From: a bacterium | Lineage (GTDB): Bacteria > Ratteibacteria > UBA8468 > B48-G9 > JAFGKM01 | Assembly (NCBI GenBank): GCA_026414725.1 | Contig: JAOAIL010000001.1 | Coordinates: 136,249-200,248 of the forward strand | DNA length: 64,000 bases | Reading direction: 5' to 3' | In this document: positions 1 to 64,000 of the stretch, piece by piece | Layout of the letters: the number at the start of each line of letters is the position of its first letter | How positions within the stretch are numbered: position 1 is the stretch's first letter | Notes under the pieces: generated by a model | The model's input: the letters and a program-made list of their open reading frames with translations, nothing else | What the model was told of the DNA's origin: nothing | Database searches by the model: none | Translations under genes and position numbers: made by a program

Positions 1-2
1 TG

Positions 3-788
3 GAGATGGCAGAAAGATTACTTAAACAATATGGAGATGTTTACAGTATTGGAGATATTGTCCACAACCCACTGGTAATGGAAGAACTAAAATCAAATGG
101 GCTTAAGGTTGTAAAATCGTATAAAGAAATAAAAGGAAAGAGGTTTATTGTCCGTTCCCATGGAATAGGGCCAGATACGTTTAAGTATCTCCAGACAAAA
201 GGAGTAAATATCTTTGATGCCACCTGTCCTTCCGTAAAGAAAATCCAGTCTCTGATAAAAACACTGGACAATCAGAAATATTTCATTATAATAATAGGGG
301 ATGCAAAACATCCAGAAGTAATAGGACTGAGAAATTACGGACGGCACACTCTGATTTTTAGTAACAGTGGATTTCCGAAAAAAATAAAGAAATTAGAAAA
401 AGTGGCTGTAATAGGACAGACCACCCTTTCTTTTGATGATTATCTAAGAAAGGTAAGATATCTTAAAGAACAAGAAATTGCTAAAGAGTATGTTATATAT
501 AATACTATATGCAAGGTAACAGGAGAGAGACAGAAAGAGGCAATAGACATAAGTAGAAATGTGGATTTAGTGTTGGTTCTCGGTGGAAAGCATAGTTCTA
601 ATACAGCAAAACTTTATGAAACAGTTAAAATGCACAATAGAAATGTTTTTTATATTGAAAAAATGGATGATATCTATAGTGTTAACCTTTCATGTGTTAA
701 CTCTGTAGGTCTTGTATCAGGGACATCAACCTCTGATGGTTTTATAGAAGAGGTTAAAAAATATATAAAAGAAATAATGGAGGTGTAG
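3..788 (+). CDS. ispH: 4-hydroxy-3-methylbut-2-enyl diphosphate reductase (IspH/LytB), 5' end cut by window edge
   Basis: ORF 6..788 translation resembles IspH C-terminal two-thirds (HNP..V, ATCP.V.K, GGKHSSNT-type segments). The frame is open back to nt 3. It sits directly upstream of rpsA, a common arrangement. Confidence 0.75.
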   Translation, partial: EMAERLLKQYGDVYSIGDIVHNPLVMEELKSNGLKVVKSYKEIKGKRFIVRSHGIGPDTFKYLQTKGVNIFDATCPSVKKIQSLIKTLDNQKYFIIIIGDAKHPEVIGLRNYGRHTLIFSNSGFPKKIKKLEKVAVIGQTTLSFDDYLRKVRYLKEQEIAKEYVIYNTICKVTGERQKEAIDISRNVDLVLVLGGKHSSNTAKLYETVKMHNRNVFYIEKMDDIYSVNLSCVNSVGLVSGTSTSDGFIEEVKKYIKEIMEV

Positions 789-792
789 GGTA

Positions 793-2160
793 ATGGTAGA
801 AAAAATTGATGTAGGAAAATTATTAGAAGAAAAGATAGCCGGTTTTAAACCGGGCTCACTCATTAAAGGCAGAGTTGTGAGGATATTAGATGAGGAGGTG
901 ATAATAGATATAGGGTATAAATCAGAAGGCAGTGTATTGAAAGAAGAATTTAAGGGAGATGAGGTTCATGAGGGAGATGAGGTTGATGTTGTTGTAGAAT
1001 CACTTGACCCTGATGAACACGGTTTTGTCCCCTTATCAAAAGAAAAAGCAGATGTGATTCTTAACTGGGAAAAAATTGAAAGATGTTCTGAGACAGGAGA
1101 GTGGATAGAAGGGACGGTTTTCAGAAGTGTTAAAGGTGGATACAGGGTGGATATTGGAGTTATTGCATTCTTACCTTCTTCTCAGGCAGATATAAATCCT
1201 TTAATAAATCCATCCTCTCTGGTTGGTATGAGGTCTAAGTTTAAAATCATTAATCTTGACTCTATGAGGAAAAATGTTGTTGTTTCAAGACGAAAATATC
1301 TTGAGGAAGAGAGAGAAGAAAAAAAGAAAGAGTATTTTGACAATGTCCATGAGGGACAACTGGTTACAGGTACCGTCAGGAATATAGTGGACTATGGTGC
1401 TTTTATAGAACTGGATTATGGTATTGTTGGACTTCTCCACATCAATGATATGAGCTGGGGAAGAATTAGTCATCCTTCCCAGATGTTGAGCACAGGTCAA
1501 CAGGTAGAGGTTGTGGTTTTAGATGTGGATAAGGAAAGACAGGTTCTATCCTTTGGTCTTAAACAGAAAACACCAAATCCATGGGATAACATTGAAGAGA
1601 AATATCCTGTGGGCTCTATAGTTGAAGGTAAGATAGTCAATATAACTGACTATGGTGCATTTATCAAAATAGAAGAAGGTATAGAAGGACTCTTACATAT
1701 ATCAGAACTTTCATGGACAGGAAGGATTAAAAAACCGTCAGATGTCGTTGCAATGGGAGACACTGTCACAGTTCAGGTAATAGATATAAAGAAAGATGAG
1801 CAGAAGATTTCCTTCAGTTTGAAGAGTTTAGAACCAAACCCCTGGCCTGATATAGCGAAGAAGTATCCGGTTGGCAGTATAGTAAAAGGTAGGGTGTATA
1901 ACATTACTGATTTTGGTGCATTTGTTGAACTGGAGCCAGGGATAGATGGACTTCTGCATATTTCTAATCTTGGAGATGCATCTGTTAAACATCCATCGGA
2001 GGTTTTAAGAAAAGGACAGAAGATAGATGTAATGGTTCTTGAGATAGACCCTGATAACAAAAAAATCTCATTAGGAATTAAGCAGATAGAAGATGTACGT
2101 GATAGTAGAAAGGACGAGGAAATCAAAGGAGGAGATGATGAGAGTACTGATAGTAAATAA
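793..2160 (+). CDS. rpsA: 30S ribosomal protein S1 (multiple S1 RNA-binding repeats, acidic C-terminal tail)
   Basis: 455-aa translation with repeated G.V....DYGAF(V/I)EL..GI.GLLHIS motifs typical of S1 domains. Start 5 nt after the ispH stop. Confidence 0.85.
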   Translation: MVEKIDVGKLLEEKIAGFKPGSLIKGRVVRILDEEVIIDIGYKSEGSVLKEEFKGDEVHEGDEVDVVVESLDPDEHGFVPLSKEKADVILNWEKIERCSETGEWIEGTVFRSVKGGYRVDIGVIAFLPSSQADINPLINPSSLVGMRSKFKIINLDSMRKNVVVSRRKYLEEEREEKKKEYFDNVHEGQLVTGTVRNIVDYGAFIELDYGIVGLLHINDMSWGRISHPSQMLSTGQQVEVVVLDVDKERQVLSFGLKQKTPNPWDNIEEKYPVGSIVEGKIVNITDYGAFIKIEEGIEGLLHISELSWTGRIKKPSDVVAMGDTVTVQVIDIKKDEQKISFSLKSLEPNPWPDIAKKYPVGSIVKGRVYNITDFGAFVELEPGIDGLLHISNLGDASVKHPSEVLRKGQKIDVMVLEIDPDNKKISLGIKQIEDVRDSRKDEEIKGGDDESTDSK

Positions 2161-2932
2161 CTATGAAGAGATGTCAAAAAAGGCAGCAGACATAGTTGCA
2201 GAGATTGTAAGAAAGAAACCGAAATGTGTCCTCGGGCTTGCAACAGGCAGTACCCCTGAAGGGTTATATGCAGAACTTGTAAGGCAACACAAAAAAGACG
2301 GACTGGACTTTTCAAAGGTTACTACATTTAACCTTGATGAGTATTATGGATTATCGGGAGATCATCCTCAGAGTTACCGCTATTTTATGAATGAGAAACT
2401 TTTCAATGGAATAAATATAAAGAAAAAAAACACATTTGTACCTGATGGGACAGTTCCAGTTAAAAAGATAGAAAAATTTTGTAAAGAATATGAAGAAAAG
2501 ATAAAGAAAGCAGGCGGTATAGACCTTCAGGTGCTTGGCATTGGAGGAGATGGACATATCGCCTTCAATGAACCGGGTTCATCTCTTTCTTCAAGAACAC
2601 GGTTGGTTGCTCTGAATGAACAAACAATAAAAGACAATTCAAGGTTTTTCAAAAGTATTGACGAAGTTCCAAAGTATGCTCTTACAATGGGAATTGGTAC
2701 TATCCTTGAAGCAAAAGAACTTTTGTTTCTCGCAAATGGTGAAAAAAAAGCAGAGGTTGTGGCGAAAGCACTTGAAGGGCCTGTAACATCCTCTATTACC
2801 GCTTCTGCTTTACAACTACATCAAAAGGTAACAGTTATTATAGATGAGGCAGCAGCATCCCGATTAAGCAGAATTTCTTTCTATAAATTTGTAGCAGAGG
2901 CAGAAAAAACAATCGGGATGGCTCTATTTTAA
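2138..2932 (+). CDS. nagB: glucosamine-6-phosphate deaminase
   Basis: Translation MRVLIV...GLATGSTP...DGHIAFNEP matches the NagB/6-phosphogluconolactonase fold signatures. AAAGGAGG RBS 5 nt before ATG 2138. The longer ORF from 2093 overlaps the rpsA 3' end and lacks an RBS. Confidence 0.8.
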   Translation: MRVLIVNNYEEMSKKAADIVAEIVRKKPKCVLGLATGSTPEGLYAELVRQHKKDGLDFSKVTTFNLDEYYGLSGDHPQSYRYFMNEKLFNGINIKKKNTFVPDGTVPVKKIEKFCKEYEEKIKKAGGIDLQVLGIGGDGHIAFNEPGSSLSSRTRLVALNEQTIKDNSRFFKSIDEVPKYALTMGIGTILEAKELLFLANGEKKAEVVAKALEGPVTSSITASALQLHQKVTVIIDEAAASRLSRISFYKFVAEAEKTIGMALF

Positions 2933-2934
2933 AA

Positions 2935-3906
2935 ATGGGACTTAAAGAGATTTTTATTGAAAAAGCAAAAAGGTCTTGTAAGAAGATTGTACTGCCGGAA
3001 GGGACAGATGAAAGAATCCAGAGGGCAGCAGAGATACTAAAAAAGGAAAATATTGCAACACCTGTTCTTATAGGCAAAGAAAAGGAGATAATATCTCTCG
3101 CATCTCAACAGGGGATAGATATCTCTGATGTGGAAGTTATAGACCCGATAACATATCCTTATCTCCCTGAACTCGTATCTCATTACTCGGAGACAAGAAA
3201 GGTCAAACAGAGTATTGCAGAGCGGATACTTAAAAAAGACCTTGTTTTTGGCGGTATGCTACTTGCCACAGGTAAGGTAGATGGTATGGTAGCAGGGGCT
3301 GCCAGTACCACAGCAAGTGTAATACAGGCATCCGCACTCACTGTAGGTTATGCTAAAGGAATATCAACACCTTCCAGTTTTTTTATTATGGAACTCACTG
3401 ATGGCAGAGTCCTTTTTTATGCTGATTGTGCGGTGAATATAGACCCTTCTGCACAGCAGTTAGCAGAGATAGCGATCTCCACCTCCCGCAGTTTCATAAA
3501 AATAATGGGGCAGCAATGTAAAACAGCACTTCTTTCATTTTCCACTAAAGGTTCTGCTTCCCATCCCTTTGTAGACAAGGTGCAAAATGCGGTTGGTCTT
3601 GCGAGAGAAATCGCAGATAAAGATATACTTATAGATGGAGAATTTCAGGGTGATACAGCACTTGTTGAAGCAGTTGCGAAAAAGAAATTAAAAGAACCTT
3701 CACCTGTAGCAGGACAGGCAAATGTTCTTATATTCCCTGATATTGATGCAGGCAATATCGCTTATAAACTTACACAATACCTTGCCGGTGCATCTGCATT
3801 TGGTCCTGTACTTCAGGGGTTTGCAAAGCCGGTAAGTGACCTTTCAAGAGGGGCAAAAACAGAAGATATAGTAATAATTTCTGCTATAGTTTGCTGTCTG
3901 GGATAA
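2935..3906 (+). CDS. pta: phosphate acetyltransferase / phosphate butyryltransferase (short Pta/Ptb family)
   Basis: 323 aa. N-terminus KKIVLPEGTDERIQRAAEIL...ATPVLIG is typical of short-form phosphotransacylases. Confidence 0.7.
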   Translation: MGLKEIFIEKAKRSCKKIVLPEGTDERIQRAAEILKKENIATPVLIGKEKEIISLASQQGIDISDVEVIDPITYPYLPELVSHYSETRKVKQSIAERILKKDLVFGGMLLATGKVDGMVAGAASTTASVIQASALTVGYAKGISTPSSFFIMELTDGRVLFYADCAVNIDPSAQQLAEIAISTSRSFIKIMGQQCKTALLSFSTKGSASHPFVDKVQNAVGLAREIADKDILIDGEFQGDTALVEAVAKKKLKEPSPVAGQANVLIFPDIDAGNIAYKLTQYLAGASAFGPVLQGFAKPVSDLSRGAKTEDIVIISAIVCCLG

Positions 3907-4014
3907 ATAAAAGCAGCAAGATTAAAAAATCAGTAAATTCTGTGCATTGAAAAGATTTTTAAAAGTGTTTTATAGTTTTGTTTCTTGGATTTAGAGTTTC
4001 TCAAGGGGGTTTTT

Positions 4015-4554
4015 ATGAATAAGAACATCGTCATCGGTGTCTCTGGTTCTATTGCTGCCTATAAGAGTGCAGAAATTATAAGGGAATTAAAAAAGAAAGG
4101 ATGGGATGTTCAAGTAATTCTTACTAAAGAAGCAACACATTTTATAACTCCTCTTACACTTTCTGTTCTATCAGGTAGACCTGTATATACAGAGATGTTT
4201 GAGATAGAAAATTTTGAAGAAGACCATATATCTGTATCTGAATTTGCTGATATTATACTGGTTGCACCGGCAACAGCAAATATTATAGGTAAGGTTGCAT
4301 CCGGTATCTGTGATGACCTTTTAACCTGTGTAATATCTGCTTTCAAAGGACCTGTTGTTTTTGCTCCTGCAATGAATGAAAATATGTGGTTGAACTCTAT
4401 AACACAGGAAAATGTTGAAAAACTTAAAAAATATGGTTATCATTTTATTCCACCTGAAAAAGGACTTCTGGCATCAGGGAAAGAGGGAATAGGACGGTTA
4501 GCCGATATTAAAAAGATAATATCTTTTATAGAAGAAAAGGTAAAGGAGAGGTAA
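4015..4554 (+). CDS. flavoprotein of the HFCD family, stand-alone phosphopantothenoylcysteine decarboxylase-like (CoaC-like)
   Basis: MNKNIVIGVSGSIAAYKS...PATANIIGK..GICDDLLT...PAMN motif pattern of CoaC/EpiD flavoproteins. AGGGGG RBS before ATG 4015. No fused CoaB domain. Confidence 0.65.
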   Translation: MNKNIVIGVSGSIAAYKSAEIIRELKKKGWDVQVILTKEATHFITPLTLSVLSGRPVYTEMFEIENFEEDHISVSEFADIILVAPATANIIGKVASGICDDLLTCVISAFKGPVVFAPAMNENMWLNSITQENVEKLKKYGYHFIPPEKGLLASGKEGIGRLADIKKIISFIEEKVKER

Positions 4555-4555
4555 A

Positions 4556-5911
4556 ATGGGCAAAAGTTATCCACTTATACCTAAGAAAGTCCCTTATATA
4601 GAAACAAAGTACAGAAGGATAAAGACAGAAATACCTGTACCAGAATCAATCCCGGTACTTGAAAAACTAAGAACCTATGAACCAATTTCAATGAGTGGTC
4701 AACCACTCGTTGTCTGGGACCATGCGGAAGGGATGAATGTCTATGATAATTATGGCAATAAGTGGCTTGATTTTAGTTCTGGAGTTCTTGTTACTAACGC
4801 AGGACATTCTGCCCCTGAAGTCCTTTCTGAAATAAAAAGAATGTTAGAAAAACCCTTACTTCATAACTACTGTTTCCCTTCTGAAATAAGAGCAGAACTT
4901 GTAGAAAAAATTGCTTCTGTATCTCCTGAACCACTAAAAAAGGTTTTTTTACTCACCACAGGTGCTGAAGCAGTTGAGTGTGCCTTTAAACTCGCAAGAA
5001 CATATGGGAAAAAGAAGAATAAAAAAGTAGTAATATCCTATGAAGGTTCTTTCCATGGAAGAACACTTGGGGCTCAGATGCTCGGTGGATTAACTGGTTT
5101 AAAAGAATGGATAGTTAACCCTGACCCTGATATACATCACATGCCATTTCCAGGAGAACCGAGATGCAAAGATAGAAGTTTTGACTTTTTTGAGAAGAGA
5201 TTGAAAAAGTTAAATATAAATCCTAAGGATGTATGTGCTGTTATATCAGAGACATATCAGGGCGTAAGTGGTGCACTTATGCCTGTGGAGTATGCTCAAA
5301 AACTCAGGAAGTGGTGTGATGAACATGGTGTACTCCTAATATTTGACGAAATCCAGGCCGGATTTGGAAGGACAGGAAAGATGTTCGGGTTCATGCACTA
5401 CGGGATACTTCCAGATATATTCTGCTTGGGTAAAGGAATAAGCAGTTCACTTCCCATATCAGCGGTTGTTGGGAAAAAAGAATATATGGACCTTTATGAA
5501 CCAGGGACAATGACAAGTACCCATACAGGGAGCCCACTGTGCTGTGCTGCTGCACTCGGTAGCATAAAAACAGTAGAAAGATATAAACTTGTAGAAAATG
5601 CTGAAAAAATGGGAAGAGTATTTGAGGAAGAACTTACAAGGATATATGAAAAATTTGACTGTGTTCAGTTTTTATGTGGAAAAGGACTTGTATGGGGACT
5701 ACAGATAGGTAAAAAAGGGACTGAAACGCCTGACCCTAATACTGCTTTTGAAATTGTTGGCAGATGTGTAGAAAAAGGGCTATTGCTTTTTGCTCCTGTA
5801 GGACTTGGAGGTGGCACAATAAAGATAAATCCACCTCTCATTATCAATGAGGAAGCAATAAGAGAAGGATGTTCTGTAATTACGGAAGCAATAGAAGAGG
5901 TAACAGGATGA
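4556..5911 (+). CDS. class III (PLP-dependent) aminotransferase
   Basis: 451 aa. LIFDEIQAGFGRTGKMFG segment with the PLP-lysine context is typical of the AcOrn/GABA/omega-aminotransferase family. GGAGAGG RBS. Confidence 0.75.
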   Translation: MGKSYPLIPKKVPYIETKYRRIKTEIPVPESIPVLEKLRTYEPISMSGQPLVVWDHAEGMNVYDNYGNKWLDFSSGVLVTNAGHSAPEVLSEIKRMLEKPLLHNYCFPSEIRAELVEKIASVSPEPLKKVFLLTTGAEAVECAFKLARTYGKKKNKKVVISYEGSFHGRTLGAQMLGGLTGLKEWIVNPDPDIHHMPFPGEPRCKDRSFDFFEKRLKKLNINPKDVCAVISETYQGVSGALMPVEYAQKLRKWCDEHGVLLIFDEIQAGFGRTGKMFGFMHYGILPDIFCLGKGISSSLPISAVVGKKEYMDLYEPGTMTSTHTGSPLCCAAALGSIKTVERYKLVENAEKMGRVFEEELTRIYEKFDCVQFLCGKGLVWGLQIGKKGTETPDPNTAFEIVGRCVEKGLLLFAPVGLGGGTIKINPPLIINEEAIREGCSVITEAIEEVTG

Positions 5912-7140
5912 ATATAAAACAGGCAGTTGAAAAAAATTTAAAAGAATCAGTAGATTTCCTTAAAGAACTTATAAAAATTCCGAGTATATCTGGAGAAAGA
6001 GAAGAACAGGCACAGGAGTTTATAAAAGATAAGTTTAACCAGTTTGGAAAAGTTAACCTTATCCCTGTTCCAGAAGATATCAAGAAAGACCCGGAATATA
6101 CTTTAGCAGAAAAAGAACTGGATTACTCAAAAAGGAAAAACCTTATCCTTGAACTTCCATCATCAGGTGAAGGAAGGTCTCTTATTCTTAATTCACATAT
6201 AGATGTGGTTCCTGCAAAGACATGGGATGATGCTTTTTCTCCTGTAGAAAAAGATGGTTTTATATATGGTAGAGGTGCCTGTGATGCAAAAGGACAGATT
6301 GCTGCAATATATCTTACATTGCTTACATTGAAAGAGATTGGAGTAAATCTTAAAGGGAATCTTATTGCTCAGTCAGTAATAGAGGAAGAGGTAGGTGGTA
6401 ATGGAGCACTTGCGCTTATCAGACAGGGTTATAAGGCAGATGGTGTTATAGTTCTTGAAGCAACAGGTTTGAATATATGCCCTGCAAACCGTGGTGCTGT
6501 CTGGTATCGTCTGGAAATTAAAGGTAAAAGTGTTCATATGGGCAGAATTACAGAAGGGGTGAATGCCATTGAGAAAACATGCCATTTGATGCACCGTATG
6601 AAAGAGTACGAAAGACGATTGATAGAAGAGAGTAAAAATGTCCCTCTCTTTGAAAAATATAAACAACCGGTACAGGTAAATTTTGGTACTATAAGAGGAG
6701 ATGGTTGGCCATCTATGGTATGCGGTTATGTTGTCCTTGAAGGAGGTGTGGGATTTTTACCTAATAAGGACCTTGCAACAATAAAGAAGGAACTAAAAAG
6801 AGTTATAGAAGATTGCGGTGACCACTGGATTATAAATAACTATAATCTCTCATTTCCTAAACTACACAATGATGCTTATGCTATACCCCCAGACCACCCG
6901 CTCGTGGAGATAATGAGAAAATCAGCAATAGATTCAGGAACTATACCTGATGTGGAGGGTTTTATAGCCAGTTGTGATGCACGTCTTTTTAATAAAGTGG
7001 GGAATATGCCGGTAGTTGTTTTTGGTCCGGGGAAACTTGAGGATGCCCACTCAGACACAGAGAAGATAAAAATAGAAGAGATAAAGACAGCAGCAGAGAT
7101 TCTTACATTAACAGTAATTAACTGGTGTAATAACTCATAG
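5908..7140 (+). CDS. M20-family metallopeptidase (ArgE/DapE-like deacylase)
   Basis: NSHIDVVPA and GRGACDAKGQIAA segments are characteristic of M20 peptidases. ATGA overlap with the upstream aminotransferase. The ORF-track start at 5869 is an N-terminal extension. Confidence 0.7.
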   Translation: MNIKQAVEKNLKESVDFLKELIKIPSISGEREEQAQEFIKDKFNQFGKVNLIPVPEDIKKDPEYTLAEKELDYSKRKNLILELPSSGEGRSLILNSHIDVVPAKTWDDAFSPVEKDGFIYGRGACDAKGQIAAIYLTLLTLKEIGVNLKGNLIAQSVIEEEVGGNGALALIRQGYKADGVIVLEATGLNICPANRGAVWYRLEIKGKSVHMGRITEGVNAIEKTCHLMHRMKEYERRLIEESKNVPLFEKYKQPVQVNFGTIRGDGWPSMVCGYVVLEGGVGFLPNKDLATIKKELKRVIEDCGDHWIINNYNLSFPKLHNDAYAIPPDHPLVEIMRKSAIDSGTIPDVEGFIASCDARLFNKVGNMPVVVFGPGKLEDAHSDTEKIKIEEIKTAAEILTLTVINWCNNS

Positions 7141-7277
7141 TTAATATAGCAATTTTATGAAAATTTACCATTGAGACAACTCAGATTGTAAATTTCATAT
7201 CCCGCTTATTATTCAAATATTTCTTAATTATGAGAAAAACTCACTTCAAAGAGATTATTTCTGAGAAACTGCGGTGG

Positions 7278-7306
7278 TTGAATTATAGAAAAAGAAATGG
7301 TAAAAT
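7278..7306 (+). promoter_or_regulatory. sigma70-like promoter TTGAAT-17 nt-TAAAAT upstream of the YHS micro-ORF
   Basis: Hexamers read directly: TTGAAT at 7278-7283, 17-nt spacer, TAAAAT at 7301-7306, about 22 nt upstream of ATG 7328. Confidence 0.3.
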
Positions 7307-7327
7307 TTCCTTAAAAAGGAAGGTACT

Positions 7328-7489
7328 ATGGCTATAAAAAAATATAAAGATGTGGTATGCAGAATGTGGTTGAAGAAAGAAACAAAAAATAAGGTGGATA
7401 AAGACGGAAAAACATATTATTTCTGCAGTCCTGCCTGTAAAGAGAAGTTTGAGAAGGACACAGAAAAATATCTTAAACTCGTTGGATAA
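7328..7489 (+). CDS. YHS/TRASH-domain metal-binding micro-protein (53 aa), absent from the supplied ORF track
   Basis: Translation MAIKKYKDVVCRMWLKKETKNKVDKDGKTYYFCSPACKEKFEKDTEKYLKLVG contains the YHS signature (D.VC.M.V....TYYFCS..C...F). Its TAA stop overlaps the ATG of the next gene (TAATG). Confidence 0.55.
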   Translation: MAIKKYKDVVCRMWLKKETKNKVDKDGKTYYFCSPACKEKFEKDTEKYLKLVG

Positions 7490-8034
7490 TGAAAGAAATA
7501 CCTGAACTTGTCGTTCTTGATGTTGAAACCACAGGTCTTGACCCTGTTGAAGGTAGAATAGTAGAGATTGCATTGATAAGAATAAAAGAAGGCAATGTTG
7601 TAGAAAAATTTGTCACTTTATTAAATCCTGAAGTAAAAATCCCTCCTGAGGTCTCTTTCATACATGGTATAAAAGATGAGCAAATTAAAGATGCTCCACT
7701 CTTCAGAGATATTGCAGAAAAGGTCCTTGAGATTATAAATGGGAGAACAATCCTTGTCCATAATGCGGACTTTGATATACCATTTTTAAAAAAAGAACTG
7801 AATCTATGTGGATTGGACCTTTCAGAAATAAAAGTTATTGATACTCTAGCAATAGCGAGGAACTATTTCTGTTTTCCTAAAAATTCTTTATCTACAATAG
7901 CACTATATTATGAAATTGATATATCTGGTTATCATAGAGCTGAAGCAGATGCGATGATTACATATAAGGTTTACTGCAAACTTATAGAGGAACTTAATAG
8001 AAAAAATAAATTTGACAAAAATATACAGGTGTGA
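7489..8034 (+). CDS. DEDDh 3'-5' exonuclease (DNA polymerase III epsilon-like)
   Basis: LVVLDVETTGLDP (Exo I) ... HNADFDIPFL (Exo II) ... YHRAEADA (Exo III) motifs. Confidence 0.75.
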   Translation: MKEIPELVVLDVETTGLDPVEGRIVEIALIRIKEGNVVEKFVTLLNPEVKIPPEVSFIHGIKDEQIKDAPLFRDIAEKVLEIINGRTILVHNADFDIPFLKKELNLCGLDLSEIKVIDTLAIARNYFCFPKNSLSTIALYYEIDISGYHRAEADAMITYKVYCKLIEELNRKNKFDKNIQV

Positions 8035-8257
8035 AAAAATAGGTTGTTGGCAGGACATAGATGAAACAGATTTATTTTATAGTAAGAGGAGTAATAAAGA
8101 GATTTTACGAACCCCCCATAATGGATTTCTATTCAGATGGGCAATACCTTAAATCTGTTTAAAATATATGGTCTCATTTATTACCCCCTGTCTACAGGAA
8201 GTCCTGGAAAGTAAGACTTTCTGTATATTCAGGGGTTGAAGAAAGGAGGGACGAAGG

Positions 8258-8467
8258 ATGGCGAAGGAAAGAGGTAAAGTGAAGTGGTTCAATAATGCCA
8301 AGGGATATGGTTTTATTGAACGAGAAGGCGGAAAAGAAGATGTCTTTGTTCACTATTCCGCTATAGTCGGAGAAGGATACCGCACTCTTCAGGAAGGTGA
8401 TACTGTAGAGTTTGAAGTTGTATCCAGTGACAAAGGACTTCAGGCATCAAAAGTAACAAAGGTATAA
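8258..8467 (+). CDS. cspA: cold-shock protein (CspA family)
   Basis: [15 protein letters not shown]....DVFVHYSAI are the RNP1/RNP2 motifs. 69 aa. AAGGAGG RBS. A roughly 220-nt upstream region is typical of csp leaders. Confidence 0.85.
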
Positions 8468-8536
8468 ATCCATACCAATCCGGATATAACCTGGCATAGA
8501 TGCCATTCCTGTATAGATTGAGAATCGTACAGTAAA

Positions 8537-8565
8537 AGAGGGGGAGGGTTTTACCCTTCCCCTCT
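8537..8565 (+). terminator. GC-rich hairpin after cspA (AGAGGGGGAGGG-TTTTA-CCCTTCCCCTCT), no clean U-tract
   Basis: Imperfect inverted repeat read directly from the sequence. A second 6-bp stem (CCCTGC...GCAGGG) follows. Confidence 0.3.
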
Positions 8566-8611
8566 ATCTCCCTGCTGTGTAAAACCTTGCAGGGAATGAA
8601 TAAGGAATCAG

Positions 8612-10288
8612 ATGAATAGAAAATGGACAAGTGGGTGGATACTTGTTGCTTGTTTTGTTATTTCTAAGGTTTCTCTTTTATGTGCAGTGGATAATATCTC
8701 CGGACGACTAAAGATGGCATATGAAGCACATAAAAGAGGTATGTATTCACTATCAAACTCTCAGATAGATAAATATCTTAAAGAAAACCCGTCACCTCCT
8801 GATGTTGACTATGCCCACCTTCTGTATGGTGTTAATCTTTTATATCTTGAAGAGGTAGATAAGGCAATAGATAAATTGAATATCATTGTAAAGAAAAGAC
8901 CAGAATCTGAATTTCTAAAAGATGCTATGACATATCTTGTTCTGGCATATCTTAAAAAAACAGATATAGCATCTGCTATTTCATTATATTCCGAATATAA
9001 AAATAGATTCTCTTCTGATGATTCTCTCGAAAATCAGATAGCACAGGTAGTACTCTCAACAGCAGTAACATTGTTTAAAAAGGGTGATATTAAAAAAAGT
9101 AGAGAATTTTTCAGTATTATATCTAAACTAAACATATCTAAATACATGCCTGAAGCACTATATTATGAAGGATTGACCTACTATCAAGAAAATGATTTTG
9201 ACAAGGCAATAGAGCTTTTCAAAAAAGCATCAGAGATGTCACAAACAGAACAAGAACAGAAAGAAATTCTGGCAGATATTTATCTGAAATTGGGGGACTG
9301 TTTTTTAAATAAAAAGGATTATTCTGCAGCAGAACATTATTTCAACAGGGTATGTGATGAATTTCCTGATACTATATACAGTAGTTGGGCATCTTTCCAG
9401 ATGTCTATTATTGAAAAGAGAAAGGGGAACCTTGAAAAAGCTGTATCTCTGCTGGAAGGAATAAGAAGTAGTGAAGAAGATATTCAATTCAAAGTACTTT
9501 CTGAACTGGCGAATGTAAAAATGTTACAGGAAAAATGGGAAGAGTCAGAGACATACCTTAAAGAGATAACGGAGCTAAAACCAGAAGATAAAAACCTATC
9601 TGATATTTATATTAAACTGGGCTTTGTAAACTTCAATATGGGTGAATATGAAGAATCTATAATCTACTTTAAAAAAGTCCTTGAAATATCTTCAGATAGT
9701 AAAGCAAAAGAAGATGCATACTTCTGGCTTGGCTATACATATTATATAAAGAATCTATTTGATGACTCTCAGAAAGTATGGGAAAAACTACGAATAGAAT
9801 TTCCTGATAGCAGGTATATTCACGAGATATTATTTTTCACTGGAAAAAGATACTATGAGTCAGGGAGATATACTGAAGCAGACAGATATTTTTCAGAACT
9901 TATTACAAAATTTCCTGAAAGTTCCTTCTATGAAACCACAATTGAAATGCTTATAGACAGTAAGATACAACAGGGGAAACTAAATGAGGCACTTCAACTG
10001 TGTGATGAATTTCTTAAAAAAGGGAAAAACGAGACAATATCTTTTCTCTATGGTAAAACACTTTTCCTTCTGAAGGACTTCAAAAAAGCAAAATCTATTT
10101 TAGAAAAACTGCAGAGTGTTAAACCCTCAGAAAAGGTAGAAGCAACATATTATCTTGCCAATATATATGAAAAACAAGGGGAGATAGACAAAGCACAGGA
10201 AAAATATCTGGAGATCATCACATTCTTTACTGACTTTCCTGAATGGGTAAGGTATGCAGAAGAAAACCTTAAACGTCTTAAAAAATGA
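8612..10288 (+). CDS. secreted tetratricopeptide-repeat (TPR) protein
   Basis: Hydrophobic N-terminal signal-like segment. Many TPR-like A..Y..G..YY/W.GY repeats. Confidence 0.6.
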   Translation: MNRKWTSGWILVACFVISKVSLLCAVDNISGRLKMAYEAHKRGMYSLSNSQIDKYLKENPSPPDVDYAHLLYGVNLLYLEEVDKAIDKLNIIVKKRPESEFLKDAMTYLVLAYLKKTDIASAISLYSEYKNRFSSDDSLENQIAQVVLSTAVTLFKKGDIKKSREFFSIISKLNISKYMPEALYYEGLTYYQENDFDKAIELFKKASEMSQTEQEQKEILADIYLKLGDCFLNKKDYSAAEHYFNRVCDEFPDTIYSSWASFQMSIIEKRKGNLEKAVSLLEGIRSSEEDIQFKVLSELANVKMLQEKWEESETYLKEITELKPEDKNLSDIYIKLGFVNFNMGEYEESIIYFKKVLEISSDSKAKEDAYFWLGYTYYIKNLFDDSQKVWEKLRIEFPDSRYIHEILFFTGKRYYESGRYTEADRYFSELITKFPESSFYETTIEMLIDSKIQQGKLNEALQLCDEFLKKGKNETISFLYGKTLFLLKDFKKAKSILEKLQSVKPSEKVEATYYLANIYEKQGEIDKAQEKYLEIITFFTDFPEWVRYAEENLKRLKK

Positions 10289-11694
10289 AAATAAGTGCCA
10301 TTTTATTATTCATTTGTGTAATGGTATTCAATGGATTCTCTCAGGAGATAAAACTACCAGAAGAACAGATTACAGGAGAAGATATCCGATTTGAGAAGAC
10401 CAGGTTATTTCCTTTTCCTGTCCCGCAATTTAACATAATAATTCCTGAATTACGCAAACCGGTGAAGAATGATGAGATATATAGGTCTGGTGAAGGTTAT
10501 CTCTCTTTATTCCTCGGAAGTAATACAACTTTTGGCAATACCTTATATTATCATTCATCAGATAATAAAGAAGCAGGATACCACCTCAATATAGGAAATA
10601 TTATTTCAGAAGGAACCAGAGATAACAATCAAAGGAAAAAAGTAGAGATTGATTTTCAGAGAATAGTTGCTTGTAATGAACTTTCATTGAAACTTATATC
10701 AGGAGATATGGAACTCCCTGGACCTGAGGGACATCCTTTTTCTAATATACAAAGGTCTTTTTTTTCATTCCATACCGATTATACATCTATGAAAAGTCAT
10801 TATATTACTCCTTCTATCAAACAGCACCTTTACATAATAGACAACAGAGATATAAATTTTACGACACTAAACTTTTCATTAGACAGGAATTATTCTACAT
10901 GGGAGACAGGAATAGAAAGGTATGATGTATTTAATAATGATTTTTCATCCACATCCTTTTATCAATCCATATATAAAATACAGGATAATCTTTCTCTGGG
11001 AGGTACTCTGAAAATAATAGAAAGATACGGAGTTAGATTTCTCCCTTCATTCAGATACAATCTAAGCGAATATATTACTTTAAAAATTAGTGGTACATAC
11101 CAGATACCCGACCTTTATAAAGATATATTATCCGAAGAATATAAAGAAATAACAAACTATAACTTTGCTCCTGAAGAGGAGTATAGAGTATCCATTGCAT
11201 TTCATAAAAGATTCAAAGATGGTTATATATACCTTGACATCTCCCCTTCTTACAGGGATAATTTCTACGGATGGGCGGATATTGATAAAAATGGCCTTTT
11301 TGAACCATACCCGCAGAATTACTGGCAGACAGCTATTAATCTTGAACTACAATATTCTTTAGCAGATTGTATAAAATGGTTCTTAAAAGGCGAGAAAAGA
11401 TTTATATCAGAAGATTTAGATTATTATCCTGAAGAAACGCTTAATACAGGACTGATATTAAAGTATGGACCTTTTTCATTCAGTCCCTATATCTCTTATA
11501 CAGGGGAAAGGAGATTTTCAGGCAAGAAATCCGGGAGTGTTCCTGTGGTGAATGCAGAAATACTCTTCCAAAAAGGAACTTCTATGGAATGGGGAGTATC
11601 AGTATATAATATTACAGACAGAGAATATTCCATAGTTCCAGGATATCCTGCTGAAGGAATAAATCTAATGTCATTTATAAAAATTTTCTTTTAG
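10285..11694 (+). CDS. putative outer-membrane beta-barrel protein
   Basis: N-terminal signal peptide, alternating hydrophobic/aromatic pattern, C-terminal ...IKIFF ending in Phe (OMP signature). ATGA overlap with the TPR gene. Confidence 0.4.
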   Translation: MKISAILLFICVMVFNGFSQEIKLPEEQITGEDIRFEKTRLFPFPVPQFNIIIPELRKPVKNDEIYRSGEGYLSLFLGSNTTFGNTLYYHSSDNKEAGYHLNIGNIISEGTRDNNQRKKVEIDFQRIVACNELSLKLISGDMELPGPEGHPFSNIQRSFFSFHTDYTSMKSHYITPSIKQHLYIIDNRDINFTTLNFSLDRNYSTWETGIERYDVFNNDFSSTSFYQSIYKIQDNLSLGGTLKIIERYGVRFLPSFRYNLSEYITLKISGTYQIPDLYKDILSEEYKEITNYNFAPEEEYRVSIAFHKRFKDGYIYLDISPSYRDNFYGWADIDKNGLFEPYPQNYWQTAINLELQYSLADCIKWFLKGEKRFISEDLDYYPEETLNTGLILKYGPFSFSPYISYTGERRFSGKKSGSVPVVNAEILFQKGTSMEWGVSVYNITDREYSIVPGYPAEGINLMSFIKIFF

Positions 11695-11710
11695 ACCAGT
11701 GGAGGGATAA

Positions 11711-12343
11711 ATGAGCTTATGGAATCTTATTGTAAAGGGTGGAGTAATAATGCTACCCATATTGCTTGCTGGTGTAATAACATTGGCAATCGTTATTGAA
11801 CGACTTTTATCGCTTAAAAACGCTGAAATAGACAACGAAAAATTTATAAAAGAGATAGAGGAACTTCTGAAAAGGAGAAAGATAAGAGATGCCTTACAAT
11901 TATGCGAAGAGCAAAATAAACCGGTTCCGAGAGTATTAAAAGCAGGGCTTTTGAAATCGGATAGAAGTAGAGAAGAAATCAAAGAAGCAATAGATGATGC
12001 AGCAAACCATGAAATACCTGTACTTGAAAAATATCTGGGAATTATTGCTACCATTGCAACTATTGCTCCTCTGCTCGGGCTTCTCGGTACTGTAACAGGA
12101 ATGATAAAGGCATTCATGGTTATAGAAGCAAAAGGTGGGCTTGTAAATCCTGGAGAACTTGCAGGGGGTATATGGGAGGCACTTGTAACGACTGTTGCAG
12201 GGCTTACTGTTGCTATACCTGCTTATCTGGCGTATAACTATTTTGTAAGCAGGGTAAACAATATAATCCTTCAGATGGAAAAAAGTGCTACACGGCTGAT
12301 AGATATTCTCTTCTTTTTGAAGTCAGAAGAGGAGGAAGCATAA
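11711..12343 (+). CDS. MotA/TolQ/ExbB family proton-channel protein
   Basis: 210 aa, three predicted TM helices, GLLGTV.GMI..F motif typical of ExbB/TolQ. Confidence 0.75.
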   Translation: MSLWNLIVKGGVIMLPILLAGVITLAIVIERLLSLKNAEIDNEKFIKEIEELLKRRKIRDALQLCEEQNKPVPRVLKAGLLKSDRSREEIKEAIDDAANHEIPVLEKYLGIIATIATIAPLLGLLGTVTGMIKAFMVIEAKGGLVNPGELAGGIWEALVTTVAGLTVAIPAYLAYNYFVSRVNNIILQMEKSATRLIDILFFLKSEEEEA

Positions 12344-12344
12344 T

Positions 12345-12749
12345 ATGAAATTTCCGAGGCACTATTCAATCATAAAAGGAGAACTTAACATAGCACCACT
12401 GATAGATGTTGTATTTCTTCAACTCATATATTTTATGTTGACATCAAGTTTTATTATGCAACCCGGGATAAAAATCAATCTACCTCAAGCAACAACTTCT
12501 GAAACAGTAACTGAAAAAGAAATTATCATAAGTATAACAAAAGAAGGTGGTATCTTTTACAGAGAAACTCCTTTAAGTATAGAACAGTTAGAAAATGTCC
12601 TGAAAAATACCTTAGCGGTCAATAAAGATAGGATTCTTATCATAAAAGGAGATAGAAAAGCAGAACACGGAATTGTTGTAAAGGTTATGGATATAGCAAG
12701 AAGAACAGGAATTAATAAAATCGTTATAGGAACTCTACCTGAAATATAA
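12345..12749 (+). CDS. ExbD/TolR biopolymer transport protein
   Basis: 134 aa. N-terminal NI.PLIDVVF.LLI.F TM segment is the characteristic ExbD/TolR signature. Confidence 0.75.
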   Translation: MKFPRHYSIIKGELNIAPLIDVVFLQLIYFMLTSSFIMQPGIKINLPQATTSETVTEKEIIISITKEGGIFYRETPLSIEQLENVLKNTLAVNKDRILIIKGDRKAEHGIVVKVMDIARRTGINKIVIGTLPEI

Positions 12750-12751
12750 AA

Positions 12752-13444
12752 ATGGTATGGAAACAGAACCTTTTATTGAAAGCATTTGTTATAAGTTTAT
12801 TGATACATATCGGTGGAATCTCTATTTTTTCACTTATACTACCCGTATCAATAAGAGAAATAGAACCTGTGGAAGTTTCCCTTCTCCCTACAAGTAACAT
12901 CCCATCTCCAGAAAAGACATACGTGGTGAAAAATATCTCTCCTGAAATTCCAAAGGTCTCACCGAAAACAGAAAAAATAGCAATAGAAAAGATTAGAAAG
13001 GACATTTTAAAATTCTCATCGGAGGAAACCATAGGGGCATCAAGGATTATTACACCTCCAGAGATACTCTCTACAAGATTTGAACTCCCTGATGTCAAGA
13101 TGCCTGACATAATACCATTCGGTAAGACAGACACCTATTCAGAAAATAGGGCTTCCATATCAGATGTTGAAATAGAAGGTCCTGCCGGAAACAGGTCGCT
13201 CATCTACAAAGAACCAGTTGAATATCCAGAATGGGCAATTGAGAAAGCACTGGAGGGTAATATAAGAATTAAATTCTGGGTTGCCCCTGATGGTAAAATT
13301 ATTCTTACAAATCTCATTACATCTTCCGGCTATCCTGAACTTGACCTCTATGCAGAACAGAAATTTAGAAAATGGTTATTTGAACCAATACAGACAGATA
13401 AACAAGCATGGGGTTTAATAACATTTAGATTTTACTTAAAATGA
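12752..13444 (+). CDS. TonB/TolA-like energy transducer
   Basis: N-terminal TM anchor, Pro/Glu/Lys-rich spacer, C-terminal domain ending ...G.I.IKFWVAPDGKI... like the TonB C-terminus. Confidence 0.55.
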   Translation: MVWKQNLLLKAFVISLLIHIGGISIFSLILPVSIREIEPVEVSLLPTSNIPSPEKTYVVKNISPEIPKVSPKTEKIAIEKIRKDILKFSSEETIGASRIITPPEILSTRFELPDVKMPDIIPFGKTDTYSENRASISDVEIEGPAGNRSLIYKEPVEYPEWAIEKALEGNIRIKFWVAPDGKIILTNLITSSGYPELDLYAEQKFRKWLFEPIQTDKQAWGLITFRFYLK

Positions 13445-13692
13445 TTAAGATAGAGATTAATCTGGCGGTATCTATTTATCTGACTGTCAGTATTTTCATC
13501 TTGTTATTGTGGATTTTATTTGAATATAGGAAAGATAACAAAGAAAAAGCAAGAAGGTATGATACCCTTTGGCAGTGTCCCATATGTTTTTATACATATA
13601 TTGACAGCAGGTCTGAGAATATCTCCAGATGTCCAAAGTGTAGCACTCTTCACAGCAGGGAAGAAAAAGTGTACAATATAAAAGGAGATTAA
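13441..13692 (+). CDS. small membrane-anchored zinc-ribbon protein (hypothetical)
   Basis: One TM helix followed by CPIC....CPKC zinc-ribbon spacing. ATGA overlap with the TonB-like gene. Confidence 0.4.
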   Translation: MIKIEINLAVSIYLTVSIFILLLWILFEYRKDNKEKARRYDTLWQCPICFYTYIDSRSENISRCPKCSTLHSREEKVYNIKGD

Positions 13693-13714
13693 CCTTTCTC
13701 TGAAAGGAGATGTT

Positions 13715-13921
13715 ATGATAACAGAAATTGGAATAGTTGCGGGTGAAGTATGGCAGTATCTTGAAAAATATAATGAGGCATCTCTTTCTCAGATAGCGAG
13801 GGCAATAAAAAGAGAAAGAGACCTTGTAATGTTAAGTTTAGGGTGGTTAGGAAGGGAAGGACATATTCTGATTACAAAAGAAGGCGATGAATATATAATA
13901 ACCTTCCGTAAAAAAGAATAG
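13715..13921 (+). CDS. small winged-helix-like protein (hypothetical)
   Basis: 68 aa, RBS AAGGAG. Helix-turn-helix-like LSQIARAI segment. Confidence 0.35.
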   Translation: MITEIGIVAGEVWQYLEKYNEASLSQIARAIKRERDLVMLSLGWLGREGHILITKEGDEYIITFRKKE

Positions 13922-13982
13922 TATTTCAAAATTCCTAAACTTTATAAATTTTTAGAGATTTGGAGTTATCTTTTTTCTTAAA

Positions 13983-14056
13983 TGGGGGATCGTCTAATGG
14001 TAGGACACGAGACTCTGGATCTCGGCGTCTAGGTTCAAATCCTAGTCCCCCAGCCA
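13983..14056 (+). tRNA. tRNA-Gln (anticodon CUG), CCA encoded
   Basis: Cloverleaf folded by hand. U1:A72 acceptor (TGGGGGA/TCCCCCA). Anticodon loop CU-CUG-GA. T-arm CTAGG-TTCAAAT-CCTAG. 3' GCCA. Confidence 0.8.
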
Positions 14057-14261
14057 ATTTTATAAACAAAGAGTTTAAGAGAGTTTTCTCTGCCTATTTT
14101 GTAAAAGGAGGATGATATCTTTTTCTATTCCTAACTCATCATATCTTTTTAACAATTGGTCTGGCGTTGAATATGTCGCTTTTCCTTTTCTTAAGAATGT
14201 TTGATATTTTCTTTCATGTACATGGATATCTATAAACATCTCTTTCCTTATCTATTTTTAA

Positions 14262-15026
14262 CTACCACTTTATTATATCAAGTGCTGAATCAATCAAAAA
14301 CTCCTTTTCTATAAAGTATGGATTTTCTAACTTTTTCCCCTCAGAATCCATTCTTCTTACAACCAACTTTACAGGAAGTTTTATCTTATATGGCTTAAGT
14401 TCCGGGATTAACTTCACTGCCTTTTTAGCCCCTTCCTTTAACATCTCTCGCGTCTCTTCTGGAGGTATTAAAACAGCTGATTCTCTACTTATACCCTTCT
14501 TTACTGCTACACAGGGTAGATTTTCTCCCAATGTTGCCTTCGCTTCCTTACATGCTGCTTCGTCTCCTGAAACGAGTATAACAGGAACATTATAGTGTCC
14601 CGCAATTACAGCGCACTGATAGATTTCACCTCTTTCTATCCCATCATAAAAGTACTTTGCCTCTGTAATATGATTCTGTGTATGGTGTAATAAACCATCT
14701 TGAGTCCCATTCATTGAGTGATATCCCAGCAGAATAAAACCATCAAATGACTCATCCAGACCATATAAAGGACATGGACGAGGAACACCTGTAATATAGC
14801 GTACACCCGGGACCATCAGTTCTGGTATAAAGTTATTCCCTCCATTATGACCATCAAGGACATATATCTCTTTAACACCTGCATCTTTAAGTCCTTCTAC
14901 TACAGCAGATATATCTCCCATTAGAAGTTTCATCGCTTCTTTAAATTCTGGTGCTCCTTTCATTGTCTGTTCCCATTTAAAAATCCCTGTAGCACCCTCT
15001 AAATCTGTACATATATATATTTTCAT
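14262..15026 (-). CDS. D-aminopeptidase DppA-like (peptidase M55)
   Basis: MKIYICTDLEGATG ... LLGYH ... VPVILVSGDEAACKEA parallels B. subtilis DppA segment by segment. Confidence 0.7.
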   Translation of the reverse strand: MKIYICTDLEGATGIFKWEQTMKGAPEFKEAMKLLMGDISAVVEGLKDAGVKEIYVLDGHNGGNNFIPELMVPGVRYITGVPRPCPLYGLDESFDGFILLGYHSMNGTQDGLLHHTQNHITEAKYFYDGIERGEIYQCAVIAGHYNVPVILVSGDEAACKEAKATLGENLPCVAVKKGISRESAVLIPPEETREMLKEGAKKAVKLIPELKPYKIKLPVKLVVRRMDSEGKKLENPYFIEKEFLIDSALDIIKW

Positions 15027-15277
15027 TTTATCCCTCCTCTTTCATTTTTCTCGCAATGTCTAACAAGAAAATAGAGTTGATAGAAGTCAATACCGCTATC
15101 AATAATAAGATATTCATCAAGTGCAAAATAATAATTATTCCTCATCACCCATCCTTCTTTATTTTTAATAATTATACATCTTGTTTTTATAAAGAAAAGT
15201 ATTATTTCTTGTTATTTTAGTGTCAAAATCTGCTCTTGAAGTTTTCTCTCTATCTTCTTTATGATAAAATTTTTACT

Positions 15278-17245
15278 ATGGAGCATAATAAGCAAATAAA
15301 AAATACATATGGACATATGGTAACGGACTATTATGTGGCTGTATTACGAGAGATATATAAAGAAAGAGCAAAGAAACTTAAATCTATAAAAACAAGGAAA
15401 GATGCAGAAAAATATCAGGAATATGTCCGGTCTGCAATCAAAAAGGCATTTCCTTTACCTGAAACCAAGACACCATTGACCCCCAGAATCACAGGAGTAC
15501 TGGAAAAACCTGGGTATAAGATAGAAAAGATTATTTTTGAAAGTAGAAAGAAATTTTTTGTAACAGGAAACCTTTATATACCTAACAATCTCAAGAGGGA
15601 AGCACCTGCGGTTCTGGTTTCCTGTGGACATGAGACAAAAGGGAAAGCATATCCTCTGTATCAGCAGGTCTGTATCCGTCTGGTAAAGTCCGGTTTTGTT
15701 GTCTTTATATATGACCCTATCAGTCAGGGTGAGAGAGACCAGTACTATGATACTTTTGATGAGCAACATCCTTTGAGGACTAATTGTTGTTATGCACACA
15801 ATATGCTTGGGAAACAATTAGAACTGGTTGGAGATTTTTTTGGTGCCTGGCGTGTATGGGATGGTATCAGGGCACTTGACTATCTCCTTTCAAGAAGTGA
15901 AGTAGACCATAAAAAAATAGGACTTACCGGTTGTTCTGGTGGGGGAACACTCACCACCTGGCTCTGGGCACTTGATGACAGATTTACTTTTGCTGCACCT
16001 TCCTGTTTTATTACAACATTTCTTGCAAACATGGAAAACGAACTCCCCTCTGATAATGAACAGTGTCCACCAGGAATTATTGCTGCAGGACTTGAACAGT
16101 CGGACTTTTTTATAGCAAAGGCACCAAAGCCAGTAATTTTACTCGGGCAGAAATATGACTTCTTTGATATCAGGGGATTTAGAGAAGCATATTCAGATAT
16201 TAGAAGATTTTACCGTATATACAGAGCAGAAGATAATATAAGAGTGTTTATTGGAGAGAACCTCCATGGTTATTCCCCAGACCACCAGAAAGAGATGGTA
16301 AAGTTTTTCTGCAGGTATACAGGGACGAAGCCATACACAGAAGATGTCTCTTACACTGTTGAACAGATAGAAAATCTTTGGGCAACAAGAAAGGGACAGG
16401 TTATATCAGAAGGGTCAAAACCCGCATATGAGATAATTGCAGAAATATCAAAGGAAATAACCCGGAAAAAAAGGGACCGTTCATTTCAGCAAATTTCATC
16501 CACAGTGAAAAAGATATTGAATATTAGTATTTCTAAAGCAGTTCCCTATTATAGAATCCTCCGACCTTTTTATTCCGAAAAAGGTGATTATGTTATCTCC
16601 AGATATGCAATAGAAACAGAAAAAAATATCTCTGTAATCCTATATAAGAAGGCAAGAGATACTTCTAAGGCTTTTGTCCTTGAACCAGAAAAAAATATTT
16701 CTCTTTATATCCCTCATATAAGTGCATTACAGGATATTGAAGAAGACCCATTAGCACTTTCTCTGTTCTCTGAAGGGGACATTTATTCTATTGATGTCCG
16801 TGGTATAGGTGTATCTATGCCAGATACTCCTGATGACTTTTTACACCCATATGGATATAACTATCTGCTAAAGTCATATGCACTTATGTTAGGAAAGCCC
16901 TATTTAGGTCAGCGGATATATGATATCCTCTCTGCATTTAACCTTCTTAAAAGTAAAGGTGTAAAGGAGATATCTCTTTATGGAAGGGGACAGGGTTCCA
17001 TCATAGCACTCTTTATTGCTATTCTTTGTAAAGATATAAAAAAAGTAGTAATAAAAAATTATCCACCCTCTTTTTATGAATGGACACAGGTTCCTTCATT
17101 TCTCTGGCCTGATGCAAATGTCCCGCCATCCATCCTTAAATATATAGATATCCCTGAATTGATAAAAACACTGGAGGGTAAGATAGAACTTATAGAGCCA
17201 TGGGGACCTGATATGGGAGCAAGTCAATGGAAGATAAAATACTGA
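15278..17245 (+). CDS. alpha/beta-hydrolase-fold protein (esterase/peptidase-like)
   Basis: GLTGCSGGG nucleophile-elbow-like motif (G.S.G) within a roughly 650-aa protein. The ORF track start at 15236 is TTG; the first ATG is at 15278. Confidence 0.45.
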   Translation: MEHNKQIKNTYGHMVTDYYVAVLREIYKERAKKLKSIKTRKDAEKYQEYVRSAIKKAFPLPETKTPLTPRITGVLEKPGYKIEKIIFESRKKFFVTGNLYIPNNLKREAPAVLVSCGHETKGKAYPLYQQVCIRLVKSGFVVFIYDPISQGERDQYYDTFDEQHPLRTNCCYAHNMLGKQLELVGDFFGAWRVWDGIRALDYLLSRSEVDHKKIGLTGCSGGGTLTTWLWALDDRFTFAAPSCFITTFLANMENELPSDNEQCPPGIIAAGLEQSDFFIAKAPKPVILLGQKYDFFDIRGFREAYSDIRRFYRIYRAEDNIRVFIGENLHGYSPDHQKEMVKFFCRYTGTKPYTEDVSYTVEQIENLWATRKGQVISEGSKPAYEIIAEISKEITRKKRDRSFQQISSTVKKILNISISKAVPYYRILRPFYSEKGDYVISRYAIETEKNISVILYKKARDTSKAFVLEPEKNISLYIPHISALQDIEEDPLALSLFSEGDIYSIDVRGIGVSMPDTPDDFLHPYGYNYLLKSYALMLGKPYLGQRIYDILSAFNLLKSKGVKEISLYGRGQGSIIALFIAILCKDIKKVVIKNYPPSFYEWTQVPSFLWPDANVPPSILKYIDIPELIKTLEGKIELIEPWGPDMGASQWKIKY

Positions 17246-17742
17246 AGGAGATCGTAGATACAGTAAAAGGGATAGAAAAAGAGAATTATACACTTATAAT
17301 TTCTATTATTAAAAAAGCAAAAAGGGTATTTGTTGTAGGGACAGGAAGAAGTGGACTGATAGGAAGATGTTTTGCAACTCGCCTTAGACATATCAATATC
17401 GAAAGTTATGTTACAGGGGAGACCATCTGTCCGCCAATAAGAAAAGGAGACCTGCTTGTTGCTATATCATCTTCAGGAACTAAAAAAACTGTTGCAGCCA
17501 TAACAGAGATAGCAAAAGAGTCCGGAGCAAAGATACTTGTTATTACATCTGAAAAAAATAGCCCTCTAACAGAATTGGCTGACCATATAGTTCTCATACC
17601 TGCAAAAAACTCTATTCAGTTTGGTGGTTCACTTTTTGAACAGGTAGTATCTATATTCCTTGACATCTCTCTGGAAAAATTCAGAAAACAGGAAGGGATT
17701 TCTTACAGCAATATGGTTAAGAGACATACCAATTTAGAGTAG
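17227..17742 (+). CDS. hxlB: 6-phospho-3-hexuloisomerase (SIS domain, HxlB/PHI)
   Basis: VFVVGTGRSGLIGRCFATRL ... SSSGTKKT ... GSLFEQ....F.D ... HTNLE closely parallels B. subtilis HxlB, including the C-terminal HANLE. Confidence 0.75.
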   Translation: MEDKILKEIVDTVKGIEKENYTLIISIIKKAKRVFVVGTGRSGLIGRCFATRLRHINIESYVTGETICPPIRKGDLLVAISSSGTKKTVAAITEIAKESGAKILVITSEKNSPLTELADHIVLIPAKNSIQFGGSLFEQVVSIFLDISLEKFRKQEGISYSNMVKRHTNLE

Positions 17743-17744
17743 AA

Positions 17745-18416
17745 TCACTTCTGTCCATAGCGAGAAGAGTGGTACCTGCTATACCACTTTTCAATCTCTT
17801 TCTTACAGAGAGGCATAATCTTTTTACCTGTCAATTTCCTGCCCAGTAATGCATAATAAGAAACCTCTGCACAATATTCAGCCATAAGGGCATAAAATGC
17901 GCTCTTTGAAGGTGTCTCTCCAAAAGTAAAAAGTCCATGTTTACCAAGAATTATGGCATTACAGCCGGTCTTTTTGTATACCTTTAGCAGCTCTACCCCT
18001 ATATTATCTCCTGTGTTATCCACATACCTGCTTACAGGTATCTCGCTTCCAAAGACATCCGCATGTGCTGTTGTTAAAACAGGAACAGGTATTCCAAGTA
18101 TAGCAAAGACAGTGATAAACTTAGAGTGGGTATGACAGACCCCGCAGATATCTTTCAGGTTTTTATAGAGAAATAGATGATGCGGGGTATCCACAGATGG
18201 TTTAAGCCCCTTTTTATCTACTGTATTTCCTGCCATATCAACCCTGACTATCATATGTTCACAAAGTTTTTCATATGAAACACCGCTGGGCTTTATATAT
18301 ATCATCCCTTCTTTTCTATCTGCCCCGCTTACATTCCCCTGACTGCCATATACAAGACCATTCTTCCACAAAAATATATTTGATTCCCATACCTCTTTTC
18401 TTAAATCCTTATTCAT
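17745..18416 (-). CDS. araD: L-ribulose-5-phosphate 4-epimerase (class II aldolase/adducin family)
   Basis: GNVS..DR..G...IKPSGV.Y ... SDTP.H..LY ... HTHS..... C-terminal ...YGQ as in E. coli AraD. Confidence 0.75.
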   Translation of the reverse strand: MNKDLRKEVWESNIFLWKNGLVYGSQGNVSGADRKEGMIYIKPSGVSYEKLCEHMIVRVDMAGNTVDKKGLKPSVDTPHHLFLYKNLKDICGVCHTHSKFITVFAILGIPVPVLTTAHADVFGSEIPVSRYVDNTGDNIGVELLKVYKKTGCNAIILGKHGLFTFGETPSKSAFYALMAEYCAEVSYYALLGRKLTGKKIMPLCKKEIEKWYSRYHSSRYGQK

Positions 18417-20086
18417 CCTATTCCCTTCCTTATCTCAAGAAGTTCCTTCATCACATAGTAGAGATTTTTTCCTGTCTCTTTTGTGCCGAAAACATCATGG
18501 AGGTCTCTGTATATACCATAAAGCCGGTCATAAACCATCTTGTTTTTCATGCATGGACTATAAATCTCATCTTTGTATCTGCATATCCTTTTCTGTGCCT
18601 CTTCCACACTCTCAAATCCTCCTTTTTCTTTTCCAGCAGCAATAGCCCCAAACATCGCAGCTCCTGAAGCACATGTCTGTGATGACTCTGCTATCTTAAG
18701 AGTTCTTCCTGTAATATCTGCATATATCTGCATTAGAAGCGGGTTTTTATCAGGGATACCACCGGTTGCAACTATCTCATTTATTTCCACTCCGTACTCC
18801 TCCATCCGCTCAATTATTACCCTCGCACCAAAGCCAGTTGCCTCTATAAGTGTTCTGTATATCTCTTCAGGTCTGGTATTTAATGTCAGCCCGAGTATAA
18901 GTCCTGTAAGTTTCTGGTCCACAAGGACATTACGGTTTCCATTGTGCCAGTCAAGTACAACAAGCCCTGTCTCACCAGGTTTAAGTTTTCCTGCAAGTGT
19001 AGCATAATATCTATGTGGGTCTTTAACTGTAGGAGGCGCAAACTTTTTAACAAACCAGTTAAATATATCACCCACAGCGGACTGTCCTGCTTCAATTCCG
19101 ATATAGCCAGGGATAATGGAGTGAGGAACTATCCCACATATTCCAGGAATATCTCTTATCTTCTTATCCATTGGTGCCACTGTCATATCACAGGAAGAGG
19201 TTCCTATCACCTTTACCAAATCCCCTGGACCTACCCCTGCACCCACAGCACCCATATGGGCGTCAAAGGCACCCACACTTACAGGGATACCCTGTTGAAG
19301 CCCTGTCTTCTTTGCCCAGTTAGGACATAGATAGCCAGCAATCTCACCCGCAGGATATGCCTTCTGATACAGTTTGTTCCTTATCCCCTTAAACCTTTCA
19401 TCTACCCTGCACAAAAACTCCTCATCAGGAAGACCACCCCATTCCTCACTATACATTGCTTTATGCCCTGCTGCACATATGCTTCTTATAACTTCAGAAG
19501 GGCTCCTCTTACCGCTTAAAATTGCCGGGATATAATCACAGAGTTCTACAAATGACGCCATCTTATTAAATACATTTGGGTCTGTTCTTATCAGATGGAG
19601 CAGTTTTGAAAAGAACCATTCTGATGAATATACTCCCCCTATCTTTGAAAGATACTCAGGCCTTTCTTTCCTCGCAATCTCTGTTATCTCCTCTGCTTCA
19701 TCTGCACCTGTATGGTCTTTCCAGAGGTATGCCATCGCATTTTTGTTGTTTTTAAATTCCTTATGAAAGGAAAGGGGGACCATCTCCTCATCCACAGGCA
19801 TAGGGGTACTACCTGTTGTATCCACACCAATCCCTATAATCTTTTCAGGTCTGAAGATTTTATCCCTTTTTGCCTTCCTTACAACATCCTTTATCACCTT
19901 TTCCATACATATGTGGTAGTCATAAGGGTTCTGTCTGGCAAGGTGCGGGTCTTTTTCATCAAGTATAATACCTTCTGTTCCTGATGGATAATTACAGACC
20001 GCCTCTGCTATCTCAATACCATTTTCAAGGTCAAGGATTATAGCCCTTACAGAATTTGTCCCGAAGTCCAGTCCTAATGAGTACAT
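18413..20086 (-). CDS. araB: ribulokinase (FGGY carbohydrate kinase)
   Basis: 557 aa. GLDFGT.SVRA, GVDTTGSTP.PVD, YLWKDHT..EAEEIT, IGG.YSSEWF..K.LH match E. coli AraB block by block. Confidence 0.85.
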   Translation of the reverse strand: MYSLGLDFGTNSVRAIILDLENGIEIAEAVCNYPSGTEGIILDEKDPHLARQNPYDYHICMEKVIKDVVRKAKRDKIFRPEKIIGIGVDTTGSTPMPVDEEMVPLSFHKEFKNNKNAMAYLWKDHTGADEAEEITEIARKERPEYLSKIGGVYSSEWFFSKLLHLIRTDPNVFNKMASFVELCDYIPAILSGKRSPSEVIRSICAAGHKAMYSEEWGGLPDEEFLCRVDERFKGIRNKLYQKAYPAGEIAGYLCPNWAKKTGLQQGIPVSVGAFDAHMGAVGAGVGPGDLVKVIGTSSCDMTVAPMDKKIRDIPGICGIVPHSIIPGYIGIEAGQSAVGDIFNWFVKKFAPPTVKDPHRYYATLAGKLKPGETGLVVLDWHNGNRNVLVDQKLTGLILGLTLNTRPEEIYRTLIEATGFGARVIIERMEEYGVEINEIVATGGIPDKNPLLMQIYADITGRTLKIAESSQTCASGAAMFGAIAAGKEKGGFESVEEAQKRICRYKDEIYSPCMKNKMVYDRLYGIYRDLHDVFGTKETGKNLYYVMKELLEIRKGIG

Positions 20087-20145
20087 ACCTCCTCCTCTTT
20101 CTACTTTTACCTACTCATTATATAATAACTGTGGAGATTCTTGCA

Positions 20146-20811
20146 ATGGAAAGCATAAAAGAAAATGTGAAGAGAATCCTTGCTGAGATACCTGAAGGAG
20201 TGGTTCTTGTTGCTGCTACAAAAGGAAGAAGTATAGAAGAAATAAATGAAGCAATTGATTCAGGTATAAAAGTTATCGGTGAGAATTATGTCCAGGAGGC
20301 AGAAGAAAAATTTAAGGAGATAGGGAAGTCAGTCCAGTGGCACTTCATAGGACACCTTCAGAGAAATAAGGTGAAAAAAGCACTGGACATCTTTGATTGC
20401 ATAGAAACACTTGATAATATCAATTTAGCAAAAGAGATAGATAAATATGCAGGGAAAAAAGGAATTATATTTCCAGTGTTAATCGAAGTGAATAGCGCAC
20501 GAGAACCACAGAAGTCAGGGATTTTACCTGAGGAGGTAGAAAGATTTATCAGTGAGATATCTGAATTGAAAAATATAAAAGTTGAAGGGTTGATGACGAT
20601 GGGACCAATGGTTGAAAAACCTGAGGATATAAGACCTTATTTCTGTTTAACAAAAACAATTTTTTATAAACTTAAAGAAAAGAAATTTCCCAATGTAGAG
20701 ATGAAATATCTCTCTATGGGTATGAGCGGTACATGGAAGATAGCCATAAAAGAGGGAGCAAATATAATACGTATCGGAAGTGCTATCTTTGGACAGAGGA
20801 GAAAATTATGA
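20146..20811 (+). CDS. yggS: YggS-family PLP homeostasis protein (alanine-racemase-N fold)
   Basis: VAATKGRSIEEI.EAIDSGI...GENYVQE pattern. The ORF-track start at 20056 is an N-terminal extension; ATG is at 20146. Confidence 0.75.
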   Translation: MESIKENVKRILAEIPEGVVLVAATKGRSIEEINEAIDSGIKVIGENYVQEAEEKFKEIGKSVQWHFIGHLQRNKVKKALDIFDCIETLDNINLAKEIDKYAGKKGIIFPVLIEVNSAREPQKSGILPEEVERFISEISELKNIKVEGLMTMGPMVEKPEDIRPYFCLTKTIFYKLKEKKFPNVEMKYLSMGMSGTWKIAIKEGANIIRIGSAIFGQRRKL

Positions 20812-21602
20812 AATTTGCGTTTATGAGTTTTACCACACCTGATAAGACATTGAAAGAGATGCTGGATATTGCAAAAAAGTATGGATATGATGGAATTGAA
20901 CCGAGAGCACAACAGGGACACAGACATGGTGTAGAACTTGAAGCAACGGTTGAAGAAAGGAACAAAATTAAAAAAACTTTTGAAGATGAAAGGATTGAAT
21001 GTGCCTGTATTGCTACTTCTATACATTACTGTTTCACTGATGATGAAAAAAGAGAAAAAGAAATAGAACTTACAAAAAGGTTTATTGACCTTGCTGTGGA
21101 TATTGGATGTAAAAGAATCAGGGTTTTTGGTGGTATGCCTGACAAAACCATCTCTTATGAGGAAGCAATAAAGATTGTTGGGGATGCACTTTCAAAAGTC
21201 AAGGAATATGCAGAAATAAACAGGGTCTATGTGTGCCTTGAGACCCATGATTTTTTCTCTCTACCTGATATTGCCGCATCTGCAGTAAAGATGGCAGGCA
21301 GCCCTTTTATAAGGATTAACTGGGATATTATGCATCCTTTTACAAAATTAAGAACTATTGAGGAGGCATTTGAAGAACTTAAAGGGCTGATTGAACACTG
21401 TCATGTACATGATGGTACTTATGATAAGGCGAGGATTCCAAAATTAGCATTGATGGGACAGGGAGAGATACCCTATAATATAGCAGTCCGACTTCTAAAA
21501 AACTCTGGATACAATGGCTATCTTTCTGGTGAGTATATCAACGCCTGGCCACCAGAGGTAGTTCTTCCCCATGATATTGAAGTCCTTAAGAGTTATATGT
21601 AG
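20808..21602 (+). CDS. sugar phosphate isomerase/epimerase (xylose-isomerase-like TIM barrel)
   Basis: About 265 aa with the ...CLETHD... and divalent-metal His/Asp/Glu pattern of the AP-endonuclease-2/XylA-like TIM barrel. ATGA overlap with yggS. Confidence 0.6.
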   Translation: MKFAFMSFTTPDKTLKEMLDIAKKYGYDGIEPRAQQGHRHGVELEATVEERNKIKKTFEDERIECACIATSIHYCFTDDEKREKEIELTKRFIDLAVDIGCKRIRVFGGMPDKTISYEEAIKIVGDALSKVKEYAEINRVYVCLETHDFFSLPDIAASAVKMAGSPFIRINWDIMHPFTKLRTIEEAFEELKGLIEHCHVHDGTYDKARIPKLALMGQGEIPYNIAVRLLKNSGYNGYLSGEYINAWPPEVVLPHDIEVLKSYM

Positions 21603-21604
21603 AT

Positions 21605-21796
21605 GGAGAGGTGGCTGAGTGGACGAAAGCGGCCGACTCGAAATCGGCTGTGCCTTTATGGCACCGCAGGCTGAAATACAACGTATTTCTGGATTTCAGG
21701 GGAGCGAAGTAAGAAATTGCGATGAGTAAGAGCAATTTCAGCGGGTGGCCGACCCCGAGCGTATCGGGAGCGAGGGGCGCCGAATCCTGCCCTCTG
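21605..21796 (+). pseudogene. tRNA-Ser(CGA)-like copy disrupted by a roughly 110-nt structured insertion in the T-loop
   Basis: 21605-21670 (66 nt: acceptor 5' strand through T-stem 5' strand, including the long variable arm) is identical to 21859-21924. An insertion 21671-21780 with three hairpins follows. Then CGAATCCTGCCCTCTGG resumes the T-loop/3' acceptor sequence but with CC->GG, which breaks acceptor pairing. Confidence 0.5.
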
Positions 21797-21825
21797 GTTG
21801 CGTTAGCAACCAGTCCTGCTTTTTA
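21794..21825 (+). terminator. hairpin CTGGTTGC-GTTA-GCAACCAG followed by TCCTGC-TTTTT (terminator-like)
   Basis: Perfect 8-bp stem read from the sequence. The U-tract is displaced 6 nt from the stem, so it is not canonical. Confidence 0.3.
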
Positions 21826-21858
21826 TTTAGTAGAATATATTATGAGCACCTTAATTCT

Positions 21859-21944
21859 GGAGAGGTGGCTGAGTGGACGAAAGCGGCCGACTCGAAATCG
21901 GCTGTGCCTTTATGGCACCGCAGGTTCGAATCCTGCCCTCTCCG
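21859..21944 (+). tRNA. tRNA-Ser (anticodon CGA), class II with long variable arm, no encoded CCA
   Basis: Acceptor GGAGAGG/CCTCTCC + G73. Anticodon stem GCCGA/TCGGC, loop CU-CGA-AA. Variable arm TGTGCCTTTATGGCACCGC. T-arm GCAGG-TTCGAAT-CCTGC. Confidence 0.8.
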
Positions 21945-21980
21945 TTTAAAATATGTTATAATTTAGTAAAGGAGGTTATT

Positions 21981-22964
21981 ATGGCCAGGCAGGAATACCT
22001 TTACGTCAAAAATTTTATTAAATACAACTTTCGCCATTTTAATGCTGCTGTTGTGGTATCTGCATCTGAAGCATATGTCCAACACCTGAAAGAAGGTGGT
22101 AAGATGATGATAACTATTGCAGGCGCAATGAGCACAGCAGAGTTAGGACTGACACTTGCAGAGATGATAAGGGAAGAAAAAGTTCATGCTATTACCTGCA
22201 CAGGAGCAAACCTTGAAGAAGATATATATAACCTCGTTGCACATAACTATTATGTTATGGTTCCTAACTGGAGAGACCTTTCTCCAGATGAAGAGGAAAA
22301 ACTGCTCCAGCGACAACTAAACAGAGTAACAGATACCTGTATTCCTGAAGAAGAAGCGATGAGACGATTGGAAAAGGCAGTAATAAAATACTGGAAGAAA
22401 GCAGAGGAAGAAGGGAAAAGGTACTTCCCGTATGAGTATATGTATCAGGTTATTAGAAGCGGCGACCTTGAAAAATATTACCAGATTGACCCGAAGGACT
22501 CCTGGGTAGTTGCTGCCTGTGAAAAAAACATACCTATATTTGTTCCGGGGTGGGAGGACTCTACATTAGGCAACATGTTTGTGGCTCAGGTAAAGAAAAA
22601 AGAGATAAAAGAGATATCTATTGTGAAATCAGGGCTTGAAACAATGGACTTTCTTATTGACTGGTATTTAGCAAACTCAAAAGATACAAGTATTGGATTT
22701 TTTCAGATAGGAGGAGGTATTGCAGGGGACTTCCCTATATGTGTTGTCCCTCTCATCAGGCAGGATATGAAGAAACAATGTAAACTCTGGGGATATTTCT
22801 GCCAGATATCTGACAGTACCACATCTTATGGTTCTTACAGTGGTGCTATCCCGAACGAAAAGATTACATGGGAAAAGTTAGGGGTAGATACACCTAAATT
22901 CATCATTGAAAGTGATGCTACAATAGTAGCCCCTCTTATGTTTGCTTACATACTCGCTGAGTGA
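21981..22964 (+). CDS. deoxyhypusine synthase-like (DHS fold) protein
   Basis: Segments ITCTGANLEEDIY, NIPIFVPGWEDSTLGNM, QIGGGIAGDFPI and TWEKLGVDTPKFIIESDATIVAPLMFAYILA parallel human DHS blocks ([72 protein letters not shown]). GGAGG RBS. The ORF-track start at 21873 lies inside the tRNA. Confidence 0.6.
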   Translation: MARQEYLYVKNFIKYNFRHFNAAVVVSASEAYVQHLKEGGKMMITIAGAMSTAELGLTLAEMIREEKVHAITCTGANLEEDIYNLVAHNYYVMVPNWRDLSPDEEEKLLQRQLNRVTDTCIPEEEAMRRLEKAVIKYWKKAEEEGKRYFPYEYMYQVIRSGDLEKYYQIDPKDSWVVAACEKNIPIFVPGWEDSTLGNMFVAQVKKKEIKEISIVKSGLETMDFLIDWYLANSKDTSIGFFQIGGGIAGDFPICVVPLIRQDMKKQCKLWGYFCQISDSTTSYGSYSGAIPNEKITWEKLGVDTPKFIIESDATIVAPLMFAYILAE

Positions 22965-23142
22965 TATTCCTTCCATAAAGGTATGATTATTATAAGAAGA
23001 TGCTTTCTTTTCTCTATTAAGAAAAATTCTATTCTGGAAACAGATGAGGAACAACGAATTCCTTGAATTTTAATGAGTGTTCAATATATAATATAGGGCA
23101 GAGAAATAATGCTGAATAATTAAAATTTTAATTTTATTATTT

Positions 23143-23216
23143 GCCCCTGTAGCTCAGAAGGACAGAGCAGCGGTTTCCTAAACCGCGTGTCGCCCGTTCG
23201 AGTCGGGCCAGGGGTA
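23143..23216 (+). tRNA. tRNA-Arg (anticodon CCU), no encoded CCA
   Basis: Acceptor GCCCCTG/CAGGGGT (G1:U72) + A73. Anticodon stem GCGGT/ACCGC, loop UU-CCU-AA. T-arm GCCCG-TTCGAGT-CGGGC. Confidence 0.75.
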
Positions 23217-23379
23217 CTAAAATATTAACAGATGAGTATATTCACAGATTGGTAGATTTTGTATAAACAGATAAAAGGGCGACGAAAAGGGTTTCAGGGG
23301 AAAGGTAACGTTCCCCTGAGTTTGTTATGGGGGGAGAACTATATCAGGAAGGGGGGTGAGAACCCCCCTCCTGAGATTA

Positions 23380-23419
23380 TCGCCCGTTCGAGTCGGGCCA
23401 GGGGTACTAAATATTGATA
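23380..23419 (+). repeat. direct repeat of the tRNA-Arg 3' end (T-arm + acceptor 3' strand + about 12 nt of trailer), 164 bp downstream of the gene
   Basis: TCGCCCGTTCGAGTCGGGCCAGGGGTACTAAA at 23380-23411 is identical to 23189-23220. The flanks continue ATATT..; the two copies differ by one indel. Confidence 0.65.
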
Positions 23420-23463
23420 TGTATAATCTTCAAATTTCCTAATTTTCTAAATTTAAGGGATCT

Positions 23464-24231
23464 ATGAAAAAATGGCGACTTATTATATCTGGTGTTATGT
23501 CTCCGGAAGAAAATATGGGGGTTGATTATGCTTTATGGCAATCAACATCTTCAGGAGAAAGTACTCCTGTAATCCGTTTTTATCAGTGGAATCCTCCTGC
23601 TGTATCCGTTGGATATAATCAAAGTACTAATGATTTAATAAACACAGAATTCTGTAGTACCCATAATATCCCTATTGTAAAGAGGCCTACTGGTGGAAGT
23701 GCCATATTCCATGATATAGAACTCACCTACTCTTTCTGTGGAAATGTAAAAAATCACTACTCTTTTGGTATGCCTTTATCTTCATATATAACTGTATGCG
23801 AGGGCATTATAAAGGGACTGGAATATCTTGGTATCAAGGCAGAGATACGTGGTTTTTCAGAAGGAAAAGAACCATCCTACACAACGAGAGACTGTTTTTC
23901 TCTCTCTTCAAGACATGATATTGTGGTGGAAGGGAGGAAAATTGTCGGCTCTGCACAGAGGAGAAATAAAAATGCTTTTTTACAGCATGGTTCAATACTG
24001 ATTGATATAAACAGAGAGTTATGGGATGCTATATTTATTGAGAAAGTTGACTTTTTAAAAATAATATCTCTGAAAGAATTATTCAAAAAGAGTATATCCA
24101 TTGAGATGCTTATTAAAAATATAATAATGGGCTTTGAAGATATATTTGGAGTACATTTTTTAGAAGGAGCCCTAACAGAAAAAGAGAGAAACAGAATAGG
24201 AGAGTGGAAGAGTTACCAGAAAGCAGGATAA
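23464..24231 (+). CDS. lipoate-protein ligase / octanoyltransferase (BPL_LplA_LipB family, LipM/LplA-like)
   Basis: RK..GSAQRR.K.AFLQHGSILID signature of the LplA/LipM catalytic domain. 255 aa. Confidence 0.6.
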   Translation: MKKWRLIISGVMSPEENMGVDYALWQSTSSGESTPVIRFYQWNPPAVSVGYNQSTNDLINTEFCSTHNIPIVKRPTGGSAIFHDIELTYSFCGNVKNHYSFGMPLSSYITVCEGIIKGLEYLGIKAEIRGFSEGKEPSYTTRDCFSLSSRHDIVVEGRKIVGSAQRRNKNAFLQHGSILIDINRELWDAIFIEKVDFLKIISLKELFKKSISIEMLIKNIIMGFEDIFGVHFLEGALTEKERNRIGEWKSYQKAG

Positions 24232-24273
24232 GAATTTTCTAAATTCCGTAATCTCATAATAGTTATATATACA

Positions 24274-24302
24274 TTGATTGATAAAACTTTTAGTTTTATA
24301 AT
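24274..24302 (+). promoter_or_regulatory. sigma70-like promoter TTGATT-17 nt-TATAAT upstream of the LbH-transferase/ACP/ackA genes
   Basis: TTGATT 24274-24279, 17-nt spacer, consensus TATAAT 24297-24302. About 60 nt upstream of ATG 24362. Confidence 0.4.
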
Positions 24303-24361
24303 AAGAAATATTTAATTAACACAATTGAAATAAAAAAAAGTATATAGAAAGGGGAGAAAAA

Positions 24362-25624
24362 ATGAAGGTATTAATCTATGAAGATGAAAAATGGAGAGAC
24401 CTTTTACCGATTACATTTATTAAAGCAGTATTTGAAATCAGATGTGGGTACGACACTCTCATTGATAAAATTATGTCTGTTTTGACTGAAAGTGAAAAAG
24501 GATTCTGGGTCAGGGATTATATTAAGGACCTTATAGGGAGAAAATATAATCTACCTGTTAATAACACATCATTCCTACAGGACGATATACTCTTTGTAAA
24601 TGGAAGATGGTTACCATCCTCAGAGGATAAGATAGTTATTTCAGAAGAAAAGATTGTAAAAAGTAAAGACAATATAATCTATGGTCTGCTCAAAAAAGAA
24701 ACAATCCATAAGTTCTGGAATGGTGATATTACGAAATTTTTCCATGACATTAAAAGCAGCGTAAAGGTAGAGGAAAAACAGACACGATGTATTAATTATC
24801 CATGGGACCTGATTATATATAACCCTGGCATGTTGAAAGAGGATTTCAAAAGATATGGAAAACAGGGGATAGAAGGTATATTCCATAAGGAAGCAGTTAT
24901 AGTAGGAGATGAAAAAGCAGTTTATATTGCAGAAGGAGCGAAAATACATCCTTTTGTTGTTCTTGATACTACACACGGTCCTATCTATATAGATAAAGGT
25001 GCAGAGATATTTCCTTCCGCAAGGATAGAAGGTCCCTGTTACATAGGAAAAGAAACACAGATTATGCCCGGTGCAAATATAAGAGAAGGTAATAGTTTTG
25101 GAGAGGTATGCAGGATAGGTGGTGAGGTGGAAGAATCCATATTCTATTCATATTCCAATAAGTACCATGATGGGTTTATAGGACACAGTTATATAGGAGA
25201 ATTTGTTAATCTCGGTGCACTGACAACCAATAGTGATTTAAAAAATGACTACAGTAATGTCTGTGTTTACCTTAATGGAAAGCCATTTGATACATGTAGT
25301 TTGAAAGTTGGTTCTTTTATTGGGGACCACACAAAGACAAGCATTGGCACACTTTTTAATACAGGGACCATCGCAGGTTTGATGTGTAATATCACAGCAG
25401 GCGGGATACTACCAAAGTATTTCCCTTCTTTTACATGGTATGTCAATAACAAGTTTATGAAGGGCTATGGTCTGGATATGATGATATGTACTGCAAGAAC
25501 AGTAATGCAAAGAAGAAAAAGAGAGTGGTTGAAAGAAGAAGAAGATACCATAAGGACTGTATATGAGATTACAGAAGAAGAGAGAAAAGAAGCCATAAAG
25601 AAAAGCAGAAAAACAAGTAGATAA
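24362..25624 (+). CDS. left-handed beta-helix (hexapeptide-repeat) transferase with degenerate nucleotidyltransferase-like N-domain
   Basis: C-terminal 230 aa are built of [LIV]GxxxxIxxxxxIG hexapeptide turns. The N-terminal roughly 190 aa contain LLPIT, reminiscent of sugar-nucleotidyltransferases, but lack the Gly-rich NTP loop. Confidence 0.5.
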   Translation: MKVLIYEDEKWRDLLPITFIKAVFEIRCGYDTLIDKIMSVLTESEKGFWVRDYIKDLIGRKYNLPVNNTSFLQDDILFVNGRWLPSSEDKIVISEEKIVKSKDNIIYGLLKKETIHKFWNGDITKFFHDIKSSVKVEEKQTRCINYPWDLIIYNPGMLKEDFKRYGKQGIEGIFHKEAVIVGDEKAVYIAEGAKIHPFVVLDTTHGPIYIDKGAEIFPSARIEGPCYIGKETQIMPGANIREGNSFGEVCRIGGEVEESIFYSYSNKYHDGFIGHSYIGEFVNLGALTTNSDLKNDYSNVCVYLNGKPFDTCSLKVGSFIGDHTKTSIGTLFNTGTIAGLMCNITAGGILPKYFPSFTWYVNNKFMKGYGLDMMICTARTVMQRRKREWLKEEEDTIRTVYEITEEERKEAIKKSRKTSR

Positions 25625-25634
25625 GGAGGTTAAG

Positions 25635-25889
25635 ATGGACTATAAAGAGATAGAAGCGAGAGTAAAAAAGGTTATCTCTGAAGTTTTAGGGGTAGATGAG
25701 GAAGGAATAACTCCTGAAAGCAGATTTGTTGAGGATTTAGGAGCTGAAAGTGTTCAAAGTTTGGAACTGGTGGCTGCCTTTGAGGATGAGTTTGACATAG
25801 AGATGGAAGAAGATGCAGCACTCCAAGTTAAGACCGTGGGAAAGGCAGTGGAATTTATACAGAGACACCTAAATGGGAAGGGAAGATGA
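25635..25889 (+). CDS. acyl carrier protein-like (phosphopantetheine attachment site)
   Basis: 84 aa, acidic. DLGAESVQSLELVAAFEDEFDIE matches the ACP helix-2 DLGADSLD..EL motif with the conserved Ser. AGGAGG RBS. Confidence 0.7.
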   Translation: MDYKEIEARVKKVISEVLGVDEEGITPESRFVEDLGAESVQSLELVAAFEDEFDIEMEEDAALQVKTVGKAVEFIQRHLNGKGR

Positions 25890-27085
25890 AAATACTTGTA
25901 ATAAACTGTGGCAGTTCCTCAGTAAAATTTAAGGTCTTTGAGATGCCGGAAGAGGAACTGGTTGCAGAAGGCAATGTTGAAAAAATAGGAGAAGAGATTG
26001 CATTGTTCTCATATACAAAGGGGCAACAACAATTATTTTACAGAAAATCAGTAGATGTAAAAACGCACACTGCTGCTCTCTCTCTTATTGCAAGTACATT
26101 GGGAGATAAAGAAATTGGAGTTATAAATGATGTAAAAGAAATTAAAGGAGTAGGACACCGAGTTGTCCATGGAGGTGAGGGCTTTGACAGAAGCGTTCTC
26201 ATTACAGATGAGGTTATAAAAAAGATAGAAGAATACCAGACCCTTGCACCACTCCATAATCCACATAACCTATCAGGTATCAGGGCCTCTATGAAATTTT
26301 TCCCAGACAGTTTACAGGTTGCTGCTTTTGATACTGCATTCCACACCACCATCCCCCCTGTTGCATATCTTTATGCTATACCCTATGAGTTTTATGAGAA
26401 ATACAGGATAAGAAGATATGGATTTCATGGGACTTCTCATAGATATGTAGCAAGACGTGCCGCTGAACTTCTGGGAAAAGGGAAGTATGATGTGAATGTT
26501 ATTACATGCCATCTGGGTAATGGTTGCAGTATTACAGCAGTGAGAAATGGACATTCTGTGGATACGAGTATGGGATTGACACCGCTTGAAGGACTTGTAA
26601 TGGGAACACGGTCAGGAGATATTGACCCCGGTGTAATATTCCATCTTATTGACTCACTGGGTTTGAGTGCAAAAGAGGTCAATGATCTTCTGAACAAGAA
26701 AAGCGGACTTTTAGGTCTTTCAGGTATCTCCAATGATTTCAGGAACCTTCTTTCTAAAATGGAAGAAGATAGGGTTTTACTTGCTATAGATATTTACAGT
26801 TATAGAATCAAAAAATATATCGGAATGTATATGGCTGTGTTAGGCAGAGTGGACGCCATTGTTTTTACTGGGGGTGCAGGAGAGAATGTTCCTCATATAA
26901 GAGAGAGGGCACTTTCAGGACTTGAAAACTTTGGGATTATCCTTGACAGTGAGAGGAATTATAAAGCATTCGCAAAGGAAGAGAAAATCAGTGCAGAAAA
27001 TTCTAAGGTAAAGGTCTTTGTTATTCCCACCAATGAAGAACTCCGTATTGCCTTTGACACATACCAGCTGGTAAGTCAGAAGTAA
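25886..27085 (+). CDS. ackA: acetate kinase
   Basis: MKILVINCGSSSVKF, VGHRVVHGG, HLGNG.S, VFTGG.GEN signatures. ATGA overlap with the ACP gene. Confidence 0.9.
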   Translation: MKILVINCGSSSVKFKVFEMPEEELVAEGNVEKIGEEIALFSYTKGQQQLFYRKSVDVKTHTAALSLIASTLGDKEIGVINDVKEIKGVGHRVVHGGEGFDRSVLITDEVIKKIEEYQTLAPLHNPHNLSGIRASMKFFPDSLQVAAFDTAFHTTIPPVAYLYAIPYEFYEKYRIRRYGFHGTSHRYVARRAAELLGKGKYDVNVITCHLGNGCSITAVRNGHSVDTSMGLTPLEGLVMGTRSGDIDPGVIFHLIDSLGLSAKEVNDLLNKKSGLLGLSGISNDFRNLLSKMEEDRVLLAIDIYSYRIKKYIGMYMAVLGRVDAIVFTGGAGENVPHIRERALSGLENFGIILDSERNYKAFAKEEKISAENSKVKVFVIPTNEELRIAFDTYQLVSQK

Positions 27086-27208
27086 AAAACTATTATTACA
27101 TCTTTTTACTATTCACTCCATCCCTTTATCTTTTTCTATCAGTTTCATCTGTGGTAATATAAAAAATGTTGTGCGCGGGTGGAATCTCTTTATTAAGAAA
27201 GGTTGCAT

Positions 27209-29779
27209 ATGAGGTTAAATTTGAACAATAATGGTAAAAAACAAGTATTAAGTTTTGATTACATTGGATGCCCCCTGGAGATTCTTTTCAAGGAACTTAG
27301 TACCTCGGCAGAGGGCTTAAATGACTCTCAGGCTAAAGAGAGGATTGAACAATATGGTTATAACGAACCTGCACGGAGAAAAAAACGGACAATTATCTTT
27401 GAAATTTTCTCTAAGTTTTTAAATCCTCTTGTTATAGTACTTCTTATCATCGCAGGTTTTTCTATTATTCTCGGTGAGAAAATAAGTGCCATTCTGGTAA
27501 TTGCTATGGCATTGATAAGTGTCTTACTTTCCTTTATACAAGAGCATCGCGCAAGCAGGGAAGTTGAAAAACTGATAGAGATGGTACGTACAACTGCAAC
27601 AGTTTATCGTAATGGCAAACCTCGTGAGATCAACATCAGGGAAATTGTACCAGGAGATATTGTAGAACTTTCTGCTGGTGATATGATACCAGCAGATTTA
27701 AGGATTATTTCAGCTAAGGACTTGTTTATAAATCAGGCATCTCTTACAGGAGAATCTTTTGCTGTTGAAAAAACAGTGGAAGTACCTCTCTCCTCTAAAC
27801 GTTCTCCTACAGATTTAACCAACATTGCTTTCATGGGCTCAAGTGTAGTGAGTGGGACAGGGCTTGGTATTGTTCTTAAAACAGGCCTTTCTACTCAGTT
27901 CGGGGAAATTTCACGTAAACTGACTACCATAACAGCAACAAGCAGTTTTGACAAGGGTATTCGTAAATTTACATGGTTGATGATTCGCTTCATGATAATA
28001 CTGGTGCTTGTAATTTTCAGCATAAATGCTTTGAATAAAGGTAATATCCTGGAATCTTTCTTATTCGCCCTTTCAGTTGCTGTAGGACTTACTCCAGAAA
28101 TGCTTCCTATGCTTGTAGCAATCAATCTTTCTAAAGGTGCTATTGTAATGTCAAAAAAAGGTGTCATTATCAAACGTCTTAATGCTATTCAAAACTTCGG
28201 TGCGATGGATGTCCTTTGTACTGATAAGACGGGCACCCTGACTATAAATAAAATTGTCCTTGAACATCACTGTGATATAGTGGGGAAAGAGGACGATGAT
28301 GTATTACGGTTCGCTTATATAAATAGTTATTATCAGACAGGTCTCAAAAATATCTTGGATCGGGCAGTAATCAAACATGAAAAATTATTAGTCAAGCAAT
28401 ATAAAAAAGTTGACGAGGTTCCATTTGACTTCTCCCGTAAAATCATGTCTGTAGTTATTGAGAACGATAGTAAACACAGAATTATTGTTAAAGGGGCTCC
28501 GGAGGAAATATACAAGCGATGTACCAAATTTGAAATTGATGGTGAGATTCTTGAATTAGGAGAAGGAAATCTAATTCTTACTGAATTAAAAACACAATAT
28601 GATAACCTCAGTGCAGAGGGTTTTCGTGTTTTAGCTATAGCCTATAAGGATTTTGAACAACCCAAAGATAAATATACTACAGATGACGAACATGATTTGA
28701 TTCTTAAAGGATACATTGCTTTTCTTGACCCACCAAAACCATCTGCTAGAAAAACCATAGAAACATTGAAGAATCTTGGTATAGATTTTAAGGTTTTAAC
28801 CGGTGATAATGAATTAGTTACTAAAAAAATATGTCTTGAGGTAGGACTCAATATTAAAGGTTGTACTACAGGCGAACAGATAGAAAAAATGAGTGAAGAG
28901 GATTTGCGAGAGTTAGTAAAAAAAACAACTGTCTTTGCCAGACTTTCTCCTCTCCAGAAAGAGCGGATTATTCATGCTTTGCACGATAATAAACACATTG
29001 TTGGTTATATTGGCGATGGCATCAATGACGCTCCAGCACTAAAAACTGCTGATGTGGGAATTTCAGTTAATAATGCGGTGGATATAGCAAAAGAATCAGC
29101 GGATATTATTCTTTTAAAGAAAAGTCTTCTGGTGCTTACTGATGGAGTTATAGAAGGGAGAAAGACATTTGGCAATATTCTAAAATATATAAAGATGGGC
29201 GCAAGCTCAAATTTTGGAAATATGATAAGTATGACAGGGGCGAGCGTATTTCTCCCTTTCCTTCCCATGCTCCCTATACAGATATTACTTAATAACCTAC
29301 TCTATGATATTTCACAGATAGCCATACCATCAGATGAGATAGATAAAGAATATTTGATAAAGACAAGGCCATGGAATGTTGAATACATCAAGAAATTTAT
29401 GCTGTTTATCGGACCTGTAAGCTCTCTTTTTGATTTTGTAACATTCGGGGTCTTATGGTTTGTTTTTAAAGCGCATCAACCATTATTTAATACGGGATGG
29501 TTTTTAGAATCTCTTTGTACACAAACACTTGTTATTCATATAATTCGTACAGGGAAAGTTCCTTTTGTGGAAAGTAAACCGAGTCCATTTTTAATTTTTA
29601 CATCCATCTATATAGTTACAATAGGACTGATATTACCATTTATCCCGCTTGGAAAATACTTTGGTTTTGTCCAGCCCCCACCGACATATTTTATTGCTTT
29701 AATAGTTATCGTCGCTTTTTACTTATTTACAGTACAACAGGTAAAAATGTGGTTTATTAAAAGACATGGATATGAATAA
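27209..29779 (+). CDS. mgtA: Mg2+-importing P-type ATPase (type IIIB, MgtA family)
   Basis: N-terminal LSTSAEGLNDSQAKERIEQYGYNE, phosphorylation site CTDKTGTLT, hinge GDGINDAPALK. 10 TM pattern. The ORF-track start at 27203 is TTG; ATG is at 27209. Confidence 0.8.
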   Translation: MRLNLNNNGKKQVLSFDYIGCPLEILFKELSTSAEGLNDSQAKERIEQYGYNEPARRKKRTIIFEIFSKFLNPLVIVLLIIAGFSIILGEKISAILVIAMALISVLLSFIQEHRASREVEKLIEMVRTTATVYRNGKPREINIREIVPGDIVELSAGDMIPADLRIISAKDLFINQASLTGESFAVEKTVEVPLSSKRSPTDLTNIAFMGSSVVSGTGLGIVLKTGLSTQFGEISRKLTTITATSSFDKGIRKFTWLMIRFMIILVLVIFSINALNKGNILESFLFALSVAVGLTPEMLPMLVAINLSKGAIVMSKKGVIIKRLNAIQNFGAMDVLCTDKTGTLTINKIVLEHHCDIVGKEDDDVLRFAYINSYYQTGLKNILDRAVIKHEKLLVKQYKKVDEVPFDFSRKIMSVVIENDSKHRIIVKGAPEEIYKRCTKFEIDGEILELGEGNLILTELKTQYDNLSAEGFRVLAIAYKDFEQPKDKYTTDDEHDLILKGYIAFLDPPKPSARKTIETLKNLGIDFKVLTGDNELVTKKICLEVGLNIKGCTTGEQIEKMSEEDLRELVKKTTVFARLSPLQKERIIHALHDNKHIVGYIGDGINDAPALKTADVGISVNNAVDIAKESADIILLKKSLLVLTDGVIEGRKTFGNILKYIKMGASSNFGNMISMTGASVFLPFLPMLPIQILLNNLLYDISQIAIPSDEIDKEYLIKTRPWNVEYIKKFMLFIGPVSSLFDFVTFGVLWFVFKAHQPLFNTGWFLESLCTQTLVIHIIRTGKVPFVESKPSPFLIFTSIYIVTIGLILPFIPLGKYFGFVQPPPTYFIALIVIVAFYLFTVQQVKMWFIKRHGYE

Positions 29780-29865
29780 AATATATTTCCGTTATCTATT
29801 TAACATTATTGAGATTAAAGAACTATCTTTTCCGGCTATAGTGCAACAACATAATAAGACAAATC

Positions 29866-30219
29866 TCAAAATTGAATAAAAATCGCAGTGGTTATAATAT
29901 TTTTACTTCTCTTTAAAAAATTAAGGGTAAGCCCTTGAATATCTTCTTTTTCTTTCAACAGAGGGATTGGTTTCCCTTTCTTCCATATAATCTCAATGTC
30001 CTTAAAGTAAAATTCTTTCTGTTTCTCATCGGGTAGCGCCTTCCAGATGGCTTCTTTAAAAGAGAATGAGACAGCCATGTAGAAATGACTATTTATTTCA
30101 GGGAGGTGCTCCAGTTCTCTTCTGGTATATATCCTTCTTATAAATCTCTCTCCATATCTTTTTACTACCATTTCAAACCTTTCTATATCTACAATATCAA
30201 TACCTGTTGTTATCTCCAC
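29866..30219 (-). CDS. acpS: holo-[acyl-carrier-protein] synthase (4'-phosphopantetheinyl transferase)
   Basis: (V)EITTGIDIVDIERF....R.GERF..R..T..E is the AcpS N-terminal signature. Likely GTG start at 30219 preceded by AAGGAG (7-nt spacer). The longer ORF to 30390 has no AcpS-like N-extension and overlaps the promoter-like repeat. Confidence 0.65.
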   Translation of the reverse strand: MEITTGIDIVDIERFEMVVKRYGERFIRRIYTRRELEHLPEINSHFYMAVSFSFKEAIWKALPDEKQKEFYFKDIEIIWKKGKPIPLLKEKEDIQGLTLNFLKRSKNIITTAIFIQF

Positions 30220-30225
30220 TTTTCT

Positions 30226-30284
30226 TCTCCTTGAAAAACTTTTCTTTTCATTGTAAATTTTATGGAATATTTTGGCAACTTTAA
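30226..30284 (+). repeat. copy A of a 59-bp promoter-like repeat (TTGAAA-17 nt-TAAATT core)
   Basis: 53/59 identical to 31491-31549. -35 TTGAAA at 30231-30236, -10 TAAATT at 30254-30259. Lies about 205 bp upstream of the GH130 ATG. Its complement provides the acpS RBS. Confidence 0.55.
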
Positions 30285-30383
30285 ACCACTTTTTAAGAAA
30301 AAGATGACACATACACATAAAAGAATAAATTGCTGGAAACAAAAGATAGGTATTATGTAGAATCCAGAAAATGCTATCTGGAT

Positions 30384-30412
30384 TTGACAAATCTTATACT
30401 TGTGAGATAATA
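30384..30412 (+). promoter_or_regulatory. sigma70-like promoter TTGACA-17 nt-ATAATA proximal to the GH130 gene
   Basis: Consensus -35 TTGACA at 30384-30389, ATAATA at 30407-30412. About 80 nt upstream of ATG 30491. Confidence 0.35.
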
Positions 30413-30490
30413 TCAGGCAATTCGTTAATCAGAAATAGTTATTTTTTTGTTATAGGGTAAAATATAAACTTAAAATTATGGGAGGGGATG

Positions 30491-31393
30491 ATGGATACTG
30501 TATATTTAACAAGATATAAAAACAATCCGATACTGAGGATTAATAAAAATAATAACTGGGAATGTACCCAGGTCTGCAATCCTGGGGTGGAAATTTATAA
30601 AGGTAAGGTCTATATCCTTTACAGGGCAGGAGGCACTGATATGATGACGAGTGCTTCAGGATGGCCTGTCTCAAGATTGGGACTTGCTGTTTCAGAGGAT
30701 GGTTTTAATGTCATTTATAGAACTCCAGAACCTGTATTAAAACCAGAAGATGAGGAGTGGACAGATATTGAGGGAATAGAAGACCCGAGGATAAGTAAAA
30801 TAGGTGACAAATACTACATCATTTATGTAATTGTAGGATTCAGATGGGATAGAATTGCTCTCGCGACTACCACTGATTTCAAAAATTTTCGCAGGCATGG
30901 TGTTATAATGAAGGACATAGCACAAAGAACAAGTGCTTTATTCCCTGAAAAGTTTGACAATCAATTTATTCTGGTTCACAGGATGGTCCCGTCAATCTGG
31001 TTTTCAAAAACAGAAGATTTCAAAAAATTCACTTCTTCCAAAATAATTTTAACACCTGACACTTTGCCATGGAGTGAGAAAAAGATAGGGGTAGCAGGAC
31101 CACCTATCAGGATAGGAGATAAATGGGTTATGTTTTTCCACGGAGTTGATAGACATAACACATATAGAGTAGGAATATGCTGGTTAGATGGTAAAAACCC
31201 TTATAAAGTTATAAGAATTCAAAAAGAACCAGTTCTTGAACCTGAAGCGGACAACGAAAGAAATGGGTTTACTCCGAATGTGGTGTATCCCTGTGGTAAT
31301 ATAGAGAAAAATGGGAATATACTTGTTTATTATGGTGCAGGTGATAAGGATATTGGTGTAGCGTATATAGAAAAAGAAAAACTTGAATTTTAG
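30491..31393 (+). CDS. glycoside hydrolase family 130-like glycosidase/phosphorylase (DUF377 beta-propeller)
   Basis: NPG....G.VYILYRA ... SRLGLA.S.DG ... EDPRI....D.YYI.Y ... RIALATT.D are the conserved GH130 blocks. GGAGG is 5 nt before ATG 30491. Confidence 0.7.
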   Translation: MDTVYLTRYKNNPILRINKNNNWECTQVCNPGVEIYKGKVYILYRAGGTDMMTSASGWPVSRLGLAVSEDGFNVIYRTPEPVLKPEDEEWTDIEGIEDPRISKIGDKYYIIYVIVGFRWDRIALATTTDFKNFRRHGVIMKDIAQRTSALFPEKFDNQFILVHRMVPSIWFSKTEDFKKFTSSKIILTPDTLPWSEKKIGVAGPPIRIGDKWVMFFHGVDRHNTYRVGICWLDGKNPYKVIRIQKEPVLEPEADNERNGFTPNVVYPCGNIEKNGNILVYYGAGDKDIGVAYIEKEKLEF

Positions 31394-31490
31394 CGAGAGA
31401 AGAAAAAACAAATCTTACATTTGGGGAAAAACAGAAATAGTTATAATACTTTTTCAAACCTTTCTCAATATTAATCATCTTTCTTTACTT

Positions 31491-31549
31491 TCTCCTTGAA
31501 AAACTTTTCTTTTCATTGTAAATTGTATAGGATATTTTGGCAATTTTAA
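31491..31549 (+). repeat. copy B of the 59-bp promoter-like repeat, 22 nt upstream of the SGNH-hydrolase ATG
   Basis: -35 TTGAAA 31496-31501, -10 TAAATT 31519-31524. Followed by AAGGAAGGAG RBS and ATG 31571. Confidence 0.55.
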
Positions 31550-31570
31550 CAGCATAAGGAAGGAGAAAAA

Positions 31571-32575
31571 ATGATTTATAAAGGAGTGTATCTGCATAAT
31601 GTGGCGGAACTGCTTAAAACAGAAGATGGGATTATGTTAACAAGGATACCTGATAGTTTAAGAATGTCTTTAAGTACATGGATACAGACAAGAGCGATAA
31701 GGCCGGCAGGTGTTGAACTACGGTTTAATTTGAAAAGTAATTCTGCGAGAATTATCCTGAAATCACAGGAAGAGGGTATCTTTGTTAGTGAGGTATACCA
31801 GGGAAACTTTCTTGTGAAGTATTGCTATATAAGTAACAATGATTCTGAAATTGTGATATCCCTTCCCCAAAATATAGAGCAACTTAAAGAGATATCAAAA
31901 AAGAAGAAATTGCCTTTTGATGCAGGACTTACAAGGATAATTCTCCCCTGGGGACCAACCTGTGTAATTAAAGATATTGAAGGGGAATTTGAGCCACCCA
32001 TGAAAGAACAACTTCCAGCAATAAGATACCTTGCCTATGGCTCTTCCATTACACAGGGGGAAAGTGCTATAAATCCTTCAGGTACATATGCAATGAAAAC
32101 AGCATATCTTCTTGGATTGGACCTGATAAACTTAGGATTTGGTAGTGGTGCCCGCTGTGAGAAAGAGATGGCTGACTATATTGCAGGTAGAAATGACTGG
32201 GCCTTTGCCACACTGGAGATGGGGATAAATATGTTCTATGATGTCATGAGTGTTTCTGAATTCAGAAAAAGGGTGGAGTATTTTGTCCCCACGATAGTAA
32301 AAGCACACCCTGATAAGTATGTGTTCTGTATTGATATGTTTACCTTTAATTTAGGACGTAAAGGAGAGAAAAAAAGACAGAAGGAATACAGAGATATAGT
32401 TAAGGAAGTTGCCACGGCAATGAATTCGGAGAAAGTAATCCACATTGATGGAAGAAAGCTTTTAAAGTCATGGTCTGGACTGTGTAGGGACCTCGTCCAT
32501 CCTTCACCGGCAGGGATGGAAGAGATAGCGAGGAATCTGTCAGGGATAATAAAGAGATATATAAAGTATAAATGA
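31571..32575 (+). CDS. SGNH/GDSL-family hydrolase (carbohydrate esterase-like) with N-terminal extra domain
   Basis: LAYGSSITQGESA (block I Gly-Ser-Ser nucleophile), G.N.F (block III), and a D..HP-type block V near the C-terminus. Confidence 0.6.
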   Translation: MIYKGVYLHNVAELLKTEDGIMLTRIPDSLRMSLSTWIQTRAIRPAGVELRFNLKSNSARIILKSQEEGIFVSEVYQGNFLVKYCYISNNDSEIVISLPQNIEQLKEISKKKKLPFDAGLTRIILPWGPTCVIKDIEGEFEPPMKEQLPAIRYLAYGSSITQGESAINPSGTYAMKTAYLLGLDLINLGFGSGARCEKEMADYIAGRNDWAFATLEMGINMFYDVMSVSEFRKRVEYFVPTIVKAHPDKYVFCIDMFTFNLGRKGEKKRQKEYRDIVKEVATAMNSEKVIHIDGRKLLKSWSGLCRDLVHPSPAGMEEIARNLSGIIKRYIKYK

Positions 32576-32874
32576 GAAAAGAAACAAAAATTGCCTTTAT
32601 AGGAGAAGAAGGAAGTATTGAATTTTTTAAATTATTCGGTGCAGATATTTTCTCTGCCAATAGTAAGAATGAAGCACTTACAATAATAGAAAATCTCAAT
32701 CGTTCTGAATATGGTGTTATATTCATTACAGAGGAGGTTTTTGACAGAGACCTTTTTAATAGATATGTAATAGAGAAAAAAGTTATTGTTATCCCTTCAT
32801 TGAAATCAAATGAAGGAAAGGGCTATCAGATAGTGGAAGAACTTATTAAAAAAGCAACAGGAATGAAAGGATGA
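32572..32874 (+). CDS. atpF: V-type ATP synthase subunit F
   Basis: KIAFIGEEGSIEFFKLFGADI ... EYGVIFITEE ... VIVIPSLKS aligns block by block with Enterococcus NtpG ([21 protein letters not shown] ... EYGVIYITEQ ... IILIPSHQG). ATGA overlap with the SGNH gene. Confidence 0.75.
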   Translation: MRKETKIAFIGEEGSIEFFKLFGADIFSANSKNEALTIIENLNRSEYGVIFITEEVFDRDLFNRYVIEKKVIVIPSLKSNEGKGYQIVEELIKKATGMKG

Positions 32875-32877
32875 AAA

Positions 32878-34644
32878 ATGGAGGATAAAGGAAAGATTGT
32901 AAAGGTGAGTGGACCACTTGTTCAGGCAGAAGGGATGAAGAGTGCAAGGATGTATGATGTTGTAAGAGTGGGGGAAGAAAAACTTATAGGAGAGATAATA
33001 CGGATAGAAGGTAATACTGTTTCTATTCAAGTATATGAAGAAACAGAAGGATTAAAGGTGGGTGACCCTGTATTTGGTACGGGAGAACCATTAATGGTAG
33101 AACTCGGACCCGGTCTTTTATCAAATATATTTGATGGAATTCAAAGGCCCCTATCAAGATTAGAAACTACAGGGGATTTCATCCTTAAGGGTGTCCAGAT
33201 ACCTGCATTAGACAGGGAGAAAAAATGGATGTTTAAACCGATAGTAAAGAAAGGAGATTTTGTTTCAGAAGGAGATATTATAGGGGAGGTTCAAGAAACA
33301 GGGATTATTGTCCATAAAATCCTTGTACCATATGGTTTTAATGGAGAAATTATTGATATAAAAGAAGGAGATTTTACTGTAGAAGAAGAGATAGGAAGAA
33401 TAAGAACAGAAGAGGGGAAAAATGTTCCCCTTTATCTTATGCAGAGATGGCCTGTTCGTGCCAAAAGGGCTGTGAGAGAAAAAAGACCTCCAGTTGAACC
33501 ACTCGTTACAGGACAGAGAGTAATAGATACTCTTTTCCCTGTAGCAAAAGGTGGGACCGCATGTATTCCTGGTCCATTTGGCTCTGGCAAAACAGTGGTA
33601 TTGCATCAAATAGCCAAGTGGGCAGATGCACAGGTGGTTGTGTATATCGGCTGTGGAGAAAGAGGAAATGAGATGGCAGATGTCCTTATAGAGTTCCCTG
33701 AATTGCAAGACCCTCAAAGTGGAAGACCTCTTATGGAGAGGACAGTTCTTATTGCGAATACATCTAATATGCCTGTTGCTGCAAGAGAAGCATCTATTTA
33801 TACAGGTATAACAATTGCAGAGTATTTCAGGGATATGGGTTATTCTGTTGCACTTATGGCTGACTCTACAAGCAGGTGGGCAGAGGCACTGAGAGAGATA
33901 TCAGGACGACTTGAGGAAATGCCTGGCGAGGAAGGATATCCTGCCTATTTAGGAACATCTGTTGCCTCTTTTTATGAAAGGGCAGGAAGATGTCTATGTC
34001 TCGGCAACAGAGAAGGTACTCTTTCCGTAATAGGTGCTGTCAGTCCACCCGGAGGAGACCTTACAGACCCTGTGGTACAGATGACACTGAAAGTAGTAAA
34101 GGTATTCTGGGGACTGGATGACCGGCTTGCTTACCAGAGGCACTTCCCTGCAATAAACTGGCTTACAAGTTATTCCCTGTATATAGAAAATCTTAAGAAA
34201 TATTCTGAAAATAATATAGCATCGGATTTTACTTCTATCAGACAGACAGCACTTTCTATACTTGAAAAGGAAGCAGAACTTTTAGAGATAGTCCGACTTG
34301 TAGGTATGGAGACACTTTCTGCACAGGACCGTCTTATCCTTGAAACCGCCAGAAGCATCAGGGAGGACTTTCTACACCAGAGTGCATTTGATGAAAGGGA
34401 TGCATATACAACACTAAAGAAACAATACAGGATGTTAAAAACTATCATACTCTTCTACCAGTATGCATCACAGGCAATTGAAAAAGGAATATCCATAGAA
34501 AAAATTCATAATCTTCATATCAGAGAAAATATCGTAAAGATGAGATATATAGCCCACTCAAAAGTAGAAGAAGAGTTTGGTAAATTAGAAACAAATATAA
34601 AAGAAGCATTCCCTACTCTCGGTATTGAGAGTAAAGTGCTATAA
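32878..34644 (+). CDS. atpA: V-type ATP synthase catalytic subunit A
   Basis: 588 aa. N-terminal beta-barrel segment, Walker [17 protein letters not shown], and typical A-subunit length. Confidence 0.9.
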
Positions 34645-36928
34645 CTGACTGACCTGCGGAGATACATCCATCATTTGTTGGAAGGTTATGGTGGCAGAAG
34701 ACAGAAAAATTGTTTTCTTGCAATTCCTTCCATACAATATCAAGTAAAAGTTTGTTCTGAAATACACCTCCTGAAAGAACCACTCTATATATCCCTCTTT
34801 CTTCTTTTATTCGTTTGCATATCCTGGTAATTATTGCTGATATAGTTCTGTGGAACTTATATGAGATTTTTTCCGTAGATATACCACTTTTTATATCATC
34901 TACAATGCTTTTTATTAAAGGCAACAGGTCTATTATTAAACTACTCTCTTCTCTTATTCCATATTTATAGGGTTTCCCCTCTGTCTTTTTTGCTATCATT
35001 TCAAGTTCTATTGCTGGCTGTGCTTCATAGGTAATGTTTTCACTTATACCAAGTATTGAAGAAACCCCATCAAAAAGACGTCCCATACTTGAGACAGGTA
35101 CACAGTTTATATCTTTCTTAAACATATCCAGTATGAATTCTGTCTTACTTCTATATCTTTCAATAAATGGGATTTTAAGATTGAAAATTTCATTACCAAA
35201 GGTTTTGTACAGCAAAGACAGCCCTATCCTCCAGACCTCCTTAATTGCCTTCTCTCCACCTGGAAGTGTTATATAGTCAAGGTAAGCATACCGCTCATAA
35301 GTTCTATAGTCAGCAATTAAAAACTCTGCCCCTCTTATATCCCCTTTTTCTCCATAACCAGTTCCGTCCAGCGCAACACCTATAACCTTTTCATTCTTAA
35401 GATTATTATCAAGCATACAAGAAGCAATATGTGCGTGGTGATGCTGAATACCTATGGTCTTCAACCCATTTCTTTTAGCCATATCCAGTGCAAACTTTGT
35501 AGGTAGATAGTCAGGATGAAGGTCATGGGCAACTATTTCCGGAGAAAAACCAAAAATTCTTACAAAGTGTTCAAATGTTTCATAATAAAAATTCAGTGTC
35601 TCTGCATCTTCCTGATTACCTGTATGCTGACTTAAAATAATACTATTATCTCTACCAAAAGCAAATGTATTCTTCTCTTCTGCTCCTGCAGCAAAGACCT
35701 CTTTTTTGAAAGAAATAGCTGTTTTTATCATATCAGGTGTATATCCCCGTGCCTTTCTTATCATATATATGTTTTTATCAGGGGCAACCCTCACCACAGA
35801 ATCATCACATCCGGTCTTTATAGGACGGTTGTTTGTAAGGATATAGTCAGAAATATAAGTAAGTTTTTCCATTTCTTTTTTGTTATCCTTGAAGATAATC
35901 GGGCTATCCGCAATATTGGCACTGGTAGCAACAACTACATCAGGGCAGTTAAAGAAAAATAGGAGGTGGTGGACAGGTGTATAAGGAAGAAAAAATCCTA
36001 AATATCTGTTAGAAGGGGCTATTTCTTCTGGAAGAGTACAATTCTCTTTTTTCTTTAAAAGAACTATGGGACTTTGCCACGAAACTAATAACTTTTTTTC
36101 TACACTACTTATAAAGCAGTATTGTTTTGCTGTTTTTATATCCTTTGCCATAAGAGCAAAAGGCTTATCTCCCCTGTTTTTTATTTCTCTTAATCTATTT
36201 ACTATCTTGCTATTTTTTGCATCACAGATAAGATGATATCCCCCTGTCCCTTTTACCGCAACAATGTATCCTTTGTTTATAAGTTCTGCGGACCTTTTTA
36301 TTGCTTCTATACCTTTTGCCAGAATCTCATCTTTAATTAAAAAAACATCAGGACCACAGACAAAACAGCAATCCGGCTGTGCATGAAACCTTCTATCAGC
36401 AGGGTTATTATATTCTTTTAGACATTCAGGACACATCTTAAATATCTTCATAGTTGTATTTTCTCTGTCATAGGGAAGTTTTTCTGTAATGGTAAACCGT
36501 GGTCCACAATTTGTGCAGTTGATAAAAGGAAACAGATATCTCCTGTCTTCAGGATTAAATAACTCTTTCAGACATTCATTACATATAGCAATATCAGGAG
36601 AAAGTTCAATTTTTATCTTTTCTGATGTATATCTACTTCCAATTATTCTGAATGTCTTTTCACTATTGATAGGATTTGTGTATATGACAGAGATTTTGTT
36701 AATATGTGCGCGAACCGGTGGGTTTCTCTTTATCTTTTCAATAAATTTTTCTATATTCTTTATAAAACCTTCTACTTCTATATATAACCCATCTGCAGTA
36801 TTACATACAAAACCAGTCAACCTGTTCTCAACAGCATACTTGAAGACAGAAGGTCTGAATCCAACCCCCTGAACCCTGCCTTCAATAAAAACCTTTACCC
36901 TTCTTTTCAGGAGTGCCATTTCTCTCAC
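34613..36928 (-). CDS. hypF: [NiFe]-hydrogenase maturation carbamoyltransferase HypF
   Basis: 771 aa. N-terminal acylphosphatase ([11 protein letters not shown]), two CxxC-x18-CxxC zinc fingers, YrdC-like and Kae1/YgjD-like C-terminal domains. Confidence 0.9.
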
Positions 36929-36953
36929 ATATCAAGGACGGAAGGTATTATCC

Positions 36954-37328
36954 TTAATCCTTCTCTATAATGACCTTTTCACCTGAGCGAACCTTATTCA
37001 GTTCATTAAGGTCAGAAGTTATTTTCCCTACAACTTCAACAGAACTTGCAGGTATGGGCTTTTCTCCCTTACTTATAGGTGTTGGACCGAAGAAAAGGCA
37101 CATACATCTTCCTTCTGGCCAGTATGCAATATCACCTTTTTCTACCTCTTCCACTGGCTCATCAATTCCACTTGCTACAGGTATCTCAAAGTATATCTCC
37201 TTTCCCCATAGCCGTGCCTTTGAGGTAAATGGAAGTGCATTATAAATCTTCTCTGCCAGACCCGTATCTTTCATTATGCCTTTTACCACAATACTGCCTG
37301 CCTTTATCAGTATCTTCTTTTCCATCAT
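36954..37328 (-). CDS. small conserved protein, possibly cyclophilin-like fold (TM1367/PF04126-like)
   Basis: 124 aa. GDIAYWPEG..LCLFFG resembles the cyclophilin-like family signature; the assignment is from memory only. Confidence 0.3.
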   Translation of the reverse strand: MMEKKILIKAGSIVVKGIMKDTGLAEKIYNALPFTSKARLWGKEIYFEIPVASGIDEPVEEVEKGDIAYWPEGRCMCLFFGPTPISKGEKPIPASSVEVVGKITSDLNELNKVRSGEKVIIEKD

Positions 37329-37329
37329 C

Positions 37330-38583
37330 TCACTCCTGTAAAAGATACTTCCACAGAGGAAGATATTTTATTTCCCCTTTTATCCCGAACCACTCAACCT
37401 CTTTCTCTCCTTCATACTCATCAGTGATTATCAAAAGGTCATTACACTTCAATTCCTTGCTCGCCCTGATAAGTGCCCTCTCCTTTAATTCCACCACTTT
37501 TACATCTTTTAGATTATAACATACCTGAATAAGTTGAATAATCTCTGTACCGGACTTAAGAACAAAATCCACCTCCTGCCGTAGAGGATGCTTCCAGTAA
37601 TATACATTGGCTCCACCGTTCATTTCGTTCTTCTTAAGTTTCACTGCAACAGCATTTTCACAAAGGAATTCTGTATCTTTATTGGTATGTCCTACAAAAT
37701 GTATAAATCCATTATCTATACAGTATATCTTTTTGTTTGAACTTAATTTCTCTTCCATTTTGGGTGAAAATCTGTGGATACGGAAGAATATAAATGACTC
37801 CTCAAGGTAGTTCAGATACTTTTCTACTGTATGCACACTCTTACATTTTGTTATTCTGCTTAATGTGTTATATGAAAATTCTCTACTTACGTTTGAAAGG
37901 AGGAAAAAAGCAAGATTTTCTACAGCAGGAATAAGCCGTATTTTAAATCTTCTAACAATGTCCTTATAGATAATGGAATTAAATAATGTTGATAGATATT
38001 CTTTATGGTCTATATTTTTTATAAGTGGTTCAGGGTATCCACCATGTCTTAAATACTCATAAAGTTTTCCCCTTATTTCCTGTGTGGTAAGTTCTTTATT
38101 CTCCAACTTGAGAAATTCATTAAAGGAGAAGGGAAATATCGTCACAGATATATGCCTACCAGTAAGATGAGGAGATAGTTCACTGCTTAAGAGTTTAGAG
38201 TTGCTGCCTGTGATAACAAGGTTATATCCCTGTCTCTGAAGACGGTTGACAAATAATTCCCATTTAGGAAGGTTCTGTATTTCATCAAAAAGAACAAATT
38301 TCGGATTGTTATAGACAGAGTTTACAGCAGTTAATATTGCATCATAGTCCTTTATATCTATCAGTTTCTCATCATCAAAGTTTACATATCCAAAACTACC
38401 TGTACTGAAAAGGAGATTAAATCCGAGAAATGATTTACCTGCCCTTCTTGGTCCTGTAATCACCTTGATAAGGTCATTGGCAAGCAACCCTTTAAGCCGT
38501 TGTACCTCATCTCTTTCAATAAACCTTTCACATTTTCTTTTCTCTATTTCCCTTTTCTGCAATATCAGTGTATCTTTTATCAT
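37330..38583 (-). CDS. AAA+ ATPase with DUF4143-type C-terminal domain
   Basis: Walker A GPRRAGKS, Walker B LVLFDEIQ, then the long C-terminal region typical of the AAA_14/DUF4143 ATP-binding protein architecture. Confidence 0.65.
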   Translation of the reverse strand: MIKDTLILQKREIEKRKCERFIERDEVQRLKGLLANDLIKVITGPRRAGKSFLGFNLLFSTGSFGYVNFDDEKLIDIKDYDAILTAVNSVYNNPKFVLFDEIQNLPKWELFVNRLQRQGYNLVITGSNSKLLSSELSPHLTGRHISVTIFPFSFNEFLKLENKELTTQEIRGKLYEYLRHGGYPEPLIKNIDHKEYLSTLFNSIIYKDIVRRFKIRLIPAVENLAFFLLSNVSREFSYNTLSRITKCKSVHTVEKYLNYLEESFIFFRIHRFSPKMEEKLSSNKKIYCIDNGFIHFVGHTNKDTEFLCENAVAVKLKKNEMNGGANVYYWKHPLRQEVDFVLKSGTEIIQLIQVCYNLKDVKVVELKERALIRASKELKCNDLLIITDEYEGEKEVEWFGIKGEIKYLPLWKYLLQE

Positions 38584-38719
38584 CGTTAATTTTATATATC
38601 ATAGTGCACAAAATTTATAATTTTTTTGTATTAAATATACTATGATTATAAGATTCTGTCAAATTTTTGTATGGGAAGGATAAGAACAGGGGAATATTTA
38701 AAACTATTTTTCCTCCTTA

Positions 38720-39856
38720 TTATCTACATAGTTCACAGGAAATATAATTTATAATTTTCCTTATAGCATCTTCAACTTCAATGGACAACTCTTCAGAAAG
38801 GGTTATTTTTTTAGGCTGTATACCTATAACTTTACAGTTTGCACCTATTTCTCTATGTATATGTTTTAAAATCAATGTAAGAGAGATACTGTGTGTGGAT
38901 GGTGTTGTCTCTTCTATCTGGTCATACTCAATCACCTTTATCTCTCCTGGTTTTCCTCCAAAATCCACAGCATCTATAACAACCACTGTATTAGGTCTGA
39001 ATTTTTCAATAACACCTATATAGTTCTCCACAGAACTCCCTGCATCAATAATTTTTACATCCTTCCTTTTTATTATCTTTGTAAGTTTTTCTGTAACAAT
39101 AGAACCAGCGCCATCATCCGCTTTCAGGCGGTCTCCCATCCCAATAATAACAATTCTCCCTTCCCATGTGAGTGATATTGTTTCCGGTTGCTCAATAATC
39201 CGATTTAAAGTAAAATCAGATAGTGTTTTTATCCAGTCAGAAATCCCTTCTCCTGTCCTTATTGAAAGAGGTATGAGTTTAGCAGATGATATATCTTTAA
39301 GATACTTTTTGAATACACTTAAATTAAAATCTGTATGTGGCATAAGGTCTATCTTGTTAAGAATACATACATCTGCTCTCTTAAACATTAGGGGATACTT
39401 CAGTGGTTTATCTTCTCCTTCCGACACACTTGATACCACCACATTTAAAGATGTACCTATATCAAATTCAGCAGGGCACACTAAGTTTCCTACATTTTCT
39501 ATAAACACAATATCTGTTTCTTTAAGAGAAATTTGTGTAAATCCTTTTTTTACCATAAAAGCATCCAGATGACAAGCACCACCTGTGTTTATCTGTACTA
39601 CAGGGATATCTAATCTCGCTATCCTTTCCGCATCAATACACCCTTTTATATCCCCTTCTATTACACTGAATGAGAATCTGCTTTTCAGTTCGGATATGGT
39701 CTTTTCAAGCAAGGAGGTTTTTCCGGAACCAGGGGAACCCATAACATTAACAGCAAATGTACCGCTTTCATTTAATAATATACGGTTTTCTTCTGCAATT
39801 CTCTCATTCTCTTCAAATATGCTTGTACCTACCTCTATTATTTTTATTTCTTTCAT
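38720..39856 (-). CDS. hypB: fusion of hydrogenase Ni-insertion GTPase HypB and hydrogenase maturation endopeptidase (HycI/HybD-like)
   Basis: N-terminal E.NR....E.G....NVMGSPGSGKTSLLEKT ... CH.D (HypB G-domain and Ni/Zn site). Then one continuous frame into RIVIIGMGDRLKADDGAGSIV ... VIDAVDFGGKPGEI (maturation protease signature). No stop between the two. Confidence 0.7.
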   Translation of the reverse strand: MKEIKIIEVGTSIFEENERIAEENRILLNESGTFAVNVMGSPGSGKTSLLEKTISELKSRFSFSVIEGDIKGCIDAERIARLDIPVVQINTGGACHLDAFMVKKGFTQISLKETDIVFIENVGNLVCPAEFDIGTSLNVVVSSVSEGEDKPLKYPLMFKRADVCILNKIDLMPHTDFNLSVFKKYLKDISSAKLIPLSIRTGEGISDWIKTLSDFTLNRIIEQPETISLTWEGRIVIIGMGDRLKADDGAGSIVTEKLTKIIKRKDVKIIDAGSSVENYIGVIEKFRPNTVVVIDAVDFGGKPGEIKVIEYDQIEETTPSTHSISLTLILKHIHREIGANCKVIGIQPKKITLSEELSIEVEDAIRKIINYISCELCR

Positions 39857-39917
39857 TTTATATATTATAAACAACAATTAATTTTTTTGTTAATTATATA
39901 TCTTTAAAAAAACACCT

Positions 39918-40181
39918 TCAAACATTTTCTTCTATCTCCACATTCTCCAGTATAAATTCTTTAGAGGATGGGTTTTCACTCCTCCTTATATATATTTTTA
40001 CATTTTTATAAAAGGGGTTATCCTTTGTAAGGGCATGGAAAGTAAAGTTTATATTTTCTTCATCTATGCAACTTAAAGGATTAACAGTAAGGTTTATTCT
40101 ATGGAATGCAGAGATATTTCGCTCTTTTCTAATTTTTTCAAGAATCTCTAAAATTTTTTGGCTTATAGATAATTCATGCAT
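39918..40181 (-). CDS. hypA: HypA-like hydrogenase Ni-metallochaperone lacking the CxxC...CxxC zinc finger
   Basis: Starts MHELSISQKILEIL (canonical HypA Ni-binding MHE motif). Only 88 aa with a single Cys. Confidence 0.55.
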   Translation of the reverse strand: MHELSISQKILEILEKIRKERNISAFHRINLTVNPLSCIDEENINFTFHALTKDNPFYKNVKIYIRRSENPSSKEFILENVEIEENV

Positions 40182-40236
40182 AAACAAAAACTTCTCCTCT
40201 TTTTCCCCTTTTCCCTCGTAGAGAGGGTATGGAGGG

Positions 40237-40590
40237 TTATTCTTTATCAATATCTATAGTAGGTCTTGGTTTTGCAGGATATATCTTCTCATCACCAGGT
40301 TTTTCCCATATCTTGATACCTGATATATCTGCTGCCCTCGCGAGTGCATGTGCTGCAGTAGGTGAGTTTAAAAATAGAAATACAAGACATATAAGTGCTT
40401 TCATCCCTATAGCAGAAAATCCGGTTTTTATTATAGTAGCTAAAAGGACACTCCCTGTACCGAGTGTTACACACTTTGTAGCTGCCTGTAGACGACAGTA
40501 TACATCAGGCATCCTTAAAAGTCCGATACATCCGAGAAGGACAAAACATAATCCAATAGCCATAACTATATAGAAAAGAATATCAATCAT
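40237..40590 (-). CDS. Mrp/Mnh antiporter subunit G-like (MbhC-like)
   Basis: 117 aa, 3 TM. GLLRMPD.Y.RL.A.TK is the MnhG signature. Confidence 0.7.
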   Translation of the reverse strand: MIDILFYIVMAIGLCFVLLGCIGLLRMPDVYCRLQAATKCVTLGTGSVLLATIIKTGFSAIGMKALICLVFLFLNSPTAAHALARAADISGIKIWEKPGDEKIYPAKPRPTIDIDKE

Positions 40591-40837
40591 CTAAATTCCT
40601 CCCTTCTAAGAACTTTGCAAGTGTGATAGTACTTACAAATCCTATAATAGACCAGGCAATGGCTATACTCATATACCACTCTGAACCGGTTGCAAGAGAA
40701 AGGAACACACAGAATATAATTATAATAATACCGAGTATATCAATAGCCACCATTCTATCTGCTGCTCTCGGACCTCTAAATACTCTATAGACACATATAG
40801 ATACACATAAAGCAAGAAAAGCGAATACAAGAATCAT
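40583..40837 (-). CDS. Mrp/Mnh antiporter subunit F-like (MbhB-like)
   Basis: 84 aa, 3 TM. Y R...GP...DR..A.D signature. Confidence 0.6.
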   Translation of the reverse strand: MILVFAFLALCVSICVYRVFRGPRAADRMVAIDILGIIIIIFCVFLSLATGSEWYMSIAIAWSIIGFVSTITLAKFLEGRNLDD

Positions 40838-41319
40838 TCAAATACCTCCTTCAATATCTTCTGGGCCTTTCCACATATTAACTCTTCTGCCTTTATAGGA
40901 TCTGTCGTTTCAACATATATCCAGTGGACATATAAAAACTCTTCATCTATATCCATAGTAAATGTTCCAGGAGCAAGCGTTATGGAATTTGCCAGTATAA
41001 TCCTTCCAAGTGGTGATTTAAGATATAATGGTATCTTTACAACACCTGGCTTGATAGGAGGTCCCGGACTTAAGATACGATATGCCATAATAAAGTTTGC
41101 CTTTATCATCTGCCAGATAAATACAAAGATGAACTTTACAAAAGCAAAATATCGTCTTATCTGGAATGTATGTTCAGGATGATATGGAAATTCTCTTCCA
41201 TAAAGAAGTGTGACGAAAAGAGAAACCAGAATACCTGCAATATAATTACCTGGTTCATTGCTCCATGTTAAAATCTTCCATATACCAAACAAAAGTATAA
41301 AAACAATAAGGTAGTTCAT
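40834..41319 (-). CDS. Mrp/Mnh antiporter subunit E-like (MbhA-like)
   Basis: 161 aa, N-terminal 2 TM plus soluble domain. Position in an Mrp-order gene string. Confidence 0.55.
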   Translation of the reverse strand: MNYLIVFILLFGIWKILTWSNEPGNYIAGILVSLFVTLLYGREFPYHPEHTFQIRRYFAFVKFIFVFIWQMIKANFIMAYRILSPGPPIKPGVVKIPLYLKSPLGRIILANSITLAPGTFTMDIDEEFLYVHWIYVETTDPIKAEELICGKAQKILKEVFE

Positions 41320-42802
41320 CTGTTCTCTCCTATTTTAATATCCATATAGGAAAAACTCTCCATAACAGATACAGACCTATCCAGTGTTTTTTCTCTTATA
41401 CCAGGAATAAGTAATATCCCTGATATAAATACCAGTATTGCAAGAACTACCATAGGGAAAAGAAGTGTTTTTGGTGCTTCTTGTTTTATTGGCTCTTCAA
41501 CTCTGTTGTAATAAACATTCCTCTGTAATTTAAGGAAATACCCCAGAGTAATAATAGATACAACAATACATAAAACCGCTATTCCTGGATAACCTGCCTG
41601 CACTGCTGCAATTATTATGATAAGTTTACTCCAGAAATTACCCATAGGAGGTACACCTGCAATACCTAACATTCCTGTACTCCCTAAAAGTGTTGTTACA
41701 GGCATCTTATCATTCAGTCCTTTTAATTGTTCCATATCTGTAGAACCTGTAACATATTCAATAGCTCCTATATTTAAGAAAAGAAGTGCCTTTGAGAATG
41801 CATGTGCAATAAAATGCATAAGTACACCCAGATTCCCCAGATATCCGCCTATACCCAATCCTATAGCACAGTATCCAATCTGACTTATGGTTGAGTATGC
41901 ATAAAGTCGTTTTATATTTCGCTGTCCATATGCCATAAGTCCTCCGAAAACCATTGACAATATTCCGAATAGTAAAAGCAACAGATTCTTATCTGAGGCA
42001 ATATTATAAATATATTGTTGGTAATCCGTATGAGCACATAAAGTCCTATAACTTTTATGAACATACCTGAAAGTATGGCAGAAATAGGTGCAGGTGCCAT
42101 AGAATGTGCATCAGGTAACCATGTATGAAAAGGTACAAGAGCGGCCTTAAGCGCAAAACCAGATAAGAGAAGTCCTGCAAGGAACCAGAGATGTGAGGTA
42201 GAAAGCCCTGCGGTCTCAGACATAAATGTTGCTATGTTAAGTGTCCCTGTAAATCCGTAGATAAGTGCAATAGCAAAAAGTATCATTGTAGAAGCAATAA
42301 AACTCATGACCGTATATTTCATTGATGCCTCAAGTTCCTCTGCTCTAAGTCCAAAAGCTACAAGAATAAAGGATGCAATTGATGCAATTTCAAAGAAGAC
42401 ATATATGTTGAATATATCCATACTGATAAGCACACCATTCATACCTGCAAGCATAATCAGAAAAATAATATAAAAATAGGATGTCTCTGTATATTTCCTT
42501 ATATAAACAAACGAGTATATCATTATAAGAAGGGCAATAAAATTTGTCATTATAATGAATAAAGAAGAAAGAGGGTCAACCATAAGAACTATGCCTAATG
42601 GTTTTTCCCAGCCACCTACAAAATATACAATTCTTCCATTGGTAAATACATCTATACCAAAAATTATTGATGTTATAGTAGCAAGTAAGACAAAAGATAT
42701 CGCTACTATCCCGGCGGACTTTTCATCTTTCCTTAAAAGTAGAGATATGAGAAATCCAGCCCCCAAATATATTGCCACAGGAAGAATAATAAGATTGTTC
42801 AT
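41316..42802 (-). pseudogene. NuoN/MrpD-like antiporter subunit split by an apparent frameshift near 41912-41981
   Basis: ORF 41912..42802 encodes the N-terminal 280 aa of a NuoL/M/N-fold protein, then runs into an atypical tail (...CCFYYSEYCQWFSEDLWHMDSEI). ORF 41316..41981 in another frame encodes the conserved C-terminal part (NIKRLYAYSTISQIGY...). Together about 495 aa. Confidence 0.55.
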
Positions 42803-43149
42803 CCTTTCAATCTCCTTATCTTATCCATATCAAAAGTTTCATATTTTTCAAAAAGCCGTATGGCAAGTGCTGCAAGAAATGCAACAAATGCAAGGTCTAT
42901 GACAATTGATGTAAGAACAAGTGCCTGTGGTAATGGGTCCACCGCTTTTTCTAAAAAAGTGTTGACCGTCATATTTTCTGTAAGGATAGGCGCAATCCCA
43001 TCCCATTTATAACCTAAAAGTACAAATATAATATTGGTAGCATACCCAACAATATTTATTCCTACAATAATTTTTATGATGTTTTTCTTTGCAATAATTC
43101 CATAAAGTCCTGTAAAAAACATCAGGGCAACAAGTATATAGACAATCAT
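42799..43149 (-). CDS. NuoK/MrpC-like small membrane subunit
   Basis: 116 aa, 3 TM. ...KNIIKIIVGINIVGYATN... like NuoK/MnhC. Confidence 0.65.
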   Translation of the reverse strand: MIVYILVALMFFTGLYGIIAKKNIIKIIVGINIVGYATNIIFVLLGYKWDGIAPILTENMTVNTFLEKAVDPLPQALVLTSIVIDLAFVAFLAALAIRLFEKYETFDMDKIRRLKG

Positions 43150-43622
43150 TTTTCTTCCTCCATACTCTGTTTATATTTAATCCCTTCATCTGTTCTTATT
43201 AACCGTGCCATAGAAAGAATTGCTATGGCAACAAATAGTGCGGAAGCAACCTTCAGACCTATCATTATATTACTGATTATAATTGTTCCTGCACTCCATA
43301 GTTTGAACATATTCCCTTTAGGAAGCAGGTTATAGAAAAATACACCTCCTGCCAGTCCAGATATAGCAACTGCAAGAAAACCCAATGCACCTGCACTGTC
43401 AAGGGATTTTGTAACATTTATAGGTAAGAATCTGAAAACATATTCCTTTCCAAAGGCAAGAAGAAGCAGAACAACTCCACCTGTGAGAACTACTCCACCT
43501 GAAAAGCCACCGCCTGGTGTAATATGCCCATAGAGGACAAGAGACAATCCATAAAGAACTATAAAAGGAAATACAATTCTCGCTATACCCTGAACAATCT
43601 CACTCATTCCATTATTTTTCAT
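43146..43622 (-). CDS. MrpB/MnhB-like membrane subunit
   Basis: GHITPGGGFSGG motif characteristic of MnhB-domain proteins. Confidence 0.55.
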   Translation of the reverse strand: MKNNGMSEIVQGIARIVFPFIVLYGLSLVLYGHITPGGGFSGGVVLTGGVVLLLLAFGKEYVFRFLPINVTKSLDSAGALGFLAVAISGLAGGVFFYNLLPKGNMFKLWSAGTIIISNIMIGLKVASALFVAIAILSMARLIRTDEGIKYKQSMEEEK

Positions 43623-44145
43623 CCTTCCTCCCCTTTACCCTTAAGAGCACTACAACCCCTGCTATCGCTGTAAATATAACGGTTGCCTCTCCTAATGTAT
43701 CATATCCTCTAAAGTCCAGCACTATCGCAGTTACAGTATTAGGTGCCTTCAGAAGAGAAGGAGATGCCTTTAGATATTCTGCCCCCATAGTGATTACCGG
43801 CTGTCCAAAAGGTCTGACAACCTCGGTTCCATGGATCATAAAAACAAACAGGAATAATGCCAGAACTATCAGAGTTACCACCCCGTACAATCCAGATGTG
43901 GACATATCTGCTCTCGTTTCACGCCTTATTGTAGAAAGGAGTATAATCAAAGCCACTATCTCTACAAAAACCTGAACAATTGCTATATCAGGTGCTCCCA
44001 AAAGTAAAAACAGAATACTTAATATAAGTCCCGCAGTTCCCATAGAAACAACAGACGATGTCAAACTCCTTGCTACAATAGATATAACACACCCCACTGT
44101 CATAAGAAGCATCAACACAATTAAAAGTGGTGTATTAAGCATCAT
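43612..44145 (-). CDS. MrpA C-terminal/MnhB-like membrane subunit (MbhD/E-like)
   Basis: AIVLDFRGYDTLGEATVIFTAI motif (MnhB domain). GGAGG RBS 10 nt before ATG 44145, which overlaps the upstream stop (ATGATGA). Confidence 0.55.
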   Translation of the reverse strand: MMLNTPLLIVLMLLMTVGCVISIVARSLTSSVVSMGTAGLILSILFLLLGAPDIAIVQVFVEIVALIILLSTIRRETRADMSTSGLYGVVTLIVLALFLFVFMIHGTEVVRPFGQPVITMGAEYLKASPSLLKAPNTVTAIVLDFRGYDTLGEATVIFTAIAGVVVLLRVKGRKDEK

Positions 44146-45968
44146 CTTCTTATAACCTCCATTATAATTATAAGCCCTGCAAAAAACCATACAAGATACT
44201 TTGCTAAAAGTCCATTCTGTAATAACTTTAGCCGTTCAACCCATAGATTTAAAAATAAACTTCCTCTGTTATATATAAAATCAACTGCCATTACAGCGAT
44301 ATTGATAAAAAACTTCCCAGCATTAGGCAGTAATTTCAGAAAATTCTGGTATATATCAAGCAATCCCATGGTATCAAGTGTATAAAATTTTTTAAGAGGT
44401 GTTATTTCTTTAACCGTCCCATAGAAGTGCGCTCCATCAAAAGCAGTTATCTTATCAGAAATAACCTCGCCCCCTACAAATACCTCTGTCCTTCTCACCT
44501 GTTTAATCCATCTCCTACCTACGACAAATAACAAAGCAAGGATGATGATTGCCAGCACTCCATAATAAGAAGCCATCTGTATGAGATTAATATTTAGCAT
44601 TACATATTCACCTATAGCAGGGAATAAAAACTTCTCTGTCACAAATCCAGGATATAAACCAAAAAGTAAACACCCAATAGCAAGTAATATCATAGGTATA
44701 TTCATAAAAGGACTACCCTCTAATTTTTCTCCTGTTATCTCTTTTTTCCTTACACCCATAAAGGAGTCATTAATAACCTTTACAAAAGATGCAAGTGTTA
44801 ACACACTTCCTAAAAGTGCTGCAATGAATGCAAATGTAGAAATAGGATTGTTCTTTATTAGAAGTGCCTGATATATAATCCACTTTGATACAAAACCATT
44901 AAAAGGTGGTATCCCTGATATTGAAAATGCTGCAACTGTCATTACCATAAATGTAACTGGTAGTTTCCTGAATAATCCGCCATAATCCTCTAAATTCCTT
45001 GAACCAGTTGCTTTTATAAGTACCCCCGCACCGAGGAAGAGTAAACTTTTGAATATAGCGTGGTTGATTGTGTGATAAAGAGCTCCGACAAGTCCTATCT
45101 GGGTTCCACAGGCAATACCGAGAAAGATATATCCAATCTGACTGATACTATGATATGCAAGAAGTCGTTTTATATCATGCTGGATAAGTGCTAAAAAAAC
45201 ACCTCCCAAAAGTGTAAAGATACCGAGAAGCAACATTACTGTCTCCCATCCGATAGACCATGATGGTTTGAATATAACAAAGTAAAAGCGTATCAGTGCA
45301 TATATCCCTGTTTTACTCATTGCACCAGAAAACAATGCAGATATAGGTGTTTGAGCAGAAGTATATGCATCAGGAAGCCATGAGTTAAGCAGGAATATCC
45401 CCACTTTGACACCTGTCCCTAAAAGGATAGAAAAGAAAAATATATGTTTCCATAAAAGATTTTCTTCTAATAGCCATATTCCTAATATCCCGAAAAGTAG
45501 AAATATACTTCCTACACCTGTCATAATAATATATTTAAGAGAAGCACTTCTTGCCTCATCTGTATCAGCGAAAAGTACAAGAAAGAAACTTGCTATTGTC
45601 ATTATTTCCCAGTATATATACAGAGCAATGAGTGAATGGGAAAGTACTACACCCAACATACCCCCGAGAAAGAGGAATAACAACCCATCATATACAAAGT
45701 TTACTTCCGAATTGTACCACTGAGAAAAAGATACACTGCACAATCCTATGAAAGAAATAAGTATTGCGAATAAGAGTCCGAGTTTCTCTCCACTGGAAAG
45801 AATGTCATAGTTTACATACATTGAATAGAAACATGAAAACAGCACTGCCAGAACCCCAAGGAGAGATACCCACTTCCTTATATTCCTTCCTGCCCCCTGA
45901 ATAAGCAGATGAACGAAAGCAATCCCGAAGCTTATAACAACCGGAAGAAACCATATGTTTACATTCAA
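44142..45968 (-). CDS. NuoL/MrpA-like antiporter subunit (MbhH-like)
   Basis: 608 aa, about 16 TM. Conserved ...WLPDA.....P.SAL..... and HAFFKSLLF-type blocks of complex-I antiporter-like subunits. Confidence 0.75.
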   Translation of the reverse strand: MNVNIWFLPVVISFGIAFVHLLIQGAGRNIRKWVSLLGVLAVLFSCFYSMYVNYDILSSGEKLGLLFAILISFIGLCSVSFSQWYNSEVNFVYDGLLFLFLGGMLGVVLSHSLIALYIYWEIMTIASFFLVLFADTDEARSASLKYIIMTGVGSIFLLFGILGIWLLEENLLWKHIFFFSILLGTGVKVGIFLLNSWLPDAYTSAQTPISALFSGAMSKTGIYALIRFYFVIFKPSWSIGWETVMLLLGIFTLLGGVFLALIQHDIKRLLAYHSISQIGYIFLGIACGTQIGLVGALYHTINHAIFKSLLFLGAGVLIKATGSRNLEDYGGLFRKLPVTFMVMTVAAFSISGIPPFNGFVSKWIIYQALLIKNNPISTFAFIAALLGSVLTLASFVKVINDSFMGVRKKEITGEKLEGSPFMNIPMILLAIGCLLFGLYPGFVTEKFLFPAIGEYVMLNINLIQMASYYGVLAIIILALLFVVGRRWIKQVRRTEVFVGGEVISDKITAFDGAHFYGTVKEITPLKKFYTLDTMGLLDIYQNFLKLLPNAGKFFINIAVMAVDFIYNRGSLFLNLWVERLKLLQNGLLAKYLVWFFAGLIIIMEVIRR

Positions 45969-45978
45969 CTTTCTCCTC

Positions 45979-47346
45979 CTATCTTATCACCAGCATAATA
46001 CCGAATAATAATGAAATAGTTGCTAAAATTACCACAGAGACAACCATAAAGGGAAATCCTTTCCCTGTTGTATCTACTTCTTTTACATCCCCCATAAATA
46101 CATACCTGAATAAACGAACCATATAAAGAAGGGTTAGTGCTGATGTAAGTATTGCAATAAGCCCATAGAATATATGTCTCTTTATAAGCATACCTGTTAT
46201 TGCCTCAAGTTTTCCATAAAAACCAGGTAATGGTGGAATACCTGCAACAGAAAACATACTGAAGATAAAAGCATATGTAACAAGCGGTGATTTTTTCATC
46301 AACCCTCCCATCTGCCTTATATCTTTTGTCCCAAATAGTTTTTCTGTAATTCCTGCACATAGAAATAGACATCCCTTACCCAGTGCATGTGCTACATAAA
46401 ATATAACAATTCCACGAGTAGCAATAGGATTAAACATCATAAGCCCTGCTATCATAAATCCTAACTGGCTTACTGTGGAAAAAGCAAGAATTTTTTTAAT
46501 ATCTGTCTCTCTTAAAGCAATAATACCCGCAGCAACACTGCTGAATAGAGCAAGATATCCTGCCCATATAACATTTCCAGATACAGTAAGCGTTGCCCCG
46601 AAAATCCGCGCTAGTCCATATACTCCTATCTTAACAAGTACTGCTGCGTGAAGGAATGATGTAACAGGTGTTGGGGCTACAGAGGCATCAGGAAGCCATG
46701 TATGGAAGGGGAAAGTGGCTGACTTTGTTAGAATCCCTAAAAATATTAGTGCAAAGACAAAAGGAGGTATCTCCTGCCCTATTATCTGAGAAATACTTAG
46801 AGAACCAGTAGTTATGTAAACATATACAAATCCCAGAAGCATAAAACCAGCTCCTGCACTGGTAATAAGGAATGCTTTATCTGCCTTAAGGAGATGTTCA
46901 TCTTTCCTGTAGAAACCAATAAGTTTCCACGAGCAAAGCCCCGCAAGTTCCCAGAAAAGATAAAGGGAGATGAGATTATCAGAAAATACCACCCCCATCA
47001 TACTCCCCACAAAAACAAGTCCCCAGAAAGAAAATTTTTGCTGTTCAGAATGATCTTCTTTAGCAAAATACCCCATTGCAAACAAATATATAAATATCCC
47101 TATAAAAACAGAAGTCGCTCCAAATATAAAACTTAAAGGGTCGGCAATAAAAAAGATGTTTTCTACTGGATAATATAAGAACCTTGTAGAAAATACAGTA
47201 TTAGCAATATTACCTAATAGAAACATCTGTATCAGGAGGAAAATAAAACCTGCTTTAATAGAAAACGATGCAGGTATAACCTCCACTAAAACCGCTGATA
47301 GAAATGGAACTATAAGTATCCACAACAAGATATTATTCGGTACCAT
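45979..47346 (-). CDS. NuoM/NuoN/MrpD-like antiporter subunit
   Basis: 455 aa. HTWLPDA..APTPV..... and ..HA..K..LF blocks. Confidence 0.7.
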   Translation of the reverse strand: MVPNNILLWILIVPFLSAVLVEVIPASFSIKAGFIFLLIQMFLLGNIANTVFSTRFLYYPVENIFFIADPLSFIFGATSVFIGIFIYLFAMGYFAKEDHSEQQKFSFWGLVFVGSMMGVVFSDNLISLYLFWELAGLCSWKLIGFYRKDEHLLKADKAFLITSAGAGFMLLGFVYVYITTGSLSISQIIGQEIPPFVFALIFLGILTKSATFPFHTWLPDASVAPTPVTSFLHAAVLVKIGVYGLARIFGATLTVSGNVIWAGYLALFSSVAAGIIALRETDIKKILAFSTVSQLGFMIAGLMMFNPIATRGIVIFYVAHALGKGCLFLCAGITEKLFGTKDIRQMGGLMKKSPLVTYAFIFSMFSVAGIPPLPGFYGKLEAITGMLIKRHIFYGLIAILTSALTLLYMVRLFRYVFMGDVKEVDTTGKGFPFMVVSVVILATISLLFGIMLVIR

Positions 47347-47351
47347 AATAT

Positions 47352-47969
47352 TTATTTTCCCTTTTTCTCATCACTTATAAACGCAAGCCGTCTACATTTG
47401 GGACAGACAACTTTTAATAAATCTGTCCTCTGTATAGGTGGAATAACTTTTTCTTCAAAATCAGTTTTTATATTAAACATCTCCATAAGTTGCATAAGAA
47501 GAACTGGCTGTGCAAATCCTAAATTCCCGAGTTTTTTTAATACCCATTGAAGATGTTTTTCAGTACCTATAACCGTTCTGCAGTGTATACATGTGATAAG
47601 TTTATGTTCCACAGAATCAAGTGTATCCTGTTCATTAAAATATGCAATATCAAATTTTGTTGTAAGTTTAATCCCCTCACCTGTGATGCAATTTCTTTCA
47701 CACTCCCTACAGAATATACATCTTGATGGATACTGTATCAATACTCTTTTAGCAATACCATTTTCCAAAGTATCTTTCATATCAATTGCTTTTGCAGGAC
47801 ATACCTGAAAGCATGCCCCACAACCCACACAGATATCCTTATTATATTCTGGTTTTCCCCTGTATCTTAAAGGAGGTGTATGCGGTTTATAAGGAAAGTC
47901 GGTTGTATATGGCTTTGATAATATTCCTTTAACCGCCTCTTTCAGTTCTCTTATCTTGGGTTTCTTCAT
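47352..47969 (-). CDS. NuoI-like 2x[4Fe-4S] ferredoxin subunit (MbhN/HycF-like)
   Basis: C.GCGAC...CP and C..C..C...CP cluster motifs in a 205-aa protein next to the large subunit. Confidence 0.7.
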   Translation of the reverse strand: MKKPKIRELKEAVKGILSKPYTTDFPYKPHTPPLRYRGKPEYNKDICVGCGACFQVCPAKAIDMKDTLENGIAKRVLIQYPSRCIFCRECERNCITGEGIKLTTKFDIAYFNEQDTLDSVEHKLITCIHCRTVIGTEKHLQWVLKKLGNLGFAQPVLLMQLMEMFNIKTDFEEKVIPPIQRTDLLKVVCPKCRRLAFISDEKKGK

Positions 47970-47971
47970 AT

Positions 47972-49165
47972 TTATATCTCTCTTTTAATCTTTTCTGTCT
48001 TCTCTATAGATTTCTTTAAAAGATAATCAAAGTCGTAAAGTTTTCTTCTATTTTCTGCCTCATAGACAGCCACCCTTTCCGTACAACAATAACAGGGGTC
48101 AACACCTGCTAAAATTATCGCTACATCTGCTATGGTCTGTCCTATACAACTTGCTTTAAACGTAGGTATATTGGTATAACTCGGTGCTCTTATTTTATGT
48201 CTCACAGGTCTATTTGTCCCATCACTTCTAACATAGTGAAAACATTCTCCCCTCGGTGCCTCATGGCGTCCTATACCTTCTCCTTCAGGTATACTCCTTA
48301 CCTCTGCCTGTATCTCTCCTTTTTTCCCTTCAATTGCATCAAGACACTGCTCTATTATTTTTATTGATTCAAAACTTTCTAACAACCTAACCACTGCTTT
48401 GTCAAATACATCACCATTCTCTGTAGTAATTATTTTCCAATCAACAAGTTGATATGCAGCATATGGGTCATCCTTTCTTATATCTATTGCAACACCACTT
48501 GCCCTTGCAATAGGACCTACTGCACCAAATGCCTTTATATGTTCTTTTGTAAGAACACCTACCCCTTTAAGCCGTGCTGCGAGAACAGGGTCATCCAGAA
48601 CTGCACCTGTAAGCATCTCTAACTGTCCTTTGAGTTCAGAAAGTACCTTTCTCAGTTTAGGAATATCTTCATTCTCTATATCTCGGCGTACTCCACCAAT
48701 TTTGAACATTGCATAATGATTTCTGTTTCCTGTTATTATTTCAAACATATCAAGTACCGGTTCCCTGTATTTCCATGCCCACATAAACACGGTATTATAT
48801 CCGAGGAAGTGCCCAGCCAGTCCTACCCAGAGCAGATGACTGTGAAGTCGTTCAAGTTCTCCTATAACACTTCTTATATACCTTGCTCTTTCAGGCACTG
48901 TTATCCCGAGAAGGTCCTCCACTGCATTACAGTATGCAAACGGATGCGATGTGGAACATATACCACATATTCTTTCAACCAAAAATGTTACCTGGTCCCA
49001 GTGTTTACTTTCTGAAAGCTTTTCTATTCCACGGTGGTTATAGCCCGCCTGCCATTCTACATCCACAACTTTTTCTCCATCACAATAAAGAGCAAAAAAC
49101 TCTGGTTCTTCAAGAAGTGGATGATACGGACCTATTGGAACTATCACTTTTCTTTTATGTTCCAT
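47972..49165 (-). CDS. group 4 [NiFe]-hydrogenase large (catalytic) subunit, NuoD-like
   Basis: N-terminal L1 motif ERICGICSTSH. C-terminal L2 motif DPCYCCTER followed by a 33-aa extension (substrate for a HycI-type protease). About 400 aa as in Ech/Mbh/Hyc large subunits. Confidence 0.9.
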   Translation of the reverse strand: MEHKRKVIVPIGPYHPLLEEPEFFALYCDGEKVVDVEWQAGYNHRGIEKLSESKHWDQVTFLVERICGICSTSHPFAYCNAVEDLLGITVPERARYIRSVIGELERLHSHLLWVGLAGHFLGYNTVFMWAWKYREPVLDMFEIITGNRNHYAMFKIGGVRRDIENEDIPKLRKVLSELKGQLEMLTGAVLDDPVLAARLKGVGVLTKEHIKAFGAVGPIARASGVAIDIRKDDPYAAYQLVDWKIITTENGDVFDKAVVRLLESFESIKIIEQCLDAIEGKKGEIQAEVRSIPEGEGIGRHEAPRGECFHYVRSDGTNRPVRHKIRAPSYTNIPTFKASCIGQTIADVAIILAGVDPCYCCTERVAVYEAENRRKLYDFDYLLKKSIEKTEKIKREI

Positions 49166-49592
49166 AGTTTTCTTTCCTTAATGGATAATTTCCTTTCTCC
49201 CAGTCATCTCTTAAGAGGAAATGTTTAATATCAGGATGTCCTGTAAAGTTTATCCCTAAAAGTTCCCACATCTCACGTTCAATGTAAGAGATACCTGGAA
49301 TAATATCAATAAGTGTTTCTATTTCTGGTTTTTCCTTATCAAGATACACCCTTAAAGAAACAATAATACCTTCTTTATCAAGACCGAAATGATAGAGAAT
49401 CTCAAAACTGTCAAAATTTTCTATTCCTGATGCGATAATATATCTTGCATCAATATCTTTAAAGATAATTCTTGCACACTCCTTGATATCTTTTCTGTCA
49501 ACTGTAATATAAATCCGCTGGTTTTTATGGATATTTATATCTTTAATCCTATTCCCGAGTTTTTCTTTCAACATTCCTGTTATATCTCTCAT
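49155..49592 (-). CDS. NuoC-like (30-kDa) hydrogenase subunit
   Basis: 145 aa with the ...ERE..... / F.GHP......L-type NuoC blocks. ATGA overlap with the small subunit. Confidence 0.65.
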   Translation of the reverse strand: MRDITGMLKEKLGNRIKDINIHKNQRIYITVDRKDIKECARIIFKDIDARYIIASGIENFDSFEILYHFGLDKEGIIVSLRVYLDKEKPEIETLIDIIPGISYIEREMWELLGINFTGHPDIKHFLLRDDWEKGNYPLRKENYGT

Positions 49593-50005
49593 TTCAGTTT
49601 CTCCAGAACCTTTACTATACCTGCAATCATTGCCTCTGGTTTTGGTGGACACCCTGGTATATAAACATCTACAGGTATAAGTTTATCAATAGGACCTCCC
49701 ATCTGATATCCATCTCTAAAGATACCGCCTGTACAGGCACATGCCCCTATAGCTACAACAATACAGGGTTTTGCTGTTTGTTTATACACTTCTCTTAACC
49801 TTTCAACACATTTTTTATTCACTATCCCTGTACACAAAAGAACATCTGCATGTCTCGGACTTCCTACGAGTACAATACCAAACCTTTCAATATCAAACCT
49901 CGGTGTGAGACAGTCAAGGATTTCTATATCACAGTTATTACATGACCCACCTGACACATGATAAACCCATAGTGATTTTTTTAATGCCTTCGTTTTTATA
50001 TTCAT
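49589..50005 (-). CDS. group 4 [NiFe]-hydrogenase small subunit, NuoB-like
   Basis: GGSCNNCDIE...C...GACACTGG...GCPP is the proximal-cluster cysteine pattern of NuoB/EchC/MbhJ. AGGAGAG RBS before ATG 50005. Confidence 0.8.
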   Translation of the reverse strand: MNIKTKALKKSLWVYHVSGGSCNNCDIEILDCLTPRFDIERFGIVLVGSPRHADVLLCTGIVNKKCVERLREVYKQTAKPCIVVAIGACACTGGIFRDGYQMGGPIDKLIPVDVYIPGCPPKPEAMIAGIVKVLEKLK

Positions 50006-50073
50006 ATCTTTATCTCTCCTGCATTCTATTTTCCTCTCTCCATACAAGAAGGAAAGGGAGAGGATGAAATTTT

Positions 50074-51003
50074 TCACCACCCTGTCATTGCCAGAAATAT
50101 CCCCGCTATTCCTAATAAGGTAAACCATCCCCAGAAAAGCCGTAGTGTCTGGTCTATCCTTAACCGGGGATTGGTATTCTTAATAAGTATAAAAAGAATA
50201 AGTATAATAACATATTTAAGTATTCCTGTTATAATACCTGCAATGGAACTAAAACTTATTCCTCCTAAATATAAAGATATAAGAAATAACGGACCGGTAA
50301 TAATCAGTATTGCCTTTGTAAGTTTATATAATCCCAGTAGTATACCTGAATACTCAATAAGTGCCCCACCTGCCAACTCTCCCTCTGCCTCCGCAAGGTC
50401 AAAAGGTACCAACCCTAACTTCCCCTGTAATGCAAAAACCCCTATGATAAAGCCAACAATTCCAGAAGGAGAATCAAGTATTATCCCGCTATGCTGTTGA
50501 AACTGGATTATATTACCGAGTGAAGTTGTTAAACCACTTTTTATAGATGAAATAACCAATCCACAAACAAAAGGAAGTTCGTATCCCATAAGTAATTTCA
50601 TCTCCCTGCTTATTCCTACTGCCGCTAAGACATTACCTGAGGCACTCCCACCGAGTATGATTGAAAGAGAAGGTATGGTAAGCAGATAAAGAATAAGTAT
50701 AGCATCCGTAGGGAAACCTGCATTTGTCTTAAATATCATTATTAAAATTGCTCCTGCTGTTGTGGTAGCTATTAATCCGAGTACCGGTGCTGTAATAAAC
50801 ATAAAGATATTTGCTTTTTCTGGTATCAGAACCTCTTTACCTGCAAGTTTTACAAAATCAGCAAAGTTTTGGTACCATGGAGGACCTATACGAAACTGTA
50901 GCCGTGCTGTAACTTTTCTATCCAGCCACATAGCCATAAATCCCAATATACCAAAGGATATTAAAACCCCTATAAAGTATAGAAGTATGGATAAATTACT
51001 CAT
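50074..51003 (-). CDS. NuoH-like membrane subunit (MbhM/HycD/EchB-like)
   Basis: DRK..AR.Q.R.GP motif near the N-terminus, 8 TM. ATG 51003 overlaps the upstream stop (ATGA); an alternative TTG start is at 51030. Confidence 0.8.
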   Translation of the reverse strand: MSNLSILLYFIGVLISFGILGFMAMWLDRKVTARLQFRIGPPWYQNFADFVKLAGKEVLIPEKANIFMFITAPVLGLIATTTAGAILIMIFKTNAGFPTDAILILYLLTIPSLSIILGGSASGNVLAAVGISREMKLLMGYELPFVCGLVISSIKSGLTTSLGNIIQFQQHSGIILDSPSGIVGFIIGVFALQGKLGLVPFDLAEAEGELAGGALIEYSGILLGLYKLTKAILIITGPLFLISLYLGGISFSSIAGIITGILKYVIILILFILIKNTNPRLRIDQTLRLFWGWFTLLGIAGIFLAMTGW

Positions 51004-51491
51004 TTTTTTATTCCGTATGTATCCAGCCAATTGAAGACCTTTACAACTATATGCTCTCCAATTTGATATATATTGGTTTTATCCTTAATATCTCTTTCAT
51101 CTAAATAACTTATGGCACCACTTTTACAGGTTTTTACACAGAGAGGTTCTTCTCCTTCTTTCAACCGCCCGATACAAACATCACACCTGCTTACAAGATA
51201 TGGTATCAGTTCTTGTAATATCGTTCCGAAAGGACAGGCAAGTGAACAGGTCTTACAGGATACACAAATGATATTTGAACGTTTTACCCTGCCTTCCTCT
51301 CTTTTTAATGCACCTGTCGGACAACTATTCACACAGGGATAGTCCTCACATCTTCTGCATGCAAAAAGGAATGCAATCTCTTCTCTTAAAGCAGATATTC
51401 CTCTATTTTCTGGATGCATCTTATAACTGCATCTTATACCTTCATCCTGAAGAGTCAGAAATTTATCATAATCAATAAAGAGCTTCTTCAT
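51000..51491 (-). CDS. HycB-like polyferredoxin (multiple 4Fe-4S binding motifs)
   Basis: C..C.DYPC...CP, C..C..C.LACP and C..C......EPLC..TC cysteine arrays. GAGGT RBS 7 nt before ATG 51491. Confidence 0.65.
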   Translation of the reverse strand: MKKLFIDYDKFLTLQDEGIRCSYKMHPENRGISALREEIAFLFACRRCEDYPCVNSCPTGALKREEGRVKRSNIICVSCKTCSLACPFGTILQELIPYLVSRCDVCIGRLKEGEEPLCVKTCKSGAISYLDERDIKDKTNIYQIGEHIVVKVFNWLDTYGIKK

Positions 51492-51501
51492 AACTTTAAC
51501 C

Positions 51502-52332
51502 TCATGCCCATATATTGGGCTCATCCTTTATCTGGTCATAGGTAAATACAGGACCATCTTTACATACAAACAAATCTCCTATAAGACAGTGTCTGCAATG
51601 TCCTACAGCACAATACATCTTCCTTTCCATAGAAAGATATATCTGTGTATCTTTATATCCAATCTCTAAAAGTTTCAATGTGGTAAACTTCATCATTATA
51701 GGAGGACCACAAACAACAGCCACAGAATTTTTTATATCAATATCAAGCCCGTCAAGTGTCTTTGTTACAACTCCTTCTCCGTATTTCCATGCTTCATCCT
51801 TCTTATCCACAGTTATCCTGAAAGATAAAGGGTGTTTCTCACAGAGTTTTTGCCATTTATCAAATATCATATCTTTATATATATAATCAGCAGGTGTTTT
51901 CGCTCCACAACAGAAAACAATTCTTCTATAATTGGTAATGGTCTCTACTAAAGCAAAAAAGAGCGACCGTATGGGAGCAAGTCCTACTCCCCCACCAACC
52001 AACAACACTTCCTTACCATTATAAACATCCAGAGGATAGGGCTTCCCATAAGGACCACGGACACCTACTATATCACCTTTTTTAAGATTATGTATTGCAT
52101 CTGTTACCCTTCCTGTCCTCATTACTGTAAACTCAAGTTTTTCTCTATCATAAGGAGATGAAGAAGGAGTAAAGGGTGCTTCACCTATACCTGGAACTGT
52201 AAGAGATGCAAACTGCCCGGCAAGGAAAGAAAATTCTTCCTCAGGTTTCAGGACAACTGTCTTTATAGTAGGAGATTCAGTAATAACATCCCTTACTTCA
52301 CACCTTATAGGTCTGTAAATATTTTTATCCAT
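51502..52332 (-). CDS. sulfhydrogenase gamma / AsrB / PyrK-like FAD- and NAD(P)-binding subunit with C-terminal [2Fe-2S]
   Basis: Ferredoxin-NADP-reductase-like fold: FAD site ...PYD..., NAD(P) site LLVGGGVGLAPI, C-terminal C....C..C...........C cluster (CAVGHCRHC...C). Confidence 0.7.
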   Translation of the reverse strand: MDKNIYRPIRCEVRDVITESPTIKTVVLKPEEEFSFLAGQFASLTVPGIGEAPFTPSSSPYDREKLEFTVMRTGRVTDAIHNLKKGDIVGVRGPYGKPYPLDVYNGKEVLLVGGGVGLAPIRSLFFALVETITNYRRIVFCCGAKTPADYIYKDMIFDKWQKLCEKHPLSFRITVDKKDEAWKYGEGVVTKTLDGLDIDIKNSVAVVCGPPIMMKFTTLKLLEIGYKDTQIYLSMERKMYCAVGHCRHCLIGDLFVCKDGPVFTYDQIKDEPNIWA

Positions 52333-52339
52333 TTTATAC

Positions 52340-53347
52340 CTACTGTCGCTCCCTCAATACTTCTGTAATAACCTTCCTTTTATCAATTTTTCCTGCACAT
52401 CCAACAATACATCTTCCACAACCGGTACATCCGGTTATTCCATAATTTTCCACCATATACCAGTACTTACATAACAGACGGTTTGCATATCTATCCTGAA
52501 GCGTTGGTCTGGGAGAATCACCTGCTGCCATTCTTGCATATCCAGGAAAGAGACAACTGTCCCATACTTTAACCTTCCTGTCCTCTTCCTGTGTTCCTGT
52601 ATCTTCAAGTAAAAAGCATACACATGAGGGACAGTTGTTTGTACAACTTCCACACTGAACACAATTTTCTATATCTTTTGGTCTTCTCCATAACTCCGTC
52701 TGGTATGCCCCTTTGAATTTTTCCTTAACCCCTTCAAAATAAAAATCCCTGTTGGACTCCTTAATTATCTCTACTGTTTTCTTTCTATTCTGTTCCCTTT
52801 TATTTATCTGTTCCTTAGTTGCCTGAAAAAATTTCTGGTCTCCACCTATAAAAGAACACCCTTTATCAGAACCAATATCTACAAGCAGACCCTCTTCAAG
52901 AAAAGATATATTCAAGTCAAATACATCTTCAGGATAAGGATGTGTCCCTATAAGTTCACAGAAACAGGTAGGATAAGGAGAAAGACAGTCAGAACCTATA
53001 ATAAGAACTTTCTCTCTTCTATTAGTATAGTTAGGGTCTCTGTAGTCCCCTTCCATGAAAATCTTATCCAGTATCTTTAACCCATTTATATCACAGGCAG
53101 TAACACCCATAATAACAATCTCCGGTATCTGATACACCTCAGGGACAACCCTCTCTTTGAAAGGGGTGAAAAACAGTTTAAGTGGTTCAACAGTCCTTAC
53201 CCTGTTATATATAATATCAATATCTGGAGCAACCTTTTTATAAAATAGTTTCTTTTCATATTCAAAAGGGGCAAAAATAGAAATTATTTCTGCTTTCCCT
53301 TTTATAAAACTATCCCAATCCTTTTTGGTTATATATAATGTCTCCAT
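52340..53347 (-). CDS. sulfhydrogenase beta / AsrA-like iron-sulfur subunit
   Basis: 335 aa with CVQCGSCTNNCPSCVC and CTGCGRCIVGC cysteine motifs and length typical of HydB/AsrA. First gene of the minus-strand hydrogenase operon. Confidence 0.65.
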   Translation of the reverse strand: METLYITKKDWDSFIKGKAEIISIFAPFEYEKKLFYKKVAPDIDIIYNRVRTVEPLKLFFTPFKERVVPEVYQIPEIVIMGVTACDINGLKILDKIFMEGDYRDPNYTNRREKVLIIGSDCLSPYPTCFCELIGTHPYPEDVFDLNISFLEEGLLVDIGSDKGCSFIGGDQKFFQATKEQINKREQNRKKTVEIIKESNRDFYFEGVKEKFKGAYQTELWRRPKDIENCVQCGSCTNNCPSCVCFLLEDTGTQEEDRKVKVWDSCLFPGYARMAAGDSPRPTLQDRYANRLLCKYWYMVENYGITGCTGCGRCIVGCAGKIDKRKVITEVLRERQ

Positions 53348-53365
53348 TTGTGATTATATTCACAA
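53348..53365 (-). promoter_or_regulatory. perfect CRP/FNR-family-type palindrome TTGTGA-N6-TCACAA abutting the first start codon of the hydrogenase operon
   Basis: Read directly: TTGTGATTATATTCACAA at 53348-53365. The ATG of the AsrA-like gene is at 53347-53345 on the minus strand. Confidence 0.35.
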
Positions 53366-53516
53366 AGTCATCCAAAAAAATTTGTAATAGATTAAGACCA
53401 ATTTTTATAGTTGTCAAATTTTTTTAATGGGGTAATCATACCAGATAAAAATACTTCTGTCAAAAAATTTTTAAATAGTTGATTTTAGTTAATAAGACAG
53501 ATATAATAATTAAACT

Positions 53517-54701
53517 ATGATTATAAAAAATATAGAATCAAAGAGAATAAAGAATCTTCCTGTATATATATTTCAAGACATCAATACGAGAAAGTTGAAG
53601 TTAAGAAGGGAAGGTAGAGATATTATTGACCTCGGAATGGGAAATCCTGATAGACCCACACCAAAACCAGTTATTGATAAACTCATAGAGGTTGCTAAAG
53701 ATAAAAAAGCTCACAGGTACAGTGCATCAAAGGGGATACCTCATCTCAGAAGAGAAATATGCAACTGGTACAATAAAAGATTTGGAGTGAAACTTGACCC
53801 TGATGAAGAAGCGGTTGTATGTATAGGTTCCAAAGAAGGAATCAGTCATCTTGCACTTGCGGTATTTGACCGTGGGGATATAGTCCTTGTTCCCAATCCT
53901 ACATATCCCAGCCATCTATACAGTGTTATTATTGCTGGTGCGAAAATTAAAGATATGCCTCTTATAAAGGGAAATAATTTCATTCCCATACTTTCTGATT
54001 CTCTGGTTAAAGGTAAAAAACCAAAGGCAATGATTGTAAGTTATCCTAATAATCCAACAGCACAAGTAACCGAGATTGAGTTTTTTAGAGAAGTGGTGAG
54101 GTTTGCGAAAAAACATAATATATTTGTTATACATGATATTGCCTATTCTGAACTGTGTTTTGATGGATATAAAGCACCAAGTTTCCTTCAGGTAGAAGGT
54201 GCAAAGGATATCGGTATTGAGTTTTATTCACTTTCTAAAACATATAATATGGCTGGCTGGCGTGTGGGATTTGCTGTAGGGAATAAACATATTATTGGAG
54301 CGCTTACCAAACTTAAAAGTTATTATGACTATGGAATCTTTACTCCTGTTCAGGTTGCTGCTATTTCTGCTCTGAAGCTTGAGCAGAGATATATTGATGA
54401 GGTTGTTGACACTTATAGAAAAAGGAGAGATGTTCTTGTAGATGGTCTGAACAGGGTGGGATGGAAGGTTGAGAAACCAAAAGCAACGATGTATGTATGG
54501 GCTGAAATACCTGAAAAGTTCAAAGATATGGGGTCTGTAAAATTCTCATTATATCTTTTAGAAAAAGCAGATGTTGCTGTCTCTCCTGGAGCAGGCTTTG
54601 GCAAGTATGGTGAGGGTTTTGTAAGAATTGCACTCGTTGAAAATGAACAGAGGATAAGGCAGGCGATCAGGTCTATAAAACGGCTCTTTAACAACGTATA
54701 A
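53517..54701 (+). CDS. class I/II PLP-dependent aminotransferase (AspC/DapL-like)
   Basis: N-terminal ...IKNLP.YIF..I....K.....G.DIIDLG.GNPD is typical of this family. 394 aa. Confidence 0.7.
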   Translation: MIIKNIESKRIKNLPVYIFQDINTRKLKLRREGRDIIDLGMGNPDRPTPKPVIDKLIEVAKDKKAHRYSASKGIPHLRREICNWYNKRFGVKLDPDEEAVVCIGSKEGISHLALAVFDRGDIVLVPNPTYPSHLYSVIIAGAKIKDMPLIKGNNFIPILSDSLVKGKKPKAMIVSYPNNPTAQVTEIEFFREVVRFAKKHNIFVIHDIAYSELCFDGYKAPSFLQVEGAKDIGIEFYSLSKTYNMAGWRVGFAVGNKHIIGALTKLKSYYDYGIFTPVQVAAISALKLEQRYIDEVVDTYRKRRDVLVDGLNRVGWKVEKPKATMYVWAEIPEKFKDMGSVKFSLYLLEKADVAVSPGAGFGKYGEGFVRIALVENEQRIRQAIRSIKRLFNNV

Positions 54702-54707
54702 AATCTA

Positions 54708-54736
54708 TTGACATAGGGAGATAAATAAGGTAATAT
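54708..54736 (+). promoter_or_regulatory. sigma70-like promoter TTGACA-17 nt-TAATAT
   Basis: Consensus -35 at 54708-54713, TAATAT at 54731-54736. About 175 nt upstream of a small ORF. Confidence 0.35.
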
Positions 54737-54910
54737 ATAAATAGAAAGAGAAAATGTTCTTTGATAATTGAAGTTCCAATAAATAGATTATAGCCATTCT
54801 TATTATCTTTTCTAAAAAGAGAATTCTGTAATAATTTATAATAGAGGTATTTTTCTTATCAAAAGGGACTCCTGTTATCTTTATTATTTCCCTGAAAGGA
54901 GGTGAGAAAG

Positions 54911-55129
54911 GTGAACCACCATATCCATCTGACTTTTTTGAACGATACTATGATTGAGAAACTCTATGAATTAAGGAAAAGAGGTAAGAGATTGAAAGAA
55001 TTAGATTATAGTCATAATAGTGAAGATGATGAGGTTCTACCGGTCAATCCAAACGATTATGAGGAACGGCTTGATAAGGGATTTAAAATGTTTGAGATGG
55101 CTCAGAGAGGTTATCCTGAAGATGAATGA
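54911..55129 (+). CDS. small acidic hypothetical protein (about 72 aa)
   Basis: Open frame only. GGAGG is 10 nt upstream of GTG 54911; the track's 54902 GTG is immediately adjacent to the RBS. Confidence 0.25.
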   Translation: MNHHIHLTFLNDTMIEKLYELRKRGKRLKELDYSHNSEDDEVLPVNPNDYEERLDKGFKMFEMAQRGYPEDE

Positions 55130-56007
55130 CCGGAGTCCCTTATTGGAGTGAAGTTTAACCACTGGTCAGGATAGTCCATAATAACCTTTTCCATTACCTC
55201 TGCACCTTTAGAAACGAGAAAGTCAATCTTCTCTTCCTCTGTAAAAGAAGAAGGGGGAGTGGGTATTTTATTAAAAAAGAACCTGTAATGTCTTCCTTCT
55301 CTTACGAGAAATCCTGTAACAAGTGGTGTTTTTGTTTTTACCGAAAGTGTTGCAGGACCACGTGGTATTACAGTATCAACACCCAAAAACTTTATACTCA
55401 TCCCTTTTTCCGTAAAAACCCTGTCTCCAAGTACTGCAAGGACCCTGTTCTCTCTCAATGTTCTTAAAAGTTTTTTAGGATTTTCTCCTGTTAAAATTAC
55501 TTCAAGGCCCCTTGAGTTTCTAATTTCCTTACATATCTTTGTAACAGAAGAATTAATGTATGGAATTGCAACTGCTGTAACCTTATATCCAAGTATAGAA
55601 GCAATAACACCTGATAATTCCCAGTTGCCTATATGGGCTGTGAGTGCAATTACTCCATTACCTCCTTTCAAATACTCATCAAGAAATTCTATATTTTCAA
55701 TCTTTACTTTCTTTTCAACATATCTTTTGTTCCATCTCGGGATATAAAAGAAATCAGCCAGATATATTCCAAAATTATAAAAAGCATTTTTGACAAGACG
55801 ATTTAATTCCTTCTCTGTATAAGATATTCCTGTTATCTGTTTTCTATATTCAAGTATAATCCTTATATTATCTTTAACTATCTTTCTTGTATCTTTCTGA
55901 ATTATATACCTGAACTCTGCGTTTCTTCTTGCAATCCAGTACAGAATGGGAAGGGGAAAATACCTTCCCATAAATACCATTACTTTATAAATCAGGGTGT
56001 AATACAT
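55111..56007 (-). CDS. lysophospholipid/lipid A acyltransferase (LpxL/HtrB family)
   Basis: H(X)4D-type block LTAHIGNWEL and an overall length of 298 aa, typical of Kdo2-lipid IVA acyltransferases. Confidence 0.6.
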   Translation of the reverse strand: MYYTLIYKVMVFMGRYFPLPILYWIARRNAEFRYIIQKDTRKIVKDNIRIILEYRKQITGISYTEKELNRLVKNAFYNFGIYLADFFYIPRWNKRYVEKKVKIENIEFLDEYLKGGNGVIALTAHIGNWELSGVIASILGYKVTAVAIPYINSSVTKICKEIRNSRGLEVILTGENPKKLLRTLRENRVLAVLGDRVFTEKGMSIKFLGVDTVIPRGPATLSVKTKTPLVTGFLVREGRHYRFFFNKIPTPPSSFTEEEKIDFLVSKGAEVMEKVIMDYPDQWLNFTPIRDSGHSSSG

Positions 56008-56021
56008 ATAAGTTAAGTAAA

Positions 56022-56615
56022 CTACAGTATTTTTCTATATTCTATTGCCTTTTTGAGTGTCTGGGTACCTACATACTCTATCTCAGAACCGACAGGAAGT
56101 CCATATGCCAGTCGTGAGTGTTTTATACCCATACCCTTAAGTATATCAGAAATGTAAGAAGCAGTATTTTCTCCTTCAGGTGTTGGATTTGTGGCAATGA
56201 TAACCTCTTCTATCGGTTCACTCTTAAGCCGTTCTATGAGTTGTGGTATGGTAAGTTTTTCAGGAGGTATTCTGTCCAGAGGAGCGATATTACCTCCAAG
56301 TACATGGTACCTTCCCCTAAAACCGGTCTTTTCTATGAGTATAAGGTCCTTCACTTCTTCTACAACACATAAAGTTCTCTCCCTTTTCTCATCTCGACAT
56401 ATCTTACATATCTCATCTTCGGAAAGATTAAAACACTTTTTACACAGATAGATATCTTTTTTAACAGAGACAAAATTTTCTGCGAGAGACAGAACATCCT
56501 TCTCTTCTTCTGTAAGGATATAGTGGACAATCCTTTCTGCGCTTCTCGGTCCTATCCCTGGAAGTTTTACAAGTTTTTCTATAAGTTTTTCTACCTTTTC
56601 TGGATAATAACCCAT
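56022..56615 (-). CDS. recR: recombination protein RecR
   Basis: LPGIGPRSAERI (HhH), C..C....C..C zinc finger, Toprim segment. 197 aa. Confidence 0.85.
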   Translation of the reverse strand: MGYYPEKVEKLIEKLVKLPGIGPRSAERIVHYILTEEEKDVLSLAENFVSVKKDIYLCKKCFNLSEDEICKICRDEKRERTLCVVEEVKDLILIEKTGFRGRYHVLGGNIAPLDRIPPEKLTIPQLIERLKSEPIEEVIIATNPTPEGENTASYISDILKGMGIKHSRLAYGLPVGSEIEYVGTQTLKKAIEYRKIL

Positions 56616-56620
56616 TTTTA

Positions 56621-56911
56621 TTAAAACCCTAATGTTGATTTCATCTCAGAACTTATTATCTTTTCTATCTCTCTCTGTGCTGATGTAAATGTATTCTTCA
56701 GAAGTTTCTCAAGATATCCCTTGTTTTCTGGTTTCATTATATCAGGAGATATATCAATAGAGATTAACTCCATCTTACCATTAATAACAAGTTTAATCTC
56801 CCCTTTGGGTGAAGAGACCTCCACTGTTTTTGAACGTAAAATCCGTTCAAACTGTGCTGCCTGTTGTTTCAACTGCCCTATCTGTTTTAAACTGTCAAAT
56901 ATATTCACCAT
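56621..56911 (-). CDS. ybaB: YbaB/EbfC nucleoid-associated protein
   Basis: 96 aa, between dnaX and recR as in the conserved dnaX-ybaB-recR arrangement. Confidence 0.8.
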   Translation of the reverse strand: MVNIFDSLKQIGQLKQQAAQFERILRSKTVEVSSPKGEIKLVINGKMELISIDISPDIMKPENKGYLEKLLKNTFTSAQREIEKIISSEMKSTLGF

Positions 56912-58485
56912 TATTCCTCCTCCCTATTTATTATCTCTCCGTTAAAAAAATCCACTATCTTTTTAATATCTCCGTTATCCAAAGGTGATTCCTCATTACT
57001 CTCACTTAGTAAACTTATCTTTATATCTTTTATTCCTGTTATCCTTGAAATAATATCCTCAATGGTTTTTATATTACGGGGTTTGTTTTCAATAAGTGAT
57101 TTGTGAAATTCATATTTTTTGGTAAATTTGATAAACAGAGTATGGTCTTTGAATTTTATCGGGGTGCCTTCTCTTAATGCTGCTTCCAGTGTAGGCCTTA
57201 CTTTTTTAATTTCTAACAAGATATTTCTCCATTGAGATAATATCTCTTCCTCACTCCTTACCATCTTTTCCTCTTTGACTGAATTATTAGAAATTGGTTT
57301 CTCTTCCTTATTGTCTGAAATAAAGATGTTTTCTTCCTTTACAATGGATTGTTCCTGAGATAATAACTCTGTATCTTTTTTCTCAAATTTATTATGAGAC
57401 AGAGGATTTTTTTTACCGAGTATATGAGTCAATTTTATAAGAAGTATTTCGGAGAGAACAACAGGGATATTCTCCATATGGAGACGGTTTTTATATTCAA
57501 TCGCAGTAGAGGTTGCATCTAAAAGTGTATCTGTATCAACCTCATTATAGGCAAGATAAAGCCCTTTATCTTCTTTTCCAGATAAAGATTCACCTATCCT
57601 TTCAAGTAAGATGTCCTTAAACTTTTTTATAATTCTTTCAAGTATAACAGCAGGGTCTTTACCTTCTGAAAGAAGGGTATGAAAAAGAGATAAAAGTTTT
57701 TTCACATCTTTTTCTCTCATCAGAATCAGTATTTCCTCTATACTTCTTTCTTCAACAAGTCCAAGAAACTCTCTTATACTATGGGAGGATATATTTTTGT
57801 CTTCAGCATTCACAATAAGCTGGTCAAGGATACTAAGAGCATCCCTCATAGAACCACCTGAAAACTCATAAATTTCTTTTAGGGCTTCCTTTTCTATTGC
57901 AAATCCTTCTTTTTCACATATATAATTTAACCGTTCTATAAGTTCTTCAAGGTTGAATGGTTTGAAATTAAACCTCTGACATCTGGATATAATTGTAGAA
58001 GGTACCTTCTCAGGAGTTGTAGTTGCAAGAAAAAATTTTATATATTCAGGAGGTTCTTCCAGTGTCTTCAAAAGTGCGTTCCATGCAGGTTCAGTGAGCA
58101 TATGAACCTCATCAATAATATATATTTTAAATCTTGCATTTGAAGGTGTGAGATTCACATTTTCCCGTAAACTCCTTATCTCATCTATCCCCCTGTTTGA
58201 AGCTGCATCTATCTCAAGAACATCCATAGAACTCCCTGCTGTGATGGTACGACATATTTCACACTTATCGCAGGGACTAATAGTAGGACCTTTTTCACAG
58301 TTCAGTGATTTAGCAAAAACCCGTGCTACAGATGTCTTCCCTGTACCTCTTGGACCTGTAAATAGATATGCATGGGCAGTCCTTTCTTCTTTTATGGCTT
58401 TTTTCAATGCGTCTGTAATGTGTTTCTGCCCCCATACCTCATCAAAATTTTTAGGTCTATACTTCCTTGCGAGAACAAGATACAT
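56911..58485 (-). CDS. dnaX: DNA polymerase III subunits gamma/tau
   Basis: KYRP..F.EV.GQ, Walker A GPRGTGKTS, zinc module C..C..C, SRC sensor motif. Confidence 0.85.
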   Translation of the reverse strand: MYLVLARKYRPKNFDEVWGQKHITDALKKAIKEERTAHAYLFTGPRGTGKTSVARVFAKSLNCEKGPTISPCDKCEICRTITAGSSMDVLEIDAASNRGIDEIRSLRENVNLTPSNARFKIYIIDEVHMLTEPAWNALLKTLEEPPEYIKFFLATTTPEKVPSTIISRCQRFNFKPFNLEELIERLNYICEKEGFAIEKEALKEIYEFSGGSMRDALSILDQLIVNAEDKNISSHSIREFLGLVEERSIEEILILMREKDVKKLLSLFHTLLSEGKDPAVILERIIKKFKDILLERIGESLSGKEDKGLYLAYNEVDTDTLLDATSTAIEYKNRLHMENIPVVLSEILLIKLTHILGKKNPLSHNKFEKKDTELLSQEQSIVKEENIFISDNKEEKPISNNSVKEEKMVRSEEEILSQWRNILLEIKKVRPTLEAALREGTPIKFKDHTLFIKFTKKYEFHKSLIENKPRNIKTIEDIISRITGIKDIKISLLSESNEESPLDNGDIKKIVDFFNGEIINREEE

Positions 58486-58524
58486 ATTAACCTCTACATA
58501 AAAAAGTAAAATGTTAATTTTTAC

Positions 58525-59559
58525 TTATATACTTCCTAAATACCTTAAAAGGTCAAGGAAAAATATTATAATCGCCAGTACTCCAGAGACAAGTCCCTGG
58601 ATAAACAACAGTAGTTTCACATCTGGTCTATATATCTTATGGGGAACCACGGCATAATCAAGAACCTGAACAACAGGAGTATCACGTGCCTCATTAATCT
58701 TCGCCTCTTCTAATTTTGCTGTAAGGAATTTATAGACCTCTTCCTGTGTTTTAAGTTCCCTTAAGAGTCGTGTCAGTTCATCTTCTGAATACAACAATTT
58801 TGAGAGGGTGCTTTCAAGATTCTGTATCTCTTTCTTTAAAAGGACCATCTCAAGACAATCATCTTTAAGTATCTCTTTCTTTCTCTGAAGTTCAAGCTTT
58901 TTACTGACAAGTTCTTCCATAATTTTACCTGCCATCTGGGTTACCTGATTCAGTTCCTTATCCGCTACAAGTTTCTCTCTGTCTTTTATACCTGCAAGTT
59001 TTTCTTCAAGTATTTTTATATTGTTTTCTGTTTCTTTTAACCGGCTTTCTATGAAAATTCTGTCCTGTTTTGCAGTAGTAATACTGATTGCTTTTATTGT
59101 TTCATCTAACCTCTGGATGAAAAAATTTGCTATATCAGCAGCTCTTTCTGGCTTTCTATCTACAACGGTTATTTCAATTACCTTTTCTTTTGTAAGAGAA
59201 ATACTTGTAAGTTTATCAAACTTCTCTCTCGCACGGTCAATACTACTAACATTATAGGCATCAGTAAGATTGAATTTTTCTATAATAGCATCCTTCATAC
59301 TCCTGCTATTAAGAATTGAAAAGAAAAGTTCAGTATTTGTCCTCAACTGTGATAACATCTTTTCAGAAATTTCAGAACTGCCTGTTTCTATCTTTAATTC
59401 TCTTTCAGGTGGCTGAAGAATACTCGCATTTGCTTTATAATACTTAGGGTAAATCCAGTATATAAAAGACACCAGCATAAATGTAATAACATAAAAAGCA
59501 AGCACAAACTTTATATGTACAAGTGGACTTTTCCTCTTTTTATTATTTGTTTTTTCCAT
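58525..59559 (-). CDS. polysaccharide co-polymerase (Wzz/chain-length-determinant-like)
   Basis: N- and C-terminal TM helices flanking a long coiled-coil periplasmic region. Adjacent to an export protein. Confidence 0.45.
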   Translation of the reverse strand: MEKTNNKKRKSPLVHIKFVLAFYVITFMLVSFIYWIYPKYYKANASILQPPERELKIETGSSEISEKMLSQLRTNTELFFSILNSRSMKDAIIEKFNLTDAYNVSSIDRAREKFDKLTSISLTKEKVIEITVVDRKPERAADIANFFIQRLDETIKAISITTAKQDRIFIESRLKETENNIKILEEKLAGIKDREKLVADKELNQVTQMAGKIMEELVSKKLELQRKKEILKDDCLEMVLLKKEIQNLESTLSKLLYSEDELTRLLRELKTQEEVYKFLTAKLEEAKINEARDTPVVQVLDYAVVPHKIYRPDVKLLLFIQGLVSGVLAIIIFFLDLLRYLGSI

Positions 59560-59587
59560 CTTTATCTACAATCTTGCCATCTGCTGG

Positions 59588-61438
59588 TTAATACACAGAA
59601 AGTCCTAAACTTAAATGATAGAACATCTGGATAATATCTCTTAAAACAGTCCTTTTTCGTTCTTTTACCTCAAACGGTATTACTATCGTATCTCCTGGCT
59701 CTATATTTGAAGTGTTATAACTCGCTGTACCATTTACCTTTGCTATGAATATACCATTCCTGTCAGCATTCTTTGTATACCCACCTGCCTGATGAATATA
59801 ATTATCCAATTTATATCTCTTATTAAAGAGCACATTTGTAGGAAGATTTACCTCTCCTATTACCGCTACGGATACAGGTGCAACAGGTACATATATAAAA
59901 TCACCATCCTCCAATGTAATATCATATTCGCTTTTCCCTTCAAGCAGTGCCTTTTCATCCTTAATGTCTAAAGGTATCCTTCCCTTAACTTCCATATTTT
60001 TCATTTCTTGAAGGTATAACTGTACCTGTTCAATAAGCTGTTTATCATATGAACTTTCAGCCCTTTCATATTCTTTTCTTAACATCTCTTCTTTCTCTTT
60101 TATAAATGAGGCAACCTGTCTTTCTTTCTCTGCTCTTATGGTTTCACGTAGAAATACAATACCTGGTAGATAAGCATACTTTGTAAACCCACCTACTCTT
60201 TTTATAAGGTCACTGAACCTATCACCCCTCATAATAACATATTCTCCAGGATATTTTACCTGACCATATATGGTAATTTTCTTCTCTATCCGCTCCTGTG
60301 AATAGATGAGAATTTTATCCATAGGAAATAGATTAATATCATATTCTTTTTCACCTTTAAAAATCTTTTCAGGATAAATAGATATAACCTTCTTTGAACC
60401 ATCCTCTTCAGTCCTTACAATTTCTGCTTTTTCTTTCAGTGCATATGGTAAAAATTCATCTTCTTTTAATATATCACTCACCTTCATCCCACTTTTCCAT
60501 CCATAATTACCTGGTCGTTTTATAGCCCCTTGAAGAGCAACAATATAAAAAAGATTATCAGGAAGAGAAGGAAGGATAACGAGGTCATGACTTTCTAATG
60601 TAAAAGTTCCTATACTTGACGGGTCAACATCTATAAGAACCCTACCTTTTTCTTTATCTATCCTTTCAACCTGTAGCCGTGAAAAATCAGCATTAGGAAG
60701 TACTCCACCTGCCAGTTTAATAATCTCTTCTATTGTTGAAACTTCCTTAAACTCATAAATAGCCGGTCTTTTTACTGCTCCCGTTATACCAGCAAGTGAT
60801 TCTGCGAGAGGAACAAAAATGATATCCCCTTGAGAAAACTGTATGTCAGGGGGGTTTTCTCCTGATATAAAAAGTGGATAAAGGTCATATTCAAGAGAAG
60901 TACCATCCTTCCTTTTTATTACCCTTATCTTTCTTAAACTTCCATTATCTTTTGGGCCTCCTGCTAATGCAAGTAATTCAAAAATACTGGTTATGGGGGT
61001 AATTATATAACTGCCTGGTTTTTCTACCTCTCCTAAAACAAAAACCTCCTGTTTTCTTATAGCCCCTGTAGTAACAGAGACAAAAACGTTTTTATATCTT
61101 TCCGAGATTTTTCTCTGGATGATGTTTTTTGCTTCTCCTAAAGTCTTTCCATCAATGTATATCTTGCCTATTCCTGGAATGAATATAGACCCTTCATTAT
61201 CAATCCGTTTTCTATATTCCTCCTCTACAGCACCCCATATAGTAATTACTAACTCATCATCCAGCCCAAGGATATAACTTTCTGGAATATAGAATCCCGT
61301 CTGTTTTATATCCCCCTGTATAGAAGAGAAAACTTTTACACTGAAAAAATCCAGGTCTCTATATTGAGGGATTGTATTATCCTGTCCCTGTATAAGAGAT
61401 ATGAAAAATATATTTAAAAATAATATGATTTTTTTCAC
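59588..61438 (-). CDS. polysaccharide export protein (Wza-like Poly_export + SLBB repeats)
   Basis: Signal peptide. Y.L..GD.I.V Poly_export-like block followed by several SLBB-like repeats (G.V..PG.Y). Confidence 0.5.
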   Translation of the reverse strand: MKKIILFLNIFFISLIQGQDNTIPQYRDLDFFSVKVFSSIQGDIKQTGFYIPESYILGLDDELVITIWGAVEEEYRKRIDNEGSIFIPGIGKIYIDGKTLGEAKNIIQRKISERYKNVFVSVTTGAIRKQEVFVLGEVEKPGSYIITPITSIFELLALAGGPKDNGSLRKIRVIKRKDGTSLEYDLYPLFISGENPPDIQFSQGDIIFVPLAESLAGITGAVKRPAIYEFKEVSTIEEIIKLAGGVLPNADFSRLQVERIDKEKGRVLIDVDPSSIGTFTLESHDLVILPSLPDNLFYIVALQGAIKRPGNYGWKSGMKVSDILKEDEFLPYALKEKAEIVRTEEDGSKKVISIYPEKIFKGEKEYDINLFPMDKILIYSQERIEKKITIYGQVKYPGEYVIMRGDRFSDLIKRVGGFTKYAYLPGIVFLRETIRAEKERQVASFIKEKEEMLRKEYERAESSYDKQLIEQVQLYLQEMKNMEVKGRIPLDIKDEKALLEGKSEYDITLEDGDFIYVPVAPVSVAVIGEVNLPTNVLFNKRYKLDNYIHQAGGYTKNADRNGIFIAKVNGTASYNTSNIEPGDTIVIPFEVKERKRTVLRDIIQMFYHLSLGLSVY

Positions 61439-61546
61439 CTTTTTAACTCCAGATACTTCATCTTTCTTACTCTATCACTTAAAAAAAATAAGTCAAGTAT
61501 GACTTAAAAAAGAAAAAATGAGGGGTCAAACCAATCAGGTTTATAT

Positions 61547-61618
61547 TGGGCGCACGTGGATTCGAACCACGAACCCCCGCGTTATCAGCACGGTGCTCTG
61601 CCCTTGAGCTATGCGCCC
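61547..61618 (-). tRNA. tRNA-Ile (anticodon GAU), no encoded CCA
   Basis: Hand-folded on the minus strand: acceptor GGGCGCA/TGCGCCC + A73. Anticodon stem CCGTG/CGCGG, loop CU-GAU-AA. T-arm CGTGG-TTCGAAT-CCACG. An extra genomic G lies at -1. Confidence 0.65.
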
Positions 61619-61681
61619 CTTCTGTTAACATAAAAACATAGATCCTGAAATTTTAAATATAAAAGATATACTTTTTATCTA

Positions 61682-62359
61682 TTATTCCTTTGGTGTTACA
61701 TCATCTTTTCTATTCAAAAAATCTTCAAGATACTTCTTTATAATATCTTTTGCACCCAAAGCAAAAGCGAGTGCAAGTCCAAAAGCAACTGCTGCAAGAA
61801 CAATAATAAATACGTTCCCTATAAACTCTGCTGCTATCCCTAACTGCTGGAGTGCTATTACAGTACCAAACACAACAATGGCAACCTGTGTAAGTTTACC
61901 CAGTACAGCTGCTTTTTGAATACCGATATTTCCTGCTGATGTACGAACAATTCCGCTGAAGAAGTTACCGAGAAATATAGAAAATAGAAATATAAGAAGC
62001 CCTAAAATGAATTTAGGAATAAAAGCCAGCAGTCCATCTACCACAGAACTCGGTATGTCTATACCGGCAAAACTTACCGCAATAAATATAACCACAAGCA
62101 TCGTAATCCAATACACAGCAATCCCTATAAGTTCTGAGACCTCTTTTGTTATATTACCTTTCTCTAACATTGTCTTTAATCCTGCATCTTCTGAAAGTTT
62201 ATCTACCTGCAGAAATTTAAATAAATTTGTAACAAGCAACTTTATAAATTTCGCTACTATCCAGCCAATAATAAACACAACGAGCGCACCTAATACAATA
62301 GAAACACCATTCCAGAATCTCTGTGCTACCTCTGTGACGGGTGCAAATCCGCCTCGCAT
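61682..62359 (-). CDS. membrane protein with conserved TM-helix repeats (mechanosensitive-channel-like)
   Basis: Four repeated hydrophobic helix units. AAGGAGG RBS 5 nt before ATG 62359. Confidence 0.45.
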   Translation of the reverse strand: MRGGFAPVTEVAQRFWNGVSIVLGALVVFIIGWIVAKFIKLLVTNLFKFLQVDKLSEDAGLKTMLEKGNITKEVSELIGIAVYWITMLVVIFIAVSFAGIDIPSSVVDGLLAFIPKFILGLLIFLFSIFLGNFFSGIVRTSAGNIGIQKAAVLGKLTQVAIVVFGTVIALQQLGIAAEFIGNVFIIVLAAVAFGLALAFALGAKDIIKKYLEDFLNRKDDVTPKE

Positions 62360-62669
62360 CTTTCCCTCCTTTGCTCCATTTAAGAGCACAACCATCTACT
62401 CTGTTTATTTTACCACTTTTCCCATACAAGAATCAACCTCAACTGTCTATTATAACAAAAAGTTTCTTTTTACCTCTTACTTGTTCTAATAAGATATAAA
62501 GAAGTTTTCTTTTTTATTGTACTTTTACATATCTTTGAGTTGCTTATTTGAAATATAAAAAGTATACTATCTATCAGAGGCAGAGGGGGAATCTAATCAG
62601 CAAAGTAGTCCATACCCTACGATAAAAGTAAATTAGAGCCTGTAATTTCTGATTTCAGGGAGGTTCTAA

Positions 62670-63155
62670 TTGAATATGCAATATAAAAAACCGTTAAAAT
62701 TTGTAGTATCTATAAGTATTTCTCTGATAGCAGGGATGATTGGGTCTATATTTACTTCTACATCTGTAGACACCTGGTACAGGACTCTCAAAAAACCAAT
62801 TTTTAATCCCCCTGATTGGGTCTTTGCGCCTGTCTGGACTTTTCTGTATATCATTATAGGATTTTCTCTTTTTCTTGTCTGTAGTGATGAAGGAACCAGT
62901 TATAAAACAAAGAATACATCATTAACCTTTTTCTCATTACAACTTTTATTTAATATTCTCTGGTCTCTTTTATTTTTTGGTATGAAAAATCCACTACTGG
63001 CTTTTGTTGATATAATACTTCTCTGGAGCTCAATTATTCTTACTATGATATTCTTCAAAAAAATCTCCTTAATTGCATTTGTTCTTTTCATTCCATATAT
63101 TTTATGGGTAACATTTGCTATTTTTTTAAATTATGCAATTCTTGTTATGAACTAA
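62670..63155 (+). CDS. tspO: TspO/MBR family tryptophan-rich sensory protein
   Basis: 161 aa, 5 TM. W-rich motifs ...PPDWVFAPVWT.LY.... Confidence 0.7.
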   Translation: MNMQYKKPLKFVVSISISLIAGMIGSIFTSTSVDTWYRTLKKPIFNPPDWVFAPVWTFLYIIIGFSLFLVCSDEGTSYKTKNTSLTFFSLQLLFNILWSLLFFGMKNPLLAFVDIILLWSSIILTMIFFKKISLIAFVLFIPYILWVTFAIFLNYAILVMN

Positions 63156-63165
63156 GGACGAAATA

Positions 63166-63783
63166 ATGAAAGTTTGCAATGTTGTACTTATAATTTTACT
63201 TCTTGTCTTTAACTGTCTATCTCAGAATACAAAACTTGTTAATGTAAAGAATGTTATCCCTGATATTGTCTTGGACATAAGATATGCTACATCAAAAAAT
63301 TTTACAGGAAAGGTTCTATATCCTTCTGCTGACTGTTTTTTAGCAGAAGAGGTTGCAGTTGCACTAAAAAAAGTTCAGGAAGACCTGAAAGAACAGGGAT
63401 ATTGCCTGAAAATCTTTGATGGATACAGACCTGTCTGTGTTCAAAAAGAGATGTGGAAGGCATTTCCAGATAGAAGGTATGTGACAAATCCTGAAAAAGG
63501 TTCCATTCATAACAAAGGATATGCTGTGGACGTTTCAATTGTATCTCTTAATGGCTCTTCAGTTTTGATGCCTACGGACTTTGATGAGTTTACTGCAGAG
63601 GCACATAGTGATTATAAAAACCTCCCACCAGATGCAATTAAACACAGAGATATTCTGAAAAAGACAATGATGAAACATGGCTTTCTTCCAATAAAGACAG
63701 AGTGGTGGCACTTTAATTATAAGGGATATAAAGACAAACCAGTTTTAGATATTTCTTTTGAGGTATTACGTAATAAAAAATAG
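63166..63783 (+). CDS. D-alanyl-D-alanine dipeptidase (peptidase M15D, VanX/DdpX-like)
   Basis: LDIRYAT..NF.G...Y ... DGYRP ... S.HN.GYAVD ... WWHF motifs. Confidence 0.7.
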   Translation: MKVCNVVLIILLLVFNCLSQNTKLVNVKNVIPDIVLDIRYATSKNFTGKVLYPSADCFLAEEVAVALKKVQEDLKEQGYCLKIFDGYRPVCVQKEMWKAFPDRRYVTNPEKGSIHNKGYAVDVSIVSLNGSSVLMPTDFDEFTAEAHSDYKNLPPDAIKHRDILKKTMMKHGFLPIKTEWWHFNYKGYKDKPVLDISFEVLRNKK

Positions 63784-63790
63784 AAGAATT

Positions 63791-64000
63791 CTATGGTAGT
63801 AATCCTTCTATAGCAAAGACAGTTCCTTCAGGCGCAACAGAAATTCCTGTTTCTTTTACTAAAACATCCTCTTTCAGAACATTCATATTTGCATCAAGGT
63901 AAATAATCTTTATATCTTTTATCACATAACCATATCCCTGGTTCTGATTTGTAAATACAGTCCCTCCTGTTATATTCGGAAATATAATAATGGTTTTTTC
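63791..64000 (-). CDS. 3' end of a minus-strand gene continuing beyond the window (hypothetical)
   Basis: Open minus-strand frame (...TGISVAPEGTVFAIEGLLP*) with stop at 63791-63793. No product assignable. Confidence 0.25.
   Translation of the reverse strand, partial: EKTIIIFPNITGGTVFTNQNQGYGYVIKDIKIIYLDANMNVLKEDVLVKETGISVAPEGTVFAIEGLLP

Follow-up and report, generated by a model that had tools for sequence, protein, structure and literature searches.

A broken tRNA-Ser(CGA) copy interrupted in its T-loop, probably a recent rearrangement scar, in a bacterium of a candidate phylum

In an uncultured bacterium belonging to a poorly studied candidate phylum, the gene for tRNA-Ser(CGA) is preceded by a second, broken copy of itself. 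Our comparison of the locus with those of relatives suggests that the broken copy is probably a pseudo-tRNA of recent origin, confined to this lineage and most likely without function, the scar of a rearrangement at a tRNA gene that behaves as a hotspot. Since close relatives are without the extra DNA, a recent rearrangement scar is the most likely origin of the arrangement, rather than an intron or a new RNA gene. The evidence comprises an insertion of 254 bp, outer junctions that are ancestral, a breakpoint in the T-loop, the failure of the broken copy as a tRNA and the lack of conservation in relatives. The parts of the locus are listed below in the coordinates of the window, by which we mean the whole 64,000-nt stretch of DNA that was analysed.

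21605..21670, + strand: 5' two-thirds of tRNA-Ser(CGA), the broken upstream copy; 100% identical to 21859-21924
21671..21780, + strand: insert of 110 nt, origin unassigned, delimited from the sequence
21671-21699, 21713-21739 and 21754-21768, + strand: candidate hairpins of the insert, from fold prediction
21781..21795, + strand: tRNA 3' fragment of 15 nt, CGAATCCTGCCCTCT, identical to 21927-21941
21794..21829, + strand: terminator-like hairpin and T-run, from a terminator scan and folding
21830..21858, + strand: A+T-rich spacer 5' of the intact tRNA, missing from relatives
21859..21944, + strand: intact tRNA-Ser(CGA), called by ARAGORN and scoring 60.4 bits with Rfam RF00005

The two copies are identical, with no mismatch, over 66 nt (21605-21670 against 21859-21924), or over 67 nt with the T in front included, which bears out an earlier sequence-only reading of the locus as tandem tRNA-Ser(CGA) copies, the upstream one matching the first 66 nt of the intact gene. 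The shared part comprises the 5' strand of the acceptor, the D arm, the anticodon arm, the long variable arm and the 5' half of the T-stem, GCAGG. The insertion of roughly 110 nt that the same reading had placed in the T-loop measures exactly 110 nt (21671-21780) and lies between G53 and C56, where it takes the place of T54-T55; its G+C content is 54%, against about 36% for the window and the genome. Beyond the insert the tRNA sequence resumes for 15 nt (21781-21795), made up of CGAAT of the T-loop, CCTGC of the 3' T-stem and CCTCT of the acceptor, and then ends, as had also been remarked, in GG at 21796-21797, where the matching place of the intact gene has CC. The 81 bases of the broken copy that derive from the tRNA carry zero substitutions. 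The strong hairpin and T-tract reported to follow the broken copy are indeed present: the hairpin (21794-21813) reads CTGGTTGC-GTTA-GCAACCAG and is followed by TCCTGC and then by TTTTTATTT, and its stem takes in the final bases of the pseudo-acceptor strand. The spacer at 21830-21858 holds no consensus sigma-70 promoter, and the intact tRNA-Ser starts 64 nt 3' of the broken copy. On the outer sides, the broken copy begins 2 nt beyond the stop codon of a TIM-barrel gene of xylose-isomerase-like type (20733-21602), and a deoxyhypusine-synthase-family gene (21981-22964) starts within 36 nt of the intact tRNA-Ser.

The closest relatives, all metagenome-assembled genomes, carry the label Candidatus Ratteibacteria or Omnitrophota, both bacterial candidate phyla. 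Comparison of the orthologous locus, which had been proposed as a check, found four of them (loci L095, L002, L100 and L088) with one intact tRNA-Ser each, directly after the same upstream gene, and without the 254 bp. The downstream protein is 90% identical to that of the window in L095, 86% in L100 and 84% in L002. In L095 an AT separates the end of the upstream gene (...TATATGTAG) from the one intact tRNA-Ser, and the downstream gene begins about 30 nt further on. Two contigs from one sample, of which one (L081) ends and the other (L099) begins inside an apparently single tRNA, are consistent with the same empty site. When the window is aligned with the four relatives, one uninterrupted gap of 254 columns is the sole difference of layout. 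The junction between stop codon and tRNA at the broken copy recurs in L095 and L081, the intact tRNA-Ser of the window is 100% identical to the sole tRNA-Ser of L002 and of L088, and the relatives are matched both where the broken copy begins, at its 5' junction, and along the 3' flank of the intact one (...CTCTCCG-TTTAAAATATGTTATAAT...). As both outer junctions are ancestral, all of the new DNA is confined between them. The 254 bp consist of 188 bp of unique sequence and a second copy of tRNA positions 1-66, and the 188 bp in turn consist of the 110-nt insert, the 15-nt tRNA fragment and 63 nt holding the GG, the hairpin, the T-run and the spacer. No part of the 188 bp occurs in any relative examined. 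The sequence-only reading had held that relatives with one tRNA-Ser and nothing like the insert anywhere else would speak for duplication debris without conserved structure, and this is the pattern that emerged in the loci and collections searched.

Neither Rfam nor ARAGORN recognises the broken copy as a tRNA. Its Rfam tRNA score is 22.8 bits, over 21605-21660 only, against a gathering score of 29 bits, and ARAGORN called the downstream copy and not the broken upstream one. It has neither the 7-nt T-loop with T54-Psi55-C56 nor a proper 7-bp acceptor stem; read from the sequence, GG at positions 71-72 deprives the acceptor stem of the G1-C72 and G2-C71 pairs. Lacking T54-Psi55 and with G-G mismatches at 1-72 and 2-71, the broken copy cannot act as a tRNA. 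A covariance-model search, the other line of enquiry proposed for the insert, returned no Rfam family that matches it in the region 21400-22100, either at the gathering threshold or at E up to 10.

Folding upholds the description of the insert as 'three clean hairpins' in one case only. The second hairpin, GAAATTGC/GCAATTTC (21713-21739), is clearly more stable than shuffled sequence (z = -4.8), while the first is marginal (z = -1.8) and the CCCGA/TCGGG pairing is absent from the minimum-energy fold. Over its full 110 nt the insert is not unusually stable (z = -1.27), with 23 of 200 shuffles folding equally well. The terminator-like hairpin has a predicted energy of -13.5 kcal/mol (z = -5.1 against shuffles), and because the T-run begins 6 nt past its stem it is not a textbook intrinsic terminator. 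Held in a cloverleaf with an enlarged T-arm, the broken copy folds at -67.6 kcal/mol, compared with -71.6 kcal/mol when folded freely, a cost of about 4 kcal/mol; with a cloverleaf-compatible fold this near the minimum energy, a structured transcript is physically possible, in the sense of not being forbidden.

The same tRNA gene has been struck elsewhere in the clade. At loci L082 to L087, two extra genes follow the tRNA-Ser, and a decayed remnant, TTACGTATCCTGACCTCTCCG, which extends from the T-loop as far as the 3' end, stands just before the deoxyhypusine-synthase-family gene; in L082 this remnant lies at 6546-6566 and the inserted genes encode URO-D and a GFO/IDH/MocA oxidoreductase. In L094 the end of an unrelated gene is followed by a remnant at 195-229, ending in CCCTCTCCG, and then by the ancestral flank. 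The remnants in L082 and L094 testify to independent insertions at this tRNA, and the presence of foreign DNA with decayed 3' tRNA remnants in two other lineages marks the site as a recombination hotspot. In L092 and L096 the tRNA-Ser is gone from its position altogether. The T-loop is a documented sublocation for integrases, and rare islands insert upstream of a tRNA, repeating its 5' part (bioRxiv 10.1101/2020.11.02.365908). In the present gene the T-loop consists of 7 nt between inverted stem halves, GCAGG-TTCGAAT-CCTGC.

A second tRNA gene close by shows a repeat of its own. The last 28 nt of tRNA-Arg(CCT) (23143-23217), together with 4-5 nt of flank (TCGCCCGTTCGAGTCGGGCCAGGGGTACTAAA, 23190-23221), are repeated with 100% identity at 23380-23411; this exact repeat of 32 nt, its copy lying 190 nt downstream, encloses 158 nt with two strong hairpins. 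Here the geometry is the usual att-like one, with the intact tRNA upstream and a fragment from T-arm to 3' end downstream, and there is neither cargo nor integrase. The inserts at tRNA-Ser and tRNA-Arg show no significant similarity to each other.

Sources for the new DNA were sought widely. No other copy of the 110-nt insert, of the 63-nt spacer part or of the full unit was found by blastn in the 64-kb window or in 104 fetched loci, so the search for further insert copies that the sequence-only reading had put forward came up empty there, as it did in the collections scanned. INPHARED phages and PLSDB plasmids, searched in distant mode, gave chance matches of 21-31 nt only. Viral and metagenome DNA was scanned for exact matches: six 19-28-mers tiling the segment matched nothing in IMG/VR viral contigs, save for one chance 20-mer match to the palindromic hairpin, in which the flanks are unrelated, and two 21-23-mers matched nothing in JGI metagenome contigs. 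A spurious ORF across the insert (21722-21949), used as bait in a database of 5.8 billion proteins, yielded no candidate, and exact-protein look-ups of the window's flanking genes found the same strain in no other assembly on record. Nor do the surroundings offer a carrier. The 188 bp between the 66-nt repeats are non-coding, with no integrase and no cargo; the 19 window ORFs that were scanned are metabolic, housekeeping or contain domains of unknown function, and an integrase, transposase or recombinase domain is found neither among them nor beside the locus. A MITE or IS-derived miniature element was considered as a source and set aside, the insert having no terminal inverted repeats and being present in a single copy in the 64-kb window.

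Read as a rearrangement scar, the locus descends from an ancestor with a single tRNA-Ser(CGA) directly behind the xylose-isomerase-like gene and shortly ahead of the deoxyhypusine-synthase-like one. The tRNA gene now contains a further 254 bp, in which 188 bp of new DNA precede a repeat of positions 1-66; the original 5' part is thereby severed from its 3' end, and a complete gene is rebuilt downstream on the original 3' part. The break may have been made by site-specific recombination at the T-loop, with an incoming element that carried the 5' side of the tRNA, and nearly all of its cargo would have been lost later, probably not in a single step. Whichever model is preferred, the internal 15-nt 3' fragment calls for at least two events.

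Among the origins that the sequence-only reading had listed, a duplication of att type is the best supported, by the empty site, the ancestral junctions, the T-loop breakpoint and the remnants in two other lineages; the part of that proposal that fares less well concerns the missing integrase and cargo and the reversed orientation. The locus can be set beside the att scars that integrases of islands and prophages leave in tRNA genes. In both, a repeated tRNA segment (66 nt, exact) brackets DNA that is missing from the empty site of relatives (the 254-bp gap); homology stops at G53, the 5' edge of the T-loop, a known sublocation for crossover at which the stem halves form the kind of inverted repeat that such integrases use; and the same tRNA is struck repeatedly within a clade. 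The neighbouring tRNA-Arg(CCT), with its own exact 3' repeat of 32 nt, adds to the case. There are also differences. Here only 188 bp of unique DNA are present, no integrase, transposase or cargo gene adjoins the locus or occurs in the 19 ORFs, and no donor was found for the 110 nt and the 63 nt in the searches described. The geometry is opposite to that of the usual scar, in that the 5' two-thirds are repeated and the intact gene lies downstream, for which the upstream-integrating islands cited above are a rare precedent; the usual orientation, with the intact gene upstream and a 3' fragment downstream, is seen at tRNA-Arg and in L082 and not at the tRNA-Ser of the window. The extra 15-nt 3' fragment within the scar is unexplained by a single recombination event. 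The 81 unsubstituted bases fit a recent event, but they would also fit selection or gene conversion, and an enlarged-T-arm cloverleaf that lies only about 4 kcal/mol above the minimum-energy fold also sits less easily with a non-functional remnant. Compared with ordinary tRNA pseudogenes and partial duplications, with which it shares failed tRNA detection, missing invariant T-loop bases and a mismatched acceptor, the broken copy is unusually clean, with 81 nt unsubstituted and a disruption in a single block at a structurally defined point.

A reasonable rival, although an unlikely one, is a plain local tandem duplication of a unit of about 146 bp (the tRNA and its downstream flank) by slippage or unequal crossing-over with no mobile element, after which the upstream copy would have gained 110 nt of filler in its T-loop while its 3' end and flank diverged. 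Both the 5' and the 3' parts of the tRNA are repeated in the correct order, the 3' fragments are offset by 146 nt, and no integrase is nearby. The sole direct support would be a weak resemblance of the spacer to the 5' flank of the deoxyhypusine-synthase-like gene (ATTTAGTA ... TTATG), which is not significant, its score of 24 being reached by 127 of 1000 shuffles (19.7 +/- 3.5). Such a duplication would moreover have left the tRNA parts with zero substitutions yet a flank diverged beyond recognition, would still require a source for the filler, and would have to place its breakpoint exactly at the edge of the T-loop of a gene that has been struck in other lineages. Improbable, in our estimate, is a newly evolved small RNA derived from tRNA-Ser, about 190-220 nt long, that would combine an enlarged T-arm with a terminator of its own and might serve, for instance, as a tRNA mimic or a regulator. 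Its transcription would come from the promoter of the ancestral tRNA, whichever that was, and the perfectly kept tRNA arms, an insert rich in G+C within an A+T-rich genome, one very stable hairpin with a strong terminal hairpin, and the cloverleaf-compatible fold near the minimum energy would all agree with it. Against it, the putative RNA is missing from all related loci examined, matches no Rfam family and contains an insert that as a whole is no stabler than its shuffles (z = -1.27); as the searches found no homologue, there is no support from covariation. The suggestion of a tRNA-derived small RNA gene in the sequence-only reading is unsupported, the relatives having one tRNA-Ser and the searches having found insert-like sequence nowhere else. 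Quite improbable, too, is a reading in which the 254 bp, perhaps together with the 190-bp unit at tRNA-Arg, would be a miniature non-autonomous integrative element that inserts at tRNA T-arms and regenerates the gene, or else one in which the interrupted copy would be a newborn tRNA-derived small RNA with its terminator. Cis-mobilizable and miniature non-autonomous integrative elements have att sites without recombination genes, and the present segment resembles them in being very short, in the exact att-like repeats at its ends and in having no recombinase; it differs in that there is no sign of mobility and that neither a second copy nor a cognate integrase was found in our searches.

That the tandem could be an artefact of assembly is a slim prospect; the assembly would have joined two variants present in the population, or a foreign fragment with tRNA k-mers in common, into a false repeat. 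The sequence comes from a metagenome-assembled genome, the assemblies of relatives break or branch at tRNA sequences (L081 ends inside the tRNA), and a single contig on record, 230,656 nt long, carries the proteins of this genome, which leaves no independent assembly for comparison. The junctions, however, are clean and in register, and a graph cycle through the 66-nt repeat needs real DNA in which the 188 bp are flanked on both sides by the 5' part of the tRNA, so that the 188-bp segment must be real somewhere. We regard as very remote the further proposal of an intron-containing tRNA-Ser, with a 110-nt intervening sequence in the T-loop removed after transcription. T-loop introns occur in archaea and some eukaryotes, and the broken copy resembles the non-canonical T-loop introns of archaea and red algae as an otherwise recognisable tRNA interrupted in that loop, with intact exon-like sequences on either side. 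It is unlike them in its bacterial host, in having an intact paralogue of the gene 64 nt downstream and in the absence of a bulge-helix-bulge, a motif of two 3-nt bulges with a 4-bp helix between them: the ends of the insert, CUGAAAUAC (5') and GGGGCGC (3'), cannot pair as its central helix, and duplex prediction at the junctions found no such motif. Joining 21670 to 21781 would leave a T-loop of 5 nt (CGAAU) without T54-Psi55, and an acceptor with mismatches, whose end has GG in place of CC and continues into a hairpin. Group I and group II introns and known self-cleaving ribozymes were likewise rejected, as there is no Rfam match and 110 nt leave no room for the core of a group I or II intron. 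With no bulge-helix-bulge, no Rfam match to an intron or ribozyme and an excision product that is not a valid tRNA, the idea of an intron-like insertion raised by the sequence-only reading is rejected.

The significance of these results beyond annotation is small, the likeliest explanation being an ordinary one. Pseudo-tRNA or rearrangement scar is the appropriate annotation for the upstream copy, which should be called neither a tRNA, with or without an intron, nor a small RNA gene. Read as a scar, it offers a tidy case of the rarer arrangement, with duplication of the 5' part of a tRNA and reconstruction of the working gene downstream, and it marks tRNA-Ser(CGA) as a recurrent recombination hotspot in this candidate phylum. 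Should the improbable alternative of a miniature element that targets T-loops prove true, the element would represent a new small class of tRNA-targeting mobile DNA.

Several further observations concern the surroundings of the two tRNA genes. Synteny with L092, L096, L099 and L100 ends right after the deoxyhypusine-synthase-family gene (21981-22964), which is followed in these relatives by EamA and/or DnaJ genes on the opposite strand and in the window by the tRNA-Arg and a lipoate-protein-ligase-like gene; from this loss of synteny it appears that rearrangement breakpoints cluster around the two tRNA genes. In L092 (3430-3720) the position of the tRNA-Ser is taken by a G+C-rich palindromic array (CCCTCTCCCC ... 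GGGGCGAGGG) of REP-like appearance, and at the same locus the 3' end of a 16S rRNA gene lies directly upstream of dnaJ.

Between the two tRNA-Arg repeats, the 3' part of the enclosed DNA (23276-23379) has about 80% identity to sequence upstream of dnaJ in L096 (6475-6578, - strand) and L098 (3844-3947, - strand). The match includes an exact block of 26 nt, GGGGAGAACTATATCAGGAAGGGGGG, two hairpins in it keep their pairing despite base changes, and the homology ends exactly at the start of the tRNA-Arg fragment. No Rfam family matches the segment above noise, and the 24-nt core of the block, GGGGAGAACTATATCAGGAAGGGG, is not present in the viral contigs. The segment is a candidate for an as yet undescribed RNA or regulatory element conserved in the clade. 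Finally, tRNA-Arg(CCT) was not among the three tRNAs listed when the whole window was scanned with Rfam at gathering thresholds; the gene scores 60.5 bits (23143-23216) in an Rfam scan of 500 nt and is also found by ARAGORN, and its omission is an effect of filter sensitivity in the large scan and not a property of the gene.

Follow-up and report, generated by a model that had tools for sequence, protein, structure and literature searches.

Downstream of the tRNA-Arg(CCU) gene in the window (the whole stretch of 64 kb that was analysed), a segment enclosed by two copies of the tRNA 3' end belongs to an apparently undescribed family of hairpin-rich non-coding elements in uncultivated Ratteibacteria- and Omnitrophota-like bacteria. 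With a probability of about one half, positions 23222-23379 together with the flanking 32-nt repeat are a copy of a small, non-coding, non-autonomous element family specialised for tRNA 3' ends. Large integrative elements classically land at tRNA genes; a unit of only about 100 nt, free of genes, that does the same at many tRNAs with a matched arm would be the smallest tRNA-targeting element known.

The tRNA-Arg(CCU) locus

The locus is composed of the following features.

23063-23092, + strand: promoter-like TTGAAT-18-TATAAT, some 50 nt before the tRNA-Arg gene (consensus scan, 10/12 matches)
23143-23217, + strand: intact tRNA-Arg(CCU) gene, without an encoded CCA (ARAGORN)
23190-23221, + strand: left copy of the 32-nt direct repeat (exact repeat)
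23222-23276, + strand: AT-rich variable spacer from the repeat to the arm, not conserved in other family members (8-46% identity, alignment of four tRNA-Arg loci)
23277-23283, + strand: arm GGGCGAC, the reverse complement of GTCGCCC in the tRNA at 23189-23195 (read from the sequence)
23284-23379, + strand: conserved core, GAAAAGGG ... CCTGAGATTA (covariance model R1, nhmmer)
23295-23318, + strand: hairpin 1, CAGGGGAA/TTCCCCTG, followed by the T-rich AGTTTGTTAT (RNAalifold, folds)
23329-23344, + strand: G-rich segment GGGGGGAGAACTATAT, predicted to be unpaired and nearly invariant in the family (alignment of copies)
23345-23373, + strand: hairpin 2, CAGGA-A-GGGGGG, loop TGAGAA, CCCCCC-TCCTG (folds, alignment)
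23380-23411, + strand: right copy of the 32-nt direct repeat, a tRNA-Arg 3' fragment that is no gene by itself (exact repeat)

The Rfam tRNA model matches the tRNA-Arg gene with 60.5 bits at 23143-23216, and the gene is 95% identical to the tRNA-Arg(CCU) genes of three related loci, L108, L122, and L124. The promoter-like site upstream is a pattern match only, such sites being no commoner in the region than in shuffled sequences. A reading of the DNA made earlier from its letters alone, referred to here as the sequence-only reading, had described an exact 32-nt repeat over the T arm, the acceptor 3' strand, and the trailer, and the repeat search confirmed it at both positions. The repeated sequence, TCGCCCGTTCGAGTCGGGCCAGGGGTACTAAA, takes in the end of the variable region and the T arm, together with the 3' acceptor strand, the discriminator base, and a 5-nt trailer (CTAAA); by our own arithmetic, the chance expectation of an exact repeat of this length in 64 kb is about 1e-10. 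The two copies are separated by 158 nt, and the second copy begins 162 nt after the end of tRNA-Arg, not 164 bp as first given. ARAGORN calls no second tRNA at the right copy. The arm matches the tRNA stretch that spans the start point of the right-hand repeat.

The two strong hairpins that had been noticed between the copies are both real, being recovered by the folds at the positions listed. The segment had also been described as lacking an ORF, and it holds no credible one: the only ORFs of at least 20 amino acids that cross the element are a TTG frame of 52 amino acids and a GTG frame of 28. Also considered was a conserved small ORF in the core (MGGELYQEGG...); it was rejected, being broken on reading by stops or by changes of frame in the window, L002, and L098.

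Copies at seven tRNA species

A scan with a 21-mer from the window core, which overlaps the G-rich segment, matched 13 metagenome loci. Together with nhmmer and a covariance model, it led to 25 full copies of the element in 19 loci from related metagenome-assembled genomes (MAGs) and metagenomes, namely, the window, L002, L098/L100, L106-L118, L122, and L124. The covariance model R1 matches the window at 23267-23384 with 126.7 bits (E = 1e-34), its only real match there, and the nhmmer match of the window core has an E value of 1e-30. All copies with both flanks visible lie on the tRNA strand and immediately 3' of a tRNA, either a gene or a fragment, with seven tRNA species represented: Arg-CCU, Phe, Val, Leu-UAG, Leu-UAA, Leu-CAA, and Met. 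The copies with visible flanks precede a repeat of 17 to 48 nt of the 3' part of their own tRNA. The trailer contributes 0 to 21 nt to this repeat (5 nt in the window), so that exact repeats reach up to 21 nt into non-tRNA sequence.

The integrated form consists of an intact tRNA, its trailer, a variable spacer, an antisense arm, the core, and a tRNA copy that runs from a junction J to the 3' end and includes trailer. The junction lies either just before the T stem, as in the window, or at A57 in the T loop. The whole element measures about 100 to 160 bp, of which the conserved core makes up about 95 nt.

Two explanations had been offered by the sequence-only reading for the segment of about 160 bp, with relatives named as the place to look for it: an end left behind by imprecise excision of a mobile element, or a miniature non-coding element for which the tRNA serves as attachment site. 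The recurrence of the core in these copies supports the second explanation and extends it to a conserved family at seven tRNA species. The element is not a one-off scar, with 25 copies in 19 loci, and the excision explanation is not supported: all 25 copies are small, have the same core, and are in no case located in or beside an integrase-bearing element.

A related idea, that the locus represents the two ends of an integrase-bearing prophage or island at tRNA-Arg whose interior was deleted, is largely refuted and very unlikely. It would account for the attL/attR-like geometry, with an intact tRNA and a 3' fragment in direct repeat, and classical islands do occur in relatives at the same tRNAs (L121 at tRNA-Arg; L113-L115 and L117 at tRNA-Leu; L119 at tRNA-Ser). 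However, one core of about 95 nt is found at seven tRNA species in copies that are all small and free of flanking element genes, and random deletions would not repeatedly spare the same 100 nt. In L113-L117, the classical islands have neither such a core nor such an arm at their ends, and the phage, plasmid, and viral collections searched gave no match.

An assembly artefact, either a mis-join or a collapsed repeat, is scarcely credible. The source is a MAG, the array in L124 holds an assembly gap, and two Logan contigs, L098 and L100, break off within a copy, but the same architecture is found in independent NCBI, JGI, ENA, and Logan assemblies, at different tRNAs and with locus-specific arms. 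The units themselves form exact repeats at tRNA genes that are longer than common assembler k-mers, which may help explain contig breaks and spurious partial tRNA calls in MAGs of this kind.

Core and hairpins

The core has the following order: GAAAAGGGG, hairpin 1 with its T-rich tract, GGGGGGAGAACTATAT, hairpin 2, and AGATwr. Hairpin 1 has 9 pairs, 4 of which show changes on both sides across 16 copies (RNAalifold), and its region, 23293-23320, scores as an intrinsic-terminator-like site in the terminator scan. The 10 pairs of hairpin 2 are essentially invariant in the family alignment; L002 has TTAAGGGGGAG/CTCCCCCTTAA at this place. The element region of the window folds better than all of 200 shuffled sequences, with z = -4.1 as RNA and z = -4.5 as DNA. 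In the centroid folds of L108-Arg, L109, and L110, a helix between the arm and the tRNA fragment (P1) encloses both hairpins. An extension of hairpin 2 by TAT/ATA pairing was not robust, with one covarying case (L108) and two contrary ones.

Rfam 15 matches 23222-23379 only with the tRNA and with chance-level models (E of 2 or more), and in four further loci with at least 6 copies nothing was found at E <=0.05. Resemblances to hammerhead and box C/D motifs (CUGAGAU, AGAUGAG) did not fit the consensus on reading. The core has no match in phages, plasmids, and viral contigs within a limited search space. A gapped version of the hairpin pattern (AGGGGAAA...TTCCCCT...GGGGG) was non-specific, as it retrieved 15 unrelated G/C-run repeats from viral contigs, with no tRNA context.

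An antisense arm matched to each tRNA

Just 5' of the core, each copy has an arm of 6 to 13 nt, the reverse complement of the stretch around the repeat start in its own tRNA. At tRNA-Arg in L108, L122, and L124, the arm is extended to (C)GGGCGACAC. Cognate duplexes between arm and tRNA have a mean energy of -22.0 kcal/mol, versus -13.5 kcal/mol (SD 4.5) for non-cognate ones, and the cognate tRNA is the best or tied best partner of the arm in 9/9 rows. The arm of the window is short (7 nt) and pairs only modestly better with its own tRNA (-16.4 kcal/mol) than with the best non-cognate one (-13.2 kcal/mol). The arm-tRNA duplex is always stronger than the duplex between arm and fragment. In a chimeric copy in L114, the arm is of type A and the junction of type B, and therefore arm-fragment pairing is unnecessary for persistence.

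The arm, at 23277-23283 in the window, is absent from the sequence-only reading and is the most informative feature of the element.

In the reading to which we give a probability of about one half, the element would enter the tRNA gene at J, and the gene would be kept intact by the supply or duplication of its 3' part. Such an insertion would formally resemble the attL/attR sites of tRNA-targeting integrative elements, with the enzyme encoded elsewhere. The arm would be the specificity device: in the single-stranded state it would pair with either the sense copy or, across J, the target, and the resulting duplex would mimic or read the tRNA gene. Folded attC sites, the attP hairpin of the CTX phage, and the guide segments of IS200/IS605 ends are known parallels. 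Unequal crossing-over between the repeats would then expand arrays, delete copies, and homogenise them.

A bolder reading, which we consider possible but less likely than not, is a programmable element, with a fixed structured core of about 95 nt between an antisense arm across the insertion point and a sense copy up to the tRNA 3' end, both rebuilt from each new tRNA gene. If this reading is true, it implies either an insertion mechanism that reads its target by base pairing and copies it in both orientations or a tRNA-specific RNA with two binding places on its cognate tRNA. In the literature searched and to our knowledge, neither has been described for bacteria. An arm that acts as a guide would make this a compact system with an insertion site set by base pairing, of interest for site-specific recombination and possibly for targeting tools.

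The origin of the two target-derived parts might also be sought in reverse transcription. Here, reverse transcription of the core RNA would take place, SINE-like, where the tRNA gene is nicked, and template switching or snap-back would produce the sense duplication and the arm. Variable-length target duplications are typical of target-primed reverse transcription by non-LTR elements, and those of the family range from 17 to 48 nt; the arm abuts the core with the polarity of a tRNA cDNA, and a copying step is needed for both target-derived parts. We nevertheless judge this origin to be quite improbable. The window encodes no reverse transcriptase, the element has no poly-A or other 3' signature, and the arm reaches 3 to 5 nt past the junction. 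Simple snap-back leaves no such extension, and none of several schemes of template switching and snap-back worked out on paper produced it. We know of no such SINE-like elements in bacteria.

A fixed staggered cut is unlikely because of this range of repeat lengths, and target duplication with a fixed stagger was rejected as the sole mechanism, the repeat length varying at both ends. A homing guide of the CAST type was also rejected, since the tRNA copy continues into the trailer and is followed directly by host DNA, not by a transposon end.

Coding content and partner enzymes

All 57 ORFs of at least 100 amino acids in the window are housekeeping genes or are without a Pfam match, and none has a Phage_integrase, rve, transposase, or reverse transcriptase domain. 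TnpA (Y1 transposase), TnpB, intI, and Cas domains are likewise absent from the 64-kb window. In L108, L110, and L115, the element is neighboured by housekeeping genes or by island genes unrelated to it, and in 0/25 copies is the core located inside a larger element. We identified no partner enzyme, saw no excised or circular form, and caught no insertion event directly. The literature searched for miniature, integrase-less, or hairpin-based elements that target tRNAs describes only classical islands and annotation issues with tRNA fragments.

Occupancy, arrays, and conservation

One host locus, recognised by the flank TCCCTTGATACTCAATAATTTTACC, has the occupancy B, A-B, A, A-B, or B-A'-B in different contigs. 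L124 has a tandem array of at least 3 identical units of 182 nt. L122 carries the element at tRNA-Arg and has an empty tRNA-Leu(UAA), the upstream flank of which is orthologous to the occupied site in L108; this empty site could equally be the result of a loss by recombination between the repeats. The L108 cores at Leu-UAA and at Arg differ by 3 nt, and such near-identical cores at different tRNAs of one genome could reflect gene conversion rather than transposition.

At tRNA-Arg(CCU), the element is found with the same junction in four related genomes, including that of the window (the others being L108, L122, and L124). Among the latter three, arm and core are 89 to 93% identical and the flanks are unalignable; spacers and flanks are 8 to 46% identical, and the adjoining coding DNA is 75.7% identical. 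The common junction fits the vertical inheritance of a useful module as well as it fits repeated targeting. According to the sequence-only reading, the same arrangement conserved unchanged across distant relatives would point to an ancient fixed duplication. The arrangement at tRNA-Arg(CCU) does recur in three relatives, but not unchanged: spacers, trailers, and repeat lengths differ, one genome has a tandem array, and other tRNAs are occupied.

These observations bear on a further explanation, which we regard as rather doubtful, that the unit is a functional RNA or DNA module of certain tRNA genes, vertically inherited and kept uniform by gene conversion, with the repeat being part of its function or a by-product of recombination. 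It could be, for example, a trailer whose hairpin 1 stops transcription of the tRNA, or an RNA bound to its own tRNA by the arm and by the single-stranded copy of the 3' acceptor. A functional trailer RNA would add to tRNA biology a new layer, in a phylum that is known through metagenomes only. In agreement with a module, the tRNA-Arg(CCU) junction and arm are the same in four genomes, the core is almost as conserved as the tRNAs next to unalignable flanks, all copies are strictly co-directional with the tRNA, hairpin 1 and its T-rich tract resemble an intrinsic terminator, and the arm covaries with tRNA identity. On the other hand, only some tRNAs are occupied (1/4 in the window, and in L122 Arg but not Leu-UAA), and unit number and order differ at strain level at one locus, with identical tandem units. 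The exact repeats that extend into the non-tRNA trailer look like a recent duplication rather than a motif under selection. With termination at hairpin 1, both hairpin 2 and the tRNA fragment would be outside the RNA, and a module, too, requires some process by which at least seven tRNA genes were once seeded.

Comparison with known systems

Among the closest known systems are tRNA-targeting integrative elements (tyrosine-integrase prophages, islands, and ICEs) and their integrase-less derivatives (cis-mobilisable elements, CIMEs), which likewise have an intact tRNA on one side and its 3' part in direct repeat on the other, an identity block from within or beside the T arm to the tRNA end or past it, and tandem arrays at one tRNA whose gene stays functional. 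Unlike these, the element is gene-free and only 100 to 160 bp long, with no cognate full-length element found, uses one core for seven or more tRNAs with a repeat of 17 to 48 nt, and has an antisense arm matched to the tRNA; we know of no such arm in classical attP sites. As at integrase-mediated attL/attR sites, the 3'-part repeat accompanies an intact tRNA, whereas an integrase is found neither in nor beside the element.

The unit also differs from MITEs, the derivatives of DDE transposons. Its ends, as read, have no terminal inverted repeats, the duplication is variable and not of fixed length, and the element, in all copies with visible flanks, is confined to the tRNA strand directly 3' of a tRNA or fragment, and not dispersed in both orientations.

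Similarity to attC sites and to the attP(+) hairpin of the CTX phage, which uses the host XerCD, lies in a short, non-coding, recombinase-less unit with sense and antisense target copies on one strand that can fold into a duplex imitating the recombination site, in cassette-like arrays beside a fixed site, and in a comparable size (about 60 to 140 nt). In contrast to attC, the element has no R and L boxes and no GTTRRRY core, the T loop GTTCGAG being a misfit to GTTRRRY, and its stem is tRNA-specific and not a consensus; the likeness to both is drawn from anatomy only.

IS200/IS605 PATEs resemble the element in having two hairpins of G and C runs on the same strand (their subterminal position depends on how the element is delimited), a short internal segment complementary to the DNA at the insertion point, no terminal inverted repeats, and a strict orientation, with the hairpin strand on the presumed lagging-strand template. 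The guide of IS200/IS605 elements has 4 to 5 nt, whereas the arm has 6 to 13 nt and is about 10 nt from the hairpin foot. A long target duplication is seen here, whereas these elements make none; the contrast would vanish with the tRNA 3' copy assigned to the left end.

CRISPR arrays and casposons have in common with the family a repeat-insert-repeat order, with a partly palindromic repeat of about 30 nt (the T arm region) duplicated with each unit, and some casposons target tRNA 3' ends. The inserts found here, however, are one conserved element and not unique spacers, they have no terminal inverted repeats, and the repeat is variable in length. Lastly, tRNA group I introns occur in the same tRNA species (Leu(UAA), Arg(CCU), and fMet) and have a guide-like segment near the 5' end that is complementary to the flanking tRNA. 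They are located in the anticodon loop and are at least 200 nt long, whereas the element of about 100 to 160 nt follows a complete tRNA, relates to the T arm, and has no Rfam intron match.

The tRNA-Ser(CGA) locus

The tRNA-Ser locus upstream had been described as showing a similar partial duplication. It has the following features.

21604-21857, + strand: lineage-specific 254-bp block upstream of tRNA-Ser(CGA) (repeat search, terminator scan)
21604-21677, + strand: copy of the tRNA-Ser 5' part, 74 nt (repeat search)
21781-21795, + strand: 15-nt copy of the tRNA-Ser T loop, T stem, and acceptor (repeat search)
21794-21813, + strand: terminator-like hairpin in the block (terminator scan)
21858-21945: intact tRNA-Ser(CGA) (repeat search)
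21981-22964: DHS-family gene, the sole gene between the tRNA-Ser and tRNA-Arg loci

The duplication is present, but the similarity does not hold: it is the 5' part that is repeated, the 74-nt copy starting 254 nt before the intact gene, and the GC-rich structured insert in the block is not homologous to the Arg element, with which it has only TTTCAGGGGA in common and whose models do not match it. The closest relatives (L002, L102, and L120) are without the block and have a single tRNA-Ser. The observation that only a DHS-like gene lies between the two tRNA loci is correct; in the synteny comparison through this gene, relatives with 83 to 91% identity mostly have other neighbours.

The tRNA-Arg(CCU) locus

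ARAGORN predicts four tRNA genes in the window, including tRNA-Ser(CGA) and tRNA-Arg(CCU), and a repeat search of the window shows that the T arm, 3' acceptor strand, discriminator base and five trailer bases of tRNA-Arg recur downstream as an exact 32-nt direct repeat. The folding of the insert region between the copies beats all shuffles. The features of the locus are as follows.

21858-21945, tRNA-Ser(CGA)
21981-22964, deoxyhypusine-synthase-family gene (DHS)
23143-23217, tRNA-Arg(CCU)
23190-23221, first copy of the 32-nt repeat
23222-23379, 158-nt inter-repeat segment, the element
23295-23318, hairpin 1, within the insert
23345-23373, hairpin 2, within the insert
23380-23411, second copy of the 32-nt repeat

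ARAGORN, the repeat search and the folds agree to within 2 bases with the tRNA-Arg, repeat and hairpins described in the sequence-only reading, which had also rightly placed only a DHS-like gene between the tRNA-Ser and tRNA-Arg loci. Its statement that the insert carries no ORF holds for larger frames, but two short ones (52 and 28 aa, the only ones of at least 20 aa) run across the element. The tRNA-Arg gene (23143-23216) is absent from the whole-window Rfam scan at the gathering threshold, which lists three tRNAs, but scores 60.5 bits with the same Rfam model on the sub-region, the miss being a filter effect of the tool and not biology.

A family of elements following tRNA genes

The Candidatus Ratteibacteria contig L002 carries a DHS 84% identical to that of the window, followed by a different tRNA, tRNA-Phe(GAA), whose 3' third is repeated 183 nt downstream of that tRNA, and its insert has both hairpins as well as sequence blocks in common with the window insert. 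A third copy was found at the end of the related contigs L098 and L100, and scanning a metagenome collection with a 21-mer common to the window and L098 (GAGAACTATATCAGGAAGGGG, window 23336-23356) gave 13 loci. Seeking the insert in relatives, as had been proposed from the sequence, finally yielded 25 full copies in 19 loci and three truncated copies, using nhmmer and a covariance model built on 16 copies, in a sample that the 21-mer query skews to close relatives of the window's core; the window holds exactly one copy. An assembly error is barely conceivable, as independent assemblies show the element, and a decayed end of a classical island, or the leftover end of an excised element considered in the sequence-only reading, is very improbable, the copies being too many and too uniform.

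In all copies with visible flanks, a tRNA gene or a fragment of one stands immediately 5' on the same strand (Arg-CCU, Phe-GAA, Val-CAC, Leu-UAG, Leu-UAA, Leu-CAA and Met-CAU), and the 3' part of that tRNA recurs as a direct repeat after the copy. The exception is the copy of L098/L100, whose left side is truncated at the contig end and whose right flank has no recognisable tRNA sequence.

L098 6461-6578 and L100 3830-3947, minus strand, one element copy upstream of dnaJ, contig ends inside

This copy continues into TTGAGGGAGAACAACAG. At the matching position, the Candidatus Omnitrophica contig L096 has a solitary 16S rRNA gene (13200-14730, minus strand), with a terminator-like hairpin and dnaJ after it, in that order; neither a 23S gene nor a tRNA comes after the 16S gene, indicating an unlinked rRNA operon. 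Its trailer TCAGGGAGTAAAA vaguely resembles TTGAGGGAGAACAACAG, and judging from this sequence the L098/L100 element may also stand after a 16S gene.

Rfam has no family for the element, the phage, plasmid and viral collections gave no match, and the literature searched contained no description of such elements, although its coverage is incomplete and an earlier description is possible.

Anatomy of the unit

Each unit is composed of the tRNA, the trailer belonging to the repeat (0-21 nt), a variable spacer (from about 0 nt at tRNA-Arg of the related contig L108 to about 55 nt in the window), an arm, the core and the tRNA fragment. The core of about 95 nt consists of GAAAAGGGG, hairpin 1 with a T-rich tail, the almost invariant GGGGGGAGAACTATAT, hairpin 2 and AGATwr. 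The fragment starts at one of two positions, which define type A (just 5' of the T stem, seen in the window, at every tRNA-Arg, at Val and Phe, and in some Leu copies) and type B (A57 of the T loop, seen at Met and Leu-CAA and in some Leu-UAG copies). It always reaches the discriminator base and often passes it, with repeats of 17-18 nt in L111, 32 nt in the window, 34 nt in L106, 38 nt in L002 and 48 nt in L122. A YTTTGAR/TTGAT motif recurs a few bases past tRNA genes, both at element left edges and in host trailers (L106, L108, L112, L117 and window 23412-23420, where the right flank of the element reads CTAAATATTGAT), and may act as a trailer signal or belong to the target.

The arm lies directly 5' of the core and matches, in every copy, the reverse complement of the cognate tRNA around the fragment start.

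Arms of the element by host tRNA
Arg, window: GGGCGAC (GTCGCCC in the tRNA)
Arg, L108, L122 and L124: GGGCGACAC
Met: GGGGGGATTTGA
Leu-CAA: GAGGGAGTTGA
Leu-UAG, type A: GAACCC...ACGGGATA
Val: TTGAACC..GGCCTC
Phe: ACGCCA

The mean arm-tRNA duplex energy is -22.0 kcal/mol for cognate pairs against -13.5 (sd 4.5) for non-cognate pairs, and no non-cognate pair beats the cognate one in any of the nine rows, the ties being among Leu tRNAs with a common T arm. The complementarity crosses the junction by 3-5 nt, so that pairing of the arm is stronger with the intact tRNA than with the fragment; the window arm is the shortest and weakest example. Arm and fragment start are predicted to form a helix, P1, able to close a three-way structure around both hairpins; of six units folded, three have P1 in their centroid structure. 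In hairpin 1, 4 of 9 pairs have compensatory changes, mostly between types A and B, and the hairpin with its T-rich tail passes a simple intrinsic-terminator scan. The sequence of hairpin 2 is invariant save in L002, which has a different perfect stem at the same position.

Variation between related genomes

A single host locus after tRNA-Leu(UAG), known by its flank TCCCTTGATACTCAATAATTTTACC, carries different sets of units on different contigs.

Units at the TCCCTTGATACTCAATAATTTTACC locus
L111: B alone
L107, L113, L115: A then B
L117: A alone
L114: B-A'-B, the middle unit recombinant

The tRNA-Arg(CCU) locus in the relatives of L108 was retrieved via a neighbouring gene; L122 and L124 share the order epimerase, tRNA-Arg, element, GYD and lipoate ligase, and a lipoate-ligase gene directly follows the element in the window. 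The sequence-only reading had named unchanged conservation of the duplicated arrangement as a sign of an ancient fixed duplication. All four genomes (window, L108, L122 and L124) do have the element here with the same junction and arm, but the spacers are unrelated, the repeat measures 32, about 36 or 48 nt, and unit number differs, L124 having at least three identical 182-nt units in an array with an assembly gap. The core is B-like in the window and A-like in the other three. Arm and core are 89-93% identical among L108, L122 and L124, against random-level identity of spacers and right flanks, so that the core is either strongly constrained or spreading between genomes. The tRNA-Leu(UAA) of L122 is unoccupied, and its upstream flank is orthologous to that of the occupied L108 site (75.7% over 622 nt).

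A vertically inherited functional module, such as a terminator, trailer RNA or tRNA-binding RNA, kept uniform through gene conversion, would suit the junction common to the tRNA-Arg copies, the high conservation of the core and the strictly kept orientation. Patchy occupancy, arrays differing between strains and exact repeats extending into the non-tRNA trailer argue against such a module, which we consider unlikely, though a serious alternative.

Past the tRNA-Met fragment of L110 (2480-2600, minus strand), the 75-nt spacer and arm of the unit recur, followed by a degenerate, truncated core (GAAAATGGTTTGGGGGAAAGAAATCC...), by its sequence a decaying second unit. In L002, a 52-nt direct repeat (1318-1369 and 1836-1887, 88% identical) brackets the entire tRNA-Phe-element unit, and further G-run/C-run hairpins without a match to the family model are packed after that unit (1666-2040).

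Possible mechanism

The element is conserved, carries no gene, has a set orientation and is associated with the 3' ends of many tRNA genes; its sense repeat and its antisense arm both derive from the target, and arrays and occupancy vary. We infer that it is a non-autonomous mobile element. It would enter the tRNA gene at the junction and preserve the gene, in a geometry formally like that of tRNA-targeting attL/attR integration; insertion would depend on an enzyme encoded elsewhere, and recombination between repeats could then expand, delete and homogenise units. The arm points to recognition through base pairing, or to a single strand folded into an imitation of the tRNA gene; integron attC sites, the attP hairpin of CTX phage and the guide segments of IS200/IS605 operate like this. 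As one core serves at least six arm specificities, arm and repeat must be made from the target or selected afterwards. A reverse-transcription route would account for a templated arm, but with neither enzyme nor sequence signature we regard it as improbable. For the mobile element, we derived no simple scheme yielding the extension of the arm across the junction, and our confidence in the mechanism is therefore moderate.

Classical islands at the same tRNAs

The related contig L121 (9325-9385) keeps only the 5' half of tRNA-Arg(CCU), broken off at the anticodon loop and fused to an island with RadC and an HsdR-like type I restriction gene, showing that a classical island uses that tRNA too. 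In L113, L114, L115 and L117 (e.g., L115 12600-12660), a tRNA-Leu(UAG) 3' fragment begins in the anticodon loop (CTTAGGATCC...), with an island encoding an SNF2/PLD helicase-nuclease and an AAA/HTH protein on its 5' side and mini-elements in tandem after it.

The tRNA-Ser locus

The tRNA-Ser locus had been read as a similar partial duplication. A duplication is present, but here the 5' part is copied, and the insert is unrelated to the Arg element, matching none of the element models.

21604-21857, lineage-specific block of 254 bp before tRNA-Ser(CGA)

The block begins with a 74-nt copy of the 5' two-thirds of the tRNA, followed by a GC-rich structured insert, and includes a 15-nt T-loop/acceptor piece; a terminator-like hairpin and an AT-rich stretch close it, and the intact tRNA-Ser gene comes next. 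By its sequence, the 3' half of the insert seems to be another tRNA-Ser, degenerate and starting at the anticodon arm (GGCCGACCCCGA..ATCGGG, CGAATCCTGCCCTCT). In relatives with 84-90% DHS identity this site holds just one tRNA-Ser, the block being absent from L002, L102 and L120, and in L119 just the last ~9 bases of tRNA-Ser are left, with an unrelated upstream ORF that looks like a DNA methyltransferase C-terminus. The absence in relatives and the replacement in L119 indicate an integration or rearrangement hotspot.

Genomic context of the window

The window has a G+C content of about 36%, and its 57 ORFs of at least 100 aa are all ordinary chromosomal genes or lack a Pfam match, with no integrase, transposase, reverse transcriptase or Cas protein among them by Pfam. 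The genes include LytB, Pta/AckA, ExbBD/TonB, V-type ATPase, DnaX, RecR, an Mbh/Mrp-type hydrogenase and Hyp maturation genes, and the nearest DHS relatives are labelled Candidatus Ratteibacteria, Candidatus Omnitrophica or just "bacterium." A 469-aa ORF in the TPR/ExbBD/TonB cluster (10285-11694) has no Pfam match even at E = 1e-3. A 60-nt direct repeat (30225-30284 and 31490-31549, 93% identical) has one copy inside an ACPS-family ORF on the minus strand (29866-30390) and its second copy in the gap ahead of a GDSL-lipase gene at 31571. The cumulative GC skew peaks near 34 kb, where gene orientation flips from mostly plus to mostly minus (about 33000-35000), a convergence that points either to a region like a replication terminus or to a simple switch of strand.

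Follow-up and report, generated by a model that had tools for sequence, protein, structure and literature searches.

A 60-nt repeat on either side of a GH130 glycoside hydrolase gene in a bacterium of the Ratteibacteria is, in all likelihood, the ancestral divergent promoter region between acpS and the genes for an SGNH hydrolase and V-ATPase F and A, duplicated locally together with the insertion of GH130. We call the repeat element E, and use 'the window' for the whole stretch of DNA analysed (64,000 nucleotides, or 64 kb). In this account, the promoter activity, the transcription start sites and the recombination mechanism are what we infer. What the locus itself shows is a segmental duplication, of which a pseudogene fragment and a second copy of the promoter region remain. 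Its features, in window coordinates, are the following.

29866-30219, minus strand: acpS (holo-ACP synthase), GTG start, 117 aa, Pfam ACPS; 100% identical to P0001, named holo-ACP synthase
30160-30224, minus strand: first ~20 codons of acpS plus the 7-nt spacer between RBS and start; left part of the duplicated segment
30225-30284, no strand assigned: E copy A, predicted ancestral acpS-proximal intergenic promoter region, corresponding to the single-copy spacers of relatives L001, L002, L017 and L018
30227-30232: acpS RBS at the left edge of copy A, reading CTCCTT on the plus strand
30231-30259, plus strand: predicted rightward promoter of copy A, TTGAAA-17-TAAATT, now facing the GH130 leader
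30250-30278, minus strand: predicted acpS promoter of copy A, TTGCCA (30278-30273), 17 nt, TACAAT (30255-30250); TTGnnA and TACAAT are conserved in all relatives
30285-30487, plus strand: lineage-specific leader of the insert, with a palindrome of 8-bp arms (30361-30384) and its own predicted promoter, TTGACA-16-GATAAT (30384-30411)
30488-31393, plus strand: GH130 glycoside hydrolase/phosphorylase, Pfam Glyco_hydro_130; inserted cargo
31269-31478, minus strand: antisense ORF of 69 aa, made of the start of the acpS relic and antisense of GH130
31394-31440, plus strand: 3' flank of the insert, a 47-nt tail
31441-31489, minus strand: decayed second copy of the acpS 5' end (pseudo-fragment), 40/65 alignment columns identical
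31490-31549, no strand assigned: E copy B, with a right flank that aligns with the L001, L002 and L017 spacers up to the SGNH ATG
31496-31524, plus strand: predicted promoter of SGNH and V-ATPase F-A in copy B, TTGAAA-17-TAAATT
31515-31543, minus strand: predicted second acpS promoter, carried by copy B, facing the acpS relic and antisense to the GH130 3' end
31550-31570: ancestral SGNH 5' UTR and RBS, directly right of copy B
31571-32575, plus strand: SGNH/GDSL hydrolase, Pfam GDSL/SGNH; ancestral rightward neighbour of E
32572-32874: V-ATPase F, its start overlapped by the SGNH stop
32878-34644: V-ATPase A, after V-ATPase F

The two copies of E are identical at 56/60 positions, differing at 30260, 30264, 30266 and 30279 in copy A numbering. 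Their left 35 nt are the same in both, and this 35-nt stretch occurs twice in the 64-kb window at up to three mismatches, compared with 0 occurrences expected from 100 shuffles. An earlier, sequence-only reading had described a 59-bp repeat with 53/59 identical positions; the repeat stands, but a recount gives 55/59. That reading also suggested looking for further copies, and a whole-window repeat search together with an nhmmer profile built from seven copies detected none beyond these two in the 64-kb window. An exact 24-mer from the repeat had 0 matches in the genome contig and metagenome contig collections, which do not include the source genome, so that further copies may exist beyond the window; exact-protein look-ups for the acpS and SGNH products of the window and for P0001 gave no record. 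A degenerate 29-mer of E was absent from viral contigs; two viral-contig matches to its 19-mer core had no flanking similarity and were set aside as chance. A dispersed repeat, a MITE or a REP-like element was likewise rejected, given two copies in the 64-kb window, no inverted repeat, no fold and inconstant ends. From the end of copy B it is 21 nt to the SGNH ATG, and from the end of copy A 203 nt to the GH130 ATG, in line with the 22 and about 205 nt given earlier.

Homology between the two sites continues leftwards from E into acpS. In a gapped alignment the duplicated segment spans ~125 nt, with indels (30160-30284 versus 31441-31549), and its left extension corresponds to the first ~20 codons of acpS. 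In an anchored gapped alignment, the score of this extension (30160-30201 versus 31441-31475) was reached by 2 of 2,000 dinucleotide shuffles, so that the 'weaker similarity' previously noticed upstream of the repeat is real; in the same test, similarity between the right flanks of the two copies was at chance level. The strings IDIV and ERFE are still recognisable in the relic beside copy B, split by frame-breaking deletions of 7 and 9 nt. A DNA profile of acpS and its spacer, built from relatives only, matched the window at 29862-30285 (E-value 1e-101) and again at 31446-31552 (E-value 2.3e-13), and the second match reaches into acpS codon positions. The sequence-only reading had stated that its account would fail if the similarity came from a recent local duplication that took coding sequence along; such a duplication is what we find, with ~20 acpS codons included. 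Collinear homology across a gene start, with a coding part that decays and a regulatory part that is kept, is typical of segmental duplications that leave a pseudogene fragment, and the window locus belongs to that category with no difference in principle. A conspicuous repeat is thereby explained as ordinary genome evolution rather than as a new element or regulatory device.

Two further candidates at the same site were examined. Similarity of 73% between the acpS 3' end (29856-29904) and 31405-31453 would imply a duplicate of the entire gene that lacks an internal part; this similarity was unsupported, being marginal against shuffles, equalled elsewhere in the window and missed by the relatives-only profile. 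The second is the ORF at 31269-31478, which had been pointed out earlier as an antisense ORF preceded by AAGGAG-N13-ATG. The motif is present, but the ORF matches no Pfam family and its Shine-Dalgarno spacing of 13 nt is poor, and it is therefore a by-product of the duplication, not a gene.

To place the duplication in an evolutionary context, we compared the locus with relatives reached through SGNH and acpS homologues, all of them MAG contigs labelled Ratteibacteria, Omnitrophota or 'bacterium'. The relatives with usable upstream sequence, namely L017 (acpS 78% identical at the amino acid level), L001, L013 and L014, and L002, have acpS and SGNH as immediate, divergently oriented neighbours, separated by a spacer of ~85-90 nt that contains E once and by no GH130. 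Across relatives, the spacer to which E corresponds, between acpS and the SGNH/V-ATPase F-A genes, measures 70-90 nt. The right flank of copy B aligns with these spacers as far as the SGNH ATG, and the left flank of copy A runs into acpS. In more distant relatives (acpS 52-56% identical), E is still recognisable in the interval from acpS to V-ATPase F/A. Of the four differences between the window copies, three are changes unique to copy A, and these fall in the part that corresponds to the SGNH 5' UTR, which copy A no longer needs.

The slot to the right of E is variable. SGNH stands there alone in L001, L013 and L014, and with one extra gene in L017 and L002; nothing precedes V-ATPase F in L015 and L023 or in L028-L031, and L026 and L027 carry two small genes. 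L020 has a GH109-like oxidoreductase, beside an E that has diverged, L018 and L019 an IS110-family transposase that starts directly after E, and L024 a GC-rich, hairpin-bearing sequence. One relative, L012, repeats the architecture of the window with different cargo, in the order acpS, E, GH127, E, both copies of E having the same orientation. Its duplication is 101 nt long (97/101 identical), begins at the acpS start codon and runs 40 nt further right than that of the window; judged by its different ends and cargo, the GH127 event is independent of the window event. The sole unusual feature of the locus is this recurrence: in another lineage the spacer was duplicated independently, around a glycoside hydrolase other than GH130.

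Such variability could suggest a role for E as a portable module with a promoter, or as a landing pad, at which mostly glycan-related genes are captured by recombination between copies of E, each gaining a copy in the process, in the manner of IS26 translocatable units or a promoter-centred cassette array. The same architecture with different cargo and boundaries, the changing slot, and breakpoints within a few nucleotides of the right end of E in the window, L018 and L015 are all consistent with this idea. So is L016, in which E, away from acpS, has a DegT aminotransferase gene on one side and SGNH on the other, in the same metagenome as L015 with its acpS-E-V-ATPase F order; this placement suggests that E moves with genes more than a one-off duplication would indicate. 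If true, GH130, GH127, SGNH and the GH109-like gene would be cargo of a recombinase-free, promoter-centred cassette system. Nonetheless, we consider this unlikely. E adjoins acpS in nearly every relative, as does an orthologous spacer, and occurs only twice in 64 kb, and it lacks terminal inverted repeats or a hairpin. Pfam searches with 13 genes of the neighbourhood (20733 to 36928) identified no recombinase. The duplications share no common ends, that of the window extending 65 nt on the acpS side (60 nt of it coding) and that of L012 40 nt on the other side. The recurrence is also accounted for by survivorship: the simplest reading is that insertions between a promoter and the genes that need it persist only where the promoter has been duplicated as well.

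Conservation differs between the parts of the duplicated segment. The 50-nt core of E is 80-94% identical between the window and relatives, whereas acpS coding DNA is only 65-78% identical. Across 11 copies of E from 7 lineages, TTGAAA, CATTGTAAATT and TTGnnA are invariant. The invariant columns of this alignment (CCTTGAAAAA, TTCATTGTAAATT and the TTG..A of the minus-strand -35) coincide with TTGAAA and TAAATT on the plus strand, with TACAAT and TTGnnA on the minus strand and with the acpS RBS, and the variable columns lie between the hexamers. This pattern is as expected for the two overlapping divergent promoters and the RBS that we predict from the hexamers. A similar comparison can be made inside the window, where the copies of E are 56/60 identical versus 40/65 for the co-duplicated acpS stub (Fisher P = 3e-5). 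Decay of the stub beside nearly identical copies of E argues for constraint or selection on both copies, or for gene conversion between them; the similarity could stem from gene conversion or a recent event rather than from selection. The stub, decayed beside an intact copy of the promoter region, serves as an internal control that shows how an inserted gene can be accepted between a promoter and its target genes.

On the plus strand, both copies carry TTGAAA-17-TAAATT, as the sequence-only reading had pointed out, a match of 9/12 to the consensus. The minus strand of both copies carries TTGCCA-17-TACAAT, which at 10/12 is a better sigma70 match than that of the plus strand. Both strands therefore have -35/-10 pairs whose spacing falls within the 16-18 nt expected of sigma70-type promoters, correctly placed before divergent genes, and the -10 hexamers of the two strands overlap within the conserved core CATTGTAAATT; the distance from the -10 hexamer downstream to the start codon is ~30 nt for acpS (GTG) and ~46 nt for SGNH (ATG). 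At the left end of copy A, AAGGAG (30232-30227) is followed after 7 nt by the GTG at 30219 that starts acpS, which confirms an earlier proposal of AAGGAG-N7-GTG on the opposite strand of copy A. The minus strand of copy A would thus provide acpS with a promoter, a short 5' UTR and an RBS. Hexamer pairs of this kind are common in the AT-rich DNA of the region (19 sites in 2 kb versus 8.3 in shuffles), and several overlapping pairs are possible on the minus strand of E. The best reading of promoter-like hexamers on both strands combined with strong conservation in the orthologous acpS spacer is that E is a compact, divergent, two-way promoter region, with activity and direction predicted from the consensus matches. 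The earlier description of E as a 'bidirectionally active, duplicated regulatory cassette' holds in part: conservation supports a predicted two-way promoter region, but a free-standing cassette is unsupported in the window, because the repeat arose by a local duplication in which coding sequence was copied too. For an uncultured lineage of the Ratteibacteria/Omnitrophota type, in which almost no promoters are known, E provides a well-supported predicted promoter.

The high non-coding conservation of E, and the 203 nt between copy A and the GH130 start that leave room for a leader, might instead be taken to mean that E encodes a structured RNA, be it a leader, a riboswitch or a small RNA, and that duplication has placed it upstream of two genes. 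We regard this as the least credible of the readings considered. There was no Rfam match, even at permissive E-values, and both strands of both copies folded no better than shuffles (z from -0.85 to +1.04). The conserved columns fall on the promoter hexamers and the RBS instead of on positions that would pair, and the 203-nt leader is conserved nowhere.

As a two-way promoter region, E can be compared with the bidirectional and divergent sigma70 promoters of bacteria reported by Warman et al. 2021, as that work is summarised in PMC10268837 and PMC12825309. Like the promoters outlined in these summaries, E would serve two divergent genes from one short AT-rich segment in which -10-like hexamers of opposite strands overlap in a conserved core. 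This overlap probably allows RNA polymerase to occupy E in only one of the two orientations at any moment. The canonical bidirectional promoter, according to the summary in PMC10268837, has start sites 18 bp apart, with -7T and -11A reciprocally paired. Compared with that description, the best hexamers of E, counted from their positions, predict a separation of ~23 bp (with TACAAT at 30255-30250) or ~16 bp (with a second TACAAT/TAAAAT), and the partner hexamer at an 18-bp offset, CAATTT, is weak. A further difference is that each direction of E has a -35 hexamer of its own.

We then considered the origin of the cargo. The insert (30285-31440) is 1.16 kb of lineage-specific DNA that comprises the 203-nt leader, GH130 and the 47-nt tail. 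The leader is homologous neither to sequence of the relatives nor to other parts of the window, which contains GH130 and the leader once each, and we found no anomaly in the GC content or composition of the insert. Its closest GH130 homologues, 71-72% identical, lie inside unrelated sugar operons; the match is limited to coding sequence, with no homology between the flanks of those loci and that of the window. Together, these observations suggest that GH130 landed just right of the promoter region. A 16-mer that flanks GH130 (30427-30442 and 31429-31444, 15/16 identical) was at chance level (E-value 0.15). The separate TTGACA promoter previously proposed for GH130 is present as a predicted TTGACA-16-GATAAT at 30384-30411. 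By contrast, the earlier suggestion that a shared element ties together two consecutive glycan-related genes does not hold: E stands beside both because GH130 was inserted between the promoter region and SGNH, and no shared operator was recruited.

Direct repeats on both sides of an inserted gene, and the IS110-family transposase directly right of E in L018 and L019, raise the question of whether site-specific recombination acts at E, as at an att site or an integron attC site, with GH130 as an integrated cassette. As in integron attC cassettes, a gene is bounded by repeated short elements beside a promoter able to express it. However, no integrase was found among the Pfam-scanned neighbouring genes, and E has no internal inverted repeats and no attC-like hairpin, its single-stranded DNA folding no better than shuffles on either strand (z from -0.7 to +0.2). 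The duplicated lengths and ends are not fixed but differ between the two events (125 versus 101 nt), and copy B carries acpS coding sequence that a defined att core would not need. Further, unlike the repeat of an integron cassette, E is itself the promoter region and an orthologous spacer. We therefore judge a recombination site to be very improbable.

A local duplication of an ancestral promoter region accompanied by insertion could have arisen by more general routes. Campbell-type integration of circular DNA and the translocatable-unit arrays of IS26 both leave an insert flanked by direct repeats of a sequence shared by donor and target. The window resembles such an outcome in that its insert lies between direct repeats, one of them joined to a truncated copy of a neighbouring gene; it differs from IS26 units in having no visible insertion sequence or recombinase at the locus, and the shared sequence would be a promoter region of 100-125 nt, with a hypothetical circular intermediate. 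We propose that a single ancestral copy of E lay between acpS, read leftwards, and SGNH and V-ATPase F-A, read rightwards, and that GH130 was inserted just right of it within 1.16 kb of DNA that also brought a leader and a predicted promoter for this gene. That event would have duplicated ~125 nt, E together with the first ~20 acpS codons, which now lie on both sides. Most likely, either a circular fragment with shared homology integrated by a single crossover (Campbell-type), or a tandem duplication was followed by insertion.

Following insertion, copy A would have kept serving acpS leftwards, and its rightward promoter would now feed the GH130 leader, supplementing the promoter of GH130 itself. 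Copy B would have kept serving SGNH and V-ATPase F/A rightwards, and its leftward promoter may now fire into the useless acpS stub and antisense to the GH130 3' end. A scan detected no terminator-like site on the minus strand of the stub, the nearest being at 31104-31090, inside GH130. The recurrence with GH127 makes the site a minor hotspot at which carbohydrate-active genes are gained, which could bear on niche adaptation in these bacteria but leaves general concepts unchanged. To the left of acpS, a P-type ATPase gene (27203-29779), which has no flanking repeats, is also absent from the interval between ackA and acpS in relatives.

Beside acpS, on the side facing ackA, the window carries a further gene:
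27203-29779, P-type cation ATPase of 858 aa, between ackA and acpS
Four relatives (L002, L017, L018 and L023, contigs of related metagenome-assembled genomes) have acpS directly next to ackA or overlapping it, so that the ATPase gene represents a second lineage-specific insertion beside acpS. A search for repeats flanking 27203-29779 found none. In another relative, L025 (533-4571), acpS closes a co-directional cluster comprising genes for a xylose-isomerase-like TIM barrel protein, a DegT aminotransferase and a ceramidase-like protein, with no recognisable copy of element E, the divergent promoter-like spacer at acpS; the DegT and ceramidase-like pair is also present in L016, on the acpS side of element E.

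To the right of element E, two relatives encode a transposase:
L018 2223-3971 (and L019 1-265), IS110-family (DEDD) transposase gene
In L018 this gene is preceded by approximately 640 nt of non-coding DNA with GC-rich palindromes, which starts within a few nucleotides of the right end of element E; this breakpoint nearly coincides with the one at which GH130 was inserted in the window. GC-rich hairpin sequences to the right of element E in L012, L024 and L018 resemble a segment next to a tRNA gene in the window:
23143-23217, tRNA-Arg(CCT)
A stretch of 32 nt spanning the 3' end of this tRNA and its trailer (23190-23221) is repeated exactly 190 nt downstream (23380-23411), and the intervening 158 nt contain many G+C hairpins, for example GGGGAAAGGTAACGTTCCCC. 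The 32-nt repeats look like att-type sites bounding a small or remnant insertion.

A second tRNA gene is partially duplicated. The first 74 nt of tRNA-Ser(CGA) occur twice, at 21604-21677 and within 21858-21945 (96% identical), the partial copy preceding the intact gene by 254 nt. The upstream copy breaks off after 'GCAGG'. Approximately 105 nt beyond the break (around 21783-21796) lies GAATCCTGCCCTCT, which resembles the 3' part of a tRNA. Neither ARAGORN nor Rfam called the upstream copy, the downstream copy alone being called by both. Possible readings of the upstream copy are a tandem tRNA that has been disrupted and a tRNA with an insertion in its T arm.

Within the GH130 insertion, a perfect palindrome with 8-bp arms (AATCCAGA-N8-TCTGGATT, 30361-30384) adjoins the -35 hexamer of the predicted TTGACA promoter of GH130 itself, and is possibly an operator for a sugar-responsive regulator. 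It was conserved in none of the relatives' loci retrieved.

Further downstream, the V-ATPase A subunit of the window (32878-34644, 588 aa) is without an intein. In several relatives the orthologue is longer (993-1125 aa) and contains an intein with a LAGLIDADG homing-endonuclease domain:
L002 4002-6983, V-ATPase A orthologue
L026 1464-4787, V-ATPase A orthologue
L028 2276-5614, V-ATPase A orthologue
At these three loci and in the window, the V-ATPase genes comprise the F and A subunits only, and are adjoined by a convergent hypF.

Follow-up and report, generated by a model that had tools for sequence, protein, structure and literature searches.

A HypB and HycI-type protease fusion encoded with an Mrp-Mbh-type hydrogenase: a probable bifunctional maturation factor

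In the window (the whole stretch of 64,000 nucleotides that was analysed, with a GC content of 36%), a single open reading frame encodes the GTPase and nickel metallochaperone HypB joined to a HycI-type [NiFe]-hydrogenase maturation endopeptidase. HypB and the maturation endopeptidases are textbook families, and by its sequence the window protein belongs to each. Comparison with its relatives, which confine it largely to a small set of uncultivated bacteria where it is conserved, confirms the fusion as genuine and evolutionarily fixed, with no assembly error involved. Quite probably the product is a bifunctional maturation factor for the Mrp-Mbh hydrogenase encoded upstream, in which nickel insertion is coupled to C-terminal cleavage.

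The frame occupies 38720..39877 of the minus strand (a preliminary description of this DNA was silent on the strand), has no internal stop, and ends with a stop codon at 38720-38722. Counted from the start codon furthest upstream, a TTG at 39877, it encodes 385 aa. However, the true start is probably the ATG at 39856, giving 378 aa, since the N-termini of homologues read MKKIK. In the 385-aa numbering the Pfam matches are to cobW at residues 43-199 (E 1.7e-22) and to HycI at residues 261-379 (E 1.5e-21). The preliminary description had claimed a HypB and a HycI/HybD-type protease in one frame; by Pfam and NCBIfam both domains are complete, and every motif it quoted (GSPGSGKTSLLEKT, GGACH, GMGDRLKADDGAGS, DAVDFGG) is present. 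The gene and its parts, in the 378-aa numbering used from here on, are:

38720..39856, minus strand: fused gene hypB::hycI, 378 aa plus stop, with its ATG at 39856
39197..39856, minus strand: HypB GTPase/nickel metallochaperone domain, aa 1-220
39155..39196, minus strand: inter-domain linker, aa 221-234
38723..39154, minus strand: HycI-type [NiFe]-hydrogenase maturation endopeptidase domain, aa 235-378

The HypB half scores 246 bits against the NCBIfam hypB model TIGR00073, for which the equivalog cut-off is 121.2. It carries a P-loop (GSPGSGKT), EGD, GGAC95H96, ENVGNLVC127P and N167KxD170. An alignment of 28 fused sequences shows the GTPase motifs (G40-S41-P42-G43-x-G45-K46-T47 and N167-K168-x-D170) to be invariant, as is E67-G68-D69, and they align with those of the closest solved structure, M. 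jannaschii HypB (2hf8, E 1.9e-47). Invariant too is the Cys-His...Cys metal site of the G domain, within G92-G93-A94-C95-H96 and E120-N121-V122-G123-N124-L125-x-C127-P128, whose residues align with the CH and C of the M. jannaschii protein. The N-terminus, MKEIKIIEVGTSIFEEN, is without cysteine and so has no CxxCGC nickel site, and there is no His-rich stretch in this half. Since the aligned region of 2hf8 likewise has no CxxCGC site, its absence does not exclude HypB membership. An N-terminal high-affinity site of this kind is a feature of the E. coli type and is not universal among HypB proteins, which work as GTP-dependent dimers.

That the C-terminal half is a maturation protease, as had been proposed, is borne out by profile, structure and metal-ligand residues. 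The match to PF01750 is 77 bits against a cut-off of 23, and that to the hydrogenase maturation protease model TIGR00072 is 105.8 bits against 47.45. The stricter HycI equivalog model, TIGR00142, gives 111.1 bits, slightly under its cut-off of 119.1, so that membership of the superfamily is firm and the HycI subfamily label approximate. The structures matched are those of T. kodakarensis HycI (5zby, E about 6e-23 to 3.3e-22) and E. coli HycI (2e85 and 2i8l). The motifs are GMGD, D247-D248-GAG, D295 (in DAVDF) and S-T-H322, within which G241-D242, D247-D248, D295 and T321-H322 are invariant in the 28 sequences. D248, D295 and H322 align with Asp16, Asp62 and His90 of E. coli HycI, the metal ligands of that protein. 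The identity of the two domains and the intactness of their motifs are direct observations.

The extreme C-terminus has a feature of its own. An ...ELC(R/K) ending or a close variant of it (38723..38740 of the minus strand in the window) is present in 11 of the 28 aligned fusions, which constitute the closest subgroup; variants are ...GLCR in P0009 and ...ELCSL in P0003. More distant fused members do not have it.

All genes from 53347 down to 34613 are on the minus strand, and those relevant to the context of the fusion are:

40237..51030, minus strand: 13 structural genes of an Mrp-Mbh-type membrane hydrogenase
47972..49165, minus strand: group-4 [NiFe]-hydrogenase large subunit, the presumed substrate, 397 aa (PF00346 and PF00374)
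47975..48073, minus strand: C-terminal extension of the large subunit, VAVYEAENRRKLYDFDYLLKKSIEKTEKIKREI, 33 aa after DPCYCCTER
39918..40181, minus strand: short hypA, 87 aa from MHE, 61 nt upstream of the fusion
37330..38583, minus strand: ATPase with AAA_14 and DUF4143, between the fusion and hypF
36954..37328, minus strand: cyclophilin-like protein (PF04126), between that ATPase and hypF
34613..36928, minus strand: hypF, 771 aa, downstream of the fusion

The structural genes specify MnhG/F/E, an MrpD-like subunit (frameshifted here), a NuoK-like subunit, MnhB and MbhD/E, followed by two more antiporter-like subunits, a ferredoxin-like protein, the large subunit, a NuoC-like subunit, the small subunit and a NuoH-like subunit. 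A NuoD-like large subunit with L1/L2 Cys motifs, NuoB/C/H-like subunits and Mrp antiporter-like subunits in one operon place the enzyme in group 4 (Mrp-Mbh); the finer label 4g is one given to Omnitrophota enzymes, in a study reporting group-4g Mbh plus Mrp (PMC8542988). The large subunit contains RICGICSTSH and DPCYCCTER. Its C-terminal extension was noted in the preliminary description, and the gene is indeed 8-9 kb from the fusion on the same strand, with the tail conserved in related loci: the large subunits of L081 and L083 bear one of the same kind. A presumed substrate, with DPCYCCTER and a 33-aa tail, is directly observable nearby, and the predicted site of cleavage is after R364 of DPCYCCTER. 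In E. coli, HycI cuts HycE after Arg537, with release of 32 aa (PMC7654741).

The context is conserved as well as the fusion, and both are plainly observed. Loci L081 and L082 (fused protein 62% identical) and L083 and L084 (51%) have the order Mrp-Mbh genes, a hypA of 85-89 aa, fusion, and their structural genes are arranged as in the window. The short HypA of the window matches only positions 1-66 of the 112 in the PF01155 profile, and its TIGR00100 score of 37.6 bits is under the cut-off. The N-terminal MHE nickel motif is kept and the entire Cys4 zinc-finger domain is missing. Its Zn-less orthologues in L081, L083, L084 and L089 have 85-90 aa, and the literature search found no published description of such a HypA. 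Short HypA genes elsewhere are at 9739-9996 in L081, 9742-10011 in L083, 5739-6011 in L089, 10407-10748 in L003 and 10479-10763 in L058. The Zn-less form (85-94 aa) adjoins both fused and unfused hypB, and there is a similar one in an Acidobacteriota MAG.

Several neighbouring genes deserve mention in their own right. The AAA_14 plus DUF4143 ATPase is also found at 11713-12984 in L083 and 6151-7407 in L084, where the fused protein is only 51% identical. The cyclophilin-like protein is found at 11104-11469 in L083, 5527-5892 in L084 and 7196-7567 in L087; in L083 and L084 the order of the two genes is swapped relative to the window. The cyclophilin-like gene recurs beside hypB or the fusion in three contexts, of which L087 has no hydrogenase genes within the locus fetched. 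By analogy with the prolyl isomerase SlyD, which works with E. coli HypB, its product could be a maturation accessory. Three genes at 51000..53347 of the minus strand, immediately upstream of the Mbh-like genes, constitute an Fe-S/flavin module: a Fer4_22 protein (335 aa), a FAD/NAD-binding protein (276 aa) that includes a DHODB-type Fe-S domain, and a Fer4_11 protein (174 aa). The module resembles sulfhydrogenase beta/gamma subunits or AsrAB proteins, and its sequences suggest NAD(P)H-linked electron input to the group-4 hydrogenase. The gene for the MrpD-like subunit (41316..42802, minus strand) consists of two overlapping frames of 296 aa and 221 aa due to a 2-nt insertion, with the break at about 41969-41984 and outside any homopolymer run. 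Its orthologues are intact single genes (494 aa in L081, 501 aa in L083). The break may reflect either a hydrogenase that is decaying or inactive in this host, or a local sequence error.

In the mechanism proposed, Ni(II) would reach the large-subunit precursor through the joint action of the HypB half and the neighbouring short HypA, in a step that depends on GTP. The tethered protease half would then recognise the nickel-loaded precursor, cut after Arg364 of DPCYCCTER and free the 33-aa tail. A flexible tether would keep the protease where nickel is inserted, in a 1:1 ratio to HypB, and would thereby couple the two steps physically. That each half is active, that nickel insertion comes first and that there is any kinetic benefit are deductions from sequence.

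Among the alternatives, the one that survives best, though it is unlikely, is that the protease half serves chiefly for docking or as a chaperone, recruiting HypB or keeping the precursor open, with cleavage secondary or absent. Published work suggests that maturation proteases can bind tail-less large subunits and may do more than cleave (PMC7654741). Further, P0240, a member of a second fused clade, has neither the CH motif of HypB nor the protease His and nevertheless retains the fused fold. However, none of the three metal-ligand positions varies among the 28 sequences of the clade to which the window protein belongs (clade 1), the large subunit retains a conserved HycE-like tail that needs to be removed, and the window contains no other protease gene to remove it; neither a second hypB nor a second protease homologue was found there. 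These features favour a protease half that would cleave, as in the coupled maturation factor.

The linker is the part of the protein in which conservation is least. Mean pairwise identity, 0.67 in the HypB domain and 0.57 in the HycI domain, falls to 0.26 in the linker; the spacing between W208 and G241, both invariant, ranges from 21 to 38 residues across the family. Such a pattern is typical of two domains, each kept by purifying selection, with a tether between them that tolerates change. The AlphaFold2 model computed from the 28-sequence alignment (mean pLDDT 84.8, pTM 0.57) has two well-folded domains, with low confidence at residues 221-232 (block mean 55, and pLDDT below 50 at 221-225). 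The low confidence there and the pTM point to the absence of a fixed orientation between the domains.

A poorly conserved linker with predicted disorder, whose DNA includes a purine-rich stretch, GGGAAGGGAG, is also what might be expected if one frame gave rise to two proteins, by internal initiation or by linker cleavage, with no physical coupling. This is very improbable. The purine-rich stretch codes for conserved W/K-G-R residues, and from the end of HypB to M239 there is no in-frame ATG, GTG or TTG. M239 itself is within the conserved GMGD strand, which across the family reads G[MLI]GD, and so the Met is not conserved. With no start codon in the linker and M239 not conserved, internal initiation is unlikely to yield a separate full-length protease.

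A search of 5.8 billion proteins yielded about 27 full-length fused homologues of 362-392 aa, each with both Pfam domains in a single frame and 48-71% identical to the window protein; the preliminary description had called for a search for the architecture in related genomes. The sources of these homologues are MAGs at NCBI, where the label is Candidatus Omnitrophica or Ratteibacteria, and assemblies from JGI, ENA and Logan, with unlabelled metagenomes among the sources. Existing NCBI and JGI names for them are only 'hydrogenase nickel incorporation protein HypB'. Though a neighbouring gene in the window does have a frame-breaking 2-nt insertion, and the overlapping hypB and hycI of the closest unfused relatives could be joined by one indel, a lost stop or frameshift at the junction that falsely joined two genes in sequencing or assembly is extremely improbable, as these homologues share the single frame across different assemblies and pipelines, with identical fused proteins in separate NCBI and Logan, and also JGI and ENA, assemblies.

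The likely origin of the fusion can be seen in its unfused relatives. A tree of the HypB domain places a few unfused HypBs as the sister group of the fused clade; among them is P0044, which is in an Mrp-Mbh context (L089 and L090). The order in these two loci is a short hypA (90 aa), hypB (220 aa, 6001-6663), hycI (156 aa, 6650-7120), hypF, hypC, hypD and hypE. They share with the loci of the fusion an Mrp-Mbh operon, a short hypA without the zinc-finger domain and the order of genes, and identity to the halves of the fusion is 54% for HypB and 38% for HycI. The difference is that hypB and hycI are separate, overlapping genes, the inferred ancestral state. This arrangement can be observed directly: the last 14 nt of hypB are also the first 14 nt of hycI, read in another frame (...AATAAATGGAGAAACTTGA...). 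Met1 of the stand-alone L089 HycI (MEKLEDIKKYLKGRIVIVGIGD) aligns to residue 221 of the fusion (IEQPETISLTWEGRIVIIGMGD), the HypB alignment runs to residue 215, and the linker, aa 221-234, aligns with M1-R14 of the stand-alone protein. Alignment from Met1 of HycI implies that the fusion comprises a whole HypB and a whole HycI, with the linker made of the HypB tail and the N-terminal leader of HycI. Most likely a single indel in the 14-nt overlap, by removing the stop codon, created the fusion.

Derivation of the fused protease from the stand-alone protease of the unfused Omnitrophota locus L003 found no support: the two share just 32% identity, and the genes are arranged differently. The L089-type arrangement explains the origin better. 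A search with the protease domain alone, which did not list the full-length fusions again, gave few candidates, with the nearest stand-alone HycI at most 46% identical.

The architecture is rare. Against 1.84 billion representatives of clusters made at 50% identity, the 28-sequence profile matched 1,163 proteins at E <= 1e-30, nearly all of them HypB alone. Among the best 150 of these only three have the HypB-protease architecture: the P0006 cluster, which spans the whole profile; P0121, a fragment that crosses the junction; and P0240, with both domains. The last has one fused homologue, P0269, which shares 58% identity with it and was sequenced in a separate run. In P0269 the protease is of HyaD/HybD type (TIGR00140, 161.8 bits against a cut-off of 151.8). 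At its locus, L086, a group-1-like large subunit that ends in DPCMACSTH and a further 24 aa is encoded along with a cytochrome b, a CopZ-like protein, HypA at its full length of 112 aa, the fusion itself and HypC. As in clade 1, HypB is N-terminal, the protease is C-terminal and the gene directly follows hypA. In contrast to clade 1, the protease subfamily is another one, the hydrogenase is group-1-like with a cytochrome b, and HypA is full-length.

In the HypB domain each fused clade has an identity of 0.60-0.61 to unfused HypBs and of 0.48-0.52 to the other fused clade, and the two group together in 0 of 100 bootstraps. Because each is closer to unfused HypBs and the two never group together, the HypB-protease fusion appears, from these sequences, to have arisen at least twice, with the same N-to-C order and different protease subfamilies; the second clade consists of two short contigs, one member of which, P0240, has degenerate motifs. 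In P0240 (L085, 631-1863) the Cys-His motif of HypB is lost (the sequence reads QINTEREHLEA), as is the protease His, and the P-loop and the fold are kept. The gene adjoins DUF3793 and flavodoxin genes, with no hydrogenase, and may be a degenerate or repurposed paralogue.

Other candidates proved not to be fusions of this kind. In four loci from GTDB species representatives outside this clade that matched both halves by tblastn (L003 from Omnitrophota, L008, L018 and L058) the genes are separate and the protease gene is upstream of hypB. The order is protease-hypA-hypB-hypF in L003, L008 and L058, and L018 has no hypA between protease and hypB. L029 has a HypB whose N-terminal extension is spurious. 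The long HypB outliers P0128, P0144, P0156, P0199 and P0212 have other extra domains or none, and no protease. Rare putative C-terminal additions to HypB are a SAM methyltransferase in P0144 (452 aa), an SLT transglycosylase in P0212 (407 aa) and HVO_A0114 in P0128 (354 aa).

The two-domain architecture is already visible in precomputed Pfam annotations of public proteins. No description of a HypB-HycI fusion was found in a full-text literature search, confined largely to papers outside subscription journals, and the Omnitrophota hydrogenase paper (PMC8542988) does not mention maturation genes. Since database records name the fusions just HypB, the genomes that carry them seem to have no maturation protease. 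As HypB and the endopeptidase are usually separate and act at consecutive steps, a conserved and apparently twice-evolved fusion is Rosetta-stone-type evidence of a physical link between them. It is also a natural single-chain construct for a question that is open in the field, whether the protease has a role beyond clipping the tail; that it might bind the precursor before or during nickel insertion is an example of the role at issue (PMC7654741). A broader reading can be offered tentatively. Nickel insertion and proteolysis might normally occur inside one transient complex of HypA, HypB, protease and precursor; the protease would be docked during GTP hydrolysis by HypB, with GTP-dependent release of nickel licensing cleavage; and the fusions would be frozen snapshots of it, with the Zn-less HypA part of a remodelled minimal machine for nickel delivery. 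Whatever the merit of this broader reading, a compact HypA/HypB-HycI module could help heterologous expression of Mbh-type hydrogenases.

In E. coli, nickel is the last component of the cofactor to be inserted, by HypA and HypB, after which the C-terminal peptide is cut off by an endopeptidase dedicated to the task (PMC7654741). Both activities are predicted for the window in that same order, and the cut after the Arg of DPCxxCxxR in HycE (PMC7654741) has its predicted counterpart there. However, E. coli HypB and HycI are separate proteins, whereas the window encodes one polypeptide. Its HypB half does not have the N-terminal CxxCGC site of the E. coli protein and resembles the minimal archaeal type. 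E. coli hydrogenase-3 is part of formate hydrogenlyase, while the window hydrogenase is of Mrp-Mbh type; the 33-aa tail of its large subunit closely parallels the 32-aa tail of E. coli HycE. The best structure matches for the two halves, M. jannaschii HypB (2hf8) and T. kodakarensis HycI (5zby), are both stand-alone proteins. T. kodakarensis HycI also serves an Mbh-type hydrogenase.
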